A stretch of DNA of 64,000 nucleotides from Gemmatimonadota bacterium (lineage in GTDB: Bacteria; Latescibacterota; UBA2968; UBA8231). The notes beneath the pieces are model-generated. The model did no database searches, had not been told where the DNA came from, and saw only the letters and a program-made list of their open reading frames with translations. Both the position numbers and the translations under genes were made by a program. The stretch lies in the NCBI GenBank assembly GCA_009841115.1, contig VXML01000109.1, positions 38,911-102,910 on the forward strand, given 5' to 3'. Shown piece after piece: positions 1-64,000 of this stretch (the stretch's first letter is position 1; each line of letters opens with the position of its first letter).

Positions 1-2271
1 GAAAGTGTAATCGGCCTTGTTGATGAGACCGACAAAGCTGGCCGTGCCACGCAGGTCGCGCTGCTCCCGGCGCTGATTGTAGATTTCAGTTTTGAACTTG
101 TTGATTACATTCAGGTTTCCTACGAGCGTGAAATCGAACTGTACATAGGAAGTGTTGACCCAAGTGTCGCGGGCCGGGAGCACATCGAAAACGCGCTGCT
201 GAGTACCGCGAGAATTAGACGGCTGCACCCACTGGAAGAGGTTGTCGGGAATGTCGTCCTCGACCAGCTTGAAGTTGTCGAACACCCGCAAACGGCCCAA
301 CTGGGCAAAATCCCTTTCGTAGGTGAAGAGCAGGTACGTGGATTCGTTTTTGCGATCCCCCGCCAGCAGTTTTTCGCTCAAACGACCGACAGTTAGCCGG
401 GCCTCGGGCCCGATGTGAGTTCCCGCGTACATATTGTAGCCACGGTGGTCGCGCCTGTAGGGATAATCGGGTTCTTCGTCGTTTTCAAAGCGGTCGATCC
501 AGCCGTTGTTGTTCATGTCAACGCCAAAGAGGTATTCGGGTCTATCGGCGTGATAGCGCAGGAAGGGCTCTTCGTAATCGGGAATGAAGTTCTGGCGATC
601 CTCCGTATCGTTCTGGTTGAAGTCCGAGACGAAATCGTTGTTCTCGTCAAAACCTGGAAAGACCGCATTGTCCGACAGCATACTATAGCGGCTCCAATCC
701 GGCCGGCGGTCTTGGTCATCGTTGTCCTCGACGAACTCGTAGATATAGGATATTTCGTCCTCGTAATCGATTTCGTCCTGTCCCCGAGTACCCGCTAGGA
801 AGGTGCGGGTAGAATAGTCCGCGTCCATGCTATAGCCTTCGAGGAAGGCGAACCAGGGATAGGACGCCTTGGACAGGTTGAACATCCATGCCTGGGCGTC
901 GTTAACCGCCTTGCGATGATCCTTTAGATTGAGGTTGGGATACTGGCGGTACTGCTTGTTGAAATCGTACTCCCCGTAAAAGTCAAAACCCCAGACCTTG
1001 TTGGCCTCGAAGGTAACGCCGAGGATGGTATTGGCCGTGGGCAGACCGTAGTCGAATTTCAACAGTCGCTGGTTGGAGTTGTCGCGGATATTGTCAGCGG
1101 CCCGTTCGACCAGCAAGAAGACGGGCTGTGAGTCCCGGTTCGTCTGCCGGTCGGACGTGATTTCCACCTTGTAGTCGTTGGAGATCACCAATTCAAAGAA
1201 TACTCTTTCAATAGTCGTAGGATCGGGCCCGGTGTACAAAGGGTCCGTAAAGTCGTAGGTAAGGGTAATGCGCTCGTCCCCGTCCGCAGCTAAAAACCCC
1301 ACCCGTTGGAACCCCCCTTCGCGTATGGGCTCGAATCCTATGGCACTGCCGCGGAAAATGTTGCCGTCCACATCCTCAATGATGATTTCATCGTCGAACA
1401 GAGCCGCCCCACCCACTCCGTCTGCGGGCGAGTCGTCCGACAGCCGAATGATGATGCGGGATATGGGCAGCGCATTCTGATCGGTGGTCAGAGCCCCGCC
1501 CGCAAAAGGATTGCCGGTGAAATCGTCAAATAGCGTCTGACCTTGGAAAGCGGTCACATAGGTCGCCCCGACCCGGACGAAGTCGCCGACCTGAACGATG
1601 CCCCGCCCACCCAGTAAGTTGGTGACGCTGGTCTTCTGATCGGGGATATCCAAAGAAGTGGCCACGGCCGGTCGACTGGGACGGGCCAGTAGGAGAGTGC
1701 CCAGGTACTTGTCAGCGGCAAAGTCCCATTGAATGCCGTTGAATGTGGGTTTAGAAAAAGTCATTGGCGTCAAAGTGGTGCGGATCTCATCGCCAATCGT
1801 GATGCTGTAGTAGTATTGTCCCTTGTGGTCCGAGGAGACGGCTACTCGGTTGAACCATTGGTTGAACCTGTTGGTCTTTAGGATACTGCTGCCGAATTGC
1901 TGGGGGCGATCTTGCTGCCAATCGTAGATCAACCAGCCTCGGGTGACTAGATTGCCGAAGAAATCGTAGAAGAAATCGCCCTCCAATGCAGTATCTACAT
2001 AGCGCTGATAGGGCTCGCGGGCGTAGTTGGAGTACTCCCACTGTCTCCACTGGTACTCCTGATACAATTCTTGGGGGATGTACCATTTGCGCACTGCTGG
2101 GTCCAGCGCATCGAATAATACCCCCGGTCCTTGCGGGGCAAAATCCACCTTTCCACCCTGCTTCACCCTACCCATGCGAGAATCGTACGCTTGGGCACCA
2201 ACCGGAGCTGGCGCACTCCAGCTTAGCACGCAGAGAACAGCACCTACCACAATCAGATAGCGCTTGTTCAA
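1..2271 (-). CDS. Large secreted protein of unknown function; 3' end lies beyond the window (757 codons in window)
   Basis: Absent from the supplied ORF track because it runs off the edge. My reverse-complement read from TTG 2271-2269 stays open to base 1, with a GAGGAGGGG SD-like run at 2275-2283. The N-terminus LNKRYLIVVGAVLCVLSWSAPAPVGAQA looks like a signal peptide. Later acidic D/N-rich stretches include FDENNDFVSDFNQNDTED and DMNNNGWIDRFENDEEPDYPY. It lies 25 bp downstream of the 2297-4315 gene on the same strand. Confidence 0.7.
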   Translation of the reverse strand, partial: MNKRYLIVVGAVLCVLSWSAPAPVGAQAYDSRMGRVKQGGKVDFAPQGPGVLFDALDPAVRKWYIPQELYQEYQWRQWEYSNYAREPYQRYVDTALEGDFFYDFFGNLVTRGWLIYDWQQDRPQQFGSSILKTNRFNQWFNRVAVSSDHKGQYYYSITIGDEIRTTLTPMTFSKPTFNGIQWDFAADKYLGTLLLARPSRPAVATSLDIPDQKTSVTNLLGGRGIVQVGDFVRVGATYVTAFQGQTLFDDFTGNPFAGGALTTDQNALPISRIIIRLSDDSPADGVGGAALFDDEIIIEDVDGNIFRGSAIGFEPIREGGFQRVGFLAADGDERITLTYDFTDPLYTGPDPTTIERVFFELVISNDYKVEITSDRQTNRDSQPVFLLVERAADNIRDNSNQRLLKFDYGLPTANTILGVTFEANKVWGFDFYGEYDFNKQYRQYPNLNLKDHRKAVNDAQAWMFNLSKASYPWFAFLEGYSMDADYSTRTFLAGTRGQDEIDYEDEISYIYEFVEDNDDQDRRPDWSRYSMLSDNAVFPGFDENNDFVSDFNQNDTEDRQNFIPDYEEPFLRYHADRPEYLFGVDMNNNGWIDRFENDEEPDYPYRRDHRGYNMYAGTHIGPEARLTVGRLSEKLLAGDRKNESTYLLFTYERDFAQLGRLRVFDNFKLVEDDIPDNLFQWVQPSNSRGTQQRVFDVLPARDTWVNTSYVQFDFTLVGNLNVINKFKTEIYNQRREQRDLRGTASFVGLINKADYTF

Positions 2272-2296
2272 AATCCCCTCCTCACTTGGCTAGCAC

Positions 2297-4315
2297 TTAG
2301 TATACCACAGACACACTGTTGAACCGCCGCTCGGTCTCCCGGTCGGAGCGAATTTCCACTACCACCAAGTAGATTCCCGGCGGCACTAGGCGATCATCAT
2401 CGCCGCGACCGTCCCACTGTAGCTGGACGCGGCCGTTTTGGACTTCGACCGAGTCGAGCTGCCGCACGCGGCCACCCGTCAAGTCGTAGATACTTACTTC
2501 GCTCGGCGATGGTTCGAGCAAATGCTGAACCGCATAGCTTATTTCCGCCACGTCATTGGCCCCATCTCCATTGGGGGTGAAGATCCGCGGCTGGATTGCC
2601 AGCGGACCAGCTACCCGCGAGCCTACGGGAATCCGCACCAGCAACTCGTCGGTATCCTGTTCGGCTGAAGCATTCCCGCCCTCGGTCTGCAGCGGCACTT
2701 GTACACTGGCATCGGCAAAGGCCCGCCCTTGGAAGCGCGTACCATAGCGGAACACGGCGGCATCAAAGACAATTTTCAAAAGGGTACCATCAGCGTTAAT
2801 CAAAGGCAAGCTTAGGGCAAAGTGGTCGTCCTCCACTGCCTCAATAGAGAACGATCCGACGCGCAGGGGCAGAGCCACACCGGCTAGATCGCCGCCGAAC
2901 TCAGCTCCATCTAGGCGATTGCCCGCCCCATCTTGGATTTCTACCGAATGGAGAGCCGGGATGCGGGCCGGGGTTTCGATCTCAAAGCGCGTGAATCCCG
3001 GTCGGCCCGTAGTATTGGTGATGCGGGCGAAGTACGTAAAAGTCGTCTGTTTGCCAATTTCGGTCCACGGTGGTCCCACCTCAGCGACAATGCGATCAAC
3101 CGGGGGCCGTGCGAATTCGAAGCCCAAGTCGGCGACAGCGCGGCTAGCGTCTAGGTTCAGGTTGGTGAAATCGATGCGGAACTGGAAATAGCGCCGTGGT
3201 GCTGGCACCGTCAACTGGGTGCCATTGTCAACCAATTGCCACTGGACCCAGCCGTTGTCAGTGTCGGCTCTGACGGGCCCCTGCTGGTTCTTCGCCAGTT
3301 TTTCAAAGGCTTCCTTGGTCAGCGTGTTGCCCTCGCTGTCGGTAGGCACGTATTCGGGTTGCCGACCACCTATATTGGCATTGCGGAAAAAGACATCGGG
3401 CGTCGTATCCTGCCCGCTGCGCACGCGGATTTCTATCTTGGAATCCGCGCTATTGCCCGCGACCACTTCGCTCCAAGCGATTCGACCCCAGACTACCTCC
3501 TCGCCCAGATCTAACACATTGGACACATAGCTAGCCGTCGGCACAAATCCCCTGCCGTACACCTCTATCTCGTCAACTTCAAATCCGAGGGTGGTAATCG
3601 ACTTGAGTTGCAGAAAGCGGACAAATTGGGGGTTGATCTGTGCATCTACTTTGGCCTCGCGGTTGTCTGGGTCGCGCTGCACCGGTGAGGTAAAAATGGG
3701 CTGACCACTGGCATAGAGATTTTGCGGCAAGCCGTCGTTGAGGAACAACTCATACCCCCGCATGAATTCGTTGCCAAAGGGAAACGACTCTGTCATCCTC
3801 GGATAGAACACGATTCGGTCCACGCCAAAGCGCGCACCAAGGTCAATGCGAATGGTGACGCCGTTATTGCGCACGATGCGGCCGGCCACGAACTTGCGAT
3901 CAAAAGCCACTCGGTGATCGCCATTGAGCATGCCTTCCAATTGCTCTGGACTTTTCTGGCTAGCATCCAGCCCCGGAATATCTATAGAGCCTCCCCGCTC
4001 GAGAACGCCGAGCGAAATGTTGAAATCAGAGCGCAAGCGCAGCGGCATGATCCAATTTTGCAGGGAATCCATGCCAACGGCGAACACTTTTTCGCCGTCG
4101 GCGTCCTCGATAGTTCCCAATTGCTCGACAAAATCGATCACGCCCCCGGGAGTTGTGCCAGAATCGCGCCAAGGATGTTCGTCGCCACCGACCGTAAAAA
4201 CATCCTGCGCGCTGGTTGAGCACACGGACAGCAGCAAGAGGAGGATTGACAGAGGAGGGACTATCTGCAACGACCGCAGTAGCTTGAAAAGGAGGACGAT
4301 AGGACGATATTCCAT
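2297..4315 (-). CDS. Secreted protein with a discoidin (F5/8 type C)-like domain and a C-terminal FTPNGDGxND / FlgD-Ig-like sorting domain (T9SS type-B-like)
   Basis: ORF track 2297..4327; I prefer the ATG at 4315 (MEYRPIV...) over the TTG at 4327. Hydrophobic leader LSILLLLLSVCSTSAQD. Discoidin-like end FVRFLQLKSITTLGFEVDEIEVYGRGF. C-terminus IFTPNGDGANDV...VSIYDLTGGRV...WDGRGDDDRLVPPGIYLVVVEI. Confidence 0.75.
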   Translation of the reverse strand: MEYRPIVLLFKLLRSLQIVPPLSILLLLLSVCSTSAQDVFTVGGDEHPWRDSGTTPGGVIDFVEQLGTIEDADGEKVFAVGMDSLQNWIMPLRLRSDFNISLGVLERGGSIDIPGLDASQKSPEQLEGMLNGDHRVAFDRKFVAGRIVRNNGVTIRIDLGARFGVDRIVFYPRMTESFPFGNEFMRGYELFLNDGLPQNLYASGQPIFTSPVQRDPDNREAKVDAQINPQFVRFLQLKSITTLGFEVDEIEVYGRGFVPTASYVSNVLDLGEEVVWGRIAWSEVVAGNSADSKIEIRVRSGQDTTPDVFFRNANIGGRQPEYVPTDSEGNTLTKEAFEKLAKNQQGPVRADTDNGWVQWQLVDNGTQLTVPAPRRYFQFRIDFTNLNLDASRAVADLGFEFARPPVDRIVAEVGPPWTEIGKQTTFTYFARITNTTGRPGFTRFEIETPARIPALHSVEIQDGAGNRLDGAEFGGDLAGVALPLRVGSFSIEAVEDDHFALSLPLINADGTLLKIVFDAAVFRYGTRFQGRAFADASVQVPLQTEGGNASAEQDTDELLVRIPVGSRVAGPLAIQPRIFTPNGDGANDVAEISYAVQHLLEPSPSEVSIYDLTGGRVRQLDSVEVQNGRVQLQWDGRGDDDRLVPPGIYLVVVEIRSDRETERRFNSVSVVY

Positions 4316-4421
4316 GGTGAGAACCAACTACTTAATAGGCGGCCGAGATTCCAGCCCTGTGCACTTCTGAATGGCATGCCGGAAGCTGTAACCCCTTTAA
4401 AATATGACACTTATCGCAGAG

Positions 4422-4460
4422 TGTTACAATCTTGTTACAACTTGTATAATTTTGGTAACA
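4422..4460. promoter_or_regulatory. AT-rich upstream region with direct TGTTACAA repeats, a possible operator/promoter for the 4315->1 operon
   Basis: TGTTACAA occurs at 4422-4429 and 4433-4440 (11-bp register), followed by TTGGTAACA at about 4452-4460. It sits in the visibly AT-rich 4328-4513 gap between the Smr stop and the next minus-strand start. Confidence 0.3.
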
Positions 4461-4513
4461 TAACAATCGTGTATTAGATAAATCAAGCAAGAAAAATCTG
4501 AGGTCTAGCACAG

Positions 4514-4813
4514 TCAAACGTCGAGCGGCACCAACCAGACCAAGGTTGCCCCCCAACCGCCGCCGCCTTCCCCTGCCAAGCGGAATGACTCCACTTCAGG
4601 CAAGCGGCCCAAAATGGCGTGTACCGAGCGCCGTAACTGGCCCGTGCCCTTTCCGTGGACGACGCGCACCTGCAAAATGCCCGCTTGGCGACAGGCATCC
4701 AAATAGTCGGGCAACAGCTCTTTGAGGTCGCGCGGATGGAACGTGTGCAAATCCAGCGTGCCGTCAATGGGCACTTCCACTGCTTCAGGCTCTTCCCATT
4801 CTTCTTCGGTCAT
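4514..4813 (-). CDS. Smr (small MutS-related) domain protein
   Basis: LDLHTFHPRDLKELLPDYLDACRQAGILQVRVVHGKGTGQLRRSV is Smr-like. The ATG at 4813 (MTEEEWEE) avoids the overlap that the longer 4906 start would make with the upstream gene. Confidence 0.8.
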   Translation of the reverse strand: MTEEEWEEPEAVEVPIDGTLDLHTFHPRDLKELLPDYLDACRQAGILQVRVVHGKGTGQLRRSVHAILGRLPEVESFRLAGEGGGGWGATLVWLVPLDV

Positions 4814-4817
4814 CGTC

Positions 4818-5954
4818 CTAATCCTTCCGAGCGCGGAGTTCCGTAGAGCTGATATCCATCCTAAAGGGCACCGACGCGAAAAGATCCGCGTACTGTGCAG
4901 GTACATCCATATCCTCTAAAGTGCGGTACACATCCCCATCTACCCGTCCGGCCACCCAAAAGCGACAGCCTCCAGCGGCAAATTCCTCCAACGCCGCGGC
5001 CACACCCTGCTCCCCTTCCTCGTAGTACTGCCCCTGCAAAAGCCGCACCGCCGTATCGTACCCCAGCGCAAAATGGCAACCGCCAAAAAGCCGAGCCTTC
5101 TGCAAAAAGGTCGGCGACCGCGTCATCACCACGGGAAAGCGACCGCGCATCTGCTTCAAGCGCCGCTCGACCTCACTCCTTTGCAGAGGCGGCTTATCGA
5201 CATTTTCAATGGACAGTTCCAGACTCGGCCGCCGACCACTTAGCTGTCCCGCCGCGGCCGCGAGCCGCTCGTGCCCCTCGTGCAACGGGTTAAAGGACCC
5301 GGACAAGAACAGACGCTGCCCGCGCTCGACCTCGGGCGCGACCACCCCATCGGGACGCATTTCGACGACGTCCAACTCCCCCGCAAACAGCAAACCCAGC
5401 GGATCGTCCAACGCCAGCTCGCGCCGCGCAAGATGCGCGTAGTCCGGCAGCGATGCACCAGCGACCGGGCCGCCGCAAGCCTCCACTATGGCCTCCAAGG
5501 CCAAGCGACTCAAGACCTCCTCTTGCTCCAAGCGTTCGACTGCACCCTTATCAAAACGCAGAGTGTACAAGCGATAGGCGCACTCCAAGCGCAGCGCAAT
5601 ACAGCCCCGATCCGCACCGCGCCGCAGTCTATCCGTCGCCAAGGCCGCGCTGCAACCCACGCCGATGCAGCCCTGCCCCGGCTCGGCAAAGGAAGCAGCC
5701 CGCACAAAGGCCCGCCCCGCCATATCCCGCGCCGTTTGCTCGTTTGCCCCATGCGGCCCCGCAAAGGCCAAATACGCCGCTAGCGCTCGCTCGCTATAGG
5801 GCACTTGGGCTTCGACGACGGCGCGCGAGGCCCCAGGGTGATTCAAGAGCCAGCTAATAAGTTCGCTGCCCCCGCCAGTGGTCGCCAAGGCCAACCGAGT
5901 GCCGCTGTCCAATACGGCTTCAACCTGCTTCCAAATGTCATCGGAGACGCGCAA
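4818..5954 (-). CDS. Two-domain protein: CinA/PncC-like N-terminal half plus nucleotidyltransferase (NadD-like, HxGH-type) C-terminal half
   Basis: The N-half ATTGGGSELISWLLNHPGASRAVVEAQVPYSERAL resembles the CinA C-terminal (NMN deamidase) signature. The C-half GSFNPLHEGH matches the (T/H)xGH motif of the cytidylyl/adenylyltransferase superfamily. Confidence 0.55.
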   Translation of the reverse strand: MRVSDDIWKQVEAVLDSGTRLALATTGGGSELISWLLNHPGASRAVVEAQVPYSERALAAYLAFAGPHGANEQTARDMAGRAFVRAASFAEPGQGCIGVGCSAALATDRLRRGADRGCIALRLECAYRLYTLRFDKGAVERLEQEEVLSRLALEAIVEACGGPVAGASLPDYAHLARRELALDDPLGLLFAGELDVVEMRPDGVVAPEVERGQRLFLSGSFNPLHEGHERLAAAAGQLSGRRPSLELSIENVDKPPLQRSEVERRLKQMRGRFPVVMTRSPTFLQKARLFGGCHFALGYDTAVRLLQGQYYEEGEQGVAAALEEFAAGGCRFWVAGRVDGDVYRTLEDMDVPAQYADLFASVPFRMDISSTELRARKD

Positions 5955-5960
5955 ACCGCT

Positions 5961-7376
5961 TCATCCCACGAAAAAATCGAAGGCACCGCGCAAGCCCCAG
6001 CCCGTGAGAAAGACACCGCTAACCAAATTGAGCACCCGCAACGGCCACCCCATGCGCAGCGGCGCTGGCAAGAAGCGATGGTCGGTCCACACCATCAGCA
6101 AACACCACAGACCGCAGGTGAGCACCCCGCCGAAAATCGCCGCTGGCGTCACGATCGACACCGGGTTGCCACCCATCCACATAATGGCAACGCCGCCAAT
6201 ACCGCAGTACCCCACCACCCACGGCCGAAACCGGCCTACGGGTACCTCGCGCACCCGCCGGACGATAGGCCGTAAGCACTCATGGGTGGTGCGCGTATAC
6301 AGCTCGTACGCGGCCATAATGGTGCCAAAAAACGCGGTAAACACCCCTAATTGATATAGATAGACCAAGGCTGGATGCAGAATCGTGAGAAAATCGGCCT
6401 GCACCGATAGTAGCTGCATCCCCTCCGGCACGATGTGCTGGGGACGGAGTACGGCCGCGCCGAGCACCACAAAGGCCATGGTAAAAATCACCACGCAGAT
6501 AAAAGACACCCCGGAGTCCACCAATGGACCCCGCAGCCAACCCCTACCTCGGGCAATATTTTCATCGTCGGCTGCGATGGCCACGCCCTCCTCGCCAGCC
6601 TCCACCTTGCGGCCCAACAGACCCCAAGCCTTCTCCCGCAACATGCCGATGTAGCCAAAGTAGTCCTGAGTACCGCCGCCGATCGCCCCCAGATAGGTGC
6701 CCAACTCCACCCAAGCCGAGCGCGCCGCCACCGCCGGATACTTACTAATCAACCAGGGATCATACGCCGGCATGGTCGGCACGATGGAACCTATCAGCAC
6801 CGCCAGCCAGTCGGGTTTCGCAGCCGCGGCAGCCGTCAGGATCGAGAGCAACAGAACGCCAACCACCACCGTCTGAAATTTCTCCAGCGCGCCGTAACTT
6901 TGTACCATAGTAATGGCGATGGCCAAGGCGACAAAAGCCGTGCCCCACACGCGGGGATCGCCCCATATCGCCAACCCCTCACAGCCCAAGATCCACACCG
7001 TCAGCCCGCCGAGCATCTTGGGCAAACCCGACAGCCACAGCGGAAAGCAAAGCACGGTCAGCACCGCCATAACCCACACTACCCAACCCTGCGGCCCGGG
7101 CAAAAACTTCCAGCGTTCGAGCGGGTGTTCCCCTGTCAGCGTCATGTAGCGCGCCGCCGTATAGACTTGGACGAACTTCATCAAACCGCCGCCGATAAAG
7201 CACCACAGCAGGGCGTAGCCGAACACCGCGCCGCCCCGCGAGGCAAAGACCGTCTCGCCGCTGCCAATCGTCACCGAGGCGATGATGGCACCCGGGCCAA
7301 AAATCCGCAGCATAGCCCCCAAACCGCGCGCCTGCATGTCCTCACTGAGCGCGGGATAACGCCGCTCCTCACTCAT
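5961..7376 (-). CDS. Polytopic membrane transporter, Nramp/APC-superfamily-like; substrate unknown
   Basis: 471 aa and highly hydrophobic with many predicted TM segments. GPGAIIASVTIGSGETVF sits where Nramp proteins carry DPGN, so it is divergent. It ends 6 bp upstream of the next gene on the same strand. Confidence 0.5.
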   Translation of the reverse strand: MSEERRYPALSEDMQARGLGAMLRIFGPGAIIASVTIGSGETVFASRGGAVFGYALLWCFIGGGLMKFVQVYTAARYMTLTGEHPLERWKFLPGPQGWVVWVMAVLTVLCFPLWLSGLPKMLGGLTVWILGCEGLAIWGDPRVWGTAFVALAIAITMVQSYGALEKFQTVVVGVLLLSILTAAAAAKPDWLAVLIGSIVPTMPAYDPWLISKYPAVAARSAWVELGTYLGAIGGGTQDYFGYIGMLREKAWGLLGRKVEAGEEGVAIAADDENIARGRGWLRGPLVDSGVSFICVVIFTMAFVVLGAAVLRPQHIVPEGMQLLSVQADFLTILHPALVYLYQLGVFTAFFGTIMAAYELYTRTTHECLRPIVRRVREVPVGRFRPWVVGYCGIGGVAIMWMGGNPVSIVTPAAIFGGVLTCGLWCLLMVWTDHRFLPAPLRMGWPLRVLNLVSGVFLTGWGLRGAFDFFVG

Positions 7377-7477
7377 GGAACAACTCCTCTTTTGCCGGTG
7401 AATCGCCCATAATATCTCGCCAGCGACTGCTTGTCAAACACCCAGAGCACAACCATATTTTTTGCGAGAGCCATCCC

Positions 7478-8320
7478 ATGAACATCGCCAAAGCCATCGT
7501 GCCGGTCGCCGGCCTCGGCACCCGACTCCTGCCCACGACCAAATCCCTGTCCAAGGAAATGCTGCCCGTGGGCCGCCTGCCGGTCATCCACCACGTCGTC
7601 GAAGAGCTAGCAACCGCTGGCATCCGCCAAATCCTCTTCATCACCGGACGCAACAAAAGCGCGATCGAGAATCACTTCGGCGACAGCGGCGCGGGCTACC
7701 GCGAGCGCGGCATCGAGTTTTTCTTCGCGCACCAACCCCCGCCCCCCGGCACCGGCACTGCGGTCGCCACCGGGGAGGACTTTGCCGCTGGCGAGCCTTT
7801 CGTCGTGGCCTTTGGCGACAGCATCGTGCGCACCCCCAGCGGTCGTCCCCTACTGCAGCGGATGATCGACTCCCACCTGCGCCATTGCGCCGCCTGCACC
7901 ATCGGCGCGTACGAAGTACCCGAAGACCGGATGCACCACTACGGCATCTTGGTGTCCGAAGAAGCCACAGCCAAAGATTCCAAACTGACCGCCATCCTCG
8001 AAAAACCAACGCCCGCGCAAACCTCCAGCCGCTTAGCCGTTAGTGCGCGCTACGTGTTTTCTCCGGCCATTTTCGACCACATTCGCGCCACCGCACCCTC
8101 TGCGAGCGGCGAGGTGTACCTCACCGACGCAATTGCCGCCCTAATCGCCGCCGGTGACCCCGTGCGTGCCGTGCGCTTGGGTGCCGACGAGCAGCGCTGC
8201 GATATTGGCAACCACCTATCCTATTTCACGAGCTTTATCGACTACGCGCTCGACGACCCGGAATGGGGCGAGCAAATCCGCGCCTATCTGCGCGAAAAAC
8301 TAGCGGATGACTCATCTTGA
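7478..8320 (+). CDS. galU: UTP--glucose-1-phosphate uridylyltransferase
   Basis: N-terminus KAIVPVAGLGTRLLPTTKSLSKEMLPVGRLPVIHHVVEE is the GalU-type nucleotidyltransferase signature. Confidence 0.85.
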   Translation: MNIAKAIVPVAGLGTRLLPTTKSLSKEMLPVGRLPVIHHVVEELATAGIRQILFITGRNKSAIENHFGDSGAGYRERGIEFFFAHQPPPPGTGTAVATGEDFAAGEPFVVAFGDSIVRTPSGRPLLQRMIDSHLRHCAACTIGAYEVPEDRMHHYGILVSEEATAKDSKLTAILEKPTPAQTSSRLAVSARYVFSPAIFDHIRATAPSASGEVYLTDAIAALIAAGDPVRAVRLGADEQRCDIGNHLSYFTSFIDYALDDPEWGEQIRAYLREKLADDSS

Positions 8321-8390
8321 CAGTCGCTTGTAAATCCATAATGTTAATATGGTTTAATTGGACGCTAACCACACAGAGGCGGTTTTAGGC

Positions 8391-10634
8391 ATGAGCACAG
8401 CAAGCAGTTGGAAAGAAAAACTAGCCGGGCAAATGTCCGCTGAGCTAGCCGACGAAATCGATACCTTCGAGACTCAAATCCACCTGCGCAAGCAGGGCAA
8501 GATGGAGGAGAAGCTCTTCGCCGAAACGCGGTTGCGCCGCGGCGTGTACGGCCAGCGCTACGACAATGGCCAGCGCTACGATGGCACCCAGACGCAACAG
8601 CTACTCTTTCCCGAGCATCAGACCAAGGGGCCAGACACGGTCTGGCACGCCCCGGGCATGATGCGGATCAAAATCCCATTCGGCGGGCTGACGGCCGAAC
8701 AGATGGAAGTGCTAGCCGACGTGGCCGAAGAGTACTCCGAAGAAATCCTGCACGTCACCACGCGCCAAGACTTCCAAATCCACTTCATCCACCTCGAAGA
8801 CACGCCCGACCTGATGCGCCGCCTAGCTTCAGTGGGCATCACCACCCGCGAGGCCTGTGGCAACTCAGTGCGCAACGTCACCGCCTGCCCCCTCTCCGGT
8901 GTCTGCCGCACGGAAACCTTTGACGTAACGCCCTATGCCCAAGCCCTCATGCGCTTCCTGCTCGGGCATCCCGACTGCCAGGACTTCGGGCGCAAATTCA
9001 AGATCGCCTTCTCCGGCTGCCAGCACGAAGCCTGCGGCCTGACCAACATGCACGACCTAGGTGGCATCGCCGTGGTCAAGACCATCGACGGCGAGGAAAA
9101 GCGCGGCTTTAAGCTCTATGTCGGCGGCGGTTTGGGCGCGGTGCCACACCAAGCCCAGCTCTTCGACGAGTTCGTACCCGCCGAGGAATTGCTGCCCATT
9201 GCCCAAGCCATCGCCCGCGTCTTTGCCCGCCTCGGCGAAAAGAAAAACCGCAATCGCGCTCGCATTAAATTCTTGGTCGCCAAGCTCGGCATTGAGGAAT
9301 TCCGCCGCTTGGTGTTGGATGAACGCGCCATCCTGCCCGAAGATCCGCACTGGACCGCGTTCCTCGACGATCTGCACGCCACTGACGAGCAGCCGCTCAA
9401 GCCGGGCCAAGCTCTCAACGGCGCAGCCGCGAGCGAAGGTTTCGCCGAATGGCACCGCACCAACGTCTATCGGCAGCGCCAAGAAGGCTATGCGGTCGCC
9501 ACCGTAGTCCTGCCGCTGGGCGATATCACCTCTAGTCAGCTACGCGCATTAGCTGACATCAGCCGACGCTACGTCCGCGAAACCGTCCGCACTACTGTCG
9601 AGCAGAACCTCGTCCTGCGCTGGGTCAGCGAAACCGATCTGCCGCATCTCTACGACGAACTCGTATCCCTCGGCCTCGCAGAATCTGGCGCTGGGACCAT
9701 TGCCGACGTGACGGCCTGCCCTGGCACCGACACCTGCAAATTAGGCATTGCCTCCTCGCGCGGCCTAGCCGCTGAGATGCGCAAGCGGCTCGGCGAAGAA
9801 AACGGCCAACTCAACGAGGCCATTGAAGCCCTGCGGATCAAGATCAGCGGCTGCTTCAACTCCTGCGGCCAACACCACGCCGCTGACATCGGCTTCTACG
9901 GCAACAGCCGCAAGATCAACGGCATCACCGTGCCGCACTTTCAGGTTGTCTTGGGCGGCCAGTGGCGGGAAAACGCCGGCTCCTTCGGCTTGGCCACCGG
10001 TGCCGTGCCCTCCAAGAACATTCCCGAGGTCGTCGCCCGCTTAGCCAAGCACTTTGTTGACGAGCGCGCCGAGGACGAGACCTTCAAGGACTTCATCACC
10101 CGCATTGGCAAGCGCGAAGTCAAGGCCATGCTCGAAGACTTGACCCAAGTGCCGTCCCACGAGGAAAATAGCTGGTACTACCAAGATTGGGGCGACACCC
10201 GCGAGTTTACTATGGACGACCTCGGCAAAGGCGAGTGCGCCGGCGAAGTCGTTTCCATCACGACCATGGAAATCGCCGCGGCCGAGCGCGAGGTCTTTGA
10301 AGCGCAAGTCGCCTTTGACGAGGGCCAGCTAGAAACCGCTTGGCAAGGCGCTTTGAACGCCATGCTGCGCTCGGCCCGCGCCCTAGTCAAAGAGCAATTC
10401 TACGACGTACCCGAAGCGCCCGAGGTAGTGGTAGCTGAATTCCGCGCGCGCTTCTACGACAGCGAGTTGTTCTCGCCGAAATTTGCCAATTACCTCTTCG
10501 CCGCGCATCAGAACCCGCCGAGCGAATTGACCAAGGTGCAAGTCCACCGCTTTATCGAGGAAGCGCAACTTTTCATCGAAGGTGCGTACACCTGCTACGA
10601 CAAAATCGCCGTACCTGCCGGCACCACCGCTTGA
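8391..10634 (+). CDS. Ferredoxin-dependent sulfite/nitrite reductase hemoprotein (siroheme/4Fe-4S) with an extra C-terminal helical region
   Basis: TTRQDFQIHFI, CPGTDTCKLG and SGCFNSCGQHHAADIGFYG are the NiR/SiR cluster-binding motifs. The ORF track starts at TTG 8358; the ATG at 8391 follows AGAGG. About 170 residues follow the last NiR/SiR motif. Confidence 0.85.
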   Translation: MSTASSWKEKLAGQMSAELADEIDTFETQIHLRKQGKMEEKLFAETRLRRGVYGQRYDNGQRYDGTQTQQLLFPEHQTKGPDTVWHAPGMMRIKIPFGGLTAEQMEVLADVAEEYSEEILHVTTRQDFQIHFIHLEDTPDLMRRLASVGITTREACGNSVRNVTACPLSGVCRTETFDVTPYAQALMRFLLGHPDCQDFGRKFKIAFSGCQHEACGLTNMHDLGGIAVVKTIDGEEKRGFKLYVGGGLGAVPHQAQLFDEFVPAEELLPIAQAIARVFARLGEKKNRNRARIKFLVAKLGIEEFRRLVLDERAILPEDPHWTAFLDDLHATDEQPLKPGQALNGAAASEGFAEWHRTNVYRQRQEGYAVATVVLPLGDITSSQLRALADISRRYVRETVRTTVEQNLVLRWVSETDLPHLYDELVSLGLAESGAGTIADVTACPGTDTCKLGIASSRGLAAEMRKRLGEENGQLNEAIEALRIKISGCFNSCGQHHAADIGFYGNSRKINGITVPHFQVVLGGQWRENAGSFGLATGAVPSKNIPEVVARLAKHFVDERAEDETFKDFITRIGKREVKAMLEDLTQVPSHEENSWYYQDWGDTREFTMDDLGKGECAGEVVSITTMEIAAAEREVFEAQVAFDEGQLETAWQGALNAMLRSARALVKEQFYDVPEAPEVVVAEFRARFYDSELFSPKFANYLFAAHQNPPSELTKVQVHRFIEEAQLFIEGAYTCYDKIAVPAGTTA

Positions 10635-10640
10635 GTCTCT

Positions 10641-11219
10641 ATGGAATCTCTACAGCGCATCAACGTCAAATTCTATCTCGAAAATCCCGCGTCTCTATCG
10701 GCCGAAGAGGCTTTTCGCATCTTCAATAGTTGGATCCCGACGACCCCAGACGAAGTCCTCATCGACGTGGCCGACTACAGCCACCTAGACGAAGGACCGC
10801 TGACCCTGCTCGTCGGCCACGAAGCCAACTACAGCCTCGACAACCACAGCGCCGAGATGGGTTTGCTCTACTCGCGCAAACAACCCGCCGACGGAGACCT
10901 GACCGCGCGACTTGCCAACGCCTTCAAAGCGGCACTCACCGCCTGCCGACGCCTCGAAGAAGAGCCCAGCCTAGCGGGCAAAGTCAAATTTCGCTGCGGT
11001 GACGTGTTCATAGTGGCTAACGACCGCCTCAATGCAACCAACGACGACGACGGCGAAAACACCCTGCGGGCTGCCCTCGACCCGGTACTCGCCCAACTCT
11101 TCGCCGGTGCCGAGTACGCAGTAGAACGCGACGGTGCCCCCCAACTACGCCTCAACCTGAGAATACGCTGCCAAACCGACGCCGACACGGCGACCCTGCT
11201 GGGCAATCTCGCCGCTTGA
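10641..11219 (+). CDS. Hypothetical protein, co-transcribed with the sulfite/nitrite reductase
   Basis: 192-aa ORF starting 6 bp after the reductase stop on the same strand. It has protein-like composition and no motif I recognise. Confidence 0.6.
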   Translation: MESLQRINVKFYLENPASLSAEEAFRIFNSWIPTTPDEVLIDVADYSHLDEGPLTLLVGHEANYSLDNHSAEMGLLYSRKQPADGDLTARLANAFKAALTACRRLEEEPSLAGKVKFRCGDVFIVANDRLNATNDDDGENTLRAALDPVLAQLFAGAEYAVERDGAPQLRLNLRIRCQTDADTATLLGNLAA

Positions 11220-11285
11220 CAGGGACAAAGTGGCCTCTATAATCAGAGAAGCAATGAAACAATAGCACCTTATTTGGAGGAACCC

Positions 11286-11600
11286 ATGGCTTACTACATC
11301 ACTGAAACCTGCATCGACGTCAAAGACAAGGGCTGCGTCGAGGTTTGCCCAGTCGATTGCATCCATCCGATCGACGGCGAAGGCGAACCCATGCTCTACA
11401 TCGACCCGGACGAGTGCATCGATTGCGGCGCCTGCGAGCCAGAGTGCCCAGTCGAAGCGATCTTCGCCGAAGAGGACATGCCCGATGATCAAGACCGCTT
11501 CGTCGAGATCAACACCAAGTACTTTGAGCTGCGCGACGATCCCGAAGAATGGAACGAGTGGAAGCAGGAACACGCAGCCGAATTCGAAAAAACCAGCTAG
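11286..11600 (+). CDS. fdxA: 7Fe-type ferredoxin (3Fe-4S + 4Fe-4S)
   Basis: MAYYITETCIDVKDKGCVEVCPVDCIHP...CIDCGACEPECPVEAI. GGAGG lies just upstream of the ATG at 11286; the track start at 11274 is a TTG extension. Confidence 0.9.
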   Translation: MAYYITETCIDVKDKGCVEVCPVDCIHPIDGEGEPMLYIDPDECIDCGACEPECPVEAIFAEEDMPDDQDRFVEINTKYFELRDDPEEWNEWKQEHAAEFEKTS

Positions 11601-11614
11601 GACACCCGCTCTTT

Positions 11615-11661
11615 GCGCGAAAAAGCCGGGACGCCCCACGGGTTTCCCGGCTTTTTCGCGC
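11615..11661. terminator. Rho-independent terminator-like hairpin (bidirectional form)
   Basis: GCGCGAAAAAGCCGGGA (11615-11631) is the perfect reverse complement of TCCCGGCTTTTTCGCGC (11645-11661), with a 13-nt loop. A-run and T-run are built into the stem. It lies 15 bp after the ferredoxin stop. Confidence 0.75.
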
Positions 11662-11725
11662 TTGACGATATCGGACCCACCTCGCTTATTTTTTTGCCCA
11701 ACGAGCATTGCCGGAGATAGCGTAC

Positions 11726-12736
11726 ATGGCGAAGACAACTACCCGCAAAAAACCTAAAGCAAAGAAAGCCAAGCTCCGGGCCGCGCCCGACAAGCTGTGG
11801 TTTATGTACCGCAAGATGTCGGAGATCCGCCTCTTTGAAGAGCACGTCTGGGACGTCTATACCCGCGGCCTGATGCCCGGCCTAGCCCACCTCTACATCG
11901 GCGAGGAAGGCGTGGCCGTCGGCACTTGCGCAGCCTTGCGCGACGACGACTACATCACCAGTACCCACCGCGGCCACGGGCACTGTCTGGCCAAAGGCGG
12001 CCAACTCGACCGCATGATGGCCGAGATCATGGGCAAGGAGGCCGGCTATTGCCGCGGCAAGGGCGGGTCCATGCACATCGCCGATATGTCGCTGGGCATC
12101 CTCGGTGCCAACGGCATTGTCGGCGGCGGCTTCGGCATCTGCACCGGCGCCGGCCTGTCGGCCAAACTGCGCGGTAGCGATCAAGTGGGCGTCTGCTTCT
12201 TCGGCGACGGCGCGGCCAACCAAGGCATCATGCTCGAAACAATCAACATGGCCGTGATCTGGAACCTGCCGGTCATCTACATCTGCGAGAACAACCAGTA
12301 CGGCGAGCACACCCCCTACGAGAGCGTCACCGGCGTCACCGACATTGCCGACCGCGCCAAGGGGCTTGGCCTCGAAGGGATCATCGCCGACGGTGCCGAT
12401 GTGTTGGAGATGTACGAAAAAGTAACCGCGGCCGTGACCAAGGCACGCCAGGGCGGCGGCCCGAGCCTAATCGAAGCCAAAACCTACCGCTACCACGGAC
12501 ACCACGTCGGCGACGCCCAGACCTATCGCACCCGCGATGAAGTCGGCTGGTGGTCTGAGAACAAGGACCCCATTCGCCTGCTGGGCCAGTACATGGTCGC
12601 CAACCGAGTCGCCAAACAGGCCGAGCTCGACGCCCTGTACGAGCAAGTAGAGCGCGAGGTCCTCGACGCCATCGAATTCGGCAAAGAAGCCGACTTCCCC
12701 CCGCCAGAACAAGCTTTTGAGGACATATATGCCTGA
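11726..12736 (+). CDS. Thiamine-diphosphate-dependent 2-oxoacid dehydrogenase E1 component, alpha subunit (pyruvate/acetoin type)
   Basis: GHGHCLAKG, the GDGAANQG TPP-binding region and YRYHGHHVGD. The ATG at 11726 (MAKTTTRKK) is preferred over the track start at 11708. Confidence 0.85.
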   Translation: MAKTTTRKKPKAKKAKLRAAPDKLWFMYRKMSEIRLFEEHVWDVYTRGLMPGLAHLYIGEEGVAVGTCAALRDDDYITSTHRGHGHCLAKGGQLDRMMAEIMGKEAGYCRGKGGSMHIADMSLGILGANGIVGGGFGICTGAGLSAKLRGSDQVGVCFFGDGAANQGIMLETINMAVIWNLPVIYICENNQYGEHTPYESVTGVTDIADRAKGLGLEGIIADGADVLEMYEKVTAAVTKARQGGGPSLIEAKTYRYHGHHVGDAQTYRTRDEVGWWSENKDPIRLLGQYMVANRVAKQAELDALYEQVEREVLDAIEFGKEADFPPPEQAFEDIYA

Positions 12737-13712
12737 TCGGGACATGCTGTTTAGAGAGGCGATCGGCCTAGCCACGGCCGAGGAAATGCGCCGCGACGAG
12801 ACCGTCTTTGTCATGGGCGAAGACGTGGGGGCCTCCGGCGGCATCTTCAAATGCTGCGAGGGCCTCTTCGAGGAATTCGGCGCTGAACGCGTCATCGACA
12901 CCCCCATTGCCGAGGCCGGCTACATCGGGCTCGGTGTCGGTGCCGCCATGACCGGCATGCGCCCGCTGTGCGAGCTGATGTTCGGCGACTTTTCGCTGTT
13001 GACCATGGACCAAATCGTCAATCAGGCGGCCAAGATCCGCTACATGTCGGGCGGCCAATGCAAGGTGCCGCTGACGATCCGGCTGTCAATGGGGGCCGGG
13101 CGCTCTTCAGCCGCGCAGCACTCGCAGAGCCTGCACGCGCTTTTCGCCCATATTCCCGGCTTGAAAGTCGCCATCCCTGCGACGCCGCGCGACGCCAAGG
13201 GCTTGCTCAAGACCGCGATCCGCGACGACAATCCCGTGCTGTTCTTCGAAGACAAAATGATGTACAACGACTCCGGTCCCGTGCCCGAAGAAGACGACTT
13301 CCTCATTCCCTTTGGCGAGGCCGAGATCAAGCGCGCTGGCACCGATCTAACCCTCGTCGCCACCTCCAGCATGGTCGGCGTTGCCCTAGCGGCTGCCGAA
13401 GACCTCGCCGCCCAAGGCCTAGAAGCCGAGGTCGTCGATCCGCGCACCCTCGTGCCGCTGGACAAGGAGACCCTGCTCGCCTCGGTGCGCAAAACCGGCT
13501 ATGCAGTGGTGATTGACGAAGGCGTCGAGCGCTACGGCACCACGGCCGAACTTGCTTCCATCCTCAACGCCGAGGCATTCGATTGGCTCGACGCCCCCGT
13601 CTTGCGCATCGGCGCGGCCGACGTGCCCATCCCCTTCAGCCCCACCCTCGAGATGCCGACCATCCCTAGCCAAGAGCGCATCGTCGAGACCGTCCTCTCC
13701 CAGCGAGGTTAG
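12729..13712 (+). CDS. 2-oxoacid dehydrogenase E1 component, beta subunit
   Basis: FVMGEDVG..GGIFK...ERVIDTPIAEAG is typical of E1 beta. The ATG at 12729 overlaps the alpha-subunit stop by 8 nt. Confidence 0.85.
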   Translation: MPDRDMLFREAIGLATAEEMRRDETVFVMGEDVGASGGIFKCCEGLFEEFGAERVIDTPIAEAGYIGLGVGAAMTGMRPLCELMFGDFSLLTMDQIVNQAAKIRYMSGGQCKVPLTIRLSMGAGRSSAAQHSQSLHALFAHIPGLKVAIPATPRDAKGLLKTAIRDDNPVLFFEDKMMYNDSGPVPEEDDFLIPFGEAEIKRAGTDLTLVATSSMVGVALAAAEDLAAQGLEAEVVDPRTLVPLDKETLLASVRKTGYAVVIDEGVERYGTTAELASILNAEAFDWLDAPVLRIGAADVPIPFSPTLEMPTIPSQERIVETVLSQRG

Positions 13713-13868
13713 GCTTTTGTCGCGCCCGGAGGGCCTACGGAAGCGGCAATCCAGTTCATAATATAGGCGTCGCTGCCCGCTTACGAGTATAACTATCTAG
13801 GGCATTCACCTTGGTACACTTCTTGCCATGGACCTGCCGAGGCTTTTCCCATCCCAAGGAGAACCGCC

Positions 13869-15311
13869 ATGATCCGCTTCGTCCTTTTGATCTTCGGCCT
13901 GACCCTAGTCGCCTGCTCTGACCCCAAACCGGTAGCACCCCATCCTGCAGGCAAAACCAACTGTGCCTTATGCGAGTTCTTAGGTGACGACAACTACACC
14001 ATTGCCGACGCCGAACAGGACACCGATGAAAGCACCGACGGCTCGTCCGAGGCAGAAGCCGATAGCACACAAACAAACTCTGTAGCGGAAGCCGATAGCA
14101 CTCAAGTGGACTCCTCTTTGGTCTCAGGCTCAGATCTAGCAAGTTTCTTGGGAGACGACAACTACACCATTGCCGACCAGTTTTTCGCCGACGCCAATCT
14201 GGAGAGAGCGGTGCGACAGGCGCTGAACCGACCACAAGGAGCCCTGACACCGGAGGACTTTGCTCCTCTGACCACGCTCTCGGCCAGCGATAAAGACATT
14301 CGTAGTTTGGTGGGCCTTGAGCACTTTACAGCCCTGCAAGCACTAACTCTGAGCGACAACCAGATCGCCGATATAACCCCACTTACCCAACTAACCAACC
14401 TGAAACGACTAGACCTGAAAAAAAATGAGATCGCCGATATAACCCCGCTAACCGACTTGACGAACCTACTCTTGCTAGACCTGAGCAACAATCAGATCGC
14501 CGATATAACCCCGCTAACTCAAATGACCGATCTGTTAAAGCTGTACCTGAGTGGCAACGAGATCGCCGATATAACTTCGCTGAACCAAATAACCAAACTG
14601 TCAGATCTACATCTGGACTGGAACCAGATTGTCGATATAACCCCGCTGCACCAAATGACTGAGCTAAAAAAACTGGAACTACGGGGTAACCGGATTGTCG
14701 ACATAACCCCGCTAGCCGACTTGGATCTAAACTCGCTAGATCTGAGTGGCAATCAAATATCTGATCTCACCCCACTGAGCGTCTTGGACTTGTTAACCCT
14801 AGAGCTGGGGAACAACCAGATTACCGACCTTACCCCATTGGAAACTTTGAAAAGCCTGTCTTGGCTAGATCTAGGCGACAACCAGATTACCGATCTAACC
14901 TCGCTGGTCGCCTTGAAGAGCGGCCTGCATACCCTGTTTCTGGATAACAATCAGCTATCCAATCTAACCCCGCTGGCCCAACTGACCGGCCTAGGTTGGC
15001 TATATCTGGAACACAACCAAATAGTTGACCTAACCCCGCTGGCCTCACTAACTCAACTAACAGGGCTGATTCTGAACAACAATCAGATCGTCGATCTAAC
15101 TCCGCTGACCCCGTTGACGAATCTGAATAGGCTGCATCTACACGACAATCGGATTGAAGACCTAGCTCCCCTGATCGCCAATCCCGGCATGGATGAAGGC
15201 GTTTCGGGGTGGGTGGATTCAGTAACCTTGCGTGGAAATCCCCTTAACACCCAAGCCCTCACTGAACAGATTCCCGCCTTGATAGCAAGAGGCGTCAGCG
15301 TTGAATACTAA
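13869..15311 (+). CDS. Lipoprotein with 13 internalin-like 22-residue leucine-rich repeats (LRR paralog 1)
   Basis: Lipobox LTLVAC, an acidic linker, then repeats of the form LxxLxLxxNxIxDITPLxxLTx. C-terminal cap NPLNTQALTEQIPALIARGVSVEY. Confidence 0.9.
   Translation: MIRFVLLIFGLTLVACSDPKPVAPHPAGKTNCALCEFLGDDNYTIADAEQDTDESTDGSSEAEADSTQTNSVAEADSTQVDSSLVSGSDLASFLGDDNYTIADQFFADANLERAVRQALNRPQGALTPEDFAPLTTLSASDKDIRSLVGLEHFTALQALTLSDNQIADITPLTQLTNLKRLDLKKNEIADITPLTDLTNLLLLDLSNNQIADITPLTQMTDLLKLYLSGNEIADITSLNQITKLSDLHLDWNQIVDITPLHQMTELKKLELRGNRIVDITPLADLDLNSLDLSGNQISDLTPLSVLDLLTLELGNNQITDLTPLETLKSLSWLDLGDNQITDLTSLVALKSGLHTLFLDNNQLSNLTPLAQLTGLGWLYLEHNQIVDLTPLASLTQLTGLILNNNQIVDLTPLTPLTNLNRLHLHDNRIEDLAPLIANPGMDEGVSGWVDSVTLRGNPLNTQALTEQIPALIARGVSVEY
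14331..15183 (+). repeat. Coding tandem array with about 66-bp period (13 LRR units)
   Basis: Counted from the translation (ALQALTLSDNQIADITPLTQLTN ... LNRLHLHDNRIEDLAPLIAN). Boundaries are approximate. Confidence 0.8.
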
Positions 15312-15349
15312 ATCCGCCACTGTGCCTCTTCTGCGAAAAGAGGACTGCC

Positions 15350-16522
15350 ATGATGCGTTTCATCCTTTTTGTTTTCCTCCTGACCCTAGTCGCCTGCTCT
15401 GACCCCAAACCGGTGGCACCCCATCCTGCAGGCAAAGCCAACTGTGCCTTATGCGAATTCTTGGGCGACGACAACTACACCATTGCCGACGACGAGCAGG
15501 ACACCGATGATAGCTCCGACAGCTCGTCCGAGGCAGAAGCCGAGGCCGACAGCACCCAAGCGGACTCCGCAGCAGAAGCCGATAGTACTCAGGCGGATTC
15601 CTCTTTGGTCTCAGATTCAGATCTAGCAAGTTTCTTGGGAGACGACCGGTATACCATTGCCGACCGGTTTCTCGCCGACGCCAATCTGGAGAGTGCGGTG
15701 CGACAGGCGATGAGCCGACCACAAGGCCGCCTTATACCAGAAGAAGTCGCTTTCCTAAGCAGGCTTTCGGCCAGTAGTAAAAACATTCAGAGTTTGGTGG
15801 GCCTTGAGCACTTTATAGCCCTGCAAACACTGGATTTGGAGAGAAACCGGATTGTCGATGTTACCCCACTAGCCCAACTGACCAACCTAGAGAGGCTGTT
15901 CCTGAGCTTCAACCAGATTGTCGATATAACCCCAATCAAACAACTAACTGAACTGAAGCGGCTGGAACTAAGGGACAACCAGATTGTCGATATAACCCCA
16001 ATCAAACAACTAACTGCTCTAGAGATACTGCGTCTAGAGGACAACCAGATTGTCGATGTTACCCCCCTAAATCAATTAACCAACTTAGGTTGGCTATCTC
16101 TGTCGGACAACCGGATTGTCGATCTGAACCCACTGACGCAACTACCCAACCTAAGGTCGCTGTACCTGGGCTTCAATCGGATTGTCGATATAACTCCGCT
16201 GACCCAACTGACGGCCCTAAGGTCGCTGTACCTGTCCGGTAACCAGATTGACGATCTGACCCCACTCAAACAACTGACTGAGCTGAGTTGGCTAGCTCTA
16301 TCCGGCAGCCAGATTGACGATCTGACCCCACTTAAACAACTGACCAACCTGCGTGGGCTGTATCTGGGCTACAACCAAATTACCGACCTAAGTCCTCTAG
16401 TCGCCAACGCCGGCCTAGGTGAAGGCGCTGAGGTGTTTTTGCAAGACAACCCCCTCAGCGACCAAGCCCTCAACGAACAGATTCCCGCTCTGAGAGCAAG
16501 GGGCGTCGACGTACGATTCTAA
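15350..16522 (+). CDS. Lipoprotein with 9 leucine-rich repeats (LRR paralog 2, tandem duplicate of paralog 1)
   Basis: The N-terminal roughly 150 aa are near-identical to paralog 1 (LTLVACSDPKPVAPHPAGK.NCALCEFLGDDNYTIAD). Same repeat type, with cap NPLSDQALNEQIPALRARGVDVRF. Confidence 0.9.
   Translation: MMRFILFVFLLTLVACSDPKPVAPHPAGKANCALCEFLGDDNYTIADDEQDTDDSSDSSSEAEAEADSTQADSAAEADSTQADSSLVSDSDLASFLGDDRYTIADRFLADANLESAVRQAMSRPQGRLIPEEVAFLSRLSASSKNIQSLVGLEHFIALQTLDLERNRIVDVTPLAQLTNLERLFLSFNQIVDITPIKQLTELKRLELRDNQIVDITPIKQLTALEILRLEDNQIVDVTPLNQLTNLGWLSLSDNRIVDLNPLTQLPNLRSLYLGFNRIVDITPLTQLTALRSLYLSGNQIDDLTPLKQLTELSWLALSGSQIDDLTPLKQLTNLRGLYLGYNQITDLSPLVANAGLGEGAEVFLQDNPLSDQALNEQIPALRARGVDVRF
15818..16408 (+). 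repeat. Coding tandem array with about 66-bp period (9 LRR units)
   Basis: Counted from the translation (ALQTLDLERNRIVDVTPLAQLTN ... LRGLYLGYNQITDLSPLVAN). Boundaries are approximate. Confidence 0.8.
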
Positions 16523-16592
16523 GCCCAACTCCCCCTCTCGGCCCGCTCCTCATACATTGACGACTCTATCTTGGTTGATTATCGTTCAGGGC

Positions 16593-17855
16593 ATGGTCGA
16601 TTTGCATAAAATAAAGCCCCGACTGCAAAGCCCTATACTCGCCCAAGTCCTGACTCAATACCCCGTCGTCGTCGTACACGGGGGCCGTCAGACCGGCAAG
16701 ACGACCTTGGTTCAAGAGTCTCCTATATGCCAAGGGCGTACCTTCCTTTCCCTCGACGACTTTGATGTCCGCGATGTGGCCCAGAGCGATCCGACGGCCC
16801 TGTTCATCGGCCGCGATTGCATCACCTTAGACGAAATCCAACGACAACCCGATCTGCTACTGGCCATAAAGGCCGATGTCGATCGCCAGCGCCAGCCCGG
16901 CCGCTTTTTGCTCACGGGTTCGGCCAATCTGCTCTTGATGGAGCGAGTGGCGGATACCTTGGCCGGGCGGGCGGTCTATTTTTCCCTGCCGCCGCTGACT
17001 TGGGCCGAGATCGAGGAGCGTGGGTACGGCCAGACTCTGGACATTCTCATTGAGCAAGAGACCATTGACCAAGTCGTGCGCGCCTTGCCGGCCAGCGTTC
17101 CAGAGCCCAACAGGCCCTTGCAAGAGGCGGTACGGGCTGGCGGCTATCCAGTGCCGGCCTTGGCCGCAGACGCGGAATTTCGGGCGCGCTGGTTCGACGG
17201 ATACGTGCAGACGTATCTAGAGCGCGATCTGCGCCAGTTATCGGCCATTGACCAATTGATGGAATTTCGCCGGCTCATGCAGTTGTGCGCGCTCCAAAAC
17301 GGCCGTCTGCTCAACACAGCGTCCCTTGCCGCAGACGCGGGCCTCGCAGCGGCCACAGCACGGCGCTATATCAATCTATTGGAGATTTCTTTCCAAGTGA
17401 CTCGGGTGCCCGCCTATGCCGTCAACCGAGGCAAACGCTTAGTCAAAGCGCCTAAACTGCTGTGGACCGATACCGGACTAGCGGCTCATTTAGCCGGCAT
17501 TGCCGACTCGGACAGCTTGGTGAGGGGGCGGGAGTGGGGTTTTTGGCTAGAGAACTGGGTGGGCAACCACCTGCTGGTCTGGGCGGGTCTGCGCGTACCA
17601 AGGCTCAACATAACGCACTGGCGCACTTCCAACGGACGCGAAGTGGATTTTGTCATTGAAACCGGCCGTCGGCTCATCCCCGTGGAAGTGAAGGCCACGC
17701 CGAGGCCGTCGAGCAGGGATTTGGCCGGATTGAACGCTTTTCTCGATACCTATGAGGCCGCATCTTTCGGAGTAGTCGCCTGTCCGTGCCCGGCCCCCAA
17801 GGTGTTGTCCTCCCGCGTTATTGCTCTGCCGCTGAATCTGTTATTGCTCTGCTGA
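16593..17855 (+). CDS. AAA+-type ATPase with a C-terminal DUF4143-like / PD-(D/E)xK-like domain (COG1373-like)
   Basis: Walker A VVVHGGRQTGKTTLV, Walker B CITLDEIQ, and C-terminal GREVDFVIETGRRLIPVEVKA (a D...E-x-K pattern). The ATG at 16593 is preferred over the TTG at 16557. Confidence 0.75.
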   Translation: MVDLHKIKPRLQSPILAQVLTQYPVVVVHGGRQTGKTTLVQESPICQGRTFLSLDDFDVRDVAQSDPTALFIGRDCITLDEIQRQPDLLLAIKADVDRQRQPGRFLLTGSANLLLMERVADTLAGRAVYFSLPPLTWAEIEERGYGQTLDILIEQETIDQVVRALPASVPEPNRPLQEAVRAGGYPVPALAADAEFRARWFDGYVQTYLERDLRQLSAIDQLMEFRRLMQLCALQNGRLLNTASLAADAGLAAATARRYINLLEISFQVTRVPAYAVNRGKRLVKAPKLLWTDTGLAAHLAGIADSDSLVRGREWGFWLENWVGNHLLVWAGLRVPRLNITHWRTSNGREVDFVIETGRRLIPVEVKATPRPSSRDLAGLNAFLDTYEAASFGVVACPCPAPKVLSSRVIALPLNLLLLC

Positions 17856-17914
17856 ATCGAATAGACGAGCGCATCGCCCAATAGCACACCAAATTTGATG
17901 TCTATATGGGCCAT

Positions 17915-17934
17915 GATATATATTGGTATATATC
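17915..17934. promoter_or_regulatory. Palindromic putative operator upstream of vapB
   Basis: GATATATA-TTGG-TATATATC has perfect 8-bp arms. It lies about 43 bp upstream of the vapB ATG in an AT-rich gap. Confidence 0.4.
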
Positions 17935-17976
17935 AAGCACACTCGGATGGCGTTAGCACTGGAAGGAGATAGCAAC

Positions 17977-18207
17977 ATGGAATCTACGGCGAAATTGTTT
18001 CAGAATGGACGTTCACAGGCCGTTCGGCTGCCCAAGGCGTTTCGCTTCCCAGGAACTGAGGTCAAGATCCGTAAGGAAGGCGATGCGGTCATTTTGGAAC
18101 CACTCAAACGGAGTGAATGGGCCGATGGGTTCTGGGATATTTTTGCTCCAGATCCGGATTTTGAGATCCCCGAATCCTTGGCGACCAAACATTTTGATTT
18201 GGATTAG
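17977..18207 (+). CDS. vapB: Type II antitoxin, AbrB/SpoVT (VapB) family
   Basis: MESTAKLFQNGRSQAVRLPKAFRFPGTEVKIRKEGDAVILEP is a swapped-hairpin AbrB-type fold signature. GGAAGGAG lies upstream of the ATG at 17977. Confidence 0.85.
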   Translation: MESTAKLFQNGRSQAVRLPKAFRFPGTEVKIRKEGDAVILEPLKRSEWADGFWDIFAPDPDFEIPESLATKHFDLD

Positions 18208-18215
18208 TGGGGCTT

Positions 18216-18617
18216 ATGTACCTACTCGACACGAATATCGTCAGTTACTGGATGCGTGGAGCCGTAGCGTTAATTGCACGGATTAAAAGCCATTCACCCT
18301 CTGACTTGGCCCTTTCTACAATAACCCTTGCTGAGATAATGTACGGGATCGAAAAATCGACCAGCAGAAAGAAAGAGAGAAGGCTCAAAATACAACAAAT
18401 AGCTTCACCGCTTCACATTTATCCCTTTGATGAAGCGGCTGCTCACAAGTATGCCATCATCCGATCTCAACTTGAGAAAAGTGGTGCGATCATCAGCGAA
18501 AGGGATACACAGATTGCCTCCATCGCCATGGCCAATCAGCTAATCCTCGTTACGCACAACGTGAAAGAATTTGTGCGCGTTCCCAAGTTAAAAGTAGAAG
18601 ACTGGGCAACCGAATAA
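18216..18617 (+). CDS. vapC: PIN-domain toxin (VapC family)
   Basis: MYLLDTNIVSYWMRG...ISERDTQIASIAMANQLILVTHNVKEF. It starts 9 nt after the vapB stop; a GTG at 18207 is an alternative start. Confidence 0.85.
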   Translation: MYLLDTNIVSYWMRGAVALIARIKSHSPSDLALSTITLAEIMYGIEKSTSRKKERRLKIQQIASPLHIYPFDEAAAHKYAIIRSQLEKSGAIISERDTQIASIAMANQLILVTHNVKEFVRVPKLKVEDWATE

Positions 18618-18628
18618 GGACTCTCCTC

Positions 18629-19741
18629 ATGCGCGCGGCGATCCTTCAATCAGGAATTCTCCTGACACTGACAGCACTCGGGGCCTCTGCGGCGACGGCG
18701 CAGACCGAACTCTTCTTCGCCACCGGCGTCGATAGCACCGGCCGAGCACTCGCGCAAAGTAATGCCGACGGTCACGTGCTGATCGAGTCGCCTCAGTATC
18801 CGCGCGGCCTGTGGCTGCACTTGGTCGATGAAGCGGGGGATGCGCTGGCCGGCCTACAGGTCGAATACCAAGGCCGACTCGACAGCTTGGCGGCGATTCG
18901 CTGCGTCGATCCGGCCGGAGAGGTGCAGGAGACGCTGGTTTGGACTCGACCCGAGGGCGATCCCCTGCGCTTGACGCTAAAGCCACGTGAATCAACCAAC
19001 CTGCCGGCAGGGATTGTCTCCATCGACTGGCGCATCGACTCAACCGCCGGAGCACTGCTGGAGCCAATGACGGAGACCCAGCGGATCAGTTGGAAGGGAG
19101 TAGCGGCCTTTCTGCAGGAACGCGAGCAGAGCCAAGCCGGTCGAGTCGCCGTACAGATTGAGTCAAGTACGACCATTACCACCTGGGCAGTTGAAGTGGA
19201 TCACCCGGAGGCCATAGAGACGCTGTTGGTTCACCTGCGACAGATGCATCAGCCAGCAGGAATCTTACGCGAAGAAAGAAGAGATCTATACGTGCAAGTA
19301 TTTAGAGGAGGCTTTGCTTTACAGGAAGTCGTGATCCTCTATCTCCCCTTGTTCGCGGACGCCAATCTAAATAGGGAGGTCCGGAGGGCGGTGGGCCGAT
19401 CGCAAGGCCGCCTTACTTTGGAGGAGGTCACTTTTCTGACCGCACTCGGGGCTAGCGGTAGGGGCATTCATAGCTTGGCGGGTATCGAGCATCTTACAGC
19501 ACTAAAATGGCTAGATTTGGCCGACAACCAGATTGATGACATAGCCCCGTTAAATCAATTGAATAACTTGCAACAGCTATCTCTGTCCAGCAATCGAATT
19601 GAAGACTTGACTCCTCTGATCGACAATTCCGGCTTGGGTAAAGGCGATGATGTCTGGTTAAGGCACAACCCCCTCAGCGACCAAGCCCTCAACGAACAGA
19701 TTCCAGCCCTAAAAGCAAGAGGCGTTAACGTCGAATACTAA
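18629..19741 (+). CDS. Secreted protein with a unique N-terminal domain and a short C-terminal LRR module (LRR paralog 3)
   Basis: Signal-like MRAAILQSGILLTLTALGASAATAQ. The C-terminal ADANLNREVRRAVGRSQGRLT...DNQIDDIAPL...NRIEDLTPL...NPLSDQALNEQIPALKARGVNVEY matches paralogs 1 and 2. Confidence 0.85.
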   Translation: MRAAILQSGILLTLTALGASAATAQTELFFATGVDSTGRALAQSNADGHVLIESPQYPRGLWLHLVDEAGDALAGLQVEYQGRLDSLAAIRCVDPAGEVQETLVWTRPEGDPLRLTLKPRESTNLPAGIVSIDWRIDSTAGALLEPMTETQRISWKGVAAFLQEREQSQAGRVAVQIESSTTITTWAVEVDHPEAIETLLVHLRQMHQPAGILREERRDLYVQVFRGGFALQEVVILYLPLFADANLNREVRRAVGRSQGRLTLEEVTFLTALGASGRGIHSLAGIEHLTALKWLDLADNQIDDIAPLNQLNNLQQLSLSSNRIEDLTPLIDNSGLGKGDDVWLRHNPLSDQALNEQIPALKARGVNVEY

Positions 19742-19777
19742 CCCCCCTCCGTCCCTCTTCAACGAAAGGACTCCACC

Positions 19778-22084
19778 ATGAAAGCCCAACTCACCCTCCT
19801 CCTCGCCCTGCTGGCCCCTCTCCCCGCTCTCAGCATCGGCTACGTGTACACCGGCGTGGGCGACGACGGCCGTCAGCACCTCGAACTGACCTCAGTCACC
19901 GTCGCTGTGCAAATCGACGAGCGCATCGCCCGCACGCGCACCGACCAAATCTTCACTAACCACGCCGACTGGGAGGTGGAAGGCATCTACGAATTCACCC
20001 TGCCCGAAGAGGCGATCATCACCGACCTAGTGCTGTGGATCGGCGACAAGCGGATACAGGGAGAGGTTCTCGAAAAAGAAGAGGCGCGCCGCACGTACGA
20101 CGATATTGTGGGCCGCCGCATCGACCCAGCCCTAATCGAGCAAGTAACCCCCAATCAATTCCGCCTGAGCATCTTCCCCTTTCCGGCCAAGGGCAGCCGC
20201 CGCGTCGAATTCGAGTACATGCAACTCCTCGAATCCCACAGCGGCCGCCTCGACTACACCTTCCCGCTGGCCCCCGAGACCGACCAGCCCCTACAAATGG
20301 AGCTATTCGTGCTGCGGGCACAGGTGCGCAGCCAGCACGCCTTTGAGGTGACGACCTCGGGACTGTCGCGACTCACCGAGGTAGATCGGCCCGACGCGCA
20401 CCGCGCCAACATCTTCTTCGGCGACGAGCAGATAAAGCCCCGGGAGGACTTCACCCTGACCATTCGCCAGACCGACGACCGGCCCAAGCCAAGCGTACTC
20501 AGCTTTGCGCCACGAGCAAACGACGACCTAGGCTACTACGCCCTGTGGCTGCCGCCCCTGCCCGAGTTGACCCAAGGCGGTCCCCTGCCGCGCAGCCTGA
20601 CCTTTGTCATCGACATTTCGTCGAGCATGCAGCAGGGCAAGCTCCAAGCCGTCAAAGGCGCACTTGTCGCAGCGATCGACGCGCTGGACTCAGCGGATCT
20701 GTTCAACATTGTCGTCTTCACCCACCGGGCCGACTCCTTTGCCGCCGCCCCAGTGCCCGCCGATCCAGACAACAAGAAGGCGGCCACCGCCTTCATCAAC
20801 CAGCAAGATGCCCTCGGCGTGAGCAATTTTGAGGCGGGCTTGGGCCGCGCCATGCAGCAGGCCTTTCCCGCAAACCGAGTCAACCACGTCATCTTCCTCA
20901 CCGACGGTCTACCCACCCTCGGCGAACTCGAGCTAGAGCCTTTGAGCGAACTGGTGGGTCAGTGGTCCGCCGGCCAAGCGCGCCTGTTCACCATCGGCGT
21001 AGGTCGGGACGTGGATCAGGGTTTCTTGACCGGCTTGGCCGAAGAGCACCGAGGGGAGGCGTATTTCCTCTCGGAAGAAGGCGATATCGAGGCGGCACTC
21101 CAAGAACTGTTTGAATCCTTCACCTTTCCCATCCTGCTACTTGACGAGTTGAGCTTTGACCAAGTGGAAATCCACGACGTCCACCCGCGTGGGCTGGAAA
21201 CTCTCGCCGCTGGCCGCGAACTATTCCAAGTGGGCCGCTACCGGGGCGGCGGTACCTTCACGTTGAGCTTGATCGGCCACGTGGGGGAAGAAAACGTGAG
21301 TGTGGACTTTCCGCTGGAGTTTACCCAGAACGATGTCTCGGGCAGACTGATTCCCCGGCTGTGGGCTTACCAGAAAATCCAAGCCCTCGAAGAGCAGATC
21401 GCCCGCTTTGGCGAGCAACAGGAACTGCTCGACGACATCCTGGCGCTGGGCTTAGAATATCAGCTCGTGACGCGGCGCACCTCGCTGTTTGCCCCAGACG
21501 ACGGCGTCGAGGTCAATCCCGAACCGCGCGATGAGTTGGCGTTCGGCGACTTCGGCGACTCATTTGGCACGACAAACATCAACGACGCCCGCCCGACAAC
21601 TCACTGGTTGGGCCGCGACTTCGTGCTGCAGGACGAAGTGTGGATTGATATGGCGTACCAGCCGGGTATGCCCAAGGAGTTGTACGAAGGTCGCACCTAT
21701 CAGCCAGCCGAGCTAGCCAACTTTGCCCGGCTGGGCCAAGCTATGTTAGTGGTGGTGGAAGAGCAGGCCTACGAGATCCCCGCGAACGCCCAAGGCAGCC
21801 GGCCAGTGCTCTTACAAAACGCCCCCAACCCCTTCAATGCCTCCACGGTGATCTCCTTCCTGATACCGTTCCGTCTGGCCAACGAGGCGACTCGCCTGAG
21901 CATCTATAACTTGACCGGCCAGCTCGTGCGCGTGTTGCAGTTCGAGACGCTACAAGCCGGCGAGCACAGCCTGAGTTGGGACGGCCGCGACAACTTAGGC
22001 CGCGAAGTAGCCAGCGGAGTGTACATCTATCGGCTGGATGTAGGCGAGTGGGCCGTACATCGGCGCATGTTACTGCTGCGCTGA
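19778..22084 (+). CDS. VIT domain + von Willebrand A domain protein with a T9SS type-A C-terminal sorting domain
   Basis: VIT-like TDQIFTNHADWEVEGIYEFTLPEEAIITDLVLWIGDKRIQGEV. vWA MIDAS-like FVIDISSSM. CTD LLQNAPNPFNASTVISF...LSIYNLTGQLVRVL...WDGRDNLGREVASGVYIYRL. Confidence 0.85.
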   Translation: MKAQLTLLLALLAPLPALSIGYVYTGVGDDGRQHLELTSVTVAVQIDERIARTRTDQIFTNHADWEVEGIYEFTLPEEAIITDLVLWIGDKRIQGEVLEKEEARRTYDDIVGRRIDPALIEQVTPNQFRLSIFPFPAKGSRRVEFEYMQLLESHSGRLDYTFPLAPETDQPLQMELFVLRAQVRSQHAFEVTTSGLSRLTEVDRPDAHRANIFFGDEQIKPREDFTLTIRQTDDRPKPSVLSFAPRANDDLGYYALWLPPLPELTQGGPLPRSLTFVIDISSSMQQGKLQAVKGALVAAIDALDSADLFNIVVFTHRADSFAAAPVPADPDNKKAATAFINQQDALGVSNFEAGLGRAMQQAFPANRVNHVIFLTDGLPTLGELELEPLSELVGQWSAGQARLFTIGVGRDVDQGFLTGLAEEHRGEAYFLSEEGDIEAALQELFESFTFPILLLDELSFDQVEIHDVHPRGLETLAAGRELFQVGRYRGGGTFTLSLIGHVGEENVSVDFPLEFTQNDVSGRLIPRLWAYQKIQALEEQIARFGEQQELLDDILALGLEYQLVTRRTSLFAPDDGVEVNPEPRDELAFGDFGDSFGTTNINDARPTTHWLGRDFVLQDEVWIDMAYQPGMPKELYEGRTYQPAELANFARLGQAMLVVVEEQAYEIPANAQGSRPVLLQNAPNPFNASTVISFLIPFRLANEATRLSIYNLTGQLVRVLQFETLQAGEHSLSWDGRDNLGREVASGVYIYRLDVGEWAVHRRMLLLR

Positions 22085-22117
22085 GGAGCAATCGCCAGTC
22101 CCGGTAAACGCGAAAAA

Positions 22118-22152
22118 GCGCCCGATGCTGCCGGAGCATCGGGCGCTTTTTT
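22118..22152. terminator. Bidirectional rho-independent terminator between convergent genes
   Basis: GCGCCCGATGCT (22118-22129) pairs with AGCATCGGGCGC (22135-22146) around a 5-nt loop. It is flanked by AAAAA upstream and TTTTTT downstream. Confidence 0.85.
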
Positions 22153-22179
22153 GGATTCTCCCCTTTGCAACCTCAAAGT

Positions 22180-22557
22180 TCAGGCGTCGATATAGGGGAT
22201 GTCGTACTGTTTGAGGCGTTCGTCTCGTGTCACCAAGATCAAATTCTCCACTTTCGCCTGCGCCGCTTGTATGCGATCAAAGGGATCCTGATGGATCGAA
22301 GGCAAGGAGATCACGGCCGAGGCGTGCGCCAGAGTGATGGGCAGTGGTTGAAAGCGCTCTTCCTCTAAGACTTCTTCCAAGTTGTCCGGCGCTTTCAGCC
22401 GACCTAGCGCCTTCTTGATGGCTATCTCCCAGGCGACTGCCGCGCTGATAAAAACCGCATTCTGACCTTGGCTGATAGCGCCCCGGGCGGCCGGAGCAAG
22501 GAGTGTGGGGTCGTCGAGCCACCACAATAGCACATGGGTGTCTAGGAGAAGATTCAC
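22180..22557 (-). CDS. vapC: PIN-domain toxin (VapC family)
   Basis: MNLLLDTHVLLWWLDDP...DPFDRIQAAQAKVENLILVTRDERL. It overlaps the upstream antitoxin gene by 4 nt. Confidence 0.85.
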   Translation of the reverse strand: MNLLLDTHVLLWWLDDPTLLAPAARGAISQGQNAVFISAAVAWEIAIKKALGRLKAPDNLEEVLEEERFQPLPITLAHASAVISLPSIHQDPFDRIQAAQAKVENLILVTRDERLKQYDIPYIDA

Positions 22558-22793
22558 GGCTGTTCGCCCTCAAAGGCCGTAGCTATTTCTGCGGGCAATT
22601 CGTCGAAGTCGTCCTCCATTGCGACTTGGCCCCGCCACTGCCCTCCCTGGCGGGGCTGGACAGGTCGTTCGTACGGAACGAGTTTGGCCACTGGCTTGCC
22701 AGCCCGGCCGATGACGATCTCCTCTCCTTGGAGCACCCGTTCGACCAGTCTGGAGAGCTGTGTTTTAGCTTGGTGGATATTGGTAATATGCAT
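22554..22793 (-). CDS. phd: Phd/YefM-family antitoxin
   Basis: MHITNIHQAKTQLSRLVERVLQGEEIVIGRAGKPVAKLVPY is the Phd/YefM N-terminal signature. Confidence 0.85.
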   Translation of the reverse strand: MHITNIHQAKTQLSRLVERVLQGEEIVIGRAGKPVAKLVPYERPVQPRQGGQWRGQVAMEDDFDELPAEIATAFEGEQP

Positions 22794-22967
22794 GGATCTG
22801 CCTCCTTATGACTTAGCTAAACTTAGTTTATTATCGAAGTATGTCAAGCCAACCCAAAGAGCTATCCCTCGGGGGAAGGAACCTCTTTATACACCTATCT
22901 ATTTAATTGGAGATTCTTTTAGCTGTGGCATTTCGCCGACGTTAAAGGAAGCCAGTTCGGCGGTAGG

Positions 22968-23717
22968 CTAGTGCTCTTTGATGCTGCCCACCTGGATCTC
23001 GATGTCTTCGCGGTTGGCCACCCGCTCTAGCCGCCCATCGCGGATCCAAGCCATGCGGTCGGCGGCCGTGAGCATTTTGTCGTCGTGGGTCACGGTAATG
23101 ATCGTCGTCCCCATCTCCTGTTGCAGGCTCTTCATGTAGTTGATGATCTCCTGACCGGTGTTGCTGTCGAGATTGCCGGTCGGCTCGTCGGCGAGGATGA
23201 TGCGCGGCTTGTTGACAAAGGCGCGGGCAATGGCGACGCGTTGCTGTTGACCGCCCGATAGCTCGGAGGGGATGTGGTGCGCCCGATCGCCTAGCCCGAC
23301 GATCTTCAAACACTCCATGGCCCGCCTCTCGCCCTCGGCCGTGGTCATACCGGCAAACACAGTGGGCAGCGACACGTTCATCAGCGCGCTCATCACCGGC
23401 AGGAGATTGTAGGTCTGGAAAATGTACCCCAGCTCAAAGCAGCGCACCGCCGCTAGCTGTTGCACGTTGAGCGAGGCCAGATTGACGCCTTCGATGAGCA
23501 CCTCGCCGCCGGTGGGCGTCTGCAGGGCACCGATCATGTTGAAAAGCGTGCTCTTCCCCGATCCAGAAGGCCCCATAATGGCAAAAAACTCGTTTTCGTA
23601 CACCTGTACGGTCAAACCGCGCAGCGCGTGGACATGGGTCGATTCGTCGCGGTTTTTGGCATTGTAAACCATCTTGACTTCTCGAACATCGACGATCACA
23701 TCGCGACCATTTGACAT
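22968..23717 (-). CDS. ABC transporter ATP-binding protein (MacB/LolD/FtsE-like), with no adjacent permease gene
   Basis: Walker [10 protein letters not shown], signature [14 protein letters not shown], Walker [12 protein letters not shown]. Confidence 0.85.
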
Positions 23718-23805
23718 AATGTGCTCCTACTATTTGATGTTGCTGCTGCAAGACCGGATCAATCTAAAATAGACCTCGCCGCAGGTCAACATTTGTCGGC
23801 ACCTG

Positions 23806-25800
23806 TCAGCTCACCTGCTGCTCCTTGATCCGCGTGATTTCATCGCGCAGATGCGCGGCCTTCTCAAACTCCAAGTTGGCCGCCGCGGCCTTCATCTGCT
23901 GCTCCAAATCGGCGAGCAGTTCCTCTTGGTCTTCTATTTCTTGGTAGTTGATCGTCGGCTCGGCTGCCAATTCAGGCGCAAGGCCGCGCACGCTTTCGAG
24001 CACTGAGGTCGCCTGAATAATCTCTTCCCGGCTGCGGTATATAGTCTCCGGCACAATGGCGTGCTCGGCGTTGTACGCCTCCTGTTTGTGGCGGCGGCGA
24101 TAGGTCTCGTCAATGGCTCTCTGCATGGAATTGGTGACGTGGTCGGCGTAGAAGATCACCTTGCCAGCGGCGTTGCGGGCCGCGCGGCCAATGGTTTGGA
24201 TCAGCGCGGTCTCCGAGCGCAGAAATCCCTCCTTGCTGGCGTCGAGCACGGCCACCAGCGAGACCTCGGGCAAATCCAGACCTTCGCGCAGCAGGTTGAT
24301 CCCCACCAGCACGTCAAACTCCCCCAAGCGCAAATCGCGGAGAATCTCGACGCGGTCCAACGTCTCAATGTCTGAATGCAGATAGCGCACCCGGATGTCG
24401 AGTTGTTCAAAATAGTCGGCGAGGTTTTCGGCCATGCGCTTGGTCATAGTCGTGACCAAGACCCGCTCGCTTCTTTCGGCCCGCTGCCTGATCTCCTCGA
24501 CGAGGTCGTCGATCTGCCCCTCTTGCGGCCGCACATCAATGGAGGGATCAACCAATCCCGTGGGCCGGATCACCTGCTCGACCACCACGCCGCCCGATTG
24601 CTTCAGCTCGTACTCCGCTGGCGTGGCCGACACAAAGACCGTCCATCCCATCCGCTCCTCAAATTCCTTGAACACCAGCGGCCGATTGTCGTAGGCCGAC
24701 GGCAAGCGGAAGCCGTGTTCGACCAAGGTCTCTTTGCGCGAGCGATCCCCGCGAAACATGCCCCGGATTTGTGGCACAGTAACGTGCGACTCGTCGATAA
24801 AAAGCAGGTAATCCTCGGGAAAGTAATCGAGCAACACATACGGCGCGGAACCCGGCTGGCGGCCGTCCATGTAGCGCGAGTAGTTTTCGATCCCCGGACA
24901 GAAGCCGACCTCGCGGATCAGTTCCACGTCGTATTTGGTGCGCGTCTCCAGCCGATGCGCCTCCACCAGCTTATTTTCGGTGCGCAGGTCGAGGAGGTGA
25001 TGCTCCAGCTCGACGAGGATTTGCTCGCAGGCTTGCTCCGTCCGCTCCTCGTCGGTCACGTAGGCTTTGGCCGGGAAGAGGCTGACGTGTTCGCGCGGCT
25101 CCAACACCTCGCCAGTGAGCGCGTCGATCAGGTAAATGCCCTCGATCTCATCGCCAAACATCTCAATGCGCACGGCGCGGTCTTCCGACCCCGGCACGAT
25201 CTCGACGATATCGCCCCGCACCCGAAAGCAGCCGCGTTGCAACTCGAAATCATTGCGGCTGTAATAAATGTCGATTAGGGCGCGCAAAATGTCGTCGCGC
25301 TCGACTTGCTCGCCCCGCCGCAGGGAGACCTTCTGCTCGTCGTATTCGCGGGGCGAGCCAATGCCGTAGATACACGAGACCGTGGCGACGACGACCACAT
25401 CGCGGCGCTGCAACAACGAGGTGATAGCCTTGAGCCGCAAGCGGTCAATCTCCTCGTTGCGCTCGACCTCCTTCTCGATATACGTGTCCGTGCTCGGCTT
25501 GTAGGCTTCGGGCTGGTAGTAGTCGTAGTAGCTGACGAAATACTCGACCGCATTGTCGGGGAAATATCCCTTGAGTTCGCCGTAGAGCTGGGCGGCCAGC
25601 GTCTTGTTGTGCGAGATGACCAAGGCCGGCATCTGCAATTCCTCGATGACGTTGGCCATGGTGAAGGTTTTGCCGCTGCCGGTCACGCCCAAAAGCGTCT
25701 GGCGGGCGTGCTGCTGTCGCACGCCCTCAACTAGCTCGGCGATAGCTTGGGGTTGGTCGCCAGCGGGCGAGTAATCGGAAACCAGTTTGAACTGATCCAT
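23806..25800 (-). CDS. uvrB: Excinuclease ABC subunit B
   Basis: [16 protein letters not shown], helicase motifs, and a C-terminal UVR domain ([13 protein letters not shown]). Confidence 0.95.
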
Positions 25801-25983
25801 GCCTCCTCCTTGCTAGCGGCCAATCTAGCCGGATGGCAGCACCCTGTCAATGTGCCGCGTTCATATTAATGACATGATAGCACGAATTACTGCCATCCTG
25901 TCGCCATAATCTATTTTATAAATTGTCCGTTTTTCGCCGTATTCTCTTGTAAAACAGTATGTTATTTATATTTAGTACATTGC

Positions 25984-25997
25984 GGCACGTATCTTGC
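25984..25997 (+). promoter_or_regulatory. Sigma54-type (-24/-12) promoter-like motif upstream of dnaK
   Basis: cGGCACGtatcTTGCt compared with the consensus TGGCACG-N4-TTGCW, with correct GG-N10-GC spacing. It lies about 90 nt upstream of the dnaK ATG on the + strand. This is a single motif match only. Confidence 0.3.
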
Positions 25998-26085
25998 TTT
26001 ATTTATATGGGCGTCGCAGCCATAAACAGTCCGGCCATGCGCGCCTTAACACATCAACCCAATCCAAACCTTGGAGAAAAAAACA

Positions 26086-28005
26086 ATGGCTAAAGTCATC
26101 GGCATTGACTTAGGTACCACCAACTCGTGCGTGGCCGTCATCGAAGGCCAAGACGCGGAAGTCATCGCCAATTCCGAAGGGGGCCGCACCACGCCCTCCA
26201 TGGTCGCCTTCACCAAAGACGGTGAGCGCCTCGTCGGCCAAACCGCCAAGCGCCAAGCCGTCACCAACCCGCAAAACACGGTCTATTCGATCAAGCGCTT
26301 CATGGGCCGCCGCTACGGCGAAGTGTCCAACGAGATAAGCGAAGTTCCCTACGAAGTGGCCTCAAGCGGCCGCGACATGGCCGTGGCTAAAATCGACGGT
26401 AAGGAACACACGCCGCCGGAAATCTCGGCCATGATCTTGCAAAAGATGAAGCAGACAGCCGAAGACTATCTGGGCGAAGAAGTAAAACAAGCCGTCGTCA
26501 CCGTCCCGGCCTACTTCAACGACTCCCAACGCCAAGCCACCAAGGACGCGGGCACCATCGCCGGCCTGGAGGTTTTGCGCATCGTCAACGAGCCAACCGC
26601 TGCGGCACTGGCCTACGGCTTGGACAAAGGCGGCACCAACGAGCAGATCGCCGTGTACGACCTCGGCGGCGGCACCTTTGACATTTCCATCTTGGAACTA
26701 GGCGACGGCGTTTTCGAGGTCAAATCCACCAACGGCGACACCCACCTCGGCGGCGACGACTTCGACCAGAAGATCATCGACTGGCTCGCCGAGGATTTTG
26801 AAAAGACCGAAGGCATCGACCTACGCCGCGATCCCATGGCCCTGCAGCGGCTCAAGGAAGCGGCTGAAAAAGCCAAAATCGAGCTGTCTTCCGCCACTGC
26901 GACCGAGATCAACCTGCCGTTTATCACCGCTGATCAAACGGGTCCGAAGCACTTGCAAACTAGCCTGTCCCGCGCCCAGTTTGAGCGCTTGGTTGACGAC
27001 CTAATCGAGCGCACCAAGGCCCCCTGTCAGCAGGCTCTCGCCGATGCCGAGCTACAGCCCAGCGAAATCGACCAAGTGATTCTGGTCGGCGGCTCGACGC
27101 GCATCCCCAAAATCCAAGAGACCATCCAAGCCATCTTCAACAAAGAGCCGAACCGCAGCGTCAATCCCGACGAGGTCGTGGCCTTGGGCGCGGCCATCCA
27201 AGCTGGCGTGCTGGCTGGCGATGTCGACGACATCCTGCTGCTCGACGTCACACCGCTTTCGCTGGGTATCGAGACCATGGGCGGAGTGATGACGCGGCTG
27301 ATCGACCGCAACACCACCATCCCCACCAAGAAGAGTCAGATCTTTTCCACGGCCTCGGACAACCAGCCTTCAGTGGAAGTCCACGTGCTGCAAGGCGAGC
27401 GCGAGTTCGCCAACGACAACCGCACCCTCGGCCGCTTCCACCTAGACGGCATTCCCCCGGCCCCGCGCGGCATGCCTCAGGTCGAGGTGACCTTTGACAT
27501 CGACGCCAACGGCATCCTCAATGTCGCGGCCAAGGACAAGGGCACCAACAAGGAGCAATCCATCCGCATTGAGTCGTCCTCGGGCCTGAGCCAAGAGGAA
27601 ATCGACACCATGCAGAAGGACGCCGAAGCCCACGCCGATGAGGACAAACAGCGCCGCGAGGCCGTCGATCGCCGCAATGAGGCCGACCAGCTAATCTACG
27701 CAACGGAAAAATCGCTGGCCGACTACGGCGACAAGCTAACCGACGCCGACAAGAAAGGCGTTGAGGACGCAGTCGCCGCGCTCAAGCAAGCGCTCGAAGG
27801 CACGGACGACGAGGCCATCGCGCAGGCCATGACCGCGCTGCAACAGGCGTCGCACAAGCTAGCCGAGGAAATGTATAAGGACGCCCAAGCCCAACAGGCC
27901 CAAGGCGAGCCAGCGCCGGAAGGTGCCGCCGATCAGCCGCAAGGGGGCGGGGATTCAGAGCCGGTGGACGCGGACTTCAAGGTTGTGGACGAGGATAAGA
28001 AGTAG
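26086..28005 (+). CDS. dnaK: Molecular chaperone DnaK (Hsp70)
   Basis: [18 protein letters not shown]..., [23 protein letters not shown] lies upstream of the ATG at 26086; the track start at 26071 is a TTG extension. Confidence 0.95.
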
Positions 28006-28016
28006 GCTTCCCTACC

Positions 28017-30920
28017 GTGCGCCTATTGGCATTTCTTTTTGGGTTCGGTATCCCCGCGGCGGCTTTTGCCCAACTCACCATTACAGGGGCGGTCACCGAT
28101 GAACGCGGCGAGCCGCTGCCGGGTGCCAGCATTGGCGTCGTGGGCACCACCATCGGCACCACCGCCGATGCCGACGGCCAGTTCGCCCTCGTCCTGCCGT
28201 TGCCAGCGGCGGAAGTCCTGCTCGAAGCGCGGTTTGTGGGGTACCAATCCGCGCAACGCGCCATCCGCCAAAACGACGGCCTGACGACCGTTGTTTTTCA
28301 GCTTGCCGTAGATGCCTTGCAATTGGACGAAATCGTCGTCACCGGTCTTTCCGCTGCCACCAGCAGAAAGCAACTAGGCCATGCCATTTCCACTGTCAGC
28401 GCCCGACAGTTGACAACGGCCGGCACCTCGGCCCTCGACAAAGCCCTGACCGGCAAATTGGCCGGTGCGCTCGTGCAGCAAAATTCGGGCAATCCAGCCG
28501 GCGGTGCGACCGTCCGCTTGCGCGGTACTAGTACCGTGTTGGGCGACGCCGATCCGCTCTATATGGTGGACGGCGTCGTTGTCAACAACAGCTCGCCCGA
28601 ACTCATCCGCCTCGGCGGCGGGGCGCAAAACCGCCTCGGCGATCTTAACCCCAACGATGTAGAGCGCGTGGAGGTCGTCAAAGGCGCGGCGGCCGCCGCC
28701 CTGTACGGCTCGCGCGCCAACAATGGCGTCGTGCAGATCTTTACCAAGCGCGGCTCATTGGGCAAGCCGCAGCTCACCTACACTTCTCGTTTTTCAACCG
28801 CCCAAGTGCGCAAAACGCTTGCGGTCAACAAGGCACCTGTTGACAACAACGGCGACAAAAATCCCGACGGCTCGGACGTGCAGCGCTTCGATCACCAAGA
28901 TTTCATTTTTCGCCGCGCCGCTGGCACCGAGCACTACGTCTCGGTATTGGGCGGGGCCGGCCGCACCCGCTACTTTGCCTCGGGATCGTACCTAGCAGAC
29001 CAAGGCGTGGTTGCCAATAGTTCGTTTCGGCGCATGGGAGGGCGCACGCGCATCGATCAAGAATTGTCGCCTTGGGCCACGTTGTCCGTGGGCGGCCATT
29101 TCTCATTTAGCAACAGCAACGACGTTCCCAACGGCGGATTAAACTCAAACTACGGGGCATTGACGGGTTTTATTTTTGGCCCCAATACCTACGACCCCAC
29201 GCCCGATCCCACGACCGGCGCGTACCCCAACCAAGGCGTTCTCGCCAACCCATTAGAGGTCATCGACCGCTATGATTTTACGCAAGAAGTCTCGCGCTAT
29301 ATAGGCTATGCCCAACTCAATCTCGCCCCGCTATCTCGCTTGAGCATCGACTATACGTTGGGGCTTGACACCTACGATCAAACGGCCCTTGCATTTATCC
29401 CGGCTAGAACCTCCGCGCCGGGCTTGGCAAACGGCTTTGCACGCCGCGCCACCTTCGACTTTCTCCAACTCAACAACGACATCCACGTCCGCTACCAGCA
29501 GGACATAGCACCCAACGTGCAATCGACCCTGCTAGTCGGCGGAACCCTGCAATACGAAAAGGGGGCAACCTTTAGCGCGGAGGGCAAGGACCTAAGTCCA
29601 GTCGCCCAAACCGTGTCGAGCGGGGCGACCGTCGTGGCCAGCGAATTCAGGAGCGAGAAGGCCCTGTACGGCGGCTTTGTGCAGCAAACTGTGGCGTTTT
29701 CCGATCAACTGTTTCTCACCGGCGCGGCCCGCGTCGATGCCTCTTCGGTCTATGGCAAGGACCAGCGCTGGCAATTTTATCCAAAGGCCGGCGCGGCCTA
29801 TCTCATTTCAAAAGCCAGCTTCTGGCAAAACAGCGCCCTAGACGACGTGTTTGCAGACTTCAAGCTACGCGCTTCCATCGGCACATCTGGCGGTCAAACC
29901 GCCATTGGTCCGTTTGACCGCTTTACCAATTACAATGCTTCCTCGTACAATGGCCGCCCCGGCCTAGTTCCCAGCACCCAACTCGGCGGGACGATCAAAC
30001 CCGAGCGCCAGCGAGAAATCGAAGTCGGCGCGGATGTTGGTTTTTGGTCCAATCGCCTCGGCGTGGAACTCACGTATTACGATCAACATATCGACGATTT
30101 ATTGTTGATGCGCACGTTGTCCCCCTCCACCGGCCATGCGCGGGTTTTGCAAAATGTCGGCATCATGAGCAACAAGGGGTGGGAGTTGCTCGTGCGCATT
30201 ATTCCTCTAATGCGTTCCCATCTCCGCTGGGAATCGACCTTGACGTATGCGACCAACAAAAACCGCGTCGATGGTATCGAAGGCGGGCGTTTGATCCTGC
30301 CCAATTCGTTTTCGCAAGTCTCGGCCATCAACGGCAACCCCCTCGGCGTGTTCTTTAGCACGGCCTTCGCCCGCGATGCCAACGGCCACATCGCCCTCGA
30401 CGAAGACGGCCTGCCCATGCGAGCGGCTGAGCGCAAAATCATCGGCGACCCCAACCCGGATTTTACCGCTTCTTGGATCAATGAGTTCGCCGTGGGGCGG
30501 CGCTGGTCGGTGCGCGCCCAATTGGACGCGGTCGTAGGGGGCGATGTGTTTAACTTTACCCGGCGCTTGGCCGCCCTAAGTTCATTTGGCGTGTTGACAG
30601 ACTACGAACGCGAATTAAACGGCGAACTACCAGCCGGCTACAATGCGCGCGTCTTCCGCATTTTTGAACACTGGATCGAAGACGGCTCCTTTGTAAAACT
30701 GCGCGAGTTATCTGCGTCGTATCGCTGGCAGCCTGCGTTTTTGGGCACCAGCAGCGTTCAGTTGAGCTTAGTGGGACGCAATTTGTTTTCCCTCGACAAC
30801 TACAGCGGCTACGATCCAGAAACCAATGTCGCAGGCCAGCGCACGGCCGTGCGCGGCTTTGACTTTGTCGAAGTGCCCATTCCGCGCAGTTTCTCCATGC
30901 GCCTCAGCCTGCACTACTGA
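28017..30920 (+). CDS. susC: SusC/RagA-family TonB-dependent outer-membrane receptor
   Basis: N-terminal carboxypeptidase-regulatory-like ITGAVTDERGEPLPGASIGVVGTTIGTTADADGQFAL, a plug region (LRGTSTV..., PLYMVDGV) and a large barrel ending in an aromatic residue. GTG start 11 nt after the dnaK stop. Confidence 0.85.
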   Translation: MRLLAFLFGFGIPAAAFAQLTITGAVTDERGEPLPGASIGVVGTTIGTTADADGQFALVLPLPAAEVLLEARFVGYQSAQRAIRQNDGLTTVVFQLAVDALQLDEIVVTGLSAATSRKQLGHAISTVSARQLTTAGTSALDKALTGKLAGALVQQNSGNPAGGATVRLRGTSTVLGDADPLYMVDGVVVNNSSPELIRLGGGAQNRLGDLNPNDVERVEVVKGAAAAALYGSRANNGVVQIFTKRGSLGKPQLTYTSRFSTAQVRKTLAVNKAPVDNNGDKNPDGSDVQRFDHQDFIFRRAAGTEHYVSVLGGAGRTRYFASGSYLADQGVVANSSFRRMGGRTRIDQELSPWATLSVGGHFSFSNSNDVPNGGLNSNYGALTGFIFGPNTYDPTPDPTTGAYPNQGVLANPLEVIDRYDFTQEVSRYIGYAQLNLAPLSRLSIDYTLGLDTYDQTALAFIPARTSAPGLANGFARRATFDFLQLNNDIHVRYQQDIAPNVQSTLLVGGTLQYEKGATFSAEGKDLSPVAQTVSSGATVVASEFRSEKALYGGFVQQTVAFSDQLFLTGAARVDASSVYGKDQRWQFYPKAGAAYLISKASFWQNSALDDVFADFKLRASIGTSGGQTAIGPFDRFTNYNASSYNGRPGLVPSTQLGGTIKPERQREIEVGADVGFWSNRLGVELTYYDQHIDDLLLMRTLSPSTGHARVLQNVGIMSNKGWELLVRIIPLMRSHLRWESTLTYATNKNRVDGIEGGRLILPNSFSQVSAINGNPLGVFFSTAFARDANGHIALDEDGLPMRAAERKIIGDPNPDFTASWINEFAVGRRWSVRAQLDAVVGGDVFNFTRRLAALSSFGVLTDYERELNGELPAGYNARVFRIFEHWIEDGSFVKLRELSASYRWQPAFLGTSSVQLSLVGRNLFSLDNYSGYDPETNVAGQRTAVRGFDFVEVPIPRSFSMRLSLHY

Positions 30921-30942
30921 GCAACCGAGGACAAGCAAGGCG

Positions 30943-32241
30943 ATGAAAGCGACTTTTTGCGGGCTATTTATAGTAGGTGGGCTGCTTTGGGGCTGCGATT
31001 TGAACGTCGCCAATCCCAACCAAGCGTTCGAAGAGCAGGTGTTGACCACCAGCGACGGCATCAAAGCGCTGGCCATTGGTATGCAGCGCAGCTACGCCAG
31101 CAACAACGTCGATGCGTACGTGCGCCATCCGGCCATCACCAGCCGCGAGCTGGCGGCTAATACGACATTTTCCAATCTCCTAGAACTGGAAGACGGACTC
31201 GCGGCGCTGTCGGGTTCCAACAGCGCCATCGGCAGCATTTGGTCCCGCTCCTACCGCGTCATGGGCATGGCCAACGACTTGATCGCCAACGCACCCGAGG
31301 TGCCGCTGGCCGCGGGCACGCGCAGCGGCATAATGGCACTGGCGCATTTGTACAAAGCAAAGTGCTTGGGATTCGTCGCGCAGGCTTTTGCCCACGCGCC
31401 CATAGACGTGCAGGCCGATGGGCAAGCGCCGTTTAGGCCGCGTGAAGAGCTTTTCGCCGCAGCCATTGGCTCGTTGGACCGCGCCCTCGAAACCGCCACT
31501 TCCACGCCGCCATCCGACGAATTCAATGCGGACATATTGGGCGAGGGTTTTGATCTGATCAACACCATACGCGCCTATCGAGCGCGCTACCACTTATTTA
31601 CCGGAAATTATCAAGCGGCGCTCGACGCCGCCGATGCCGTCGATCCAGCAGCGACCTCGGTCTATATGTACGACGCAGAAAACGAGAATCCCCTGTACGC
31701 GCAGGTCGTCGTGGCGGACGACTACGCCCCGCGCGACCACTTTGGCCTGAGCAGCACCGAAAGCGGCGATGCGCGGCTGGCCTTTTACACCGCGCCGAGT
31801 GAGCGGACGAGCAACCCCAACGACTTTCCCATTGAGGATTTGGCTGGCTTTTGGCACTCGGCCACGTCGCCTATTCCGGCCTATCTGCCCGGGGAAATGG
31901 CCCTGACGCGCGCCGAGGCCCACGCCATGTTGGGCAACATCGACGCGGCCATCGCTGAAATCGACGCGGTGCGCACCAAAACGCCGGCCGATGATCCCTA
32001 TGGCGTGGGGGCTGCGCTGCCGCCGTACAGCGGCCTGCAATCACTTGAAGCGGTGTTGAACGAAATTTTTCGCCAGCGGCGAGCCGAGCTTTTTCTGCAC
32101 GGCACCGGCTGGGAAGACAGCCGACGCTTGGGGCAACCTGGCCCGTCGGCCGATATGTTTGAACGCAATCGAGATTTCTATCCCTACGCCGACCAAGAGC
32201 GCTTGAACAACTCCAACACCCCGGCCGACCCGGCGCAATAA
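30943..32241 (+). CDS. susD: SusD/RagB-family nutrient-binding lipoprotein
   Basis: Immediately downstream of susC. The ATG at 30943 gives MKATFCGLFIVGGLLWGC (lipobox). The helical, TPR-like composition is typical of SusD. The track start at 30826 overlaps susC. Confidence 0.75.
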   Translation: MKATFCGLFIVGGLLWGCDLNVANPNQAFEEQVLTTSDGIKALAIGMQRSYASNNVDAYVRHPAITSRELAANTTFSNLLELEDGLAALSGSNSAIGSIWSRSYRVMGMANDLIANAPEVPLAAGTRSGIMALAHLYKAKCLGFVAQAFAHAPIDVQADGQAPFRPREELFAAAIGSLDRALETATSTPPSDEFNADILGEGFDLINTIRAYRARYHLFTGNYQAALDAADAVDPAATSVYMYDAENENPLYAQVVVADDYAPRDHFGLSSTESGDARLAFYTAPSERTSNPNDFPIEDLAGFWHSATSPIPAYLPGEMALTRAEAHAMLGNIDAAIAEIDAVRTKTPADDPYGVGAALPPYSGLQSLEAVLNEIFRQRRAELFLHGTGWEDSRRLGQPGPSADMFERNRDFYPYADQERLNNSNTPADPAQ

Positions 32242-32270
32242 AAAGATCAGAGATCAAACCAGAAATCTCT

Positions 32271-32477
32271 CTACGGAAGGACAGCGCGGAGTTGCAAACA
32301 GTGGCGATAGTCATTGGCCCAATCGACGAATACTGCATCGTCGGATAGTTGTCCCCGACTGTACTGGTCAAAAAACTCTTCCGAATCCATCTTCTGCTGA
32401 TTTTCGTAGGTACTCAACCGCTTGGTCACGGCAATGAGCGCGTCAATGGGCGAAGTATATTGGATGGTCAGGATCAT
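32271..32477 (-). CDS. Small hypothetical protein (antitoxin-like size), last gene of the defence block
   Basis: 68-aa ORF MILTIQYTSPIDALIAVTKRLSTYENQQKMDSEEFFDQY..., starting 17 bp after the preceding gene on the same strand. No motif recognised. Confidence 0.5.
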   Translation of the reverse strand: MILTIQYTSPIDALIAVTKRLSTYENQQKMDSEEFFDQYSRGQLSDDAVFVDWANDYRHCLQLRAVLP

Positions 32478-32494
32478 CGTTCCTCCTACTGGCG

Positions 32495-32797
32495 TTATTT
32501 GAGCAATCCCGCAGCAAATTTCTTACCGCTATCTACCGACATACGAGCACCGCCGGACATGTGTTCACTGCTGTGCAGGATGCCGATATGCCCTTGGAGG
32601 AAGTCCGCCAGTGTTCCTTGCGCCTCTAACGGTCCCATCTGCTGCTCGTGCTGAACATAGTGCTTGAGCCACAGTTGGAATTGCTCGTTCAGCGTAGTGT
32701 GCTCTTTCGCGGCGCGTTGATTCGCCGCTTCGATCAGATGCTCGTCGGCACTCAGCGTTATGTTTTTTATTTTTCCAGCTTTCTCTGACTGATTCAT
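32495..32797 (-). CDS. Putative ribbon-helix-helix-like antitoxin/regulator
   Basis: 100 aa. N-terminal KIKNITLSADEHLIEAANQRAAKEHTTLNEQFQLWLK looks like a CopG/RHH segment. It overlaps the upstream small gene by 4 nt. Confidence 0.5.
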   Translation of the reverse strand: MNQSEKAGKIKNITLSADEHLIEAANQRAAKEHTTLNEQFQLWLKHYVQHEQQMGPLEAQGTLADFLQGHIGILHSSEHMSGGARMSVDSGKKFAAGLLK

Positions 32798-32997
32798 CCG
32801 GTCTTTCTATCTGCGTTGGACGCTCGTACGTCTTCGGCTAGAGCCACTCTACGGGCCGGGTAGCGTACGTACTTCAGACCCGACTCGGCCTGTTGTTCTC
32901 GGAGTTTTCGGAAAATCTCCTTAATGTCGTAGCCGCACTGAGCGGCGAGTTCGTCTCGTATTGAACGAACTTCAGCTACAATAGGGTCATTTTTCAT
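32794..32997 (-). CDS. Small conserved protein (DPIVxEVRxxRD family), copy 2
   Basis: 67 aa, MKNDPIVAEVRSIRDELAAQCGYDIKEIFRKLREQQ... It is a paralog of the unlisted 36467-36640 gene and overlaps the PIN gene by 11 nt. Confidence 0.65.
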   Translation of the reverse strand: MKNDPIVAEVRSIRDELAAQCGYDIKEIFRKLREQQAESGLKYVRYPARRVALAEDVRASNADRKTG

Positions 32998-33475
32998 CGT
33001 CGATGTTCTCCATCAATTCTTCAGGGGTGCAGATTACGGGAGACTCGAAACCAGCCTGCCGACAGACAGACTCGATCTGCGGCCTTGTCACCGCGTTGGC
33101 GATGTGCCGGAAGTTCCAAGTAACAAGGTACTCGATACCGTTGGCTGCTGCGATAGCGATATGCGCGGCATCTCGCATTGCGGCCTCGGGTACGGCGCTG
33201 GCACTGACCAGCCTTTCGGCTAATTCTTGCGCTTCCGCGGTAGCGTCGAGTAGTGCAAGTGAAGCGAGCAGGGTGAGCCGGGCGCGGACCGCATCAGGGT
33301 CGCCTGCACCAGCCTCTTCGCGGACCAATTCGGAGATGACCAACTCGAATCTTTCCGATGCGGTAGCCCACCAGTCGCGGGTACTCTGCTGATGTCCAGC
33401 AATAACTACGTCACGCGCCGGGCGAGCAGTCAGGTAGCTGATGACCGTGGTTTCGATGTATACACGTGGTTTCAT
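32987..33475 (-). CDS. PIN-domain protein (VapC-like toxin)
   Basis: MKPRVYIETTVISYLTARPARDVV...DAAHIAIAAANGIEYLVTWNFRHI has a PIN-like acidic residue pattern. Confidence 0.75.
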   Translation of the reverse strand: MKPRVYIETTVISYLTARPARDVVIAGHQQSTRDWWATASERFELVISELVREEAGAGDPDAVRARLTLLASLALLDATAEAQELAERLVSASAVPEAAMRDAAHIAIAAANGIEYLVTWNFRHIANAVTRPQIESVCRQAGFESPVICTPEELMENIDDEK

Positions 33476-33490
33476 CAGGTTTCTGCTCTC

Positions 33491-36274
33491 TCACACCCGA
33501 AACACCTTCATCACCTCGTCCCCCAAGTGATTGATCACCTTCACCGCTATCCTACCTGACGTCGGCTTGGCAAAGGGTCGAGAGGTGTCGCTGTGGAGGG
33601 TTTCCCAGGCTTCTTGGTTGATCTCGGCTTTGAGCGTCGTCCTCAGCGATTTGTACGGGTCGCTAGCGCCGAGGAAGTAGGCGTGGCGGACGAAGAAGCT
33701 TTCCTCGTTGTAGTCGGTATCGACGAACCAGCAGGCGATGCCGTCGGCGCTGTCGCTGCGGATTTCGCCGGTGTTGGGGTGGAATACGTCCACGCCGTTG
33801 ACCTTGACTTGGATTTGGCTGTCTTCCGCGTCGAGGATGTCGATGTCCGGTTCGCCGAAGATGACGAAGAGGTTGCCTTTGCCGGTGTTTTTGAGGTCAT
33901 CGGCCATGTGGAGGTCGGCGTTCATGCGGGCCTTGAGGACGGGGACGCGGCCGAGTTTGTTGAACTCCGAGGCGTGGGCGTCGTAGTTGAAGGCGCAGGC
34001 GACCAGCACGTCGAAGTCGGCGTCCGCGGCCTCGCGCACCGCTGATACGAGATCGGGGCGGGAGACGGTGCCGAATTCCGGGCCGACGAAGATGCCTGCG
34101 CGTTTTTCAGCGCCCGAGTCGGCGTTGCCTTCGACGTAGGTTCCCTCGGCGCAGACGTGGTAGCCGGGCCAAGGTCTGATCCCGGAAAACGAGATGCGAT
34201 CGTCTTTGTGCGCCTGTTGGACGCCGGAGGTTTTGAGATTGTCGAGGATCATCTCGGCGAAGTCCTGCTTTTCGCCGTACCCTAACTTGGCTTCGGCGAC
34301 ATTGTCGATGAGTTCGTCGTTTTCATCGACGCCTAACAGGCGGTGCGGCGACAGACTTTCTACGGTGAAGGGGCCGGCGACGCGGACTTTTTTGTTGTCT
34401 TCGTAGGGCTTGTCGTAGAGGTATTCGTAGTCGGCCTTGGCGGCGATGGAAGCGTCGATTTCCTTTTGCCGGGCGATGCGCTGTTCCCACCAATCCGCGT
34501 GAATTCTTCTGACCTCCTCGGGCCAAGCGTCGTCGGCGTCGCGGGGGATTTCCCATTCCTCGTAGGATGTGCCGAGTGCGTCGTTTAATTCCGCCCGCAG
34601 CGGCTCCAGCGTTTCTTGGAATTTCTCATAGATTACGTCGATTTCGGCGTTGTTGGCGATGGACTTGAGGGTGATGTGGGGGACGCGCTCGTACACGAAG
34701 CCTTGGCGGATGTCGTTGTACGTGGGCGCTTCCGAGGGGACTTTACGGACCAGCTCAGCTTCTTTGATTTGGCCGTCGCGGCTGTCGGCGAGCAGGTAGT
34801 AGGGATAGCGCGCGCCCATGACGCGGGCGCGGGCGAGCGCGAGGGCGACGCGGGAGGTGTCGATGGTGATCCAGCGGCGACCCCACTGCTCGGCGACGTA
34901 CGCGGTGGTGCCGGAGCCGCAGGTGGGGTCGAGGACGAGGTCGCCGGGATCGGTGGTCATTAGGACGCAGCGTTGGATGACCTTTATAGTGGTTTGGACT
35001 ACATAGAATTTTTCATCGCCATATCCGCCTGTTCCTGTATCTGTCCAAATGTTTAGAAGTGGCATAACTGAGAAGTCGCTGAGAAACCTAACATGACTCA
35101 ACGACCTTCCAGTTCCCGTATATAGTCGGTCTGCTCGATTAAGTCGCTCAATGGATTCTGGGCTGGTTGACCAATAGCGGCTACCCGGAAGAAACTGCCG
35201 ACCTCGAAAATTAATAGCCTCTCTGCCTCTGCTATACTCGTGACTGGAAGTTAGATTATCTGGACGACACAATTCCTCAATTGTATAATCCGATTGATTT
35301 TTTATACGCTTGAAATGACCACCTGCTAATCGAATCCATTTGTATTGTTCCGAGCCAGGTTCACCAATGTCTTTTGAAAGATGGAGTTGTCTGAACTTGA
35401 TTGAGTCCTTGTTTCTGCAAAACCATATGATGTAATCAGAGACACTTGAAATTGCTAAATCAGTTTGGACAGCAGTCTTTTTTACAGTAATGATGGATAC
35501 AAAGTTCTCTGCCCCAAACACCTCGTCCATCAACGCCCGCACCCGATGCACATTCTCGTCCCCAATCTGCACAAAGACCGACCCGCTCTCCGCCAACAAA
35601 TCTCGCGCCACCGTCAGCCGATCCCGCAAATACGTCAAATACGAATGAATCCCATCCCGCCACGTATCCCGAAACGCCTTCACCTGCTCCGGCTCGCGGG
35701 TAATGTGCCCGGCGTTGCCGTCCTTGACGTCGCGGCTGGTCGTTGACCACTGAAAGTTGGAGTTGAACTTGATGCCGTAGGGCGGGTCGATGTAGATGCA
35801 CTGCACCTTGCCGCGCAGCCCCTCCCGCTCCGCCAGCGACGCCATCACCTGCAAGCTATCGCCTAAAATCATCCGATTCGACCAGTTGGCGTCGTGCTGG
35901 TAAAACTCCGTCTGCGCGTCCGCGCTCGGCAGCCCATTGAAATCCGCGAACAAATCCGTCTGCAAGTTAGCTTCGCCGTCCCCCGTCTCCTTGCTCCGCT
36001 GCCGCAAATCGTCAATCAACACCTTCGGATGCACCTTCTCCTGAATGAACAGCGGCGGCGCTTGCACCACCAAATCCGACCAGTTCTGCTCATCCTTCCC
36101 GCGCCAAACAAGCTGCGGATCGAGATCCCGATTGCGCCGCTCATACGCAACCTTAATCGGATTCCGGTCGTCCTCCGCCATCACCGCCTGATACTCAGCC
36201 GTGGGAATATTCTTCCGCGATGCGTCCTCGTGCCGCAGAGTTTCAACAGTCTTGGTCGATTTTCGTTTTGCCAT
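33491..36274 (-). CDS. mod: Type III-like restriction-modification DNA methyltransferase (beta-class N6-adenine/N4-cytosine type)
   Basis: Motif IV CIYIDPPYGIKF lies upstream of motif I DPTCGSGTTAYVAEQWGRRWITID. The ATG at 36274 (MAKRKSTK) is preferred over the track start at 36316, which would overlap the HicB-like gene. Confidence 0.85.
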   Translation of the reverse strand: MAKRKSTKTVETLRHEDASRKNIPTAEYQAVMAEDDRNPIKVAYERRNRDLDPQLVWRGKDEQNWSDLVVQAPPLFIQEKVHPKVLIDDLRQRSKETGDGEANLQTDLFADFNGLPSADAQTEFYQHDANWSNRMILGDSLQVMASLAEREGLRGKVQCIYIDPPYGIKFNSNFQWSTTSRDVKDGNAGHITREPEQVKAFRDTWRDGIHSYLTYLRDRLTVARDLLAESGSVFVQIGDENVHRVRALMDEVFGAENFVSIITVKKTAVQTDLAISSVSDYIIWFCRNKDSIKFRQLHLSKDIGEPGSEQYKWIRLAGGHFKRIKNQSDYTIEELCRPDNLTSSHEYSRGREAINFRGRQFLPGSRYWSTSPESIERLNRADRLYTGTGRSLSHVRFLSDFSVMPLLNIWTDTGTGGYGDEKFYVVQTTIKVIQRCVLMTTDPGDLVLDPTCGSGTTAYVAEQWGRRWITIDTSRVALALARARVMGARYPYYLLADSRDGQIKEAELVRKVPSEAPTYNDIRQGFVYERVPHITLKSIANNAEIDVIYEKFQETLEPLRAELNDALGTSYEEWEIPRDADDAWPEEVRRIHADWWEQRIARQKEIDASIAAKADYEYLYDKPYEDNKKVRVAGPFTVESLSPHRLLGVDENDELIDNVAEAKLGYGEKQDFAEMILDNLKTSGVQQAHKDDRISFSGIRPWPGYHVCAEGTYVEGNADSGAEKRAGIFVGPEFGTVSRPDLVSAVREAADADFDVLVACAFNYDAHASEFNKLGRVPVLKARMNADLHMADDLKNTGKGNLFVIFGEPDIDILDAEDSQIQVKVNGVDVFHPNTGEIRSDSADGIACWFVDTDYNEESFFVRHAYFLGASDPYKSLRTTLKAEINQEAWETLHSDTSRPFAKPTSGRIAVKVINHLGDEVMKVFRV

Positions 36275-36296
36275 TGATTGCAGTCTCTCTACTAGA

Positions 36297-36470
36297 TTAC
36301 AAATTGGAGACGCCACAAACCTCGACGGACAGACAGCCTTCGACGGCCTCGTAGAGGTTGGTCAGCAACTCTTCAAAGGATTCCCCTTGCGTCGCGCATC
36401 CGGGGATAGAGGGTACTTCCGCCCAATATCCACCTTCTTCCGCTTTATGGATCACAACTTTCAGTTTCAT
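36297..36470 (-). CDS. Orphan HicB-like (UPF0150) protein, 57 aa; not in the ORF track
   Basis: My translation: [57 protein letters not shown]. The E/D-G-G-Y-x-A-x-V-P-x-x-P-G-C pattern is the HicB N-domain signature. Its ATG overlaps the stop of the upstream gene (ATGA). Confidence 0.7.
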
Positions 36471-36640
36471 GGCTTCCTCACTTTTCTCGGGCGTTTAGGC
36501 GGCAAAGAAACCACTCTTCTTTTGCCCAGCCTCTGCTTCTCTTGTAAGTCTCGACAAATCGCATCTAGGTCATAATTGAATCTCTTAGCATACGCATCGC
36601 GTGCTTTACGAACTTCTTCGACGATTGGGTCTGGTTGCAT
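36467..36640 (-). CDS. Small basic protein (DPIVxEVRxxRD family), copy 1, 57 aa; not in the ORF track
   Basis: My translation: [57 protein letters not shown]. It starts 4 nt after the HepT stop. 18 of the first 36 residues are identical to the 32794-32997 product by hand alignment. Confidence 0.65.
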
Positions 36641-36644
36641 GATT

Positions 36645-37016
36645 TTACTCGGGGTCCTTGTTGGTCGTATTCAGCAGGTTTCTCAATTCGGGCAGCAGTT
36701 TCGGAATCGCGTCTTGAATAATTGTCCAGATGATATTGTTACTGATGCTCAGATAGCTGTGAGCCAAGCGGTTGCGCGCCCCCACAATCGCATGCCAAGG
36801 AATGTCTGGGTACGCCTCACGCACCTCGCTTGGGATATGGGTTGCTGCCTCGCCGATCAATTCCAGATTGCGCAGGGTGGCGTCATAGGTGAGTTCATCG
36901 GCGATGAACGCATCTTGGTCCAAGCCCTCGGTATAGGACAGCACCTTTTCACTGAATTCGATCATATCCTGAATGTAGAAACGCCATTCTCGCGCTCCTT
37001 GCTCAGCATTAGACAT
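36645..37016 (-). CDS. hepT: HepT (DUF86, HEPN-domain) toxin
   Basis: The R-x4-H-x-Y motif is present as RNRLAHSY. It overlaps the upstream MNT gene by 8 nt. Confidence 0.85.
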   Translation of the reverse strand: MSNAEQGAREWRFYIQDMIEFSEKVLSYTEGLDQDAFIADELTYDATLRNLELIGEAATHIPSEVREAYPDIPWHAIVGARNRLAHSYLSISNNIIWTIIQDAIPKLLPELRNLLNTTNKDPE

Positions 37017-37299
37017 TGATCACCTCCCGCTCCACGTAGGGGCGTATCTCGACGCGCAGATCTTGGTTGGTTGCCAAGTCCACCGGTCGCCCTAGTAGGT
37101 CTTCCAAATAGCCTTGAGCGCCGAAATAGCGTTGCCAATTGGGGGGCACGTCGAACCGCACTAGGACGTCGACATCACTGTCGTCCGTAGCTTGGTCGCG
37201 GGCGAAGGAACCGAAAAGGGCAAGTTCAGTAACGCCAAAGCGTTGTGCAAGGGTCGCCTTGTGCGCTCGGAGCACGTTTAGGACTTCATCTCTGTTCAT
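37009..37299 (-). CDS. mntA: MNT-type nucleotidyltransferase antitoxin
   Basis: LFGSFARDQATDDSDVDVLVRF is the minimal nucleotidyltransferase G-S-x(n)-D-x-D motif. Confidence 0.85.
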   Translation of the reverse strand: MNRDEVLNVLRAHKATLAQRFGVTELALFGSFARDQATDDSDVDVLVRFDVPPNWQRYFGAQGYLEDLLGRPVDLATNQDLRVEIRPYVEREVINV

Positions 37300-37306
37300 T
37301 TCTCCC

Positions 37307-37501
37307 TTATTTCCTTTTAATCGGTTCTACTCCGAGATCCCGGCAGATCTTTCTCGCCAACAAATCGTCGATTTCTCTGTGTCGTGGAATTGCAGAACGC
37401 CGATCACCTCGCTCATTGCGCCACCATGAGTGCCGTCTGCCTTCACGGATCATTTCGCATCTCTGTCGCCGAAGGTACTTCAGCAGTTCAACCCGCTTCA
37501 T
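37307..37501 (-). CDS. hicA: HicA-family toxin (mRNA interferase-like)
   Basis: MKRVELLKYLRRQRCEMIREGRRHSWWRN...RRSAIPRHREIDDLLARKICRDLGV is HicA/YcfA-like. It overlaps hicB by 4 nt. Confidence 0.8.
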   Translation of the reverse strand: MKRVELLKYLRRQRCEMIREGRRHSWWRNERGDRRSAIPRHREIDDLLARKICRDLGVEPIKRK

Positions 37502-37707
37502 TCAATGATGACCTTTTCCTCCTGATAGTCGTCGCCCGCAGCCGCTAGCGCATCGCGCCGGTTGAATTCCAGTGCCTCTAAAAGCGTTTCCACAAGGCTT
37601 TGCTGCAATTTCTCATGTGTACGCTCCTGACAATTCACGCCGGGAACTTCCTCGATCCAACCAATCCACCATTCGCCACTGCGTTTCACAACGGCTGTAT
37701 ATTCCAT
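37498..37707 (-). CDS. hicB: HicB-family antitoxin (short form)
   Basis: MEYTAVVKRSGEWWIGWIEEVPGVNCQERTHEKLQQSLVETLLEAL is the UPF0150/HicB N-domain pattern. Confidence 0.8.
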   Translation of the reverse strand: MEYTAVVKRSGEWWIGWIEEVPGVNCQERTHEKLQQSLVETLLEALEFNRRDALAAAGDDYQEEKVIIE

Positions 37708-37769
37708 GTTCGTTCCTTTCTCGATTGTGAGTTGGATGCCCCAAATATAACCGCCATTACAGTATCTGC

Positions 37770-40700
37770 CTAGGCCCGAAACCCCTCAACCAACCGATTA
37801 AACGCGGCGTCCATCCCGTACACATCAGTGAACTCGGCAAAAGCCCAGCGCCCGTAATCCCCGTGATTATTCACGCCAGGCACCCAATAGGTGTCCATGG
37901 TCGTCTTCTTGTCCTTGGCGTCTTCCCCCCGATAGCCCTTGATCTCGACGATCAAATTCAGCAGATCGTCGTCGCCACGACCATCATCAACGAGGACGAT
38001 AAAGTCCGGCAGGTACGTCCGCATTTCCGACCCACGACGATAGGGTACCTCCAAGCCGAGATTGTGGTTCTTGACATAGGCTTTGACGTGCGGATGGGAT
38101 TCAGCTACGCGGCAAAACTCGCCTTCCCAGTCGCTGTCGAGGACGAGCCAATTGATGTGACAACGGCGGGGATCAGCCTGCCAGCGGCTAGTCTTGGTCG
38201 TGTTGAAATTCACGTGGGCTGTCGAACCGACGGGATTGTACGGATCGAGCACCGCTTTGACTGGACGACGGTCGATTCCTTCGCGCGTGATGGCGGCAAA
38301 GATGCGCTCGCAGGCCGTGTCGGCCAGTTCCTGGTACATAAGTTGGGCGGGAAAGGTATCGCCCTTGCAGTCGAGGTAGCCATCGAGCCACTGTCTGGCG
38401 ATGCGCTTGAGCTGACCGAAGAGATAGAGCTTAGGTTCTTCGCCCGGATCGCGGAACTTGGTGTAGAGCAGACGCTGAGTTAGATGAAATAGGAGAGTCG
38501 AGGTACGCAGATCGTTAGTGTGAACCAAATTGAGATCGACGCCCTCGCCGATAATGCCTTGATTCCTTGTCCTCGACGGACCAACCAGTTCAGGCGTCAG
38601 TTCCAACATTGAGTCCCTGTTAAACTCGGCCTTGAGCCGCTCTTCCGGCAATTCCACCCGATACCCAGCTACCCGAGGAAAACAAATCTCCAGCGCATCG
38701 CGTTCGGGCCGCACGGCTCGCACCTGAACGGTCTCTCGCGGCTGCTTCGGCGGAGCCACAACGGGCTTAGCCGTAAAGTCGAACGGAATGCCCAAGACAT
38801 CCGCGTACTCGACATCGAACAAGCCGTCTTCGTTGAGATCGTAAGACTGCCGTCGCAACGCCCGGCCAATAACCTGCTCGCAAAGCAACTGCGTCCCAAA
38901 GGCACGCACGCCTAGCACATGGCTGACAGTATTCGCATCCCACCCTTCCGTAAGCATCGACACCGACACCACGCAGCGAATCGAATCCCCCAGCCGCCCC
39001 GGCTTGCCGACAGTATTCATAACCTCGCGGAGCAACTCTTGGTCGCTGATGTTCTCGGCCTGATGGAGGTCACCAGTGCGCTCGATAATCTCTCGCCGAA
39101 AGTGATCAATCTCGTCGGCAGCCATTTTGCGGAAGTTCCTATCGAGCGCGTCGCCAGATTCCAATTGTTCGCTGTCGATCAACAGCGTACGAGGCCGTGG
39201 GTACTGATTGCCCTGCTCGTCAAAATTGCGAAACAGTTCCAAGCGCCCGTTTACCAGCGTCGTCGAGCCATCGTCGTTCTCGCGGTGAAAGCCGGAGATA
39301 TAGTCGTACACCAGCTTGGAGGTCGAGGTATTATTGCAGACCACGATGAAGCACGGCGGGACGACAATGCCCTCTTTCTCCATCAACTCAAAAGTTTTCT
39401 GATAATGTCCGTACAGGGCGTCCAGCGCGGTCTGTAGCTGTATAGGCAGACTGAGGGGATCGAGGGTCTTAGCCTTACCCCGCCCCTTCTTCGGCATGTC
39501 CGTGCGGATGTGTTCCCAGAGATTGCGGAACTTGGGCATGTCGCCGCCAGGAATGTTGTCGGCCACTGGCACGCGAGGCAATTTGACGATGCCGCATTCA
39601 ATGGCGTCCATGAGCGAGAAGTCGCACATCGTCCAAGGAAATAACGTGCCTTCGGCATAGCCCGACCCGCGCAAAAAGAAGGGCGTCGCTGAAAGATCCA
39701 TCACTCGGTTGATGCCCAATTTGTCGCCGACGATTTCCAACCCCGAAATCCACAGCCGCGCCGCCTCCGTGTTCTTTTCCGCTTCCCTTCTGTCATCTCC
39801 CTTGAACTCGTCTTCCTCCCCCTCGCCCGGCTTTTCTCGATAGCAGTGGTGCGCCTCGTCGTTGAGGATCAAGACGTTCTTCATACCCATGAGCTCGGGC
39901 ATCACCCGCTGCAGCATTTGCCCCTCGGTCTCCAAGGTCGTCAGCGTCTCGCCCCGTCCCTGCAACAAGGAGCGACCACCCTTGGAAAGCTCCATGCGTT
40001 CGCGCAACTTGAAGGCGTGGTAGTTGGTGATGACGATCTTGGCCTTTTCCAAGTCGGGCAGCATGTCGTTCGGAACCAACTCGCGGCTTTGATAGTAACT
40101 GTCCGGGTCGTTCGGTTGCAGCACGCGCAAACGGTCCTTGATAGTGATGCCGGGCGTGACCACCAAAAAACCGCGCGTGAAGCGGCGGCTCTGGGGCCGA
40201 CGCACCGAGTTGACGGTCTGCCAAGCAATCAACATCGCCATGACCGTGGTCTTGCCGGTGCCGGTCGCCAACTTGAGCGCCAACCGTGGCAGAGGCAGGT
40301 CTGGATTAGCGTTGTTGTTGGCGCTCTCCAGATGGTCGAGAAAGTCCCTACCAGATCGCGTGTTAGATGCAACTTCGGTAAGCCAGATAGCAGTCTCCAC
40401 CGCTTCGACCTGACAAAAGAAGGGGCGAGTGCCACTAAAGCGGTGGTGCCGCCAGTGCTGAAGCAGGCGCGCCGTCTCTGGGGTCACCTGCCATTGGCTC
40501 GGGTTCGGCAGACCGCGCCAGCGGTCAACCTGCTGACGAACCCCGTTGATCGTCTGCATCAATTCGTATTGCTGATTATCTGTCTCAAGCTCTCTTGCAG
40601 CCTTGTCAAACACAAAGGAGGCTTGATTCGCAGATGATCCCCTTTGCTTCTTCGATGTCGGGACCGCCGAGATGAATGAGGCCCGTCTTCGGCTTTCAAC

Positions 40701-40802
40701 GATCTGCTGCGTCGGCTGCCCAGTCTCGTCCAGTTCCCAATGCCGACTCGGGCGCTCGTAAGGCGAGTTGAGGACAGGCTGTTCAAAGAATAGATCAGTC
40801 AA
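37770..40802 (-). CDS. res: Type III-like restriction enzyme Res subunit (SF2 DEAH helicase + C-terminal PD-(D/E)xK nuclease)
   Basis: Motif I LKLATGTGKTTVMA, motif II ILNDEAHHCY, motif VI-like QVIGRALRR, and C-terminal LPDFIVLVDD...LIVEIKGY. TTG start at 40802 preceded by AAGAGGTG. Confidence 0.85.
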   Translation of the reverse strand: MTDLFFEQPVLNSPYERPSRHWELDETGQPTQQIVESRRRASFISAVPTSKKQRGSSANQASFVFDKAARELETDNQQYELMQTINGVRQQVDRWRGLPNPSQWQVTPETARLLQHWRHHRFSGTRPFFCQVEAVETAIWLTEVASNTRSGRDFLDHLESANNNANPDLPLPRLALKLATGTGKTTVMAMLIAWQTVNSVRRPQSRRFTRGFLVVTPGITIKDRLRVLQPNDPDSYYQSRELVPNDMLPDLEKAKIVITNYHAFKLRERMELSKGGRSLLQGRGETLTTLETEGQMLQRVMPELMGMKNVLILNDEAHHCYREKPGEGEEDEFKGDDRREAEKNTEAARLWISGLEIVGDKLGINRVMDLSATPFFLRGSGYAEGTLFPWTMCDFSLMDAIECGIVKLPRVPVADNIPGGDMPKFRNLWEHIRTDMPKKGRGKAKTLDPLSLPIQLQTALDALYGHYQKTFELMEKEGIVVPPCFIVVCNNTSTSKLVYDYISGFHRENDDGSTTLVNGRLELFRNFDEQGNQYPRPRTLLIDSEQLESGDALDRNFRKMAADEIDHFRREIIERTGDLHQAENISDQELLREVMNTVGKPGRLGDSIRCVVSVSMLTEGWDANTVSHVLGVRAFGTQLLCEQVIGRALRRQSYDLNEDGLFDVEYADVLGIPFDFTAKPVVAPPKQPRETVQVRAVRPERDALEICFPRVAGYRVELPEERLKAEFNRDSMLELTPELVGPSRTRNQGIIGEGVDLNLVHTNDLRTSTLLFHLTQRLLYTKFRDPGEEPKLYLFGQLKRIARQWLDGYLDCKGDTFPAQLMYQELADTACERIFAAITREGIDRRPVKAVLDPYNPVGSTAHVNFNTTKTSRWQADPRRCHINWLVLDSDWEGEFCRVAESHPHVKAYVKNHNLGLEVPYRRGSEMRTYLPDFIVLVDDGRGDDDLLNLIVEIKGYRGEDAKDKKTTMDTYWVPGVNNHGDYGRWAFAEFTDVYGMDAAFNRLVEGFRA

Positions 40803-40821
40803 AACGATACACCTCTTAGTT

Positions 40822-40905
40822 AGTGGTTAGTGATCAGTGGTTAGTGGCAAGCCCTCGCAACACCCTCGCCTATGGAACACTACTGGCCACTGATCACTAA
40901 CCACT
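40822..40905. repeat. 19-bp perfect inverted repeat with TTAGTG heptad-like sub-repeats, between the adh stop and the res start
   Basis: AGTGGTTAGTGATCAGTGG (40822-40840) is the exact reverse complement of CCACTGATCACTAACCACT (40887-40905), with a 46-nt spacer. TTAGTG occurs three times on the left and CACTAA twice on the right, and each arm has a TGATCA core. Confidence 0.8.
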
Positions 40906-40910
40906 GGCCA

Positions 40911-41945
40911 CTAACCCTGCGGCATAAACATCAGCTTAATCCCCTCTTGCCCCTCGGCCATGTCAAAAGCCCGCTGCCATTCGCTCAGGGCAAAGTGGTG
41001 GGTAATCAGCTTCTCGCTGGGAATAAAGCCCCGCTCGATCAGCCGCAGCGCCCGCTTCCAAGCCGGTCGCCGCTGCCCAATGCCGCCGGAGACCTGAAGC
41101 TCGTTGTAGGCGATCTTCTCAAAGTCGATCTCCACCGGCGCACCCGGCAGACCCATCTGGGAAAAGCGGCCCCGCTTGCGCACAAGTTCCAAGGCCAACC
41201 GCATAGCCGGTGCCACCCCCGCGCACTCGACCACTACGTCCGCACCATAGCCGCCAGTCAACTCGCGCACCCGCGCCACCGGATCGCAGGCCGTAATATC
41301 GATTGTATGTTGCACGCCCAGTTCCTCGGCCAGTTGCAGCCGCTCGGTATCCCGCTCCGTGCCGCAGAGAATCACCGTCCCCCCTTCGGCCAGCGCCACT
41401 AATGCCGAGAATAGCCCCACCGGCCCAGGCCCGGTAATGGCGACAAAGTCCCCAGCCGTCACGCCAGCCTGCTCAATGACCGAATGCACGCAGCAGGCCA
41501 ACAACTCGGTCAGGGCACCAGCTTCAAACCCCACGCCCTCGGGCAGCTTGTGGACAAAAGTCGCATTGCAGTAAGGCGCGAAGCAGCCGTGGTGCCAGTA
41601 GCCCATGACTTTGCGCTCGGGGCAGAGGTTGTAGTGCTCGCTCAAGCAGTAGTCGCAGTCGCCGCAGATGTACACGCTCGGCTCGCCCGTCACGCGGTCG
41701 CCCACCTCGACGTGGTCGCCGACCTCCGCGCCCTTTTCCACCACCACGCCGCTGAACTCGTGTCCCATGACGACCGGCGTCTGGATGTTGTAGTTGATGG
41801 TATCGCGGTACACGTGCAGATCCGATCCGCAAATCCCAGTGGCCTGCACCTCGACTTTCACCTGATTGGGGCCGGGCGGCGCATCCGCTAAGTCGCGCAG
41901 CTCGACAAATCCGTCACCGCGCTGGTATTTGACCACTCCCTGCAT
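40911..41945 (-). CDS. Zinc-dependent medium-chain alcohol/polyol dehydrogenase
   Basis: GICGSDLHVY, GHEFSGVV, the structural-zinc cysteines CGDCDYC, and the Rossmann motif GPGPVGL. Confidence 0.85.
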   Translation of the reverse strand: MQGVVKYQRGDGFVELRDLADAPPGPNQVKVEVQATGICGSDLHVYRDTINYNIQTPVVMGHEFSGVVVEKGAEVGDHVEVGDRVTGEPSVYICGDCDYCLSEHYNLCPERKVMGYWHHGCFAPYCNATFVHKLPEGVGFEAGALTELLACCVHSVIEQAGVTAGDFVAITGPGPVGLFSALVALAEGGTVILCGTERDTERLQLAEELGVQHTIDITACDPVARVRELTGGYGADVVVECAGVAPAMRLALELVRKRGRFSQMGLPGAPVEIDFEKIAYNELQVSGGIGQRRPAWKRALRLIERGFIPSEKLITHHFALSEWQRAFDMAEGQEGIKLMFMPQG

Positions 41946-41947
41946 TG

Positions 41948-42958
41948 CTATTCTCCTTCGGCTAATTTGAGCCGGTCACCCGCCTTGATCTCCCCGGTGG
42001 TGCGGATCACGCGCAAGCTGGCGAGTCGGGTGCTGATGATTTCAGCGACTTCGACGAGGGCGACAGACTCTTCAGGGTCTAGCCCCTCGGCCTTGATCCG
42101 CTCGTCGCCGGGATAGACGAAAAAGCGCAAGCGCGGCCGCACGCCGTGTTCGCTGCCGATATTGGCGTAGATGTCCTCGCTGTACACGGCAATGACCTCG
42201 GGCGCGTCGCCCTTGAACACCAAGCCCTCCGGCTCGAAAGCAGCAACCACCTTGTGCACCAACTCACCCACGGCTTCTACCGTCGCCTGACCCAACAAGG
42301 TTTGGCGGAACTCCTCCGAGCCAAACTCTAGCTCCTTCAATCCGGCAAATTGCAAGTCCTGCTCGCGCGGCTTGCCCAACAAGTCGAGCCCCACATCGCG
42401 GTCGGTGAGTTCGCGGAGTGCCTCAGTCTTACCGATCGCGCTGCCGTCGTCAATCCGCGCGATCTCGACGCTCATCTGCGCCACCGCCGAATAGGACTTG
42501 TACCCTCCCACCAAGGGATCCCCCACCGACAGGCGGCGCATATCGTAGTCTTGCAACAGGCCCATAATAACGAAGTCCGCCCCCAACTTGCGGCCAATCG
42601 CGAGGGCCTGCTCGTGGCTGGCAAACCCCTGTTCCATAGCCAACTCGGCAACCGCGTCAAAAGGGACGACCTTCCAATTGCGCACGACCACCAGTTCCGC
42701 GCTGAGCATGTTAGCCAACTCGTATTCGACGTTCCACACGCCCTCGCGAAACCCCGACTCATCGACAAACGGCACCACGGCCACAAAGTCGGGCCGCGGG
42801 CCAGAACCATAGCGCTGGCGCATCTCCAAATACTGCTCTAACGCACTCGGCGGTGGCGGCGGCGGCTCGGATTTCTGCCATTCATCCGGGCCTCCCTCGG
42901 GAGAGGTCAGAGGGGCGCAACTACACCAAAAAAGGAATGCAACAGTCCATTTTTTCAT
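41948..42958 (-). CDS. Putative periplasmic/outer-membrane lipoprotein (CsgG/LpoB-like; weak call)
   Basis: The ATG at 42958 gives MKKWTVAFLFWCSCAP (signal/lipobox-like). FVAVVPFVDESGF... resembles the CsgG/LpoB-type N-domain. Function is uncertain. Confidence 0.5.
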   Translation of the reverse strand: MKKWTVAFLFWCSCAPLTSPEGGPDEWQKSEPPPPPPSALEQYLEMRQRYGSGPRPDFVAVVPFVDESGFREGVWNVEYELANMLSAELVVVRNWKVVPFDAVAELAMEQGFASHEQALAIGRKLGADFVIMGLLQDYDMRRLSVGDPLVGGYKSYSAVAQMSVEIARIDDGSAIGKTEALRELTDRDVGLDLLGKPREQDLQFAGLKELEFGSEEFRQTLLGQATVEAVGELVHKVVAAFEPEGLVFKGDAPEVIAVYSEDIYANIGSEHGVRPRLRFFVYPGDERIKAEGLDPEESVALVEVAEIISTRLASLRVIRTTGEIKAGDRLKLAEGE

Positions 42959-43116
42959 CGCGAATTCCACCCAGAAAAAGTGTGGTCCTACCACGCGGCA
43001 TAAAAAGCGACCTGCCCGGTTTTATGTCAACGCAGAGCGGCGCGCACCTTGACAGTGTTTTCCCTCGGCGATACGTTGCCAACGCACCCCTCCACGCCAC
43101 TTCCAACTTGCTGCTC

Positions 43117-46100
43117 ATGGGCGAACTAACCCTCATCTACGGCCCAGCCCATCCCGACAAGATATCGCCCGCGTACGAGCGCTGCTTGACCCACCTCGAC
43201 GCCGGCGACGGCGAGTCCTTTCTCTGGCTCTTCCCAACGCATTTCCAAGCCCAACTCATGCGGCGGCAACTCCTCCGCGCCAGCCGCACCAGCCTGCTTA
43301 CCGGGCACCTGGCCCTCGATCTAAATAGTTTTACCGACATCCTCTACAGCCTCTGTCCTAGTCAGCGACCAGCCCTGCCCCTCAGCGCGCAGCGGCTCTT
43401 AGTCGAAGATGCCCTTGCGGCCAGCGCGGCCAATGCGCCCTATTACAGCCGCCAACCCGAGCGGCTGAGCCGAGGACTAACTCAGTTGTTCCGCCGGTTG
43501 GAGGAGACCGGCACCCAGCCGAGCGACCTAGGCGGAACAACCCAGCGCAGCGCGGAATTACAAGTCCTTTATGCGGCCTACTTAGAACGTCTCGCAGATG
43601 GCTGGAGCGGAAGCCGCGAGCGCTTTGCCACCGTAGATGCCCACCTCGACCGCTCGACGCTCGCACAGCGCTTCCCCGACCTCGACCTGCTAGTGCTCTG
43701 CGGCTTTGTAGAAATGCCCGCGCCCTTTTTGCCCGTGCTGGACAAGCTACTATCCCTCGTTCCAGAATCCATCGCGCTGCTCGACTACGACCCCGAAGGT
43801 CCTAGTTTTTTCGCCCGCACACGACCCCTGTACGAATTCCTCCACGCCCGCGCCATCCGCGTCGAACACAGCGCCGCCGGCCAACACCCAGCCGCCGCGT
43901 TTGCCGGTCGTCTCTTCACCCACAGTCGCGCTAGTCTCGACGCGCCCGTAGAGCGAGTCGCCTGCCCGGACCGAGTCGGCGAAGTAACGGCCATGGCCCG
44001 CCGCATCCGCCAATTGCATCAAGAGCAAGGGGTCGAGCTAGCGCAGATCCGCATTGGCTTCCGCAACCTCGACACCTATGCCGAACTCGTAGCCGAAGTG
44101 CTGCCGCGCCACGGTCTGCCTTTTTACCTCGCGCGCGGACGGCCCCTTGCCACAGCACCCGCCATGAACACCGTCTTCGCGCTCATCGACGCGGTGCTAG
44201 AGCGCTATAGCCGCGCCGCGCTCTTCCGCCTGCTCAGCTTACCCTTGGTGCGGCTGCGTTATTCATTATCAGACCAAACCTGCACGCTTGCCGCCGAGGA
44301 CTTCGCTGCGTGGACCCGCAACGTTGTGTCATCGACCGGCCGCGACACATGGCTCGCAGCCATCGAAGACACCTTCGCCTACTTAGAGAGCGAACTAGGC
44401 CGAGAAGGCGAGCCGTTCTCCGAAGACATCGACGATTTCCCCACTCGGCGCGAGGACCAACGCGCCGAATTGGAGGATCTCCAGCCCCTACGAGCCAGCC
44501 TAACCGCACTCTTTGACCTACTCCAGCCCTTGGAGAGCCGCCAGGACCTGCCCTCTTTCCGCCAGCATTTACTCCACGCCCTCAGCGCGTTGGGCGTAGA
44601 GGATGCGCTCGTGGAGGGAACGGCAGAAGACGGCCGAGCACTAGCGCGCTTTTTGGACCTGCTCGACGAATTGTGCGCACCAGCCGCCGCCCTCCAGCCC
44701 CGTACCCTAAGCCAGTTCGCCGACCTGCTGCGCGACGCCATCTCCCAAGCGCACGTCTCCGCTGCAACGCGCGCTGGCATTCAAGTGACCGACCTCGCCG
44801 CAGTGGGCAGCGCACCTTGCGATTACCTCTTCATCGGCGGGCTAGTGCAGGGCGAATTCCCCCGCTTGCCGCCAGCCGATATTTTCCTCGAAGAAACCCA
44901 GCGCCGCGCCCTGAACTTGGACGAAGATTCCACTACTGCGTCGGAGCGCTTGCTGTTCTACCGCGCCATCTGCGCACCGCGCCGCGGCCTCAGTCTCTTT
45001 CATCCCCAACAGTCGGGCAGCGAGACGCTAGCCCCTTCGCCCTTTGTCGCCGAGTTAGACGGCCTGCTCTCCCCGCAGCCTGAGACGGAAGAGTCCAACG
45101 GCACACCGGGCACCCTCGCCGAGTTGCACCTCGCATTGGGCCGCGGCCTGTGCACAGCACGTGCCTCCGACTCAGCACGCGATGCCCTCGCACTCTATAG
45201 CCAAGCCGCCCAGCTCGACGGTCACGCCACCGCGCTGCGCCACCTCATACGTGGCTTGCACCTCGCCGAGTTGCGCACCATCCCCGGAAGTCTCGGCAAC
45301 CACGAAGGCGTACTCGACGAAGCCCCGCTACTCGACGCACTGCGCACCCGCCTCGGTACCGGCCATTCTTTCTCCGCGACCCAACTGGAGCTGTACGGTC
45401 GCTGTCCCTTCCGGTTTTTTGCTCAAGAGCTGCTCAACCTCCAGCCCCTCCGCAACCCGGAAGACGACGACTCAGCGCTCAAGCGCGGCAACCTCGTCCA
45501 CCGCATCCTCCATCGTTTCTATGCGGCCCACGGCGAGGCAGCCGAACGCGCGGAAAACTTGGCGACAAACATTGCAGACCTGCGCCGCCAAGGTCGCCAA
45601 ACCGCCGACGAAATGGGGCTTACGGGCTTTTTCTGGGATCGGGAATTAGAGCACCTGCTCGGCTCCGACGACGAGGAACGCGAGGGCGTCTTACCACGCT
45701 TCCTCCGCCTGCAAGCAGCCGCGGCTAACCCAGCCATACCGACCCATTTCGAGCTGAGCTTTGGCAGCTACCCCGGTATGGGAGAGCGCGACCAGCAATC
45801 GACCACCACTCCCTATGCCATCGACGACCCAGAGACCGGGAGCGAGGTGCGGATCGCCGGTAAGATCGACCGCATCGACCGCACGGCCGATGGCAGCTTC
45901 GTCGTCTTCGACTACAAGACTGGCCGCATGCCATCTGTAGCCGATATTGACACTGGCCTCAACCTCCAGCTTCCGCTCTATTTGCTAGCGGCTGAATCCC
46001 TATTCGGGGAACTTGGGCTACGCGAAGGGGCTGGAGCAGCGTATCTAATGCTCCGCGACCTAGAGGACTGCGGCCGCAGCGGGCTGTTCGCCGATGCCAC

Positions 46101-46326
46101 CCATCGCAATACAGCCTATGTCACCAGCGGTCGCTACGGTATCTACGACCACGAGGCGTATCGCCAGCGCCTCGACGCCGTGCGCGGCTTCGTCCTCTCG
46201 TATGTGCGAGCTATGCGCCGTGGGACATTCCGCGTCACCACTCACGACCCAGACAAAATCTGCCCGCATTGCCCTTATCAGCAAAGCTGCCGCCTCAATC
46301 CCCAGCGCATGAGGGCCTTGTCGTGA
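43117..46326 (+). CDS. addB: AddB-like helicase-nuclease subunit (PD-(D/E)xK nuclease with an Fe-S cysteine staple)
   Basis: C-terminal GRCPFRFF ... GKIDRIDRTADGSFVVFDYKTG ... CPHCPYQQSC. The ATG at 43117 (MGELTLIYGP) is preferred; the track start at 42853 overlaps the divergent gene. Confidence 0.75.
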   Translation: MGELTLIYGPAHPDKISPAYERCLTHLDAGDGESFLWLFPTHFQAQLMRRQLLRASRTSLLTGHLALDLNSFTDILYSLCPSQRPALPLSAQRLLVEDALAASAANAPYYSRQPERLSRGLTQLFRRLEETGTQPSDLGGTTQRSAELQVLYAAYLERLADGWSGSRERFATVDAHLDRSTLAQRFPDLDLLVLCGFVEMPAPFLPVLDKLLSLVPESIALLDYDPEGPSFFARTRPLYEFLHARAIRVEHSAAGQHPAAAFAGRLFTHSRASLDAPVERVACPDRVGEVTAMARRIRQLHQEQGVELAQIRIGFRNLDTYAELVAEVLPRHGLPFYLARGRPLATAPAMNTVFALIDAVLERYSRAALFRLLSLPLVRLRYSLSDQTCTLAAEDFAAWTRNVVSSTGRDTWLAAIEDTFAYLESELGREGEPFSEDIDDFPTRREDQRAELEDLQPLRASLTALFDLLQPLESRQDLPSFRQHLLHALSALGVEDALVEGTAEDGRALARFLDLLDELCAPAAALQPRTLSQFADLLRDAISQAHVSAATRAGIQVTDLAAVGSAPCDYLFIGGLVQGEFPRLPPADIFLEETQRRALNLDEDSTTASERLLFYRAICAPRRGLSLFHPQQSGSETLAPSPFVAELDGLLSPQPETEESNGTPGTLAELHLALGRGLCTARASDSARDALALYSQAAQLDGHATALRHLIRGLHLAELRTIPGSLGNHEGVLDEAPLLDALRTRLGTGHSFSATQLELYGRCPFRFFAQELLNLQPLRNPEDDDSALKRGNLVHRILHRFYAAHGEAAERAENLATNIADLRRQGRQTADEMGLTGFFWDRELEHLLGSDDEEREGVLPRFLRLQAAAANPAIPTHFELSFGSYPGMGERDQQSTTTPYAIDDPETGSEVRIAGKIDRIDRTADGSFVVFDYKTGRMPSVADIDTGLNLQLPLYLLAAESLFGELGLREGAGAAYLMLRDLEDCGRSGLFADATHRNTAYVTSGRYGIYDHEAYRQRLDAVRGFVLSYVRAMRRGTFRVTTHDPDKICPHCPYQQSCRLNPQRMRALS

Positions 46327-49300
46327 AGCGCGCCGTCCCTCTGACACCCGTCCAGCGCATGGCCCTCGACAGCCAGCGCAATATCGCGGTCACTGCCAGC
46401 GCCGGTGCCGGCAAGACCGCAACGCTAGTCGAGCGCTATATTGAGCTGTTGCGCCAGCATCCCGAAATTGGCGTGCGCCAAGTGCTGGCCATCACGTTTA
46501 CCCAAAAGGCTGCAGCGGAAATGCGCGAGCGCATCGCCCGGCGGCTGTCCGACGCCCTCGATCAAGAACTGCCCGAGCCAGAACGGCAGCGCCTGCGACA
46601 AATCCGCGAAGACCTGCCCGCGGCGCGCATTTCCACCATCCACGCCTTTTGTGCAGCCCTGCTGCGCGAGTATCCCATTGAAGCGGACGTGGACCCGGCC
46701 TTCGCAGTCTTAGAGGGAGTAGATGCCGCGCAACTCCGACAGCAAGCCGTGCGCCAAACCCTAGCGTCCCTAGCCCGAGCGCGCGACTCCGACCCCGACA
46801 AAGAAGCCCTGCGGCGCACCTTAGCCGAATGGCCGCGCCGCTATCTCGAACAGGTCTTGGAACACCTGCTTGAAAAAAAGCATCACGCCCGCTCGTGGTG
46901 CCACCACTACGCCGAGCAGTCACCGGATCAAATCCTCAACGACTGGCGCGAGATGCAGCAAACAGCAAGCGCTCCCGCGTGCCGCGCCCTGCTCGATGAC
47001 ACCCAATTCACCGACATGCTCGCAGAGCTTGCCGCGCTCGAATCCCTAACCGACGAGCGCGACTCGGCCGTCGAGCGACTAAACCCGCTCCGCGATTTCA
47101 TGCGCCGGCTGAGCCAAGCACCCCCACTCGACGAAGCCCTAGCAATCCTTCCGCGTCTAGCCGAGGGACTTTTGACCAATGGCAAACCCCTAAGCGGCAG
47201 CCGGTTAGGCAAAAAATCCAATTGGGAGGAAGCCGACCTCGCCCGCGTCCGAGAACTCGTGCCCGCCTTGGGACGTTGCCTCGCTCCGCACGCCGATCTC
47301 CTCAGCCTCGAACTCACTGCGGCCGACGAGCGCGCCGCCGCTGTGCTGCCCGCCCTGTCGCACGTCTTCCTCCGCGCCAATGCGCGCTATGAGAACAGCA
47401 AAGGCAATGGCCGTATGCTGGACATGGACGACCTGCTAGAGAAAAGCCACCAGCTCATCGACGCCAACGCGGACATCCGCCATCGCTTGGCCCAACACTA
47501 TCGCTTCGCGCTGATCGACGAATTCCAAGATACCGATCCCTTGCAGTGGAAAATCATCCGCTCGCTAACGTCGCCGGACGGGCAAATGGCCAGCGACAAA
47601 CTCTTTATAGTCGGCGACCCCAAGCAGTCGATTTACTCGTTCCGCGCAGCCGACGTCACCGTCTTCGCCCGCGTCCGCGACGCCATTGCCGAGGCCAATG
47701 CCGCGCACGAGCGCGAGTCTCGGCCCTTTTGCGACGATGGCGAGGTCCTCGACGCCTCCCCCACCCAGCGGCTCGGCTCCCTCGTCATGGGCGAAAACTT
47801 CCGCACCCTCGCCCAGCCCGTTGCCTTTGTCAACGCGCTCTTTCCCCAGTTTATGCAGGAGATCCCAGACGAGCCTTTTCAAGTCGGCTACGACCCGCTC
47901 ATCGGGTGCCGCTCCGCCGATGTAAGCGAGGGTTCGGTCGAGCTTTTGCTCTTGCCACCCGATGTTAATCGCGACCCCACGGACTCCGCGCGGTGCGAAG
48001 CCCAGTTGGTCGCCCGCCGCCTGAGTCACCTTTTAGAAGGCAACGACCTACAAGTCGCCGACCAAGATGGCCTGCGTCCACCCGTCCCCGGCGACATCGC
48101 CCTGCTCCTGCGCCGCCGCCGCAATCTCTCCGCGTACGAAGACGCGCTGCGGGCCTGCGGCATCCCCTTCCAAGTAGCCGGCGGTCGAGGCTTTTACCAG
48201 CGCCAAGAAATCTACGATATCGCCAATATCCTCCGCGTCCTGTGCAACCTCGGCGACGGCATCGCCCTGATGGGTGCCTTGCGCTCGCCGTACTTCGGTC
48301 TATCGGATAACGCGCTATACGCACTGACCGCACCCGACGGCAGTCGGCTCGCAAAGAATCTCGCGGACGCGGATCAGCGGCAGCGCCTCGCTCCTGCGGA
48401 TCAAGAAGTCTCCACAGACGCCGTCGCCCGACTTCAGTGCTGGGAAGGGCTGCGCGACCGCGTACCCCTCGTCGAGCTACTACACACCATCCTCGAAGAC
48501 ACTGGAGCCTGGGGCTTTCTCTGCTATGGCGAACGCGGAGATCAGGCCGTGGCCAACGTGCACAAACTCCTCGACCTCGCCCGCGAATTCCGCGGCCCCC
48601 TCGCCGACTTCGTGGTCCGTCTTGACTTGTTGACCAATGAAGAACAACAAGAAGGCGAAGCCGTCCTCGACGCGGACGCCTTGCACATCCTGACTGTACA
48701 TGCGGCCAAGGGCTTGGAATTTCCCATCGTCGTAGTGCCCGACTTGGCCGCGCGATTTAACTTTCAAAACAGCGCCCCTGCGCTCATCGATGCGGAAAAG
48801 GGCCTCGGCTTGCGCGTCCTCGACCCCGAGCAGGATTATAAAAGGACCTCCTCCTTTATTCGCACCCTCATCAATCGCAACGCGAGCCGCCGCCAGCGCG
48901 CCGAAGAGAAACGCCTGTTGTACGTGGCTTGCACTCGCGCCCGCGACCACCTGATGCTCGGCGGCGTGCTTACCGATAAGCACTTTGCCGCCGACCTCGA
49001 CGCGGCTACGGACTGTCTCGGTTGGATTTGCGGAAGTTTAGACCTGACAGAGGATGACCTCGCTCGCGGCACCAAGGCAGTTGCAGGCGTGCTATCCCCC
49101 TTGCCCATCTATACCGACCCCAGTGCGTTCCCAGCCACCGCGGCCACTGATCACCAAGCCGAGCTAGCCTTTCGCGCCCTTCGGCTGAGCTCAGGTCGAA
49201 GCCTCGACGCCGCACCCACACAAGCAGCAGACCCGGCGTTGGATATACTCTCGCCGCTCGACGATTCCCAAGACCGGCCCGAATTTGCCGCCAGCGAATT

Positions 49301-49982
49301 GGTCCTCTTCGCCGCAGACCCAGCCGCGCACCATCGCCAGTATGTGCTAAGTCTGCCGCCGTGGCCCCTCGGCCAAGTAGATGCGCCCCGCCGCCGCGGC
49401 ATGCTCTTTGGCCAGTTAGCCCACGCCGGTATAGAGGCCCTGAGCAACAGCCCAGACGCCGACCCCGCAGCCCTCGCTGCCGACCTCGTCGCCGCCGCCA
49501 CCTTGCCCGTAGCATCCTATCGCGACCCGTTCGAACACGAGTTGACCGCTCTATTGCACCGCTGCCGCCAATCGCCCTTAGCCACGCACTGGCGCACTCA
49601 TACAGAGGCCCGCACCGAAGTGCGCTTTACTCTCTCGCTGGAGCGCGGGTTAGTACATGGAGTGGTCGATTACATAGGGCGTGGGGCCGACGGACTGTGG
49701 GAACTAGTCGATTACAAAACCGGCCATCGCGCGAATATCGAAGAGGCAGTACAATACTACCGTCTCCAGTTGGAAATCTACGCCCTCTGCTTACAGGCCC
49801 TTCACCCGGGTCAAGGCGAATACCGCGCTACGCTGTACTTTACCGACTTAGACGAGGCGCGTCTCGTGCGTTTCACACCAGCCGATCTAGCCGCGGCCCG
49901 CACCCGCCTCGACGACCTCGTCGCCCAACTTATTGCGGCCAAAGCCGCAGCAAGCGGATCAATGCTCACAGGAATGCTATAA
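46323..49982 (+). CDS. addA: AddA/UvrD-family helicase-nuclease subunit
   Basis: VTASAGAGKTATLVERY (Walker A), FALIDEFQDTDP, and C-terminal VHGVVDYIGRGADGLWELVDYKTG nuclease motif. The GTG at 46323 overlaps the addB TGA (GTGA). Confidence 0.85.
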   Translation: MKRAVPLTPVQRMALDSQRNIAVTASAGAGKTATLVERYIELLRQHPEIGVRQVLAITFTQKAAAEMRERIARRLSDALDQELPEPERQRLRQIREDLPAARISTIHAFCAALLREYPIEADVDPAFAVLEGVDAAQLRQQAVRQTLASLARARDSDPDKEALRRTLAEWPRRYLEQVLEHLLEKKHHARSWCHHYAEQSPDQILNDWREMQQTASAPACRALLDDTQFTDMLAELAALESLTDERDSAVERLNPLRDFMRRLSQAPPLDEALAILPRLAEGLLTNGKPLSGSRLGKKSNWEEADLARVRELVPALGRCLAPHADLLSLELTAADERAAAVLPALSHVFLRANARYENSKGNGRMLDMDDLLEKSHQLIDANADIRHRLAQHYRFALIDEFQDTDPLQWKIIRSLTSPDGQMASDKLFIVGDPKQSIYSFRAADVTVFARVRDAIAEANAAHERESRPFCDDGEVLDASPTQRLGSLVMGENFRTLAQPVAFVNALFPQFMQEIPDEPFQVGYDPLIGCRSADVSEGSVELLLLPPDVNRDPTDSARCEAQLVARRLSHLLEGNDLQVADQDGLRPPVPGDIALLLRRRRNLSAYEDALRACGIPFQVAGGRGFYQRQEIYDIANILRVLCNLGDGIALMGALRSPYFGLSDNALYALTAPDGSRLAKNLADADQRQRLAPADQEVSTDAVARLQCWEGLRDRVPLVELLHTILEDTGAWGFLCYGERGDQAVANVHKLLDLAREFRGPLADFVVRLDLLTNEEQQEGEAVLDADALHILTVHAAKGLEFPIVVVPDLAARFNFQNSAPALIDAEKGLGLRVLDPEQDYKRTSSFIRTLINRNASRRQRAEEKRLLYVACTRARDHLMLGGVLTDKHFAADLDAATDCLGWICGSLDLTEDDLARGTKAVAGVLSPLPIYTDPSAFPATAATDHQAELAFRALRLSSGRSLDAAPTQAADPALDILSPLDDSQDRPEFAASELVLFAADPAAHHRQYVLSLPPWPLGQVDAPRRRGMLFGQLAHAGIEALSNSPDADPAALAADLVAAATLPVASYRDPFEHELTALLHRCRQSPLATHWRTHTEARTEVRFTLSLERGLVHGVVDYIGRGADGLWELVDYKTGHRANIEEAVQYYRLQLEIYALCLQALHPGQGEYRATLYFTDLDEARLVRFTPADLAAARTRLDDLVAQLIAAKAAASGSMLTGML

Positions 49983-52213
49983 TGTTTTACTCTACCCTTT
50001 TCCTAGTCGTCGCATCCCTAGCCGCCTGTACAGCTCCCGAACAAGCTCGGCCGTCCGCTGCGGGTACCCAACGCATGGCCGAGCGTCTGCAACAAATTGC
50101 CCACAACCAAAATCCGGTTTCCAACATCTATCTGAACGACTTGCGGGTGGAGCACTTCAGCAGCCGACAAGACCTCTTATCTCCTTTGGCCCTCATGCGG
50201 GCCCGAATTCTATTGGCCCGGGAGCGCCTGCGAGCCGGCCAGACGCAGGCTTCCATTGACGAATTCCAGCAGTTGCGGCCCGAGCTTGAAAAGCGCCAAG
50301 TCCGCATGGAGCCGAGCCTAGACATGCTCTTGGGCCTCGCCTATCTGCGCTTGGGCGAGCAGGTCAATTGTCTGGAGGGTCATACTACCGCCTCGTGTCT
50401 CTTCCCCATCGGTCCCGACGGCGTTCACGCCGACCCACATGGATCGCGGACGGCCCTGTCTTACTTGGTCACTGTCCTAGAGCAAAATCCCGACGATTTG
50501 ACTGCTCGCTGGCTCCTCAACATCGCCTATATGACCTTAGGAGAATACCCCGACCAAGTCCCAGCCCAGTGGCTTATCGCACCAGCGCTCTTCGTCTCCG
50601 AATACGACATCGGCCACTTCCCCGACATCGCTCCCTTTCTGAGGCTCGACTTGGTATCCCTAGCCGGCGGCAGCATCATGGACGACTTTGACAACGACGG
50701 GTTTCTCGACCTGATGATCTCGGCCTGGGGGCTGCACGACCAACTCCGCTATTTTCGCAACCAAGGCGACGGCACTTTCAGCGAGCGCACGCGGGAAGCC
50801 GGTCTTACCGGTATAACCGGTGGTCTGCAACTGGTCCACGCCGACTTCGACAACGACGGTTGGCTCGATTTTCTGGCTGTGCGCGGGGCTTGGCAAGGGA
50901 TCGACGGCCAGCATCCCAATTCGCTGGTGCGCAACCAAGGCGACGGCACCTTTGCCGATGTGACCGAAGCAGCGGGCTTGCTCAGCTTTCACCCCACCCA
51001 AACGGCGGCTTGGGCTGACGTCGATAGCGACGGCCTGCTGGACCTATTCGTCGGCAACGAGACCTTTCCCGGCCTCAACGATGTCCACCCCGGTGAACTC
51101 TTCCACAATCAAGGCGACGGTACCTTCGTCGAAAAGGCCGCCTCGCTCGGTTTGGCCGTCGAGGGTTTTGTCAAGGGCGCTACTTGGGGCGACTTCGACA
51201 ACGATGGGCAGATCGACTTGTACGTCTCGCGTCTGATGGGCGACAATTTCCTCTTCCACAACCGAGGACCCGAACCAGCCGAGGGCCTGCCCTTCGCGGA
51301 TGTGGCTGGCCGGGCCGGGGTCAAGCGACCGCACGAGAGTTTTCCCACTTGGTTTTGGGACTTCGACAACGACGGCTGGCTCGACTTGTTCGCCTCGGGT
51401 TATCACTACAACCCCGATCTCAACGCCGGGGATGTCGCAGCCGACTATCTGGGCGTGCCCACCGACGCCGAACGGGCCCGGCTTTTTCGCAACCGAGGCA
51501 ATGGCACCTTTGCCGATGTCAGCCAAACCCACCACCTCCACAAAGTGCTCTATACGATGGGGTGCAATTACGTCGATCTAGACAACGATGGCTGGCTCGA
51601 TTTCTATGTTGGTACGGGCGCACCTTCCCTGCGCTCGGTGATGCCCAACCGCATGTTTCGCAATGCTAGCGGGCATGTCTTTCAGGATGTCACTACCTCG
51701 GGCGGCTTCGGCCATTTGCAGAAAGGACACGGCGTGGCCGTCGGCGATTTGGACAACGATGGCGACCAAGATATCTACGCGGTCATAGGCGGGGCCTATA
51801 CGGGGGATACCTTCCAGAATGTCCTCTTCGAAAATCCCGGTCACGGGAACCGCTGGATCACCTTATTGCTGGAAGGCACCCGGGCCAACCGCAGTGCCAT
51901 TGGAGCCCGCGTCGAGATCCAAGTGGAAACTGCGGAGGGCATTCGGTCAATCCACCGGATGGTGAGCAGCGGTGCCAGCTTCGGAGCTTCGAGTCTGCAA
52001 CAGGAAATTGGTCTGGGACAGGCCACGGCCATCCGGGAAATTGCGGTGATCTGGCCGGGCGAGGACGCGGTTCAGCGCTTTGCGGATGTTCCGTTGGACC
52101 AAGCTTATCGGGTGCGGCAAGGCGAAGCGGCCTTGATTCCATTAGTGCGGAAGTCCGTATCTCTGGCACCCGAGCGGGATGCCCAAGGCCACCACAGCCC
52201 TGCTCACAATTGA
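49982..52213 (+). CDS. CRTAC1-family lipoprotein (TPR-like N-region, FG-GAP/VCBS repeats, ASPIC/UnbV C-domain)
   Basis: The ATG at 49982 gives MFYSTLFLVVASLAAC (lipobox). Repeated FDNDGWLD/DxDNDGxxD motifs. C-terminal NRWITLLLEGTRANRSAIGARVEI...SGASFGASS. The track start at 49361 is an in-frame extension inside addA. Confidence 0.8.
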   Translation: MFYSTLFLVVASLAACTAPEQARPSAAGTQRMAERLQQIAHNQNPVSNIYLNDLRVEHFSSRQDLLSPLALMRARILLARERLRAGQTQASIDEFQQLRPELEKRQVRMEPSLDMLLGLAYLRLGEQVNCLEGHTTASCLFPIGPDGVHADPHGSRTALSYLVTVLEQNPDDLTARWLLNIAYMTLGEYPDQVPAQWLIAPALFVSEYDIGHFPDIAPFLRLDLVSLAGGSIMDDFDNDGFLDLMISAWGLHDQLRYFRNQGDGTFSERTREAGLTGITGGLQLVHADFDNDGWLDFLAVRGAWQGIDGQHPNSLVRNQGDGTFADVTEAAGLLSFHPTQTAAWADVDSDGLLDLFVGNETFPGLNDVHPGELFHNQGDGTFVEKAASLGLAVEGFVKGATWGDFDNDGQIDLYVSRLMGDNFLFHNRGPEPAEGLPFADVAGRAGVKRPHESFPTWFWDFDNDGWLDLFASGYHYNPDLNAGDVAADYLGVPTDAERARLFRNRGNGTFADVSQTHHLHKVLYTMGCNYVDLDNDGWLDFYVGTGAPSLRSVMPNRMFRNASGHVFQDVTTSGGFGHLQKGHGVAVGDLDNDGDQDIYAVIGGAYTGDTFQNVLFENPGHGNRWITLLLEGTRANRSAIGARVEIQVETAEGIRSIHRMVSSGASFGASSLQQEIGLGQATAIREIAVIWPGEDAVQRFADVPLDQAYRVRQGEAALIPLVRKSVSLAPERDAQGHHSPAHN

Positions 52214-52224
52214 CGAGCCTGCTA

Positions 52225-52458
52225 TCAGTTGTTCACCCCTCCCATACCCCCCTGCATCGCTGCGGCGCGGGCCAAAACCGCCAGCACCTCTTCGCGCAAG
52301 GCCTCCGGCAAGTCCGCGAAGTCGATCTGCCTAGCCCCGCTCGGCAACTCGATCCGGCTCTTGTTCCACCCCTCTTCCGCGCGGCACCACCGGATTGTCA
52401 AACCATTGCCCAAGCGTATGAAATACGCCCCATCATCTGTGTAAAGTGTCGCTTGCAT
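52225..52458 (-). CDS. Small hypothetical protein
   Basis: 77-aa ORF in an otherwise unassigned gap, with protein-like composition and no motif recognised. It may be spurious. Confidence 0.35.
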   Translation of the reverse strand: MQATLYTDDGAYFIRLGNGLTIRWCRAEEGWNKSRIELPSGARQIDFADLPEALREEVLAVLARAAAMQGGMGGVNN

Positions 52459-52556
52459 AGAGTTCCTCTCGCTGAATTGCGTCGTTTGCGTTCACCGCCC
52501 GACGGCGTACTTTTTTAAGCATTCCCAACGCAGCAGACAAATCACTAGGACATTTA

Positions 52557-54251
52557 ATGCAGATTTCTGCCCTGCGGGCCGCGGCCGATTTCAGCACCCA
52601 AGTGCAGCGGGCCGCCGAGCGCCTCGCCGCCGAGCGCGTCTATGACCGCATCCTCGCGCGCGATCACACGGTCTGGCGACCCGACCCGACCGAGATTGCC
52701 AATCGACTCGGATGGCTCGACAGCCCCCGCGTCATGCGGGACGCCATCGGCCCCATCCGCCAAGCCATCAACGCCGCCTGCGCCGATGGCTACACCCACG
52801 CCCTGCTGTTGGGCATGGGCGGCTCTAGCCTCGCACCAGAAGTGTTTCGCGCGGTCTTTGGCGTGGCCGATGGATTTCTCGACCTCTCGGTGCTCGACAG
52901 CACCCAGCCCGACGCCGTCTTGGCCAAGGCGCGCGCGCTCGACCCAGCCCGCACCCTATTTCTCCCGGCCACCAAGTCCGGCGGCACTGTAGAGACGCTG
53001 TCCTTGCTCAAGTACTTCTACAACCACACCGCTGACGTCCTCGGACCCGCAGAAGCCGGCCAGCACTTCGCCGCCATCACCGACCCGGGCAGCGGCCTCG
53101 AAACCCTCGCGCAACGCCTCGGTTTTCGCCACATCTTCCGCAACGACCCCGACATCGGCGGGCGCTACTCAGCCCTGTCGTATTATGGCCTAGTCGCGGC
53201 TGGTGCCATTGGCGCGGATCTCGACCGCCTGCTCGATCGGGCCGAGCAAGCTACTGCCGATCCGCAACCGGGCATTCAACTCGGGGCCTTTCTCGGCGCG
53301 GGTGCCCTTGCCGGCCGCGACAAGCTAACCCTCATCACTTCGCCAGCCATCAGTGCAGTGGGTGCTTGGATCGAGCAACTCATCGCCGAGAGCACCGGCA
53401 AAGACGGCAAGGGCCTGCTACCAATCGATCTAGAGCCTGAATGTGCCGCTCACACCTACGGACCCGACCGGCTCTTCGTCCACCTCCGTTTGGACGACGC
53501 AGCCGATGCCCGCGCCCAAGCCATTGCAGCAGCCGGGCACCCCGTCTTGTGCCTCCAGCTAGCGGACGCCTACGATCTCGGCGCGGCCTTCTTTCACTGG
53601 GAAATTGCCACGGCCATCGCCGGATTCTTCCTCGGCATTCATCCCTTCGACCAGCCCGATGTCGAGGCAGCCAAGGAGCTGGCCCGCCAGATGGTAGCCG
53701 CCTATCAGCAACGCGGTGCGCTGCCTGCGCCCACGCCCGACCTCGTCGATGGCCTCGCGCTATATGGACCGGTGGAGGATACCACCCTGCCACAGGCTTT
53801 GGCGCATTTTTTAGAAAAAGGCGAACCGGGGGGTGCGTATATTGCCCTGCAAGCACATCTCCCCCCGACCCCGACGACCACCGCTGCCCTACAGGACTTA
53901 CGCCGCCAGCTACTAACGCGCACCGGCCTAGCCACGACCCTCGGCTTTGGCCCGCGCTTCCTGCACTCGACCGGCCAATTGCACAAGGGCGACGCCGGAC
54001 GCGGACTTTTCATTCAGCTAACAGCCGACTCAGCAGAGGACGTGCCGATTCCCGACGAAGCCGGGGCTGCAGATTCTAGCATCACTTTTGGCGTCCTCGC
54101 CCAAGCCCAAGCTCTCGGCGACCGCCAAGCCCTCGTCGATCAAGGGCGGGCCGTACTCCGCATCCATTTAGGTGCGGACATCGACGCGGGCCTTGCCTTG
54201 TTGCGCCGCGCCTTAGACTCAAACAACGACCCCAAAGGAGAAGTCCAATGA
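52557..54251 (+). CDS. pgi: Glucose-6-phosphate isomerase (PGI domain of the transaldolase/PGI-type family)
   Basis: [15 protein letters not shown] and [13 protein letters not shown] are SIS-domain PGI signatures. Confidence 0.8.
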
Positions 54252-55702
54252 GCCGAGCAGACATCGGCCTAATCGGCCTAGCCGTAATGGGCGAAAACCT
54301 CGTCCTCAACATGGCTAGCCACGGTTTCACCGTTGCCGTTTACAACCGCACAACCACTAAGGTCGATGCCTTTATGGAAGGCCGCGCCCGCGGTCAATCC
54401 ATCATCGGCACCCACTCGCCAGCCGAACTGCTCGCTCAACTCAAAAAGCCGCGCCGCGTGATGCTAATGGTGCAAGCCGGCCAAGCCGTGGACCGCGTCA
54501 TAGCCGAACTCGTGCCCTTGCTCGACGAAGGTGACATTCTCATCGACGGCGGCAACTCCAACTACCAAGACACGACTCGCCGCACCCAAGATCTAGCGGC
54601 CAAAGGCTTGCTCTACGTAGGCACTGGCGTCTCCGGCGGCGAGGAGGGTGCGCTCAAAGGTCCGAGCATCATGCCCGGTGGCAACCCCGCCGCCTGGCCC
54701 CACATCAAAGACCTCTTTCAAGCCATTGCCGCCAAAGTAGAAGACGGCAGCCCGTGCTGCGACTGGGTGGGCCACGACGGCGCTGGCCACTACGTGAAAA
54801 TGGTCCACAACGGCATCGAGTACGGCGACATGCAGATGATAGCCGAGGCATACGCCCTGATGCGCGAAGGGCTCGGCATTGAGCCGCAGGCACAGAGCGA
54901 AATTTTCCAGCAATGGAACGAGGGCGAACTCGACAGTTACCTTATCGAAATCACCGGCGATATTCTCGCCAAGATCGACGACGAGACCGGCCAGCCAATG
55001 GTCGATGTAATACTCGACACGGCTGGCCAAAAGGGCACCGGCAAGTGGACCGGCATCGACGCCCTGCAATTGGGCGCTCCAGTAACCGCCATTACCGAGG
55101 CGGTATTTAGCCGCGCCCTATCCTTCCTCAAAGACGAGCGCGTAGCTGCGGCTGAAGTTCTCCAAGGCCCAGACGCTTCATTCACTGGTGACAAAGACGC
55201 TTTCGTCGCAGACATCCGCCAAGCACTGTACGCAGCCAAAATTTGCTCCTACGCCCAAGGCTATCAATTGCTCGCCCTCGCCGCCCGCGAATATGGCTGG
55301 GACCTCAACTACGGCGGCATTGCCCTGCTGTGGCGCGGCGGCTGCATTATTCGCGCTCAGTTTTTAGGCCGTATCAAGGAAGCCTTTGACGCAGATCCAA
55401 CGCTGGCCAATCTGCTGCTCGCGCCTTACTTCAGCGCAGCACTCGCGCAAACTCAAGCGTCTTGGCGCAGAGTCGTGGCCACGGCCGCGACCCTCGGCAT
55501 CCCCGTGCCGACCTTTGCCAGCGCCCTCGCGTACTACGACGGCTATCGCTCTGCCCGCCTGCCCGCCAATCTACTCCAGGCCCAACGCGACTACTTCGGT
55601 GCCCACACCTATGAGCGTACCGATAAGCCGCGCGGCATGTTCTTTCACACTAACTGGACCGGGCGCGGAGGAACGACGGCATCGACGGCTTACAACGTCT
55701 AG
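54248..55702 (+). CDS. gnd: 6-phosphogluconate dehydrogenase (decarboxylating)
   Basis: [47 protein letters not shown]. It overlaps the pgi stop by 4 nt. Confidence 0.95.
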
Positions 55703-55784
55703 TTCACAAAAAAGCATATAGCAAAAGCTGTATTGACATGCCCAATTTGTCGCATACAGTCGCTAGCAATCTATTACAAAAAAA

Positions 55785-55827
55785 GCCCCTGTTGTCGTCC
55801 TTTTTTCGAATGACAACAGGGGCTTTT
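55785..55827 (+). terminator. Rho-independent terminator after gnd
   Basis: GCCCCTGTTGTC (55785-55796) pairs with GACAACAGGGGC (55812-55823), followed by TTTT. Confidence 0.8.
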
Positions 55828-55990
55828 CTCTAGTACCTCCGGTAGAAAATGGGAATATTTGCTGCATCTTCTTTTTTTGTTTCTCCGTTAGCGCGCGCAA
55901 TACCATTCTACGGTGCATTTGCTAAATGCTATATTTTTTTTAAATTTGGAAATGTTATACATACACTTACTTAAGATGAAAGGATTTCTT

Positions 55991-56419
55991 ATGCCGACCC
56001 TCGCAACCCTGCTAAGGGAAGAGATCAGCAAGATCGTCCGCAGAGAAGTGCAAGACCAAGTGCGCGAGTTAAAGAAAACAGTCGCTCGCTTGGAAAAGAC
56101 GTCCCCTCCGGCAAAAGCAAAGGCAAAAGCCCCTGCTAAACCAGCCGCCAAACCAGCCGCCAAACCAGCCGCCAAAACCAGCAAAGCATCCACCGGCGAC
56201 AAGAGAAAACAACTCCGCATCTCACCGAATACAATCAAGAAGCATCGCAAGCGCCTCAAGCTCTCCCAAGCCGATCTCGGCAAGCTACTCAATGTTAGCA
56301 CCAACACCGTTCTGCGCTGGGAAGCGGGCACATCTAAACCGCGTAGCAAGCACCTCCCGGGACTTGGTCAACTCCGTTCCATAAGCATGCGGGAACTCAA
56401 GAAACAACTCGGCCAATAA
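55991..56419 (+). CDS. XRE-type helix-turn-helix protein with a lysine/alanine/proline-rich (histone H1-like) linker
   Basis: C-terminal IKKHRKRLKLSQADLGKLLNVSTNTVLRWEAGTSKP is an HTH_XRE signature. Central KAKAKAPAKPAAKPAAKPAAK. The ATG at 55991 follows AAAGGA; ATG 55976 and the track start 55913 are alternatives. Confidence 0.7.
   Translation: MPTLATLLREEISKIVRREVQDQVRELKKTVARLEKTSPPAKAKAKAPAKPAAKPAAKPAAKTSKASTGDKRKQLRISPNTIKKHRKRLKLSQADLGKLLNVSTNTVLRWEAGTSKPRSKHLPGLGQLRSISMRELKKQLGQ
56138..56173 (+). repeat. Perfect 12-bp x 3 in-frame tandem repeat (AAACCAGCCGCC) encoding a KPAA-type repeat
   Basis: Read directly: three identical units at 56138-56149, 56150-56161 and 56162-56173, followed by a degenerate partial unit. 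Confidence 0.9.
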
Positions 56420-56442
56420 CAGGCTTTACAGAACCAACAAAA

Positions 56443-56477
56443 CCCCCTAGTCCGCGTGGACGGACTAGGGGGTTTTT
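56443..56477. terminator. Bidirectional rho-independent terminator between convergent genes
   Basis: CCCCCTAGTCCG (56443-56454) pairs with CGGACTAGGGGG (56461-56472) around a 6-nt loop. TTTTT lies downstream and AAAA upstream. Confidence 0.85.
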
Positions 56478-56489
56478 GTTGCGACCCTA

Positions 56490-57311
56490 TCACTGCCAAC
56501 GCGCTATATATTCGCCCATCTGCTGCTGCAATTCCACATTGTCGCGTTTAGCGGCTCCGCGCTCGACAATCCGCGCCTTGCGCAACAGCATAGCGCGCGC
56601 AGCCGCAGCGCGATCCGCTGCGAGTTGCAGTTCCGCACGCAGTAGCTTGTCAAGTGCGTACACGCGGAAGCGATCCATCGCGTAGTGCGCCTGCGACAGT
56701 TGATCGGCGTGGCCGCCGTATTTGCGGATGAGTTTCTCCGCTAAATAGACCACCTCATAGCGACAAGTAATCCGCAGCCAAAGTTCGTAGTCCTCACAGG
56801 CGGGTAGGCATTCGTCAAACATACCAACGTCCGCAAAGACCTGGCGGTGAATTGCAATCGACGAAGGCGACATAACACACAAGGGCAAAGCCTGAAAGAA
56901 AATGTCGCCGCCGTATTTCTGATGGTGTTTGTGGGGATTAACTCGCACGCCATTGCGGATCCAGATCTCGTCAGTGTGGCAGATCAACAATCCGCTCTCG
57001 CGCAGGGCCGCTGCTTGGCATGCGAGTTTGTTGGGCAACCACTCGTCGTCCGAATCGAGCAAGGCGATCCACTCGCCTGCGGCGGCCGCGATCCCGCGAT
57101 TGCGCGCGGCGGAGACCCCGCTGTTTGCTGCCAAACTCACTATTTTGACTGCGTCGCCAAATTCCTCGCGCACTTGCTCGGACGTGCCATCGTCAGAGGC
57201 GTCATCCACCACAATCACCTCAAAGTCCACTCCCTGCTGCGCCAGTACCGAACGAATCGCGCGGCCGACTAATGCGCGGCGATTGTACACGGGAATGACA
57301 ACCGAGAACAC
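56490..57311 (-). CDS. Family 2 glycosyltransferase
   Basis: FSVVIPVYNRRALVGRAIRSVLAQQGVDFEVIVVDDASDDGT and a later DSDDEW (DxD-like) motif. Confidence 0.85.
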   Translation of the reverse strand: MFSVVIPVYNRRALVGRAIRSVLAQQGVDFEVIVVDDASDDGTSEQVREEFGDAVKIVSLAANSGVSAARNRGIAAAAGEWIALLDSDDEWLPNKLACQAAALRESGLLICHTDEIWIRNGVRVNPHKHHQKYGGDIFFQALPLCVMSPSSIAIHRQVFADVGMFDECLPACEDYELWLRITCRYEVVYLAEKLIRKYGGHADQLSQAHYAMDRFRVYALDKLLRAELQLAADRAAAARAMLLRKARIVERGAAKRDNVELQQQMGEYIARWQ

Positions 57312-57318
57312 GGCGGCC

Positions 57319-59445
57319 TCAGTTACCGCTAGCGAGCGCAGCGGCCGCGTCTAGTTTTTCGATGACCATTTCTGGCGTAATAACCTCGGGCAACACCAGC
57401 GGCTGGTCGATAAGACCGGCGGGAAAAATCACGTACAGGGGCACCCCTGAGCGCCCAAAGGCGCGCAAGAGCTGGGTGATCTCGGGATTGCGATTGGTCC
57501 AGTCAGCTTTGACTAGAGCCACATTGTGCGCGGAGAATCGCTCGCGTACCACTTGCTGCGCCAACACTGCCCGCTCGTTGACCTTACACGTCCAGCACCA
57601 CTCGGCAGTAAAGTCGATAAAGACCATCTGCCCGTCCGCGACCAACTCCTCAACGTGCGCGGCGCTAAACGGCTGCCAGTCTAGCTCAGATGTGGTGGTC
57701 TGCTCGGATAGAGTCTGCTCGGCGGCCAACAGCGGATGGACAAAAATCACATAGCTGCCCAAAACCAGAATCAGCGCCACCGCTCGGGCCAGCAGTTTTG
57801 CGGGATTGGGATGCAGGAAGCTACCCCATTGACCCCAGACCCAGCAGGCCAGACCCAGCCCCAGCAAAAAGGCCCCCGTCCACACCACGCCTTCGACGCC
57901 GACCTGATTGCCTAGGACCCACAATAACCACAGCACCGTCGCCATCAGCAAAAAGCCCATTAGCTGCTTGAAGCGCACCATCCAAGGGCCGGGTTTGGGC
58001 AAGCGCACCATCCACGCCGGCTTGATCGCCAGCACCACATACGGCAGCGCCATACCCGCGCCAATCGCCAAAAAAACTGCGATGACGACGCCGGCCGGCT
58101 GGGCAAAGGCAAACCCCAGCGCGGTCCCCAAAAAGGGCGCGGTGCAAGGAGTGGCTAGAATCGTCGCCAGCACGCCGTTGAGAAAGGATCCCGTCAACCC
58201 CTCGCGTCCTTCTAACCCCCCCAAGTTACTAGTCCCCGGAAGCAGAATTTCATAGACGCCGAATAAACTTAAGGCCAATGCAAAAACCAAGGCGCTCATC
58301 GCCACCACAAAACCCGGGTACTGAAACTGAAAACCCCAGCCGATCTGCTCGCCGCTGCTTTTGACCAAGAGCACCGCTAGCGCCAGCACCAAAAAAGTAG
58401 CCACAATCCCGGCGCAAAACGCCCACCCTAGTTGCTGCACCCGCTTGGTTTCCTCGCCGGCTTGATTGACAAAGCCGAGCACCTTGAGCGAGATGACCGG
58501 CAACACGCAGGGCATCAAGTTGAGAATCAACCCACCCAACGCCGCAAAGGCGATATAGACCCACAGCGACCGGACGACCTCCCCGCTAGCCGCGCGGTAA
58601 TCCTTCTCCAAGATTCCCCCTCCTTGGCGCGGCGCAGCGCGCAAATCCAACGCCAGCGTCCCGGCCTGCACCTCGCCATCTAATCCATAGACAAGCACTC
58701 CGCGCAACGTATCGACTGCGGCGTCGCCGTAGGGTTCGACAGACAGCACGAGGTGATCGGCGGCTAGCCGCCGAGTGGAAAGCGCAAAATCGTCGGCTGC
58801 TAGCGGATAAAAGTCGGGTGCCTGTTCGCCCTGCTCAAAAGCCTTTCCCTCGAAGGCAAGGCGCACGTCAACCTCCACAGCCCCCTCGCCCCGCACGGCG
58901 AGTTCTACCGCAACGCGCTCGTCCAACGCGCCCGGCACCTGCGCTGCATAGCGGTCAAATTGCGCCTGCTGGGCACTCGGCTTGCTGACGGCAGCGACCG
59001 GCAGCGCCAACGCCAACGACGCCTCGCCGGGGATGCACAACTCGCGGCACACTAGCCAAGAGACCTCGGCTGCAAGATGCAGTGTATCCCCCGCTGCCAA
59101 CGCCTGCGGCGCAGTAGCCTCGGCGATGAGCAGCACTTCGTCGGCATACCCATAGACCACCAGTTCCCCCTGTTCCTCGAATTTGTTGGGCAAGGGCCAT
59201 TGCAGCGGCCCTGCCACAACACCGGCAGGTAGCTGCCATTCGACTTCGATGGGCAAGCCGGCGTCGCCGCTAAAAATCCAGTAGGTGTGCCATTTCTCCT
59301 CCATTGTCAGTTCGACCCCCAGCCGGAAAGACTGGCCGGGCACCACGGCATCTACATCGGCCAAAAATTTGGCCTGTACCGGGTGATCGGCGGCATAGAG
59401 CCGCCCGCAGAGGACTAAGGTGAGAAGTAGGATGAGATTGTACAT
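57319..59445 (-). CDS. dsbD: DsbD-like thiol:disulfide interchange protein (N-domain, CcdA-type membrane core, C-terminal thioredoxin)
   Basis: Membrane-core motif LMPCVLPVISLK, a second TPCTAP, and C-terminal DFTAEWCWTCK (CxxC thioredoxin). Confidence 0.85.
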   Translation of the reverse strand: MYNLILLLTLVLCGRLYAADHPVQAKFLADVDAVVPGQSFRLGVELTMEEKWHTYWIFSGDAGLPIEVEWQLPAGVVAGPLQWPLPNKFEEQGELVVYGYADEVLLIAEATAPQALAAGDTLHLAAEVSWLVCRELCIPGEASLALALPVAAVSKPSAQQAQFDRYAAQVPGALDERVAVELAVRGEGAVEVDVRLAFEGKAFEQGEQAPDFYPLAADDFALSTRRLAADHLVLSVEPYGDAAVDTLRGVLVYGLDGEVQAGTLALDLRAAPRQGGGILEKDYRAASGEVVRSLWVYIAFAALGGLILNLMPCVLPVISLKVLGFVNQAGEETKRVQQLGWAFCAGIVATFLVLALAVLLVKSSGEQIGWGFQFQYPGFVVAMSALVFALALSLFGVYEILLPGTSNLGGLEGREGLTGSFLNGVLATILATPCTAPFLGTALGFAFAQPAGVVIAVFLAIGAGMALPYVVLAIKPAWMVRLPKPGPWMVRFKQLMGFLLMATVLWLLWVLGNQVGVEGVVWTGAFLLGLGLACWVWGQWGSFLHPNPAKLLARAVALILVLGSYVIFVHPLLAAEQTLSEQTTTSELDWQPFSAAHVEELVADGQMVFIDFTAEWCWTCKVNERAVLAQQVVRERFSAHNVALVKADWTNRNPEITQLLRAFGRSGVPLYVIFPAGLIDQPLVLPEVITPEMVIEKLDAAAALASGN

Positions 59446-59533
59446 GGGAGCCTCGAAGGAGAGATAAGGGGACGTTGAGGTGGATGGGTTCGTTGCAGGT
59501 ACAACGCCTAGCCCCTAGCGCCAGTGCCCTACA

Positions 59534-60139
59534 TCACCCACCCAGCACGGCTTGGTGGAGTTGCTCCACGTCGATTAAGCGGCAACCGAAGCTAGCGGCA
59601 AAATCCACGAGCTGCTGGCCCTTGGCCATGGTGCCATCCGCGGTCATCACCTCGGACATGACAGCCGCCGGAAAAAGACCGGCTTGGCGAGCTAGCTCTA
59701 CTGCGCCTTCGGTGTGTCCTTGGCGGCTGAGCAACCCCTCCGGGCGAGCTGCCAAGGGAAATACGTGCCCGGGAATGACAATGTCCGCCGGGCCAGTGTC
59801 TGGATCGAGAGCGCGCTGAATGGACGTGGCGCGGTCGGCAGCCGAAACGCCGGTTTCAATCCCCTCGCGCGCGTCAAAGGGCAGGCCGAAACGCGGGGTC
59901 GTCCAATCGGCATTGTGTGGTTCAATCAGTCCGACGCCGAGCCGCGCCAGATGGGTCTCGGTCGTGGCCAAGTGCAGCAGACCGCGCGCCTCTTGCAGCA
60001 TCCGATTTATCTTGGCAGTGGAAACGCGCTCAGCCGCTAAGATCAAGTCGCCTTCGTCTTCGCGTTCCTGCGCATCGACTAAGACCAAAAACTTCCCGGC
60101 GCGAAAATCCGCGATCGCTTCATCTAGCTGACAAAACAT
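59534..60139 (-). CDS. ribB: 3,4-dihydroxy-2-butanone-4-phosphate synthase (stand-alone)
   Basis: FLVLVDAQEREDEGDLILAAE, GLLHLA, GHTEGAVELARQAG. 201 aa with no GTP cyclohydrolase II domain. Confidence 0.9.
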   Translation of the reverse strand: MFCQLDEAIADFRAGKFLVLVDAQEREDEGDLILAAERVSTAKINRMLQEARGLLHLATTETHLARLGVGLIEPHNADWTTPRFGLPFDAREGIETGVSAADRATSIQRALDPDTGPADIVIPGHVFPLAARPEGLLSRQGHTEGAVELARQAGLFPAAVMSEVMTADGTMAKGQQLVDFAASFGCRLIDVEQLHQAVLGG

Positions 60140-61300
60140 TTATTGCACCTGGTGCGCCATAAGCACCGCTTCGTCGAGTTCAATCCCCAAGCCGGGCGCG
60201 TCCGGTACCCGAATGTGGCCGTCTATTATGGTTTCTGTCGGACGCACTAACTCACCGCGCCAATCCACCTCGCCAAACGCGTATTCAAGTACCGTAAAAT
60301 TGGCAACCGTCGCCGCCAAATGCACCCCAGCCATCGTCGATACCGGACCAGCCGGGCTGTGGGGCGCAATCGGCATCTGCGCTATTTCGGCCAGCGCGGC
60401 AATGCGCCGACATTCGGTAATGCCGCCAGCGTGTTTGACATCCGGCATCAGCACATCCACTGCTCCTTGGGCGATGTAGGGCCAAAAACCTTCGCGACCG
60501 ACGAGCGCCTCGCCACCGGCAATGGTCTGGCCCGAGTGCAGCCGCAACTGGCGCAACTCATCGACTTGGTCGCGCGGCACCGGCTCTTCAAACCAGTAAA
60601 GATTGAGCGGCCGCACCTTTTCGGCCACCTTAAAGGCCAAGGCCAAGTCAAAGCGCTGATGGCAATCCACCAACAGTTCGATTTCGTCGCCAATGGCCTC
60701 CCGCGTCGCCACCAGCCGCGCGATCCCTTTATCCGCGTCGCGCTCGACTCCACCGCGGTCCATCCGCCGCCAATGCACCTCGTCAAAGGGCGTACTCTTG
60801 ACGGCACCAAAGCCGGCATCGACCGCTCGGCGCGCCGCATCGGCAAACCCCTGTGGACTGCGGTCGCGGGTGCCGCGATTGAGATTGGCGTACAAGCGCA
60901 CAGAATCGCGCCGCTTGCCTCCCAGCAAGCGCCAAGCCGGCACCCCGAGCGCCTTGCCAGCCAAATCCCATAGCGCTTGGTCAACCGCACTCCGCGCCGT
61001 GGCTCCGACGCGACCAGTGTCACCCGAGAAAATCGCCGATCCCCGCGCCATTCGCTCCCACAACACCTCTACTTGGGTCGGGTCCGCACCCTCCAATCGC
61101 GGGCCCAATTGCTCCAGCGCAGCCGCGACCAAGCCGTCGTTGCCGCTCTGGCTCGCTTCGCCCAGCCCGCTCAGCCCGGCGTCAGTGTGAAGTTGGACGA
61201 AGATCCAATTGCCTCGGTGCGACGCCGCCACCGAATGTAATTCCAAATGAGTAATTTTCACCTGGTCTCTCCAGCGTAAAACTGCTTTCTCAGAAAACAT
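60140..61300 (-). CDS. Enolase-superfamily enzyme (mandelate racemase/muconate lactonizing family; possibly a sugar-acid dehydratase)
   Basis: KITHLELHSV...NWIFVQLHTDAGLSGLGEAS capping domain; barrel acidic residues in LLVDCHQ, WFEEP, MPDVKHAGG. Confidence 0.8.
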   Translation of the reverse strand: MFSEKAVLRWRDQVKITHLELHSVAASHRGNWIFVQLHTDAGLSGLGEASQSGNDGLVAAALEQLGPRLEGADPTQVEVLWERMARGSAIFSGDTGRVGATARSAVDQALWDLAGKALGVPAWRLLGGKRRDSVRLYANLNRGTRDRSPQGFADAARRAVDAGFGAVKSTPFDEVHWRRMDRGGVERDADKGIARLVATREAIGDEIELLVDCHQRFDLALAFKVAEKVRPLNLYWFEEPVPRDQVDELRQLRLHSGQTIAGGEALVGREGFWPYIAQGAVDVLMPDVKHAGGITECRRIAALAEIAQMPIAPHSPAGPVSTMAGVHLAATVANFTVLEYAFGEVDWRGELVRPTETIIDGHIRVPDAPGLGIELDEAVLMAHQVQ

Positions 61301-61400
61301 AAAGAAGAGACGGCCTAGCCGCTACGCGCGAAGGGGTTCGCGCGGTTCAACTAAGTCGTTATGTTCTTGGTTCGCTCCCTCTTTCCCCGGAGGTGAAAGC

Positions 61401-63650
61401 ATGGATCTCTTCGACGCCGGACTGCGAGACCGCCAAGCCGCGGACCAACCCCTAGCCGCTCGTCTGCGTCCGCGCAATTTAGACGAATACGTCGGCCAAG
61501 ACCACATACTCGGGCCGGGTCGCCTGCTGCGGCGCGCCATTGAGGCCGACCAACTCTCCTCGCTGATTTTCTACGGTCCACCCGGCACGGGCAAAACCAC
61601 GCTCGCCGCGGTCATCGCCCACACCACCAGCTCCCATTTTATCTCTATCAACGCCGTCTTAGCCGGAGTCGCCGACATTCGTCAAGCCGTCGATGAAGCC
61701 GGCCAGTTGCGCAAGCTGCACAACCGCAAAACCATCCTCTTCATCGACGAGGTCCACCGCTTCAATAAAGCCCAGCAAGACGCGCTCCTTCCCTGGGTTG
61801 AAAACGGCACCATCATCCTCATCGGCGCAACCACCGAAAATCCCTACTTCTCGGTCAATCGCCCCCTGCTCTCGCGCAGCCGGGTTTTCCAGCTACAGGG
61901 CCTTAGCTCCGAAGCCCTCGCGCACGTCGCCCAACAGGCGCTCACCGACTCGCGCGGCTATGGCCATCTCCGCGTCGCCCTACACCCCGACGCCCTCGCC
62001 CACCTAATCGACGTAGCCAACGGCGACGCCCGCGCCCTGCTCAACGCCTTGGAGCTAGCGGTCGAAACCACCGATCCAGACACCCAAGGGCAGATTGCCA
62101 TCGACCTAGCGGTAGCTGAGGAGTCCATCCAGCGGCGTGCCTTGCTCTACGACAAGGAGGGCGACTACCACTTCGACGCCATCAGCGCCTTTATCAAATC
62201 CATGCGCGGCTCAGACCCAGACGCTACTCTCTACTGGCTGGCGCGAATGGTGTACGCCGGCGAAGACCCACGCTTCCTCTTCCGCCGCATGCTCATCTTC
62301 GCCAGCGAGGACGTCGGCCTTGCCGACGAGCGCGCGCTCCAAGTAGTAATCGCCGCGGCTGAATCCTTCGACCGCATCGGCCTACCCGAAGGGCGCTTTC
62401 CGCTAGCTCACGCCGCCTTGTACTTGGCCACCGCGCCCAAGAGCAATTCGACTATGGCCTTCTTCGACGCGCTAGAGGTTGTGGAAAAAGAGCGCGAAGG
62501 CGAGGTGCCCAATCACCTCAAGGACGCCAGCCGCGACAGCGAGGGCTTTGGCCACGGCGCGGGTTATCTCTACCCCCACGCCTACCGCGAACACTGGGTT
62601 GCCCAGCAGTATCTGCCCACCGGTCTGCAGGGCCGCGTCTTCTATCAGCCCTCGGACCAAGGCCAGGAAAAAGACCTCGGCGACCGCGTCCGCCAACGCC
62701 GCGAACTACAGCTCGCCGCCATGCGCGAAGCAGAGTCTGCACCGACCGAGATACTGTCCCTGTCCCCGCCTGACCAAGCGCGCGACCAATGGCTCAAACG
62801 CGCCAGCGGCGACGTTAGCGCCGAACTAGAACGCACGCGCCAACGCCTCTTCGCTCCGCTTGCGCTCGCGCGCCACCATCTCGTCCTCGACTTGGAGGCC
62901 GGCACCGGGCTACTCACTTGGGAAGCCCTGCGGCGCGTGCCCGAAGGCGGCGTCTGGGCGCATACCAGCGACAAGATCGCGGCTGTGGCCCTGCACGAAA
63001 CCGCCGCCCACCTAGCCGAGATCGAGCGACCCCAAGTACTGCAAGGCCCGCTTGCCACCCTCGCCGACCAACTCGCCGACCACAACCCCGACATCCTCTT
63101 TGACGCCATCGTCGGGCGCAACGCCCTCGGCGCGCTAGCGCACAAGGAAGAAGTCATCGCAGCCCTCTATCGCTACCTCGCCTTACAAGGCCACGTCAGC
63201 TTGGTCGAGACCCTCTCGCACCGGTCGCAGCGCTTGTACCAGTTGCTCGACGTACAGCAACTCGGAGACCTAGGCGAGCGTCTCGTCGCCGCCGAAGAGG
63301 CTATCTACGCCGCGCCCGACAACCCGCGAGTCAACTGGGATGTGGCGGATCTCGAACAAATGTTCGCGGCCGCGGGCTTTGGCGCGATGCAAGTGCGGGT
63401 GGAAGAAGTCCAGTCGCAGCGGCACATTGAGCCGCGCCATCTCGCGCACTGGTTCAATCCCGGCGGCGAGAAGCGGCACACGTACGCCCACCATCTGACC
63501 CAGCATCTCGACGAAGGTGAATTGCGGCAGGTGCGCAGGTTCTTTGAGCAGAACTTAGCCAACCATACGGTGACTTGGACGACGCCTCAGGTATTCGTCG
63601 TAGCCGAAGGGCGACAAGGGAACGATGCAGATGCAGCACCCAAGAATTGA
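61401..63650 (+). CDS. rarA: RarA/MgsA recombination-associated AAA+ ATPase fused to a C-terminal class I SAM-methyltransferase-like domain
   Basis: [27 protein letters not shown]...[30 protein letters not shown], MgsA C-domain ([19 protein letters not shown]). An extra roughly 300 aa then follows, with [16 protein letters not shown] (motif I-like) and [10 protein letters not shown]. Confidence 0.8.
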
Positions 63651-63710
63651 TTTATAGTGCCTCACGGCTTACCTTATCCGCATTTCGCCACCTCTAACCC
63701 GCCATAGACT

Positions 63711-64000
63711 ATGATCGCCAAGCGCCTAACCTGCCTGCTACTATTGAGTCTCAGCGCCTGTAGCACCACTGAAGAGCAGGTCGTCGAACTCCTAGAACAG
63801 ATGGCCGCCAATCCGATCGATTCGCCGGCTTATCAGCAATCCATCGACGACTTGGCTGCCATTGGTCGGCCAGCCGCCCGCCAGCTCATCGCCCGCCTCA
63901 ATCCCGACTTATACCTCGGCGAGAACTACCGCGAGTTCCGCGATGAACAAGAAAAGCTCCGCATCGGCTGCGCCCTAGCGCTAGGCCACATCAAGCCGCG
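63711..64000 (+). CDS. Putative lipoprotein, 5' part only (runs off the window)
   Basis: The ATG at 63711 gives MIAKRLTCLLLLSLSACSTTEEQ (lipobox LSAC). The frame is open to the window end. Not in the ORF track. Confidence 0.55.
   Translation, partial: MIAKRLTCLLLLSLSACSTTEEQVVELLEQMAANPIDSPAYQQSIDDLAAIGRPAARQLIARLNPDLYLGENYREFRDEQEKLRIGCALALGHIKP

Follow-up and report, generated by a model that had tools for sequence, protein, structure and literature searches.

Toxin-antitoxin-type genes between and behind res and mod of a type III-like restriction-modification operon

Gene content of the block

Positions 32271-40802 of the window, i.e. of the 64,000-nucleotide stretch of DNA analysed here, carry 12 co-directional open reading frames (ORFs) on the minus strand, the coordinates of which were re-checked against the ORF translations (Table 1). 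The widest intergenic gap, between Res and HicB, measures 62 bp, and five junctions overlap, namely HicB/HicA (4 nt), MNT/HepT (8 nt), 57-aa protein/second HicB-like protein (4 nt), PIN/67-aa protein (11 nt) and 67-aa/100-aa protein (4 nt), so that the tight packing described in the first-pass annotation could be reproduced in full from the sequence. Likewise, its description of a type III-like restriction-modification (R-M) pair interleaved with genes of toxin-antitoxin (TA) type is borne out by family profiles and gene order, and the block is indeed AT-richer than its surroundings (G + C content 55.7% vs. 59.6% for the remainder of the window), with values from 47 to 58% for the small genes. 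Its count of four addiction-type pairs, however, does not hold: the small genes comprise three complete two-gene modules (HicB/HicA, MNT/HepT, and PIN with an unannotated 67-aa partner) and four orphans, i.e. 4 out of 10, coding for a 57-aa paralog of the PIN partner, a HicB-like protein, a 100-aa protein and a TumA antitoxin.

Table 1. Features of the block and its flanks in window coordinates, in the order of transcription of the block
Feature	Position	Strand	Remarks
adh, conserved chromosomal left flank	40911..41945	-	ADH_N + ADH_zinc_N (zinc ADH)
Strong hairpin, inverted arrays of 7-nt repeats	40812..40915	-	between adh stop and res start
res	37770..40802	-	1010-aa restriction subunit, SF2 DEAH helicase + C-terminal PD-(D/E)xK-type nuclease; BPTD_3080 family
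HicB-like antitoxin, 69 aa, HicA partner	37498..37707	-	weak UPF0150 match, E 0.005 (17 bits)
HicA toxin, 64 aa	37307..37501	-	PF07927, 30.5 bits (cut-off 27)
MNT, MntA-like nucleotidyltransferase antitoxin, 96 aa	37009..37299	-	PF01909 (NTP_transf_2), E 1e-15; GS...DxD motif
HepT, HEPN RNase toxin, 123 aa	36645..37016	-	PF01934, E 3.5e-28; RNRLAH (Rx4H) motif
Orphan 57-aa protein, unannotated family	36467..36640	-	kin normally sit after a 161-aa PIN gene
Orphan HicB-like antitoxin, 57 aa	36297..36470	-	directly upstream of mod; PF21748, 29 bits; PF15919, 28.8 bits
mod	33491..36274	-	~927-aa type III-class DNA methyltransferase; ORF reaches GTG at 36316
Variable centre of mod	35006..35499	-	no DNA-level alignment in any relative; G + C 41.7%
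PIN-domain putative toxin, 162 aa	32987..33475	-	PF01850 weak, E 0.011
67-aa paralog of the 57-aa protein	32794..32997	-	putative cognate partner of the PIN protein
100-aa protein, no family assigned	32495..32797	-	DUF6364, E 0.03
Orphan TumA antitoxin, 68 aa	32271..32477	-	NF045776, 118 bits (cut-off 100); PADLOC PDC-M44A, E 1.4e-34
susD, right flank	30826..32241	+	PF07980

With respect to the two large genes, Res matches NCBIfam family NF046055 (BPTD_3080) with 1364 bits (cut-off 800) over residues 6-1004 of 1010, as well as PF04851 (ResIII, E 1e-8) and, weakly and slightly below the cut-off, PF19778 (RE_endonuc, 22 bits). An assignment to the classical type III Res family was rejected, with only 14.7 bits for PRK15483 against a cut-off of 564; the PADLOC REase_III profile gave E ~5e-4, and a comparison with the PDB found no relative of Res. 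Homologs that are 74-95% identical occur in many phyla, including Latescibacterota, Acidobacteriota, Poribacteria, Planctomycetota, Alphaproteobacteria, Nitrospirota, Actinomycetota and others. Mod is recognised by the PADLOC profile MTase_III (PDLC03632, 1413 bits) and by PF01555 (N6_N4_Mtase, E 5e-31), its nearest solved structures being the type III Mod subunits 6k0w and 4zcf. The motifs first read in these proteins (DEAH and D...EIK in Res, DPPY and TCGSGTT in Mod) were found again in the translations. Within the ORF 33491-36316 the true start of Mod is likely the ATG at 36274, and tblastn alignments of Mod in relatives begin at the methionine of MAKRK. The parts of mod on either side of its variable centre align with relatives at 70-97% on the DNA level, and the centre itself presumably represents the target-recognition domain.

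Among the small genes between res and mod, the HicB/HicA pair can also be found in three related loci (L020, L010, L081). MNT is matched by PADLOC PDC-S09 (E 6e-29) and scores 43.9 bits for NF047752 (cut-off 60), both MNT and HepT staying under the NCBIfam equivalog cut-offs. The 57-aa protein behind them has no match in Pfam, NCBIfam or PADLOC and 525 homologs, none of which is named; in three unrelated genomic contexts a 161-aa PIN gene precedes members of this family with an 8-nt overlap, but such a gene is absent upstream of the copy in the block. The second HicB-like protein exceeds the Pfam cut-offs, and in L003 a HicA gene (PF07927, E 5e-14), absent from this position in the window, comes after its homolog.

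Behind mod, the PIN assignment is in line with a 50%-identical homolog (L018:15877-16347) that reaches 26.9 bits for PF01850 (cut-off 23.6) and with the weak PIN matches, precomputed, of the partners of the 57-aa family outside the block. The 67-aa and 57-aa proteins are 37% identical (alignment A2), and the order of PIN gene and partner recurs in L010, L011 and L018 as well as outside R-M loci. The 100-aa gene comes after the 67-aa gene in L003 and L084, too. Its earlier label as RHH-like could not be confirmed, the DUF6364 hit being its sole match and PADLOC giving none; as the TumE toxin of the adjacent TumA it was rejected, there being no match to DUF6516 (TumE). TumA of the TumE/TumA system (described in PMC10584680) has no adjoining toxin partner, its neighbours being this 100-aa gene and susD on the opposite strand.

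Variation at the adh site and in related loci

Both flanks were initially taken for ordinary chromosomal genes, and the SusD and zinc ADH profiles agree with this. An ADH that is 94-100% identical lies beside the island in 12 species-level relatives as well as in L081 and L084, and susD also borders it on the right in L001 and L081. The hairpin next to adh has 24-nt arms and a predicted RNA fold of -44.9 kcal/mol (z = -4.2), and its arm motif occurs four times in the window, where 0.01 occurrences would be expected. Neither an integrase nor a tRNA or transposase linked to the island was found within the window. The same adh site is occupied in 13 genomes (the 12 species-level relatives and L081) with up to three slots, and no two of their cargo sets are alike. 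In the strain L084, where ADH is 100% identical, Res and nearly all of Mod are missing except for a C-terminal stub of Mod; the small genes including MNT/HepT are kept, and a Schlafen-Piwi (Argonaute) gene takes the place of the R-M genes. Depending on the strain, the adh/susD junction holds either the R-M genes with various cargo or Schlafen-Piwi and SIR2.

Related loci were sampled as the best 80 of at least 568, mostly from metagenome-assembled genomes and each with a Res at least 73% identical; their ORFs were called mechanically, and some genes are frameshifted (L001, L081). Across 62 relatives res and mod lie 23-4659 bp apart: in 15 the two genes are directly adjacent (23-103 bp), and in 47 they are separated by co-oriented, differing cargo of 248-4659 bp (0.25-4.7 kb). 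Pfam searches on 116 ORFs from these spacers identified HATPase_c_4/Schlafen (11), MNT (9), HicB-like (7), IrrE + HTH (6), PIN (5 + 2), Bro-N (4), DUF4411 (3), HepT (3), HicA (3), BrnT (2) and Fic (2) as well as GmrSD_N, YhcG, AAA_15/21 and NYN, and every Pfam-supported cargo gene lies on the strand of res and mod. Several cargo families match the PADLOC candidates PDC-S09, PDC-S13, PDC-M44A and HEC-05, which were themselves derived from embedding. Orphaned and truncated genes are frequent in the slots of relatives, among them MNT without HepT, HicB without HicA, BrnA without BrnT and a 56-aa PIN stub (L007). The MNT/HepT genes are 96-97% identical in L002 and 70-75% in L001, with Res at 93-94% in both, an example of cassette identity being decoupled from that of the R-M genes.

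Accordingly, the suggestion of the first-pass annotation that the 12 genes form one defined system is not supported: in the synteny comparison anchored on res and mod the interleaved order does not recur, a quarter of the relatives lack the cargo and the others carry different genes, and several antitoxin-type genes of the block are orphans. Res and Mod are conserved, and each relative has its own cargo; the recurring feature is the mere presence of cargo between the two genes, seen in about three quarters of the relatives and across many phyla.

Origin and role of the embedded genes

Taken as a whole, the locus is probably best explained as an intact type III-like R-M operon, res then mod, with swappable TA cargo, lying in a strain-variable defence hotspot beside adh in a Latescibacterota-like chromosome; it would then be a further case of embedded defence genes and not a fixed 12-gene machine. 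Cargo slots would lie between res and mod and downstream of mod, and the four orphan antitoxin-type genes look like leftovers of eroded modules. Mod is predicted to methylate an asymmetric site and Res to cleave unmethylated DNA with ATP, and each TA module may be self-contained, with an RNase toxin restrained by its partner and possibly acting as an abortive-infection back-up. As the spacing leaves scant room for signals and mod downstream must be expressed, the cargo would be transcribed by read-through with the R-M genes. Recombination between R-M alleles might gain, stack and lose cassettes, the highly conserved res and mod serving as homology arms. Duplicated res 3' ends inside the slots of L002, L006 and L021, a res 5' end in L066, and mod 5' ends in L005 (331 bp, 97.6%), L018 (646 bp), L015 and L012 point to such recombination-driven stacking; no duplication scar was found in the window itself, and this route is therefore derived from the relatives.

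Cargo separates res and mod in 13 of 13 relatives with the island at the adh site and in about 76% of all relatives, a frequency that could be due to selection for a functional link and not simply to insertions being tolerated. In an integrated layered defence the toxins would be functionally coupled to the R-M enzyme and triggered upon failure or inhibition of restriction, with shared transcription as part of the mechanism. The tight co-oriented packing, in which stops and starts overlap, the frequency of embedding across phyla and published cases in which an embedded gene contributes to defence and complements its host system (PrrC, TgvAB, BrxU/HECs) are all in line with this, and PrrC guarded by EcoprrI provides a precedent (PMC12707154, PMC3710099). 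However, the cargo is unlike in every relative and missing in 15 of 62, four of the ten small genes are orphans, L084 retains the small genes without Res or Mod, and the TA families concerned are generic, autonomous and found outside R-M loci too, which renders such coupling unlikely.

That the cassettes were selected as addiction modules stabilising the R-M island against loss seems quite improbable, although three intact TA modules lie between and beside the R-M genes and the island is kept at the same site in 12 species-level relatives. R-M systems are addictive in their own right, res and mod persist in relatives without cargo, and L084 has lost both despite its remaining MNT/HepT and other small genes; moreover, orphan antitoxins after frequent toxin loss are the signature of decaying and not of maintained addiction. 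A chimeric contig joining unrelated small genes to the R-M pair might be suspected from the metagenomic source and from frameshifts in related long-read contigs (L081). This reading can practically be dismissed, as independent assemblies reproduce the arrangement: seven contigs obtained independently, from different samples, agree with the window at 99.8-100%, and one from a separate metagenome assembly (L082) corresponds to window positions 35764-51567 at 99.9% identity and has the identical gene order Res-HicB-HicA-MNT-HepT-57aa-HicB-Mod from adh through the 5' end of mod.

Comparison with known systems

As in the type III R-M systems EcoP15I and EcoP1I, Mod carries DPPY before FxGxG with a variable region in between, and Res combines SF2 helicase motifs with a C-terminal PD-(D/E)xK-type nuclease. 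In contrast to these systems, the order here is res then mod, Res falls outside the classical type III Res families, and Mod has about 280 additional residues and an uncharacterised C-terminal half. HicA, MNT, HepT, PIN and TumA as well as the two-gene overlaps resemble type II and VII TA modules (HicAB, MntA/HepT, VapBC-like PIN, TumE/TumA); however, the partner of PIN belongs to an unannotated family and is encoded downstream of the toxin, and TumA, one HicB-like gene and one paralog of the PIN partner are without toxins. Chromosomal defence-island hotspots of E. coli are reportedly flanked by core genes (Hochhauser et al. 2023). The adh/susD junction is similar in having different defence content per strain at one core-gene junction, but differs in that the window has no integrase, tRNA or transposase at the island and that turnover also takes place inside the R-M operon.

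The closest parallel is 'guilt by embedding', described for genes lodged within multi-gene defence systems (Payne, Hughes, Fineran & Jackson 2024, bioRxiv 10.1101/2024.01.29.577857), where Hma, BREX, DISARM and type I R-M hosts were analysed, co-orientation amounted to 96.7%, and BrxU/HECs provide a precedent. The classic examples are PrrC, from the type IC system EcoprrI, and TgvAB, from the type I R-M system of V. cholerae VPI-2 (PMC11411939). Shared with this pattern are unrelated small defence or TA genes in the same orientation inside a methylation-based system, common cargo families (GmrSD-like/HEC-05, HEPN, PIN, ABC ATPases) and matches of PDC-S09, PDC-S13 and PDC-M44A to the cargo of this R-M type. 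Different are the host, a two-gene type III-like R-M system of the BPTD_3080 family, and the extent of embedding, with up to about nine small genes per slot, three slots and scars of host-gene duplication in relatives. A description of embedded defence genes for an R-M host of this family was not found in the literature, and the published embedding pattern is now seen in a BPTD_3080-family host as well.

The restriction-modification pair

The product of res, the first gene in the block between adh and susD, gives a full-length match to the NCBIfam model NF046055 (1363.9 bits, equivalog cut-off 800), residues 6-1004 aligning with model positions 1-969 of 970. It has the architecture of a type III Res subunit (SF2 helicase motifs and, at the C-terminus, a PD-(D/E)xK nuclease), with a ResIII domain (PF04851, E = 1e-8), DEAH and D...EIK motifs in the sequence and a near-threshold match to PF19778 (RE_endonuc; 22 bits, cut-off 23.4), a domain that is precomputed on many of its homologs. 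Membership in the classical type III Res family is not reached (PRK15483, 14.7 bits vs. a cut-off of 564), nor is it with the PADLOC REase_III models, which match short stretches only (E = 5e-4 to 1e-3), and a search of solved structures returned no PDB relative at E ≤ 0.01. Because of this weak match to the PADLOC REase_III models, tools relying on such models may miss the R-M pair.

Type III Mod subunits are N6/N4 methyltransferases in which a variable recognition region separates DPPY from an FxGxG further downstream. Mod fits this description: PF01555 covers residues 171-493, DPPY and TCGSGTT are found in the translation, the PADLOC MTase_III model PDLC03632 gives 1413 bits, and the nearest solved structures are type III Mods (6k0w, 4zcf), including EcoP15I. 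The centre of mod, with a G + C content of 41.7%, aligns with none of the relatives at the DNA level, in contrast to both its flanks, a pattern typical of recognition-domain swapping. The ORF extends up to a GTG at position 36316; since the alignments in relatives begin at the methionine of MAKRK, translation likely starts at the ATG at 36274, 22 nt past the stop codon of the HicB-like gene. The order mod then res known from type III operons is not found, res coming first here as well as in all 62 relatives with both genes. By analogy with their families, Mod is expected to methylate an asymmetric site and Res to be an ATP-dependent nuclease cutting unmethylated DNA. In type III R-M systems the asymmetric site is hemimethylated, and ATP-dependent cleavage needs inversely oriented unmethylated sites.

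For comparison, the best 80 species-level loci, out of at least 568 loci, were fetched (Res at least 73% identical; most from MAGs), and their ORFs were called mechanically. Across Latescibacterota, Acidobacteriota, Planctomycetota, Poribacteria, Alphaproteobacteria, Nitrospirota, Actinomycetota and Chloroflexota, Res (about 1010 aa) shows 74-95% protein identity and 70-93% DNA identity. Such identity is unusually high for this phylogenetic span and implies a recent and wide horizontal spread.

Several of the relatives' mod genes are altered. In L002, the gene lacks a stretch that includes the variable central region and is therefore probably inactive, and in L053 an insertion is found near the 3' end. 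Relatives from several phyla carry an insert of 400-460 bp in mod, always at the same codon, after GNLFVIFGEPD; it is degraded in L009 and L025 and absent from the mod gene of the window. Its flanks are inverted arms of heptamer repeats, of the same kind as in the hairpin between adh and res, and in another frame it encodes a 122-aa 23S-rRNA-intervening-sequence protein (PF05635, E = 1e-37 to 1e-39). At least in L007 (1112-aa ORF), L019 and L024 the insert leaves the reading frame of mod uninterrupted, and the whole looks like an IVS-like element within a protein-coding gene.

Coordinates of features in the window and in loci of relatives (L-numbers; L084 encodes an ADH protein identical to that of the window)
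Feature	Sequence	Coordinates	Strand	Description
res	window	37770-40802	-	BPTD_3080 family restriction endonuclease, NF046055
57-aa gene	window	36467-36640	-	small gene between HepT and HicB-like genes
67-aa gene	window	32794-32997	-	small gene following the PIN gene
adh-res hairpin	window	40812-40915		between adh stop and res start
long ORFs	window	42853-49982	+	two ORFs, 1157 and 1237 aa
site of mod insert	window	~33810-33843		insert absent
mod insert	L007	17864-18315		insert in mod
mod insert	L019	17122-17573		insert in mod
mod insert	L024	18000-18422		insert in mod
mod insert	L028	9001-9422		insert in mod
mod insert	L034	17057-17460		insert in mod
mod insert	L037	19760-20223		insert in mod
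mod	L002	16409-18421		residues ~273-528 missing
insertion near mod 3' end	L053	15771-17242		1.47 kb, with 355-aa ORF
hairpin repeat	L007	5408-5480 and 9749		as in the adh-res hairpin
Schlafen(AlbA_2)-HATPase_c_4-Piwi fusion	L084	5596-8964		1122 aa, in place of the R-M pair
SIR2_2 protein	L084	9933-12403		1260 aa, in place of the R-M pair

Layout, small genes and expression of the block

The 12 minus-strand ORFs lie exactly where the first-pass annotation had placed them; their flanks are, as it had claimed, susD (SusD family) and adh, which codes for a zinc alcohol dehydrogenase, and the lower G + C content that it had noted is borne out (55.7% vs. 59.6% in the rest of the window, with 47-58% across the small genes). 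A gap of 62 bp follows res and the remaining gaps measure 4-17 bp, five junctions being overlaps (HicB/HicA, 57-aa/HicB-like and 67-aa/100-aa by 4 nt, MNT/HepT by 8 nt and PIN/67-aa by 11 nt). Besides Res and Mod, the only long ORF of the island is one of 263 aa on the opposite strand inside res. That this arrangement might be an assembly artefact can be ruled out, because contigs from independent samples, seven in all, agree with the window at 99.8-100% and one of them, from an independent metagenome (L082), runs from adh to the 5' end of mod in identical gene order.

Instead of the four addiction pairs originally proposed, the block has three two-gene modules that look complete (a putative HicB/HicA, MNT/HepT and PIN/67-aa), its other four small genes being orphans (57-aa, HicB-like, 100-aa and TumA). 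HicA (30.5 bits, cut-off 27), MNT and HepT pass their Pfam cut-offs, as does the HicB-like protein encoded 5' of mod, and the 69-aa neighbour of HicA matches UPF0150 weakly (17.1 bits vs. a cut-off of 27.3); the HicB/HicA pair is found again in L010, L020 and L081. MntA/HepT systems are defined by an overlapping pair of an MNT protein with GSxxxxDxD and a HEPN protein with Rx4-6H, and both motifs are visible in the pair of the block (PF01909, E = 1e-15; PF01934, E = 3.5e-28). With 43.9 and 41.8 bits, MNT and HepT stay below the NCBIfam equivalog cut-offs of 60 and so are by sequence members of the family and not equivalogs. The 162-aa PIN protein has a weak direct match, a 50%-identical homolog passing the cut-off, and nothing meaningful was returned by a search of solved structures. 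Next to it is encoded the 67-aa protein, a paralog (37% identity) of the 57-aa protein; their family comprises 525 homologs, all unnamed, and is without a Pfam model. In three unrelated genomic contexts, a gene of this family sits immediately downstream of a 161-aa PIN gene and overlaps it by 8 nt. PIN and the 67-aa gene are therefore judged to form a complete module, the 57-aa gene being an orphan, and the 161-aa PIN protein with its 57/67-aa partner likely represents an undescribed toxin-partner module in toxin-first order. The 68-aa protein at the end of the block is TumA (118 bits, cut-off 100). In the TumE/TumA toxin-antitoxin system the toxin TumE is a DUF6516 protein (PMC10584680); here the adjacent 100-aa protein has no DUF6516 match and susD, the next gene, lies on the opposite strand, so that this TumA is, on sequence grounds, an orphan antitoxin. 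HicA, HepT and PIN, as judged from their families, should act as RNase toxins neutralised by HicB, MNT and the 67-aa partner, respectively. In the type VII paradigm, MNT neutralises by AMPylation.

The spacing of the genes makes co-transcription of the block likely. Scans for sigma-70-type promoters and intrinsic terminators gave counts at or below the shuffle expectation, with one promoter-like match of no significance in the gap between Res and HicB (37772-37744), and a hairpin with T-run past the TumA stop was dismissed as operon terminator, as shuffled sequences fold equally well (z = 0.0).

Between adh and res, a hairpin (-44.9 kcal/mol, z = -4.2) is built of inverted arrays of 7-nt units (AGTGGTT/AGTGATC/AGTGGCC) and ends about 10 nt ahead of the res ribosome-binding site. 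All same-strain contigs have this hairpin, and it has no alignment in L001; an adh terminator, an RNase III site and a mobile repeat are candidate roles. Further on the adh side, past the CsgG-like gene, lie two long ORFs (see table) whose counterparts in same-strain contigs have PDDEXK_1 and UvrD-helicase/PDDEXK_1 domains; this AddAB-like pair looks like ordinary chromosomal context.

Variation of the cargo

The left flank, consisting of the CsgG-like gene and adh, is common to 12 species-level genomes labelled as Latescibacterota, with ADH proteins 94-99% identical, and L001 also has the susD/susC right flank in common with the window. The interleaved order does not recur as a fixed arrangement, since the cargo maps of the same-site genomes all differ: between res and mod or beside them are found BrnA-57aa-MNT-HepT (L001), IrrE-DUF4411-BrnA-MNT-HepT (L002), IrrE-57aa-HicB-HicA (L003), a Schlafen ATPase alone (L009) or nine small genes (L020). 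Some of these genomes have further cargo upstream of res, most have it downstream of mod, and antitoxins without toxin as well as truncated toxins are frequent (MNT without HepT, HicB without HicA, a 56-aa PIN stub). None of the fetched loci had an empty adh-susD site.

The ADH protein is identical in L081 and L084; L081 has a different cargo set again, and L084 lacks Res and retains only the last ~60 codons of Mod. A Piwi fusion and a SIR2_2 gene, with three small genes between them, stand in place of the R-M pair, and MNT/HepT and the trio of 67-aa, 100-aa and TumA genes are kept. Because L084 keeps them without Res and Mod, the small genes are independent of the R-M pair, and the adh-susD junction is a strain-variable defence hotspot. 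It offers an unusually clean comparison of 13 cargo sets in 13 genomes at one chromosomal site, and of one strain in which an Argonaute gene replaces the R-M pair.

Beyond this site, the res-mod spacer ranges from 23 to 4659 bp in the 62 relatives' loci with both genes (≤103 bp in 15, about 250-275 bp in two and ≥480 bp in 45), and 47 of them carry differing cargo; in the window, this spacer holds six genes. Pfam searches with 116 spacer ORFs identified Schlafen/HATPase_c_4 ATPases, MNT, HicB-like proteins, IrrE-type peptidases with HTH, PIN, Bro-N, DUF4411, HepT, HicA, BrnT and Fic, in addition to single genes for GmrSD-like, YhcG, ABC-ATPase and NYN proteins. All Pfam-supported spacer genes share the strand of res and mod, the minus-strand ORFs called in relatives' spacers being without such support and probably spurious. 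Unrelated, co-oriented and variable genes thus lie between res and mod, as expected of embedded defence genes, and several of the cargo families match the embedding-derived PADLOC candidates PDC-S09, PDC-S13, PDC-M44A and HEC-05. The spacers offer ready candidates for new defence or TA genes, e.g., the 57/67-aa partner of the 161-aa PIN protein. The free-standing Schlafen ATPase, the commonest res-mod cargo, matches the N-terminal part of a 1121-position PADLOC pAgo model. As the res-mod gap in cargo-free relatives is only 23-103 bp, the mod promoter is probably located upstream of or within res; cargo in this gap would be co-transcribed, or would bring its own promoter for mod.

Exchange of cargo and relation to known systems

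Integron-type gene cassettes, which have attC-like inverted repeats as recombination sites at their boundaries and an integrase nearby, are rejected here: the island has no long ORFs other than those named above, and the window holds no attC-like sites or other repeats at cassette boundaries, its junctions measuring -11 to +62 nt. Likewise, neither recombinase genes marking cassette junctions nor tRNA genes or known RNA families that could serve as integration or regulatory landmarks were found within the window. Partial copies of R-M gene ends are present within the slots of eight relatives, coming from the 3' end of res (L002, L006, L021), the 5' end of mod (L005, 331 bp, 97.6%; L018, 646 bp; L015; L012) or the 5' end of res (L066), and these scars suggest how cargo moves. 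In addition, MNT/HepT are 96-97% identical in L002 and 70-75% in L001, Res being about equally similar in both, so that the similarity of a cassette is decoupled from that of the R-M genes. Cassettes are accordingly probably exchanged and stacked through recombination between R-M alleles, the conserved res and mod sequences providing the homology; for the locus in the window, where no duplication scar is found, we infer this route from the relatives.

With 70-97% DNA identity across at least 15 bacterial lineages, res and mod could function as portable homology arms. Tentatively, and with somewhat less than even confidence, the BPTD_3080-type R-M pair may be seen as a cross-phylum cargo carrier in need of no dedicated recombinase: TA modules, Schlafen ATPases and GmrSD-like enzymes between the arms would be swapped or stacked by homologous or homology-facilitated recombination, and the duplicated gene ends in eight relatives would be its footprints. 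If true, this would provide a specific mechanism for the spread of embedded defence genes.

With respect to known multigene systems, MANTIS/Gao_RL (composition of MANTIS as in bioRxiv 10.64898/2026.09.23.753747), Hma and BREX require extra core components such as an AAA+ ATPase, a co-regulator or PglZ. They can be discarded, as the PADLOC matches listed for Res and Mod are of R-M type (REase_III; MTase_II/III, orphan MTase and one weak mad2) and no ATPase or other core gene resides in the block. No paper was found in the literature on 'BPTD_3080', and for TA genes lying between the two genes of type III systems the literature search returned only phasevarion and general papers.

Embedded genes have been described as PrrC in EcoprrI (PMC12707154), HEPN families within R-M operons (PMC3710099) and TgvAB within type I R-M (PMC11411939), and a 'guilt by embedding' survey with Hma, BREX, DISARM and type I R-M hosts reported 96.7% co-orientation (bioRxiv 10.1101/2024.01.29.577857). 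The locus fits this pattern; what our literature search did not find described are its host, a two-gene BPTD_3080-type R-M system, the three slots (upstream of res, between res and mod, downstream of mod) with many small TA genes stacked in them, and the duplication scars. A widespread, two-gene, type III-like R-M family of the BPTD_3080 type thereby joins the list of hosts of embedded genes.
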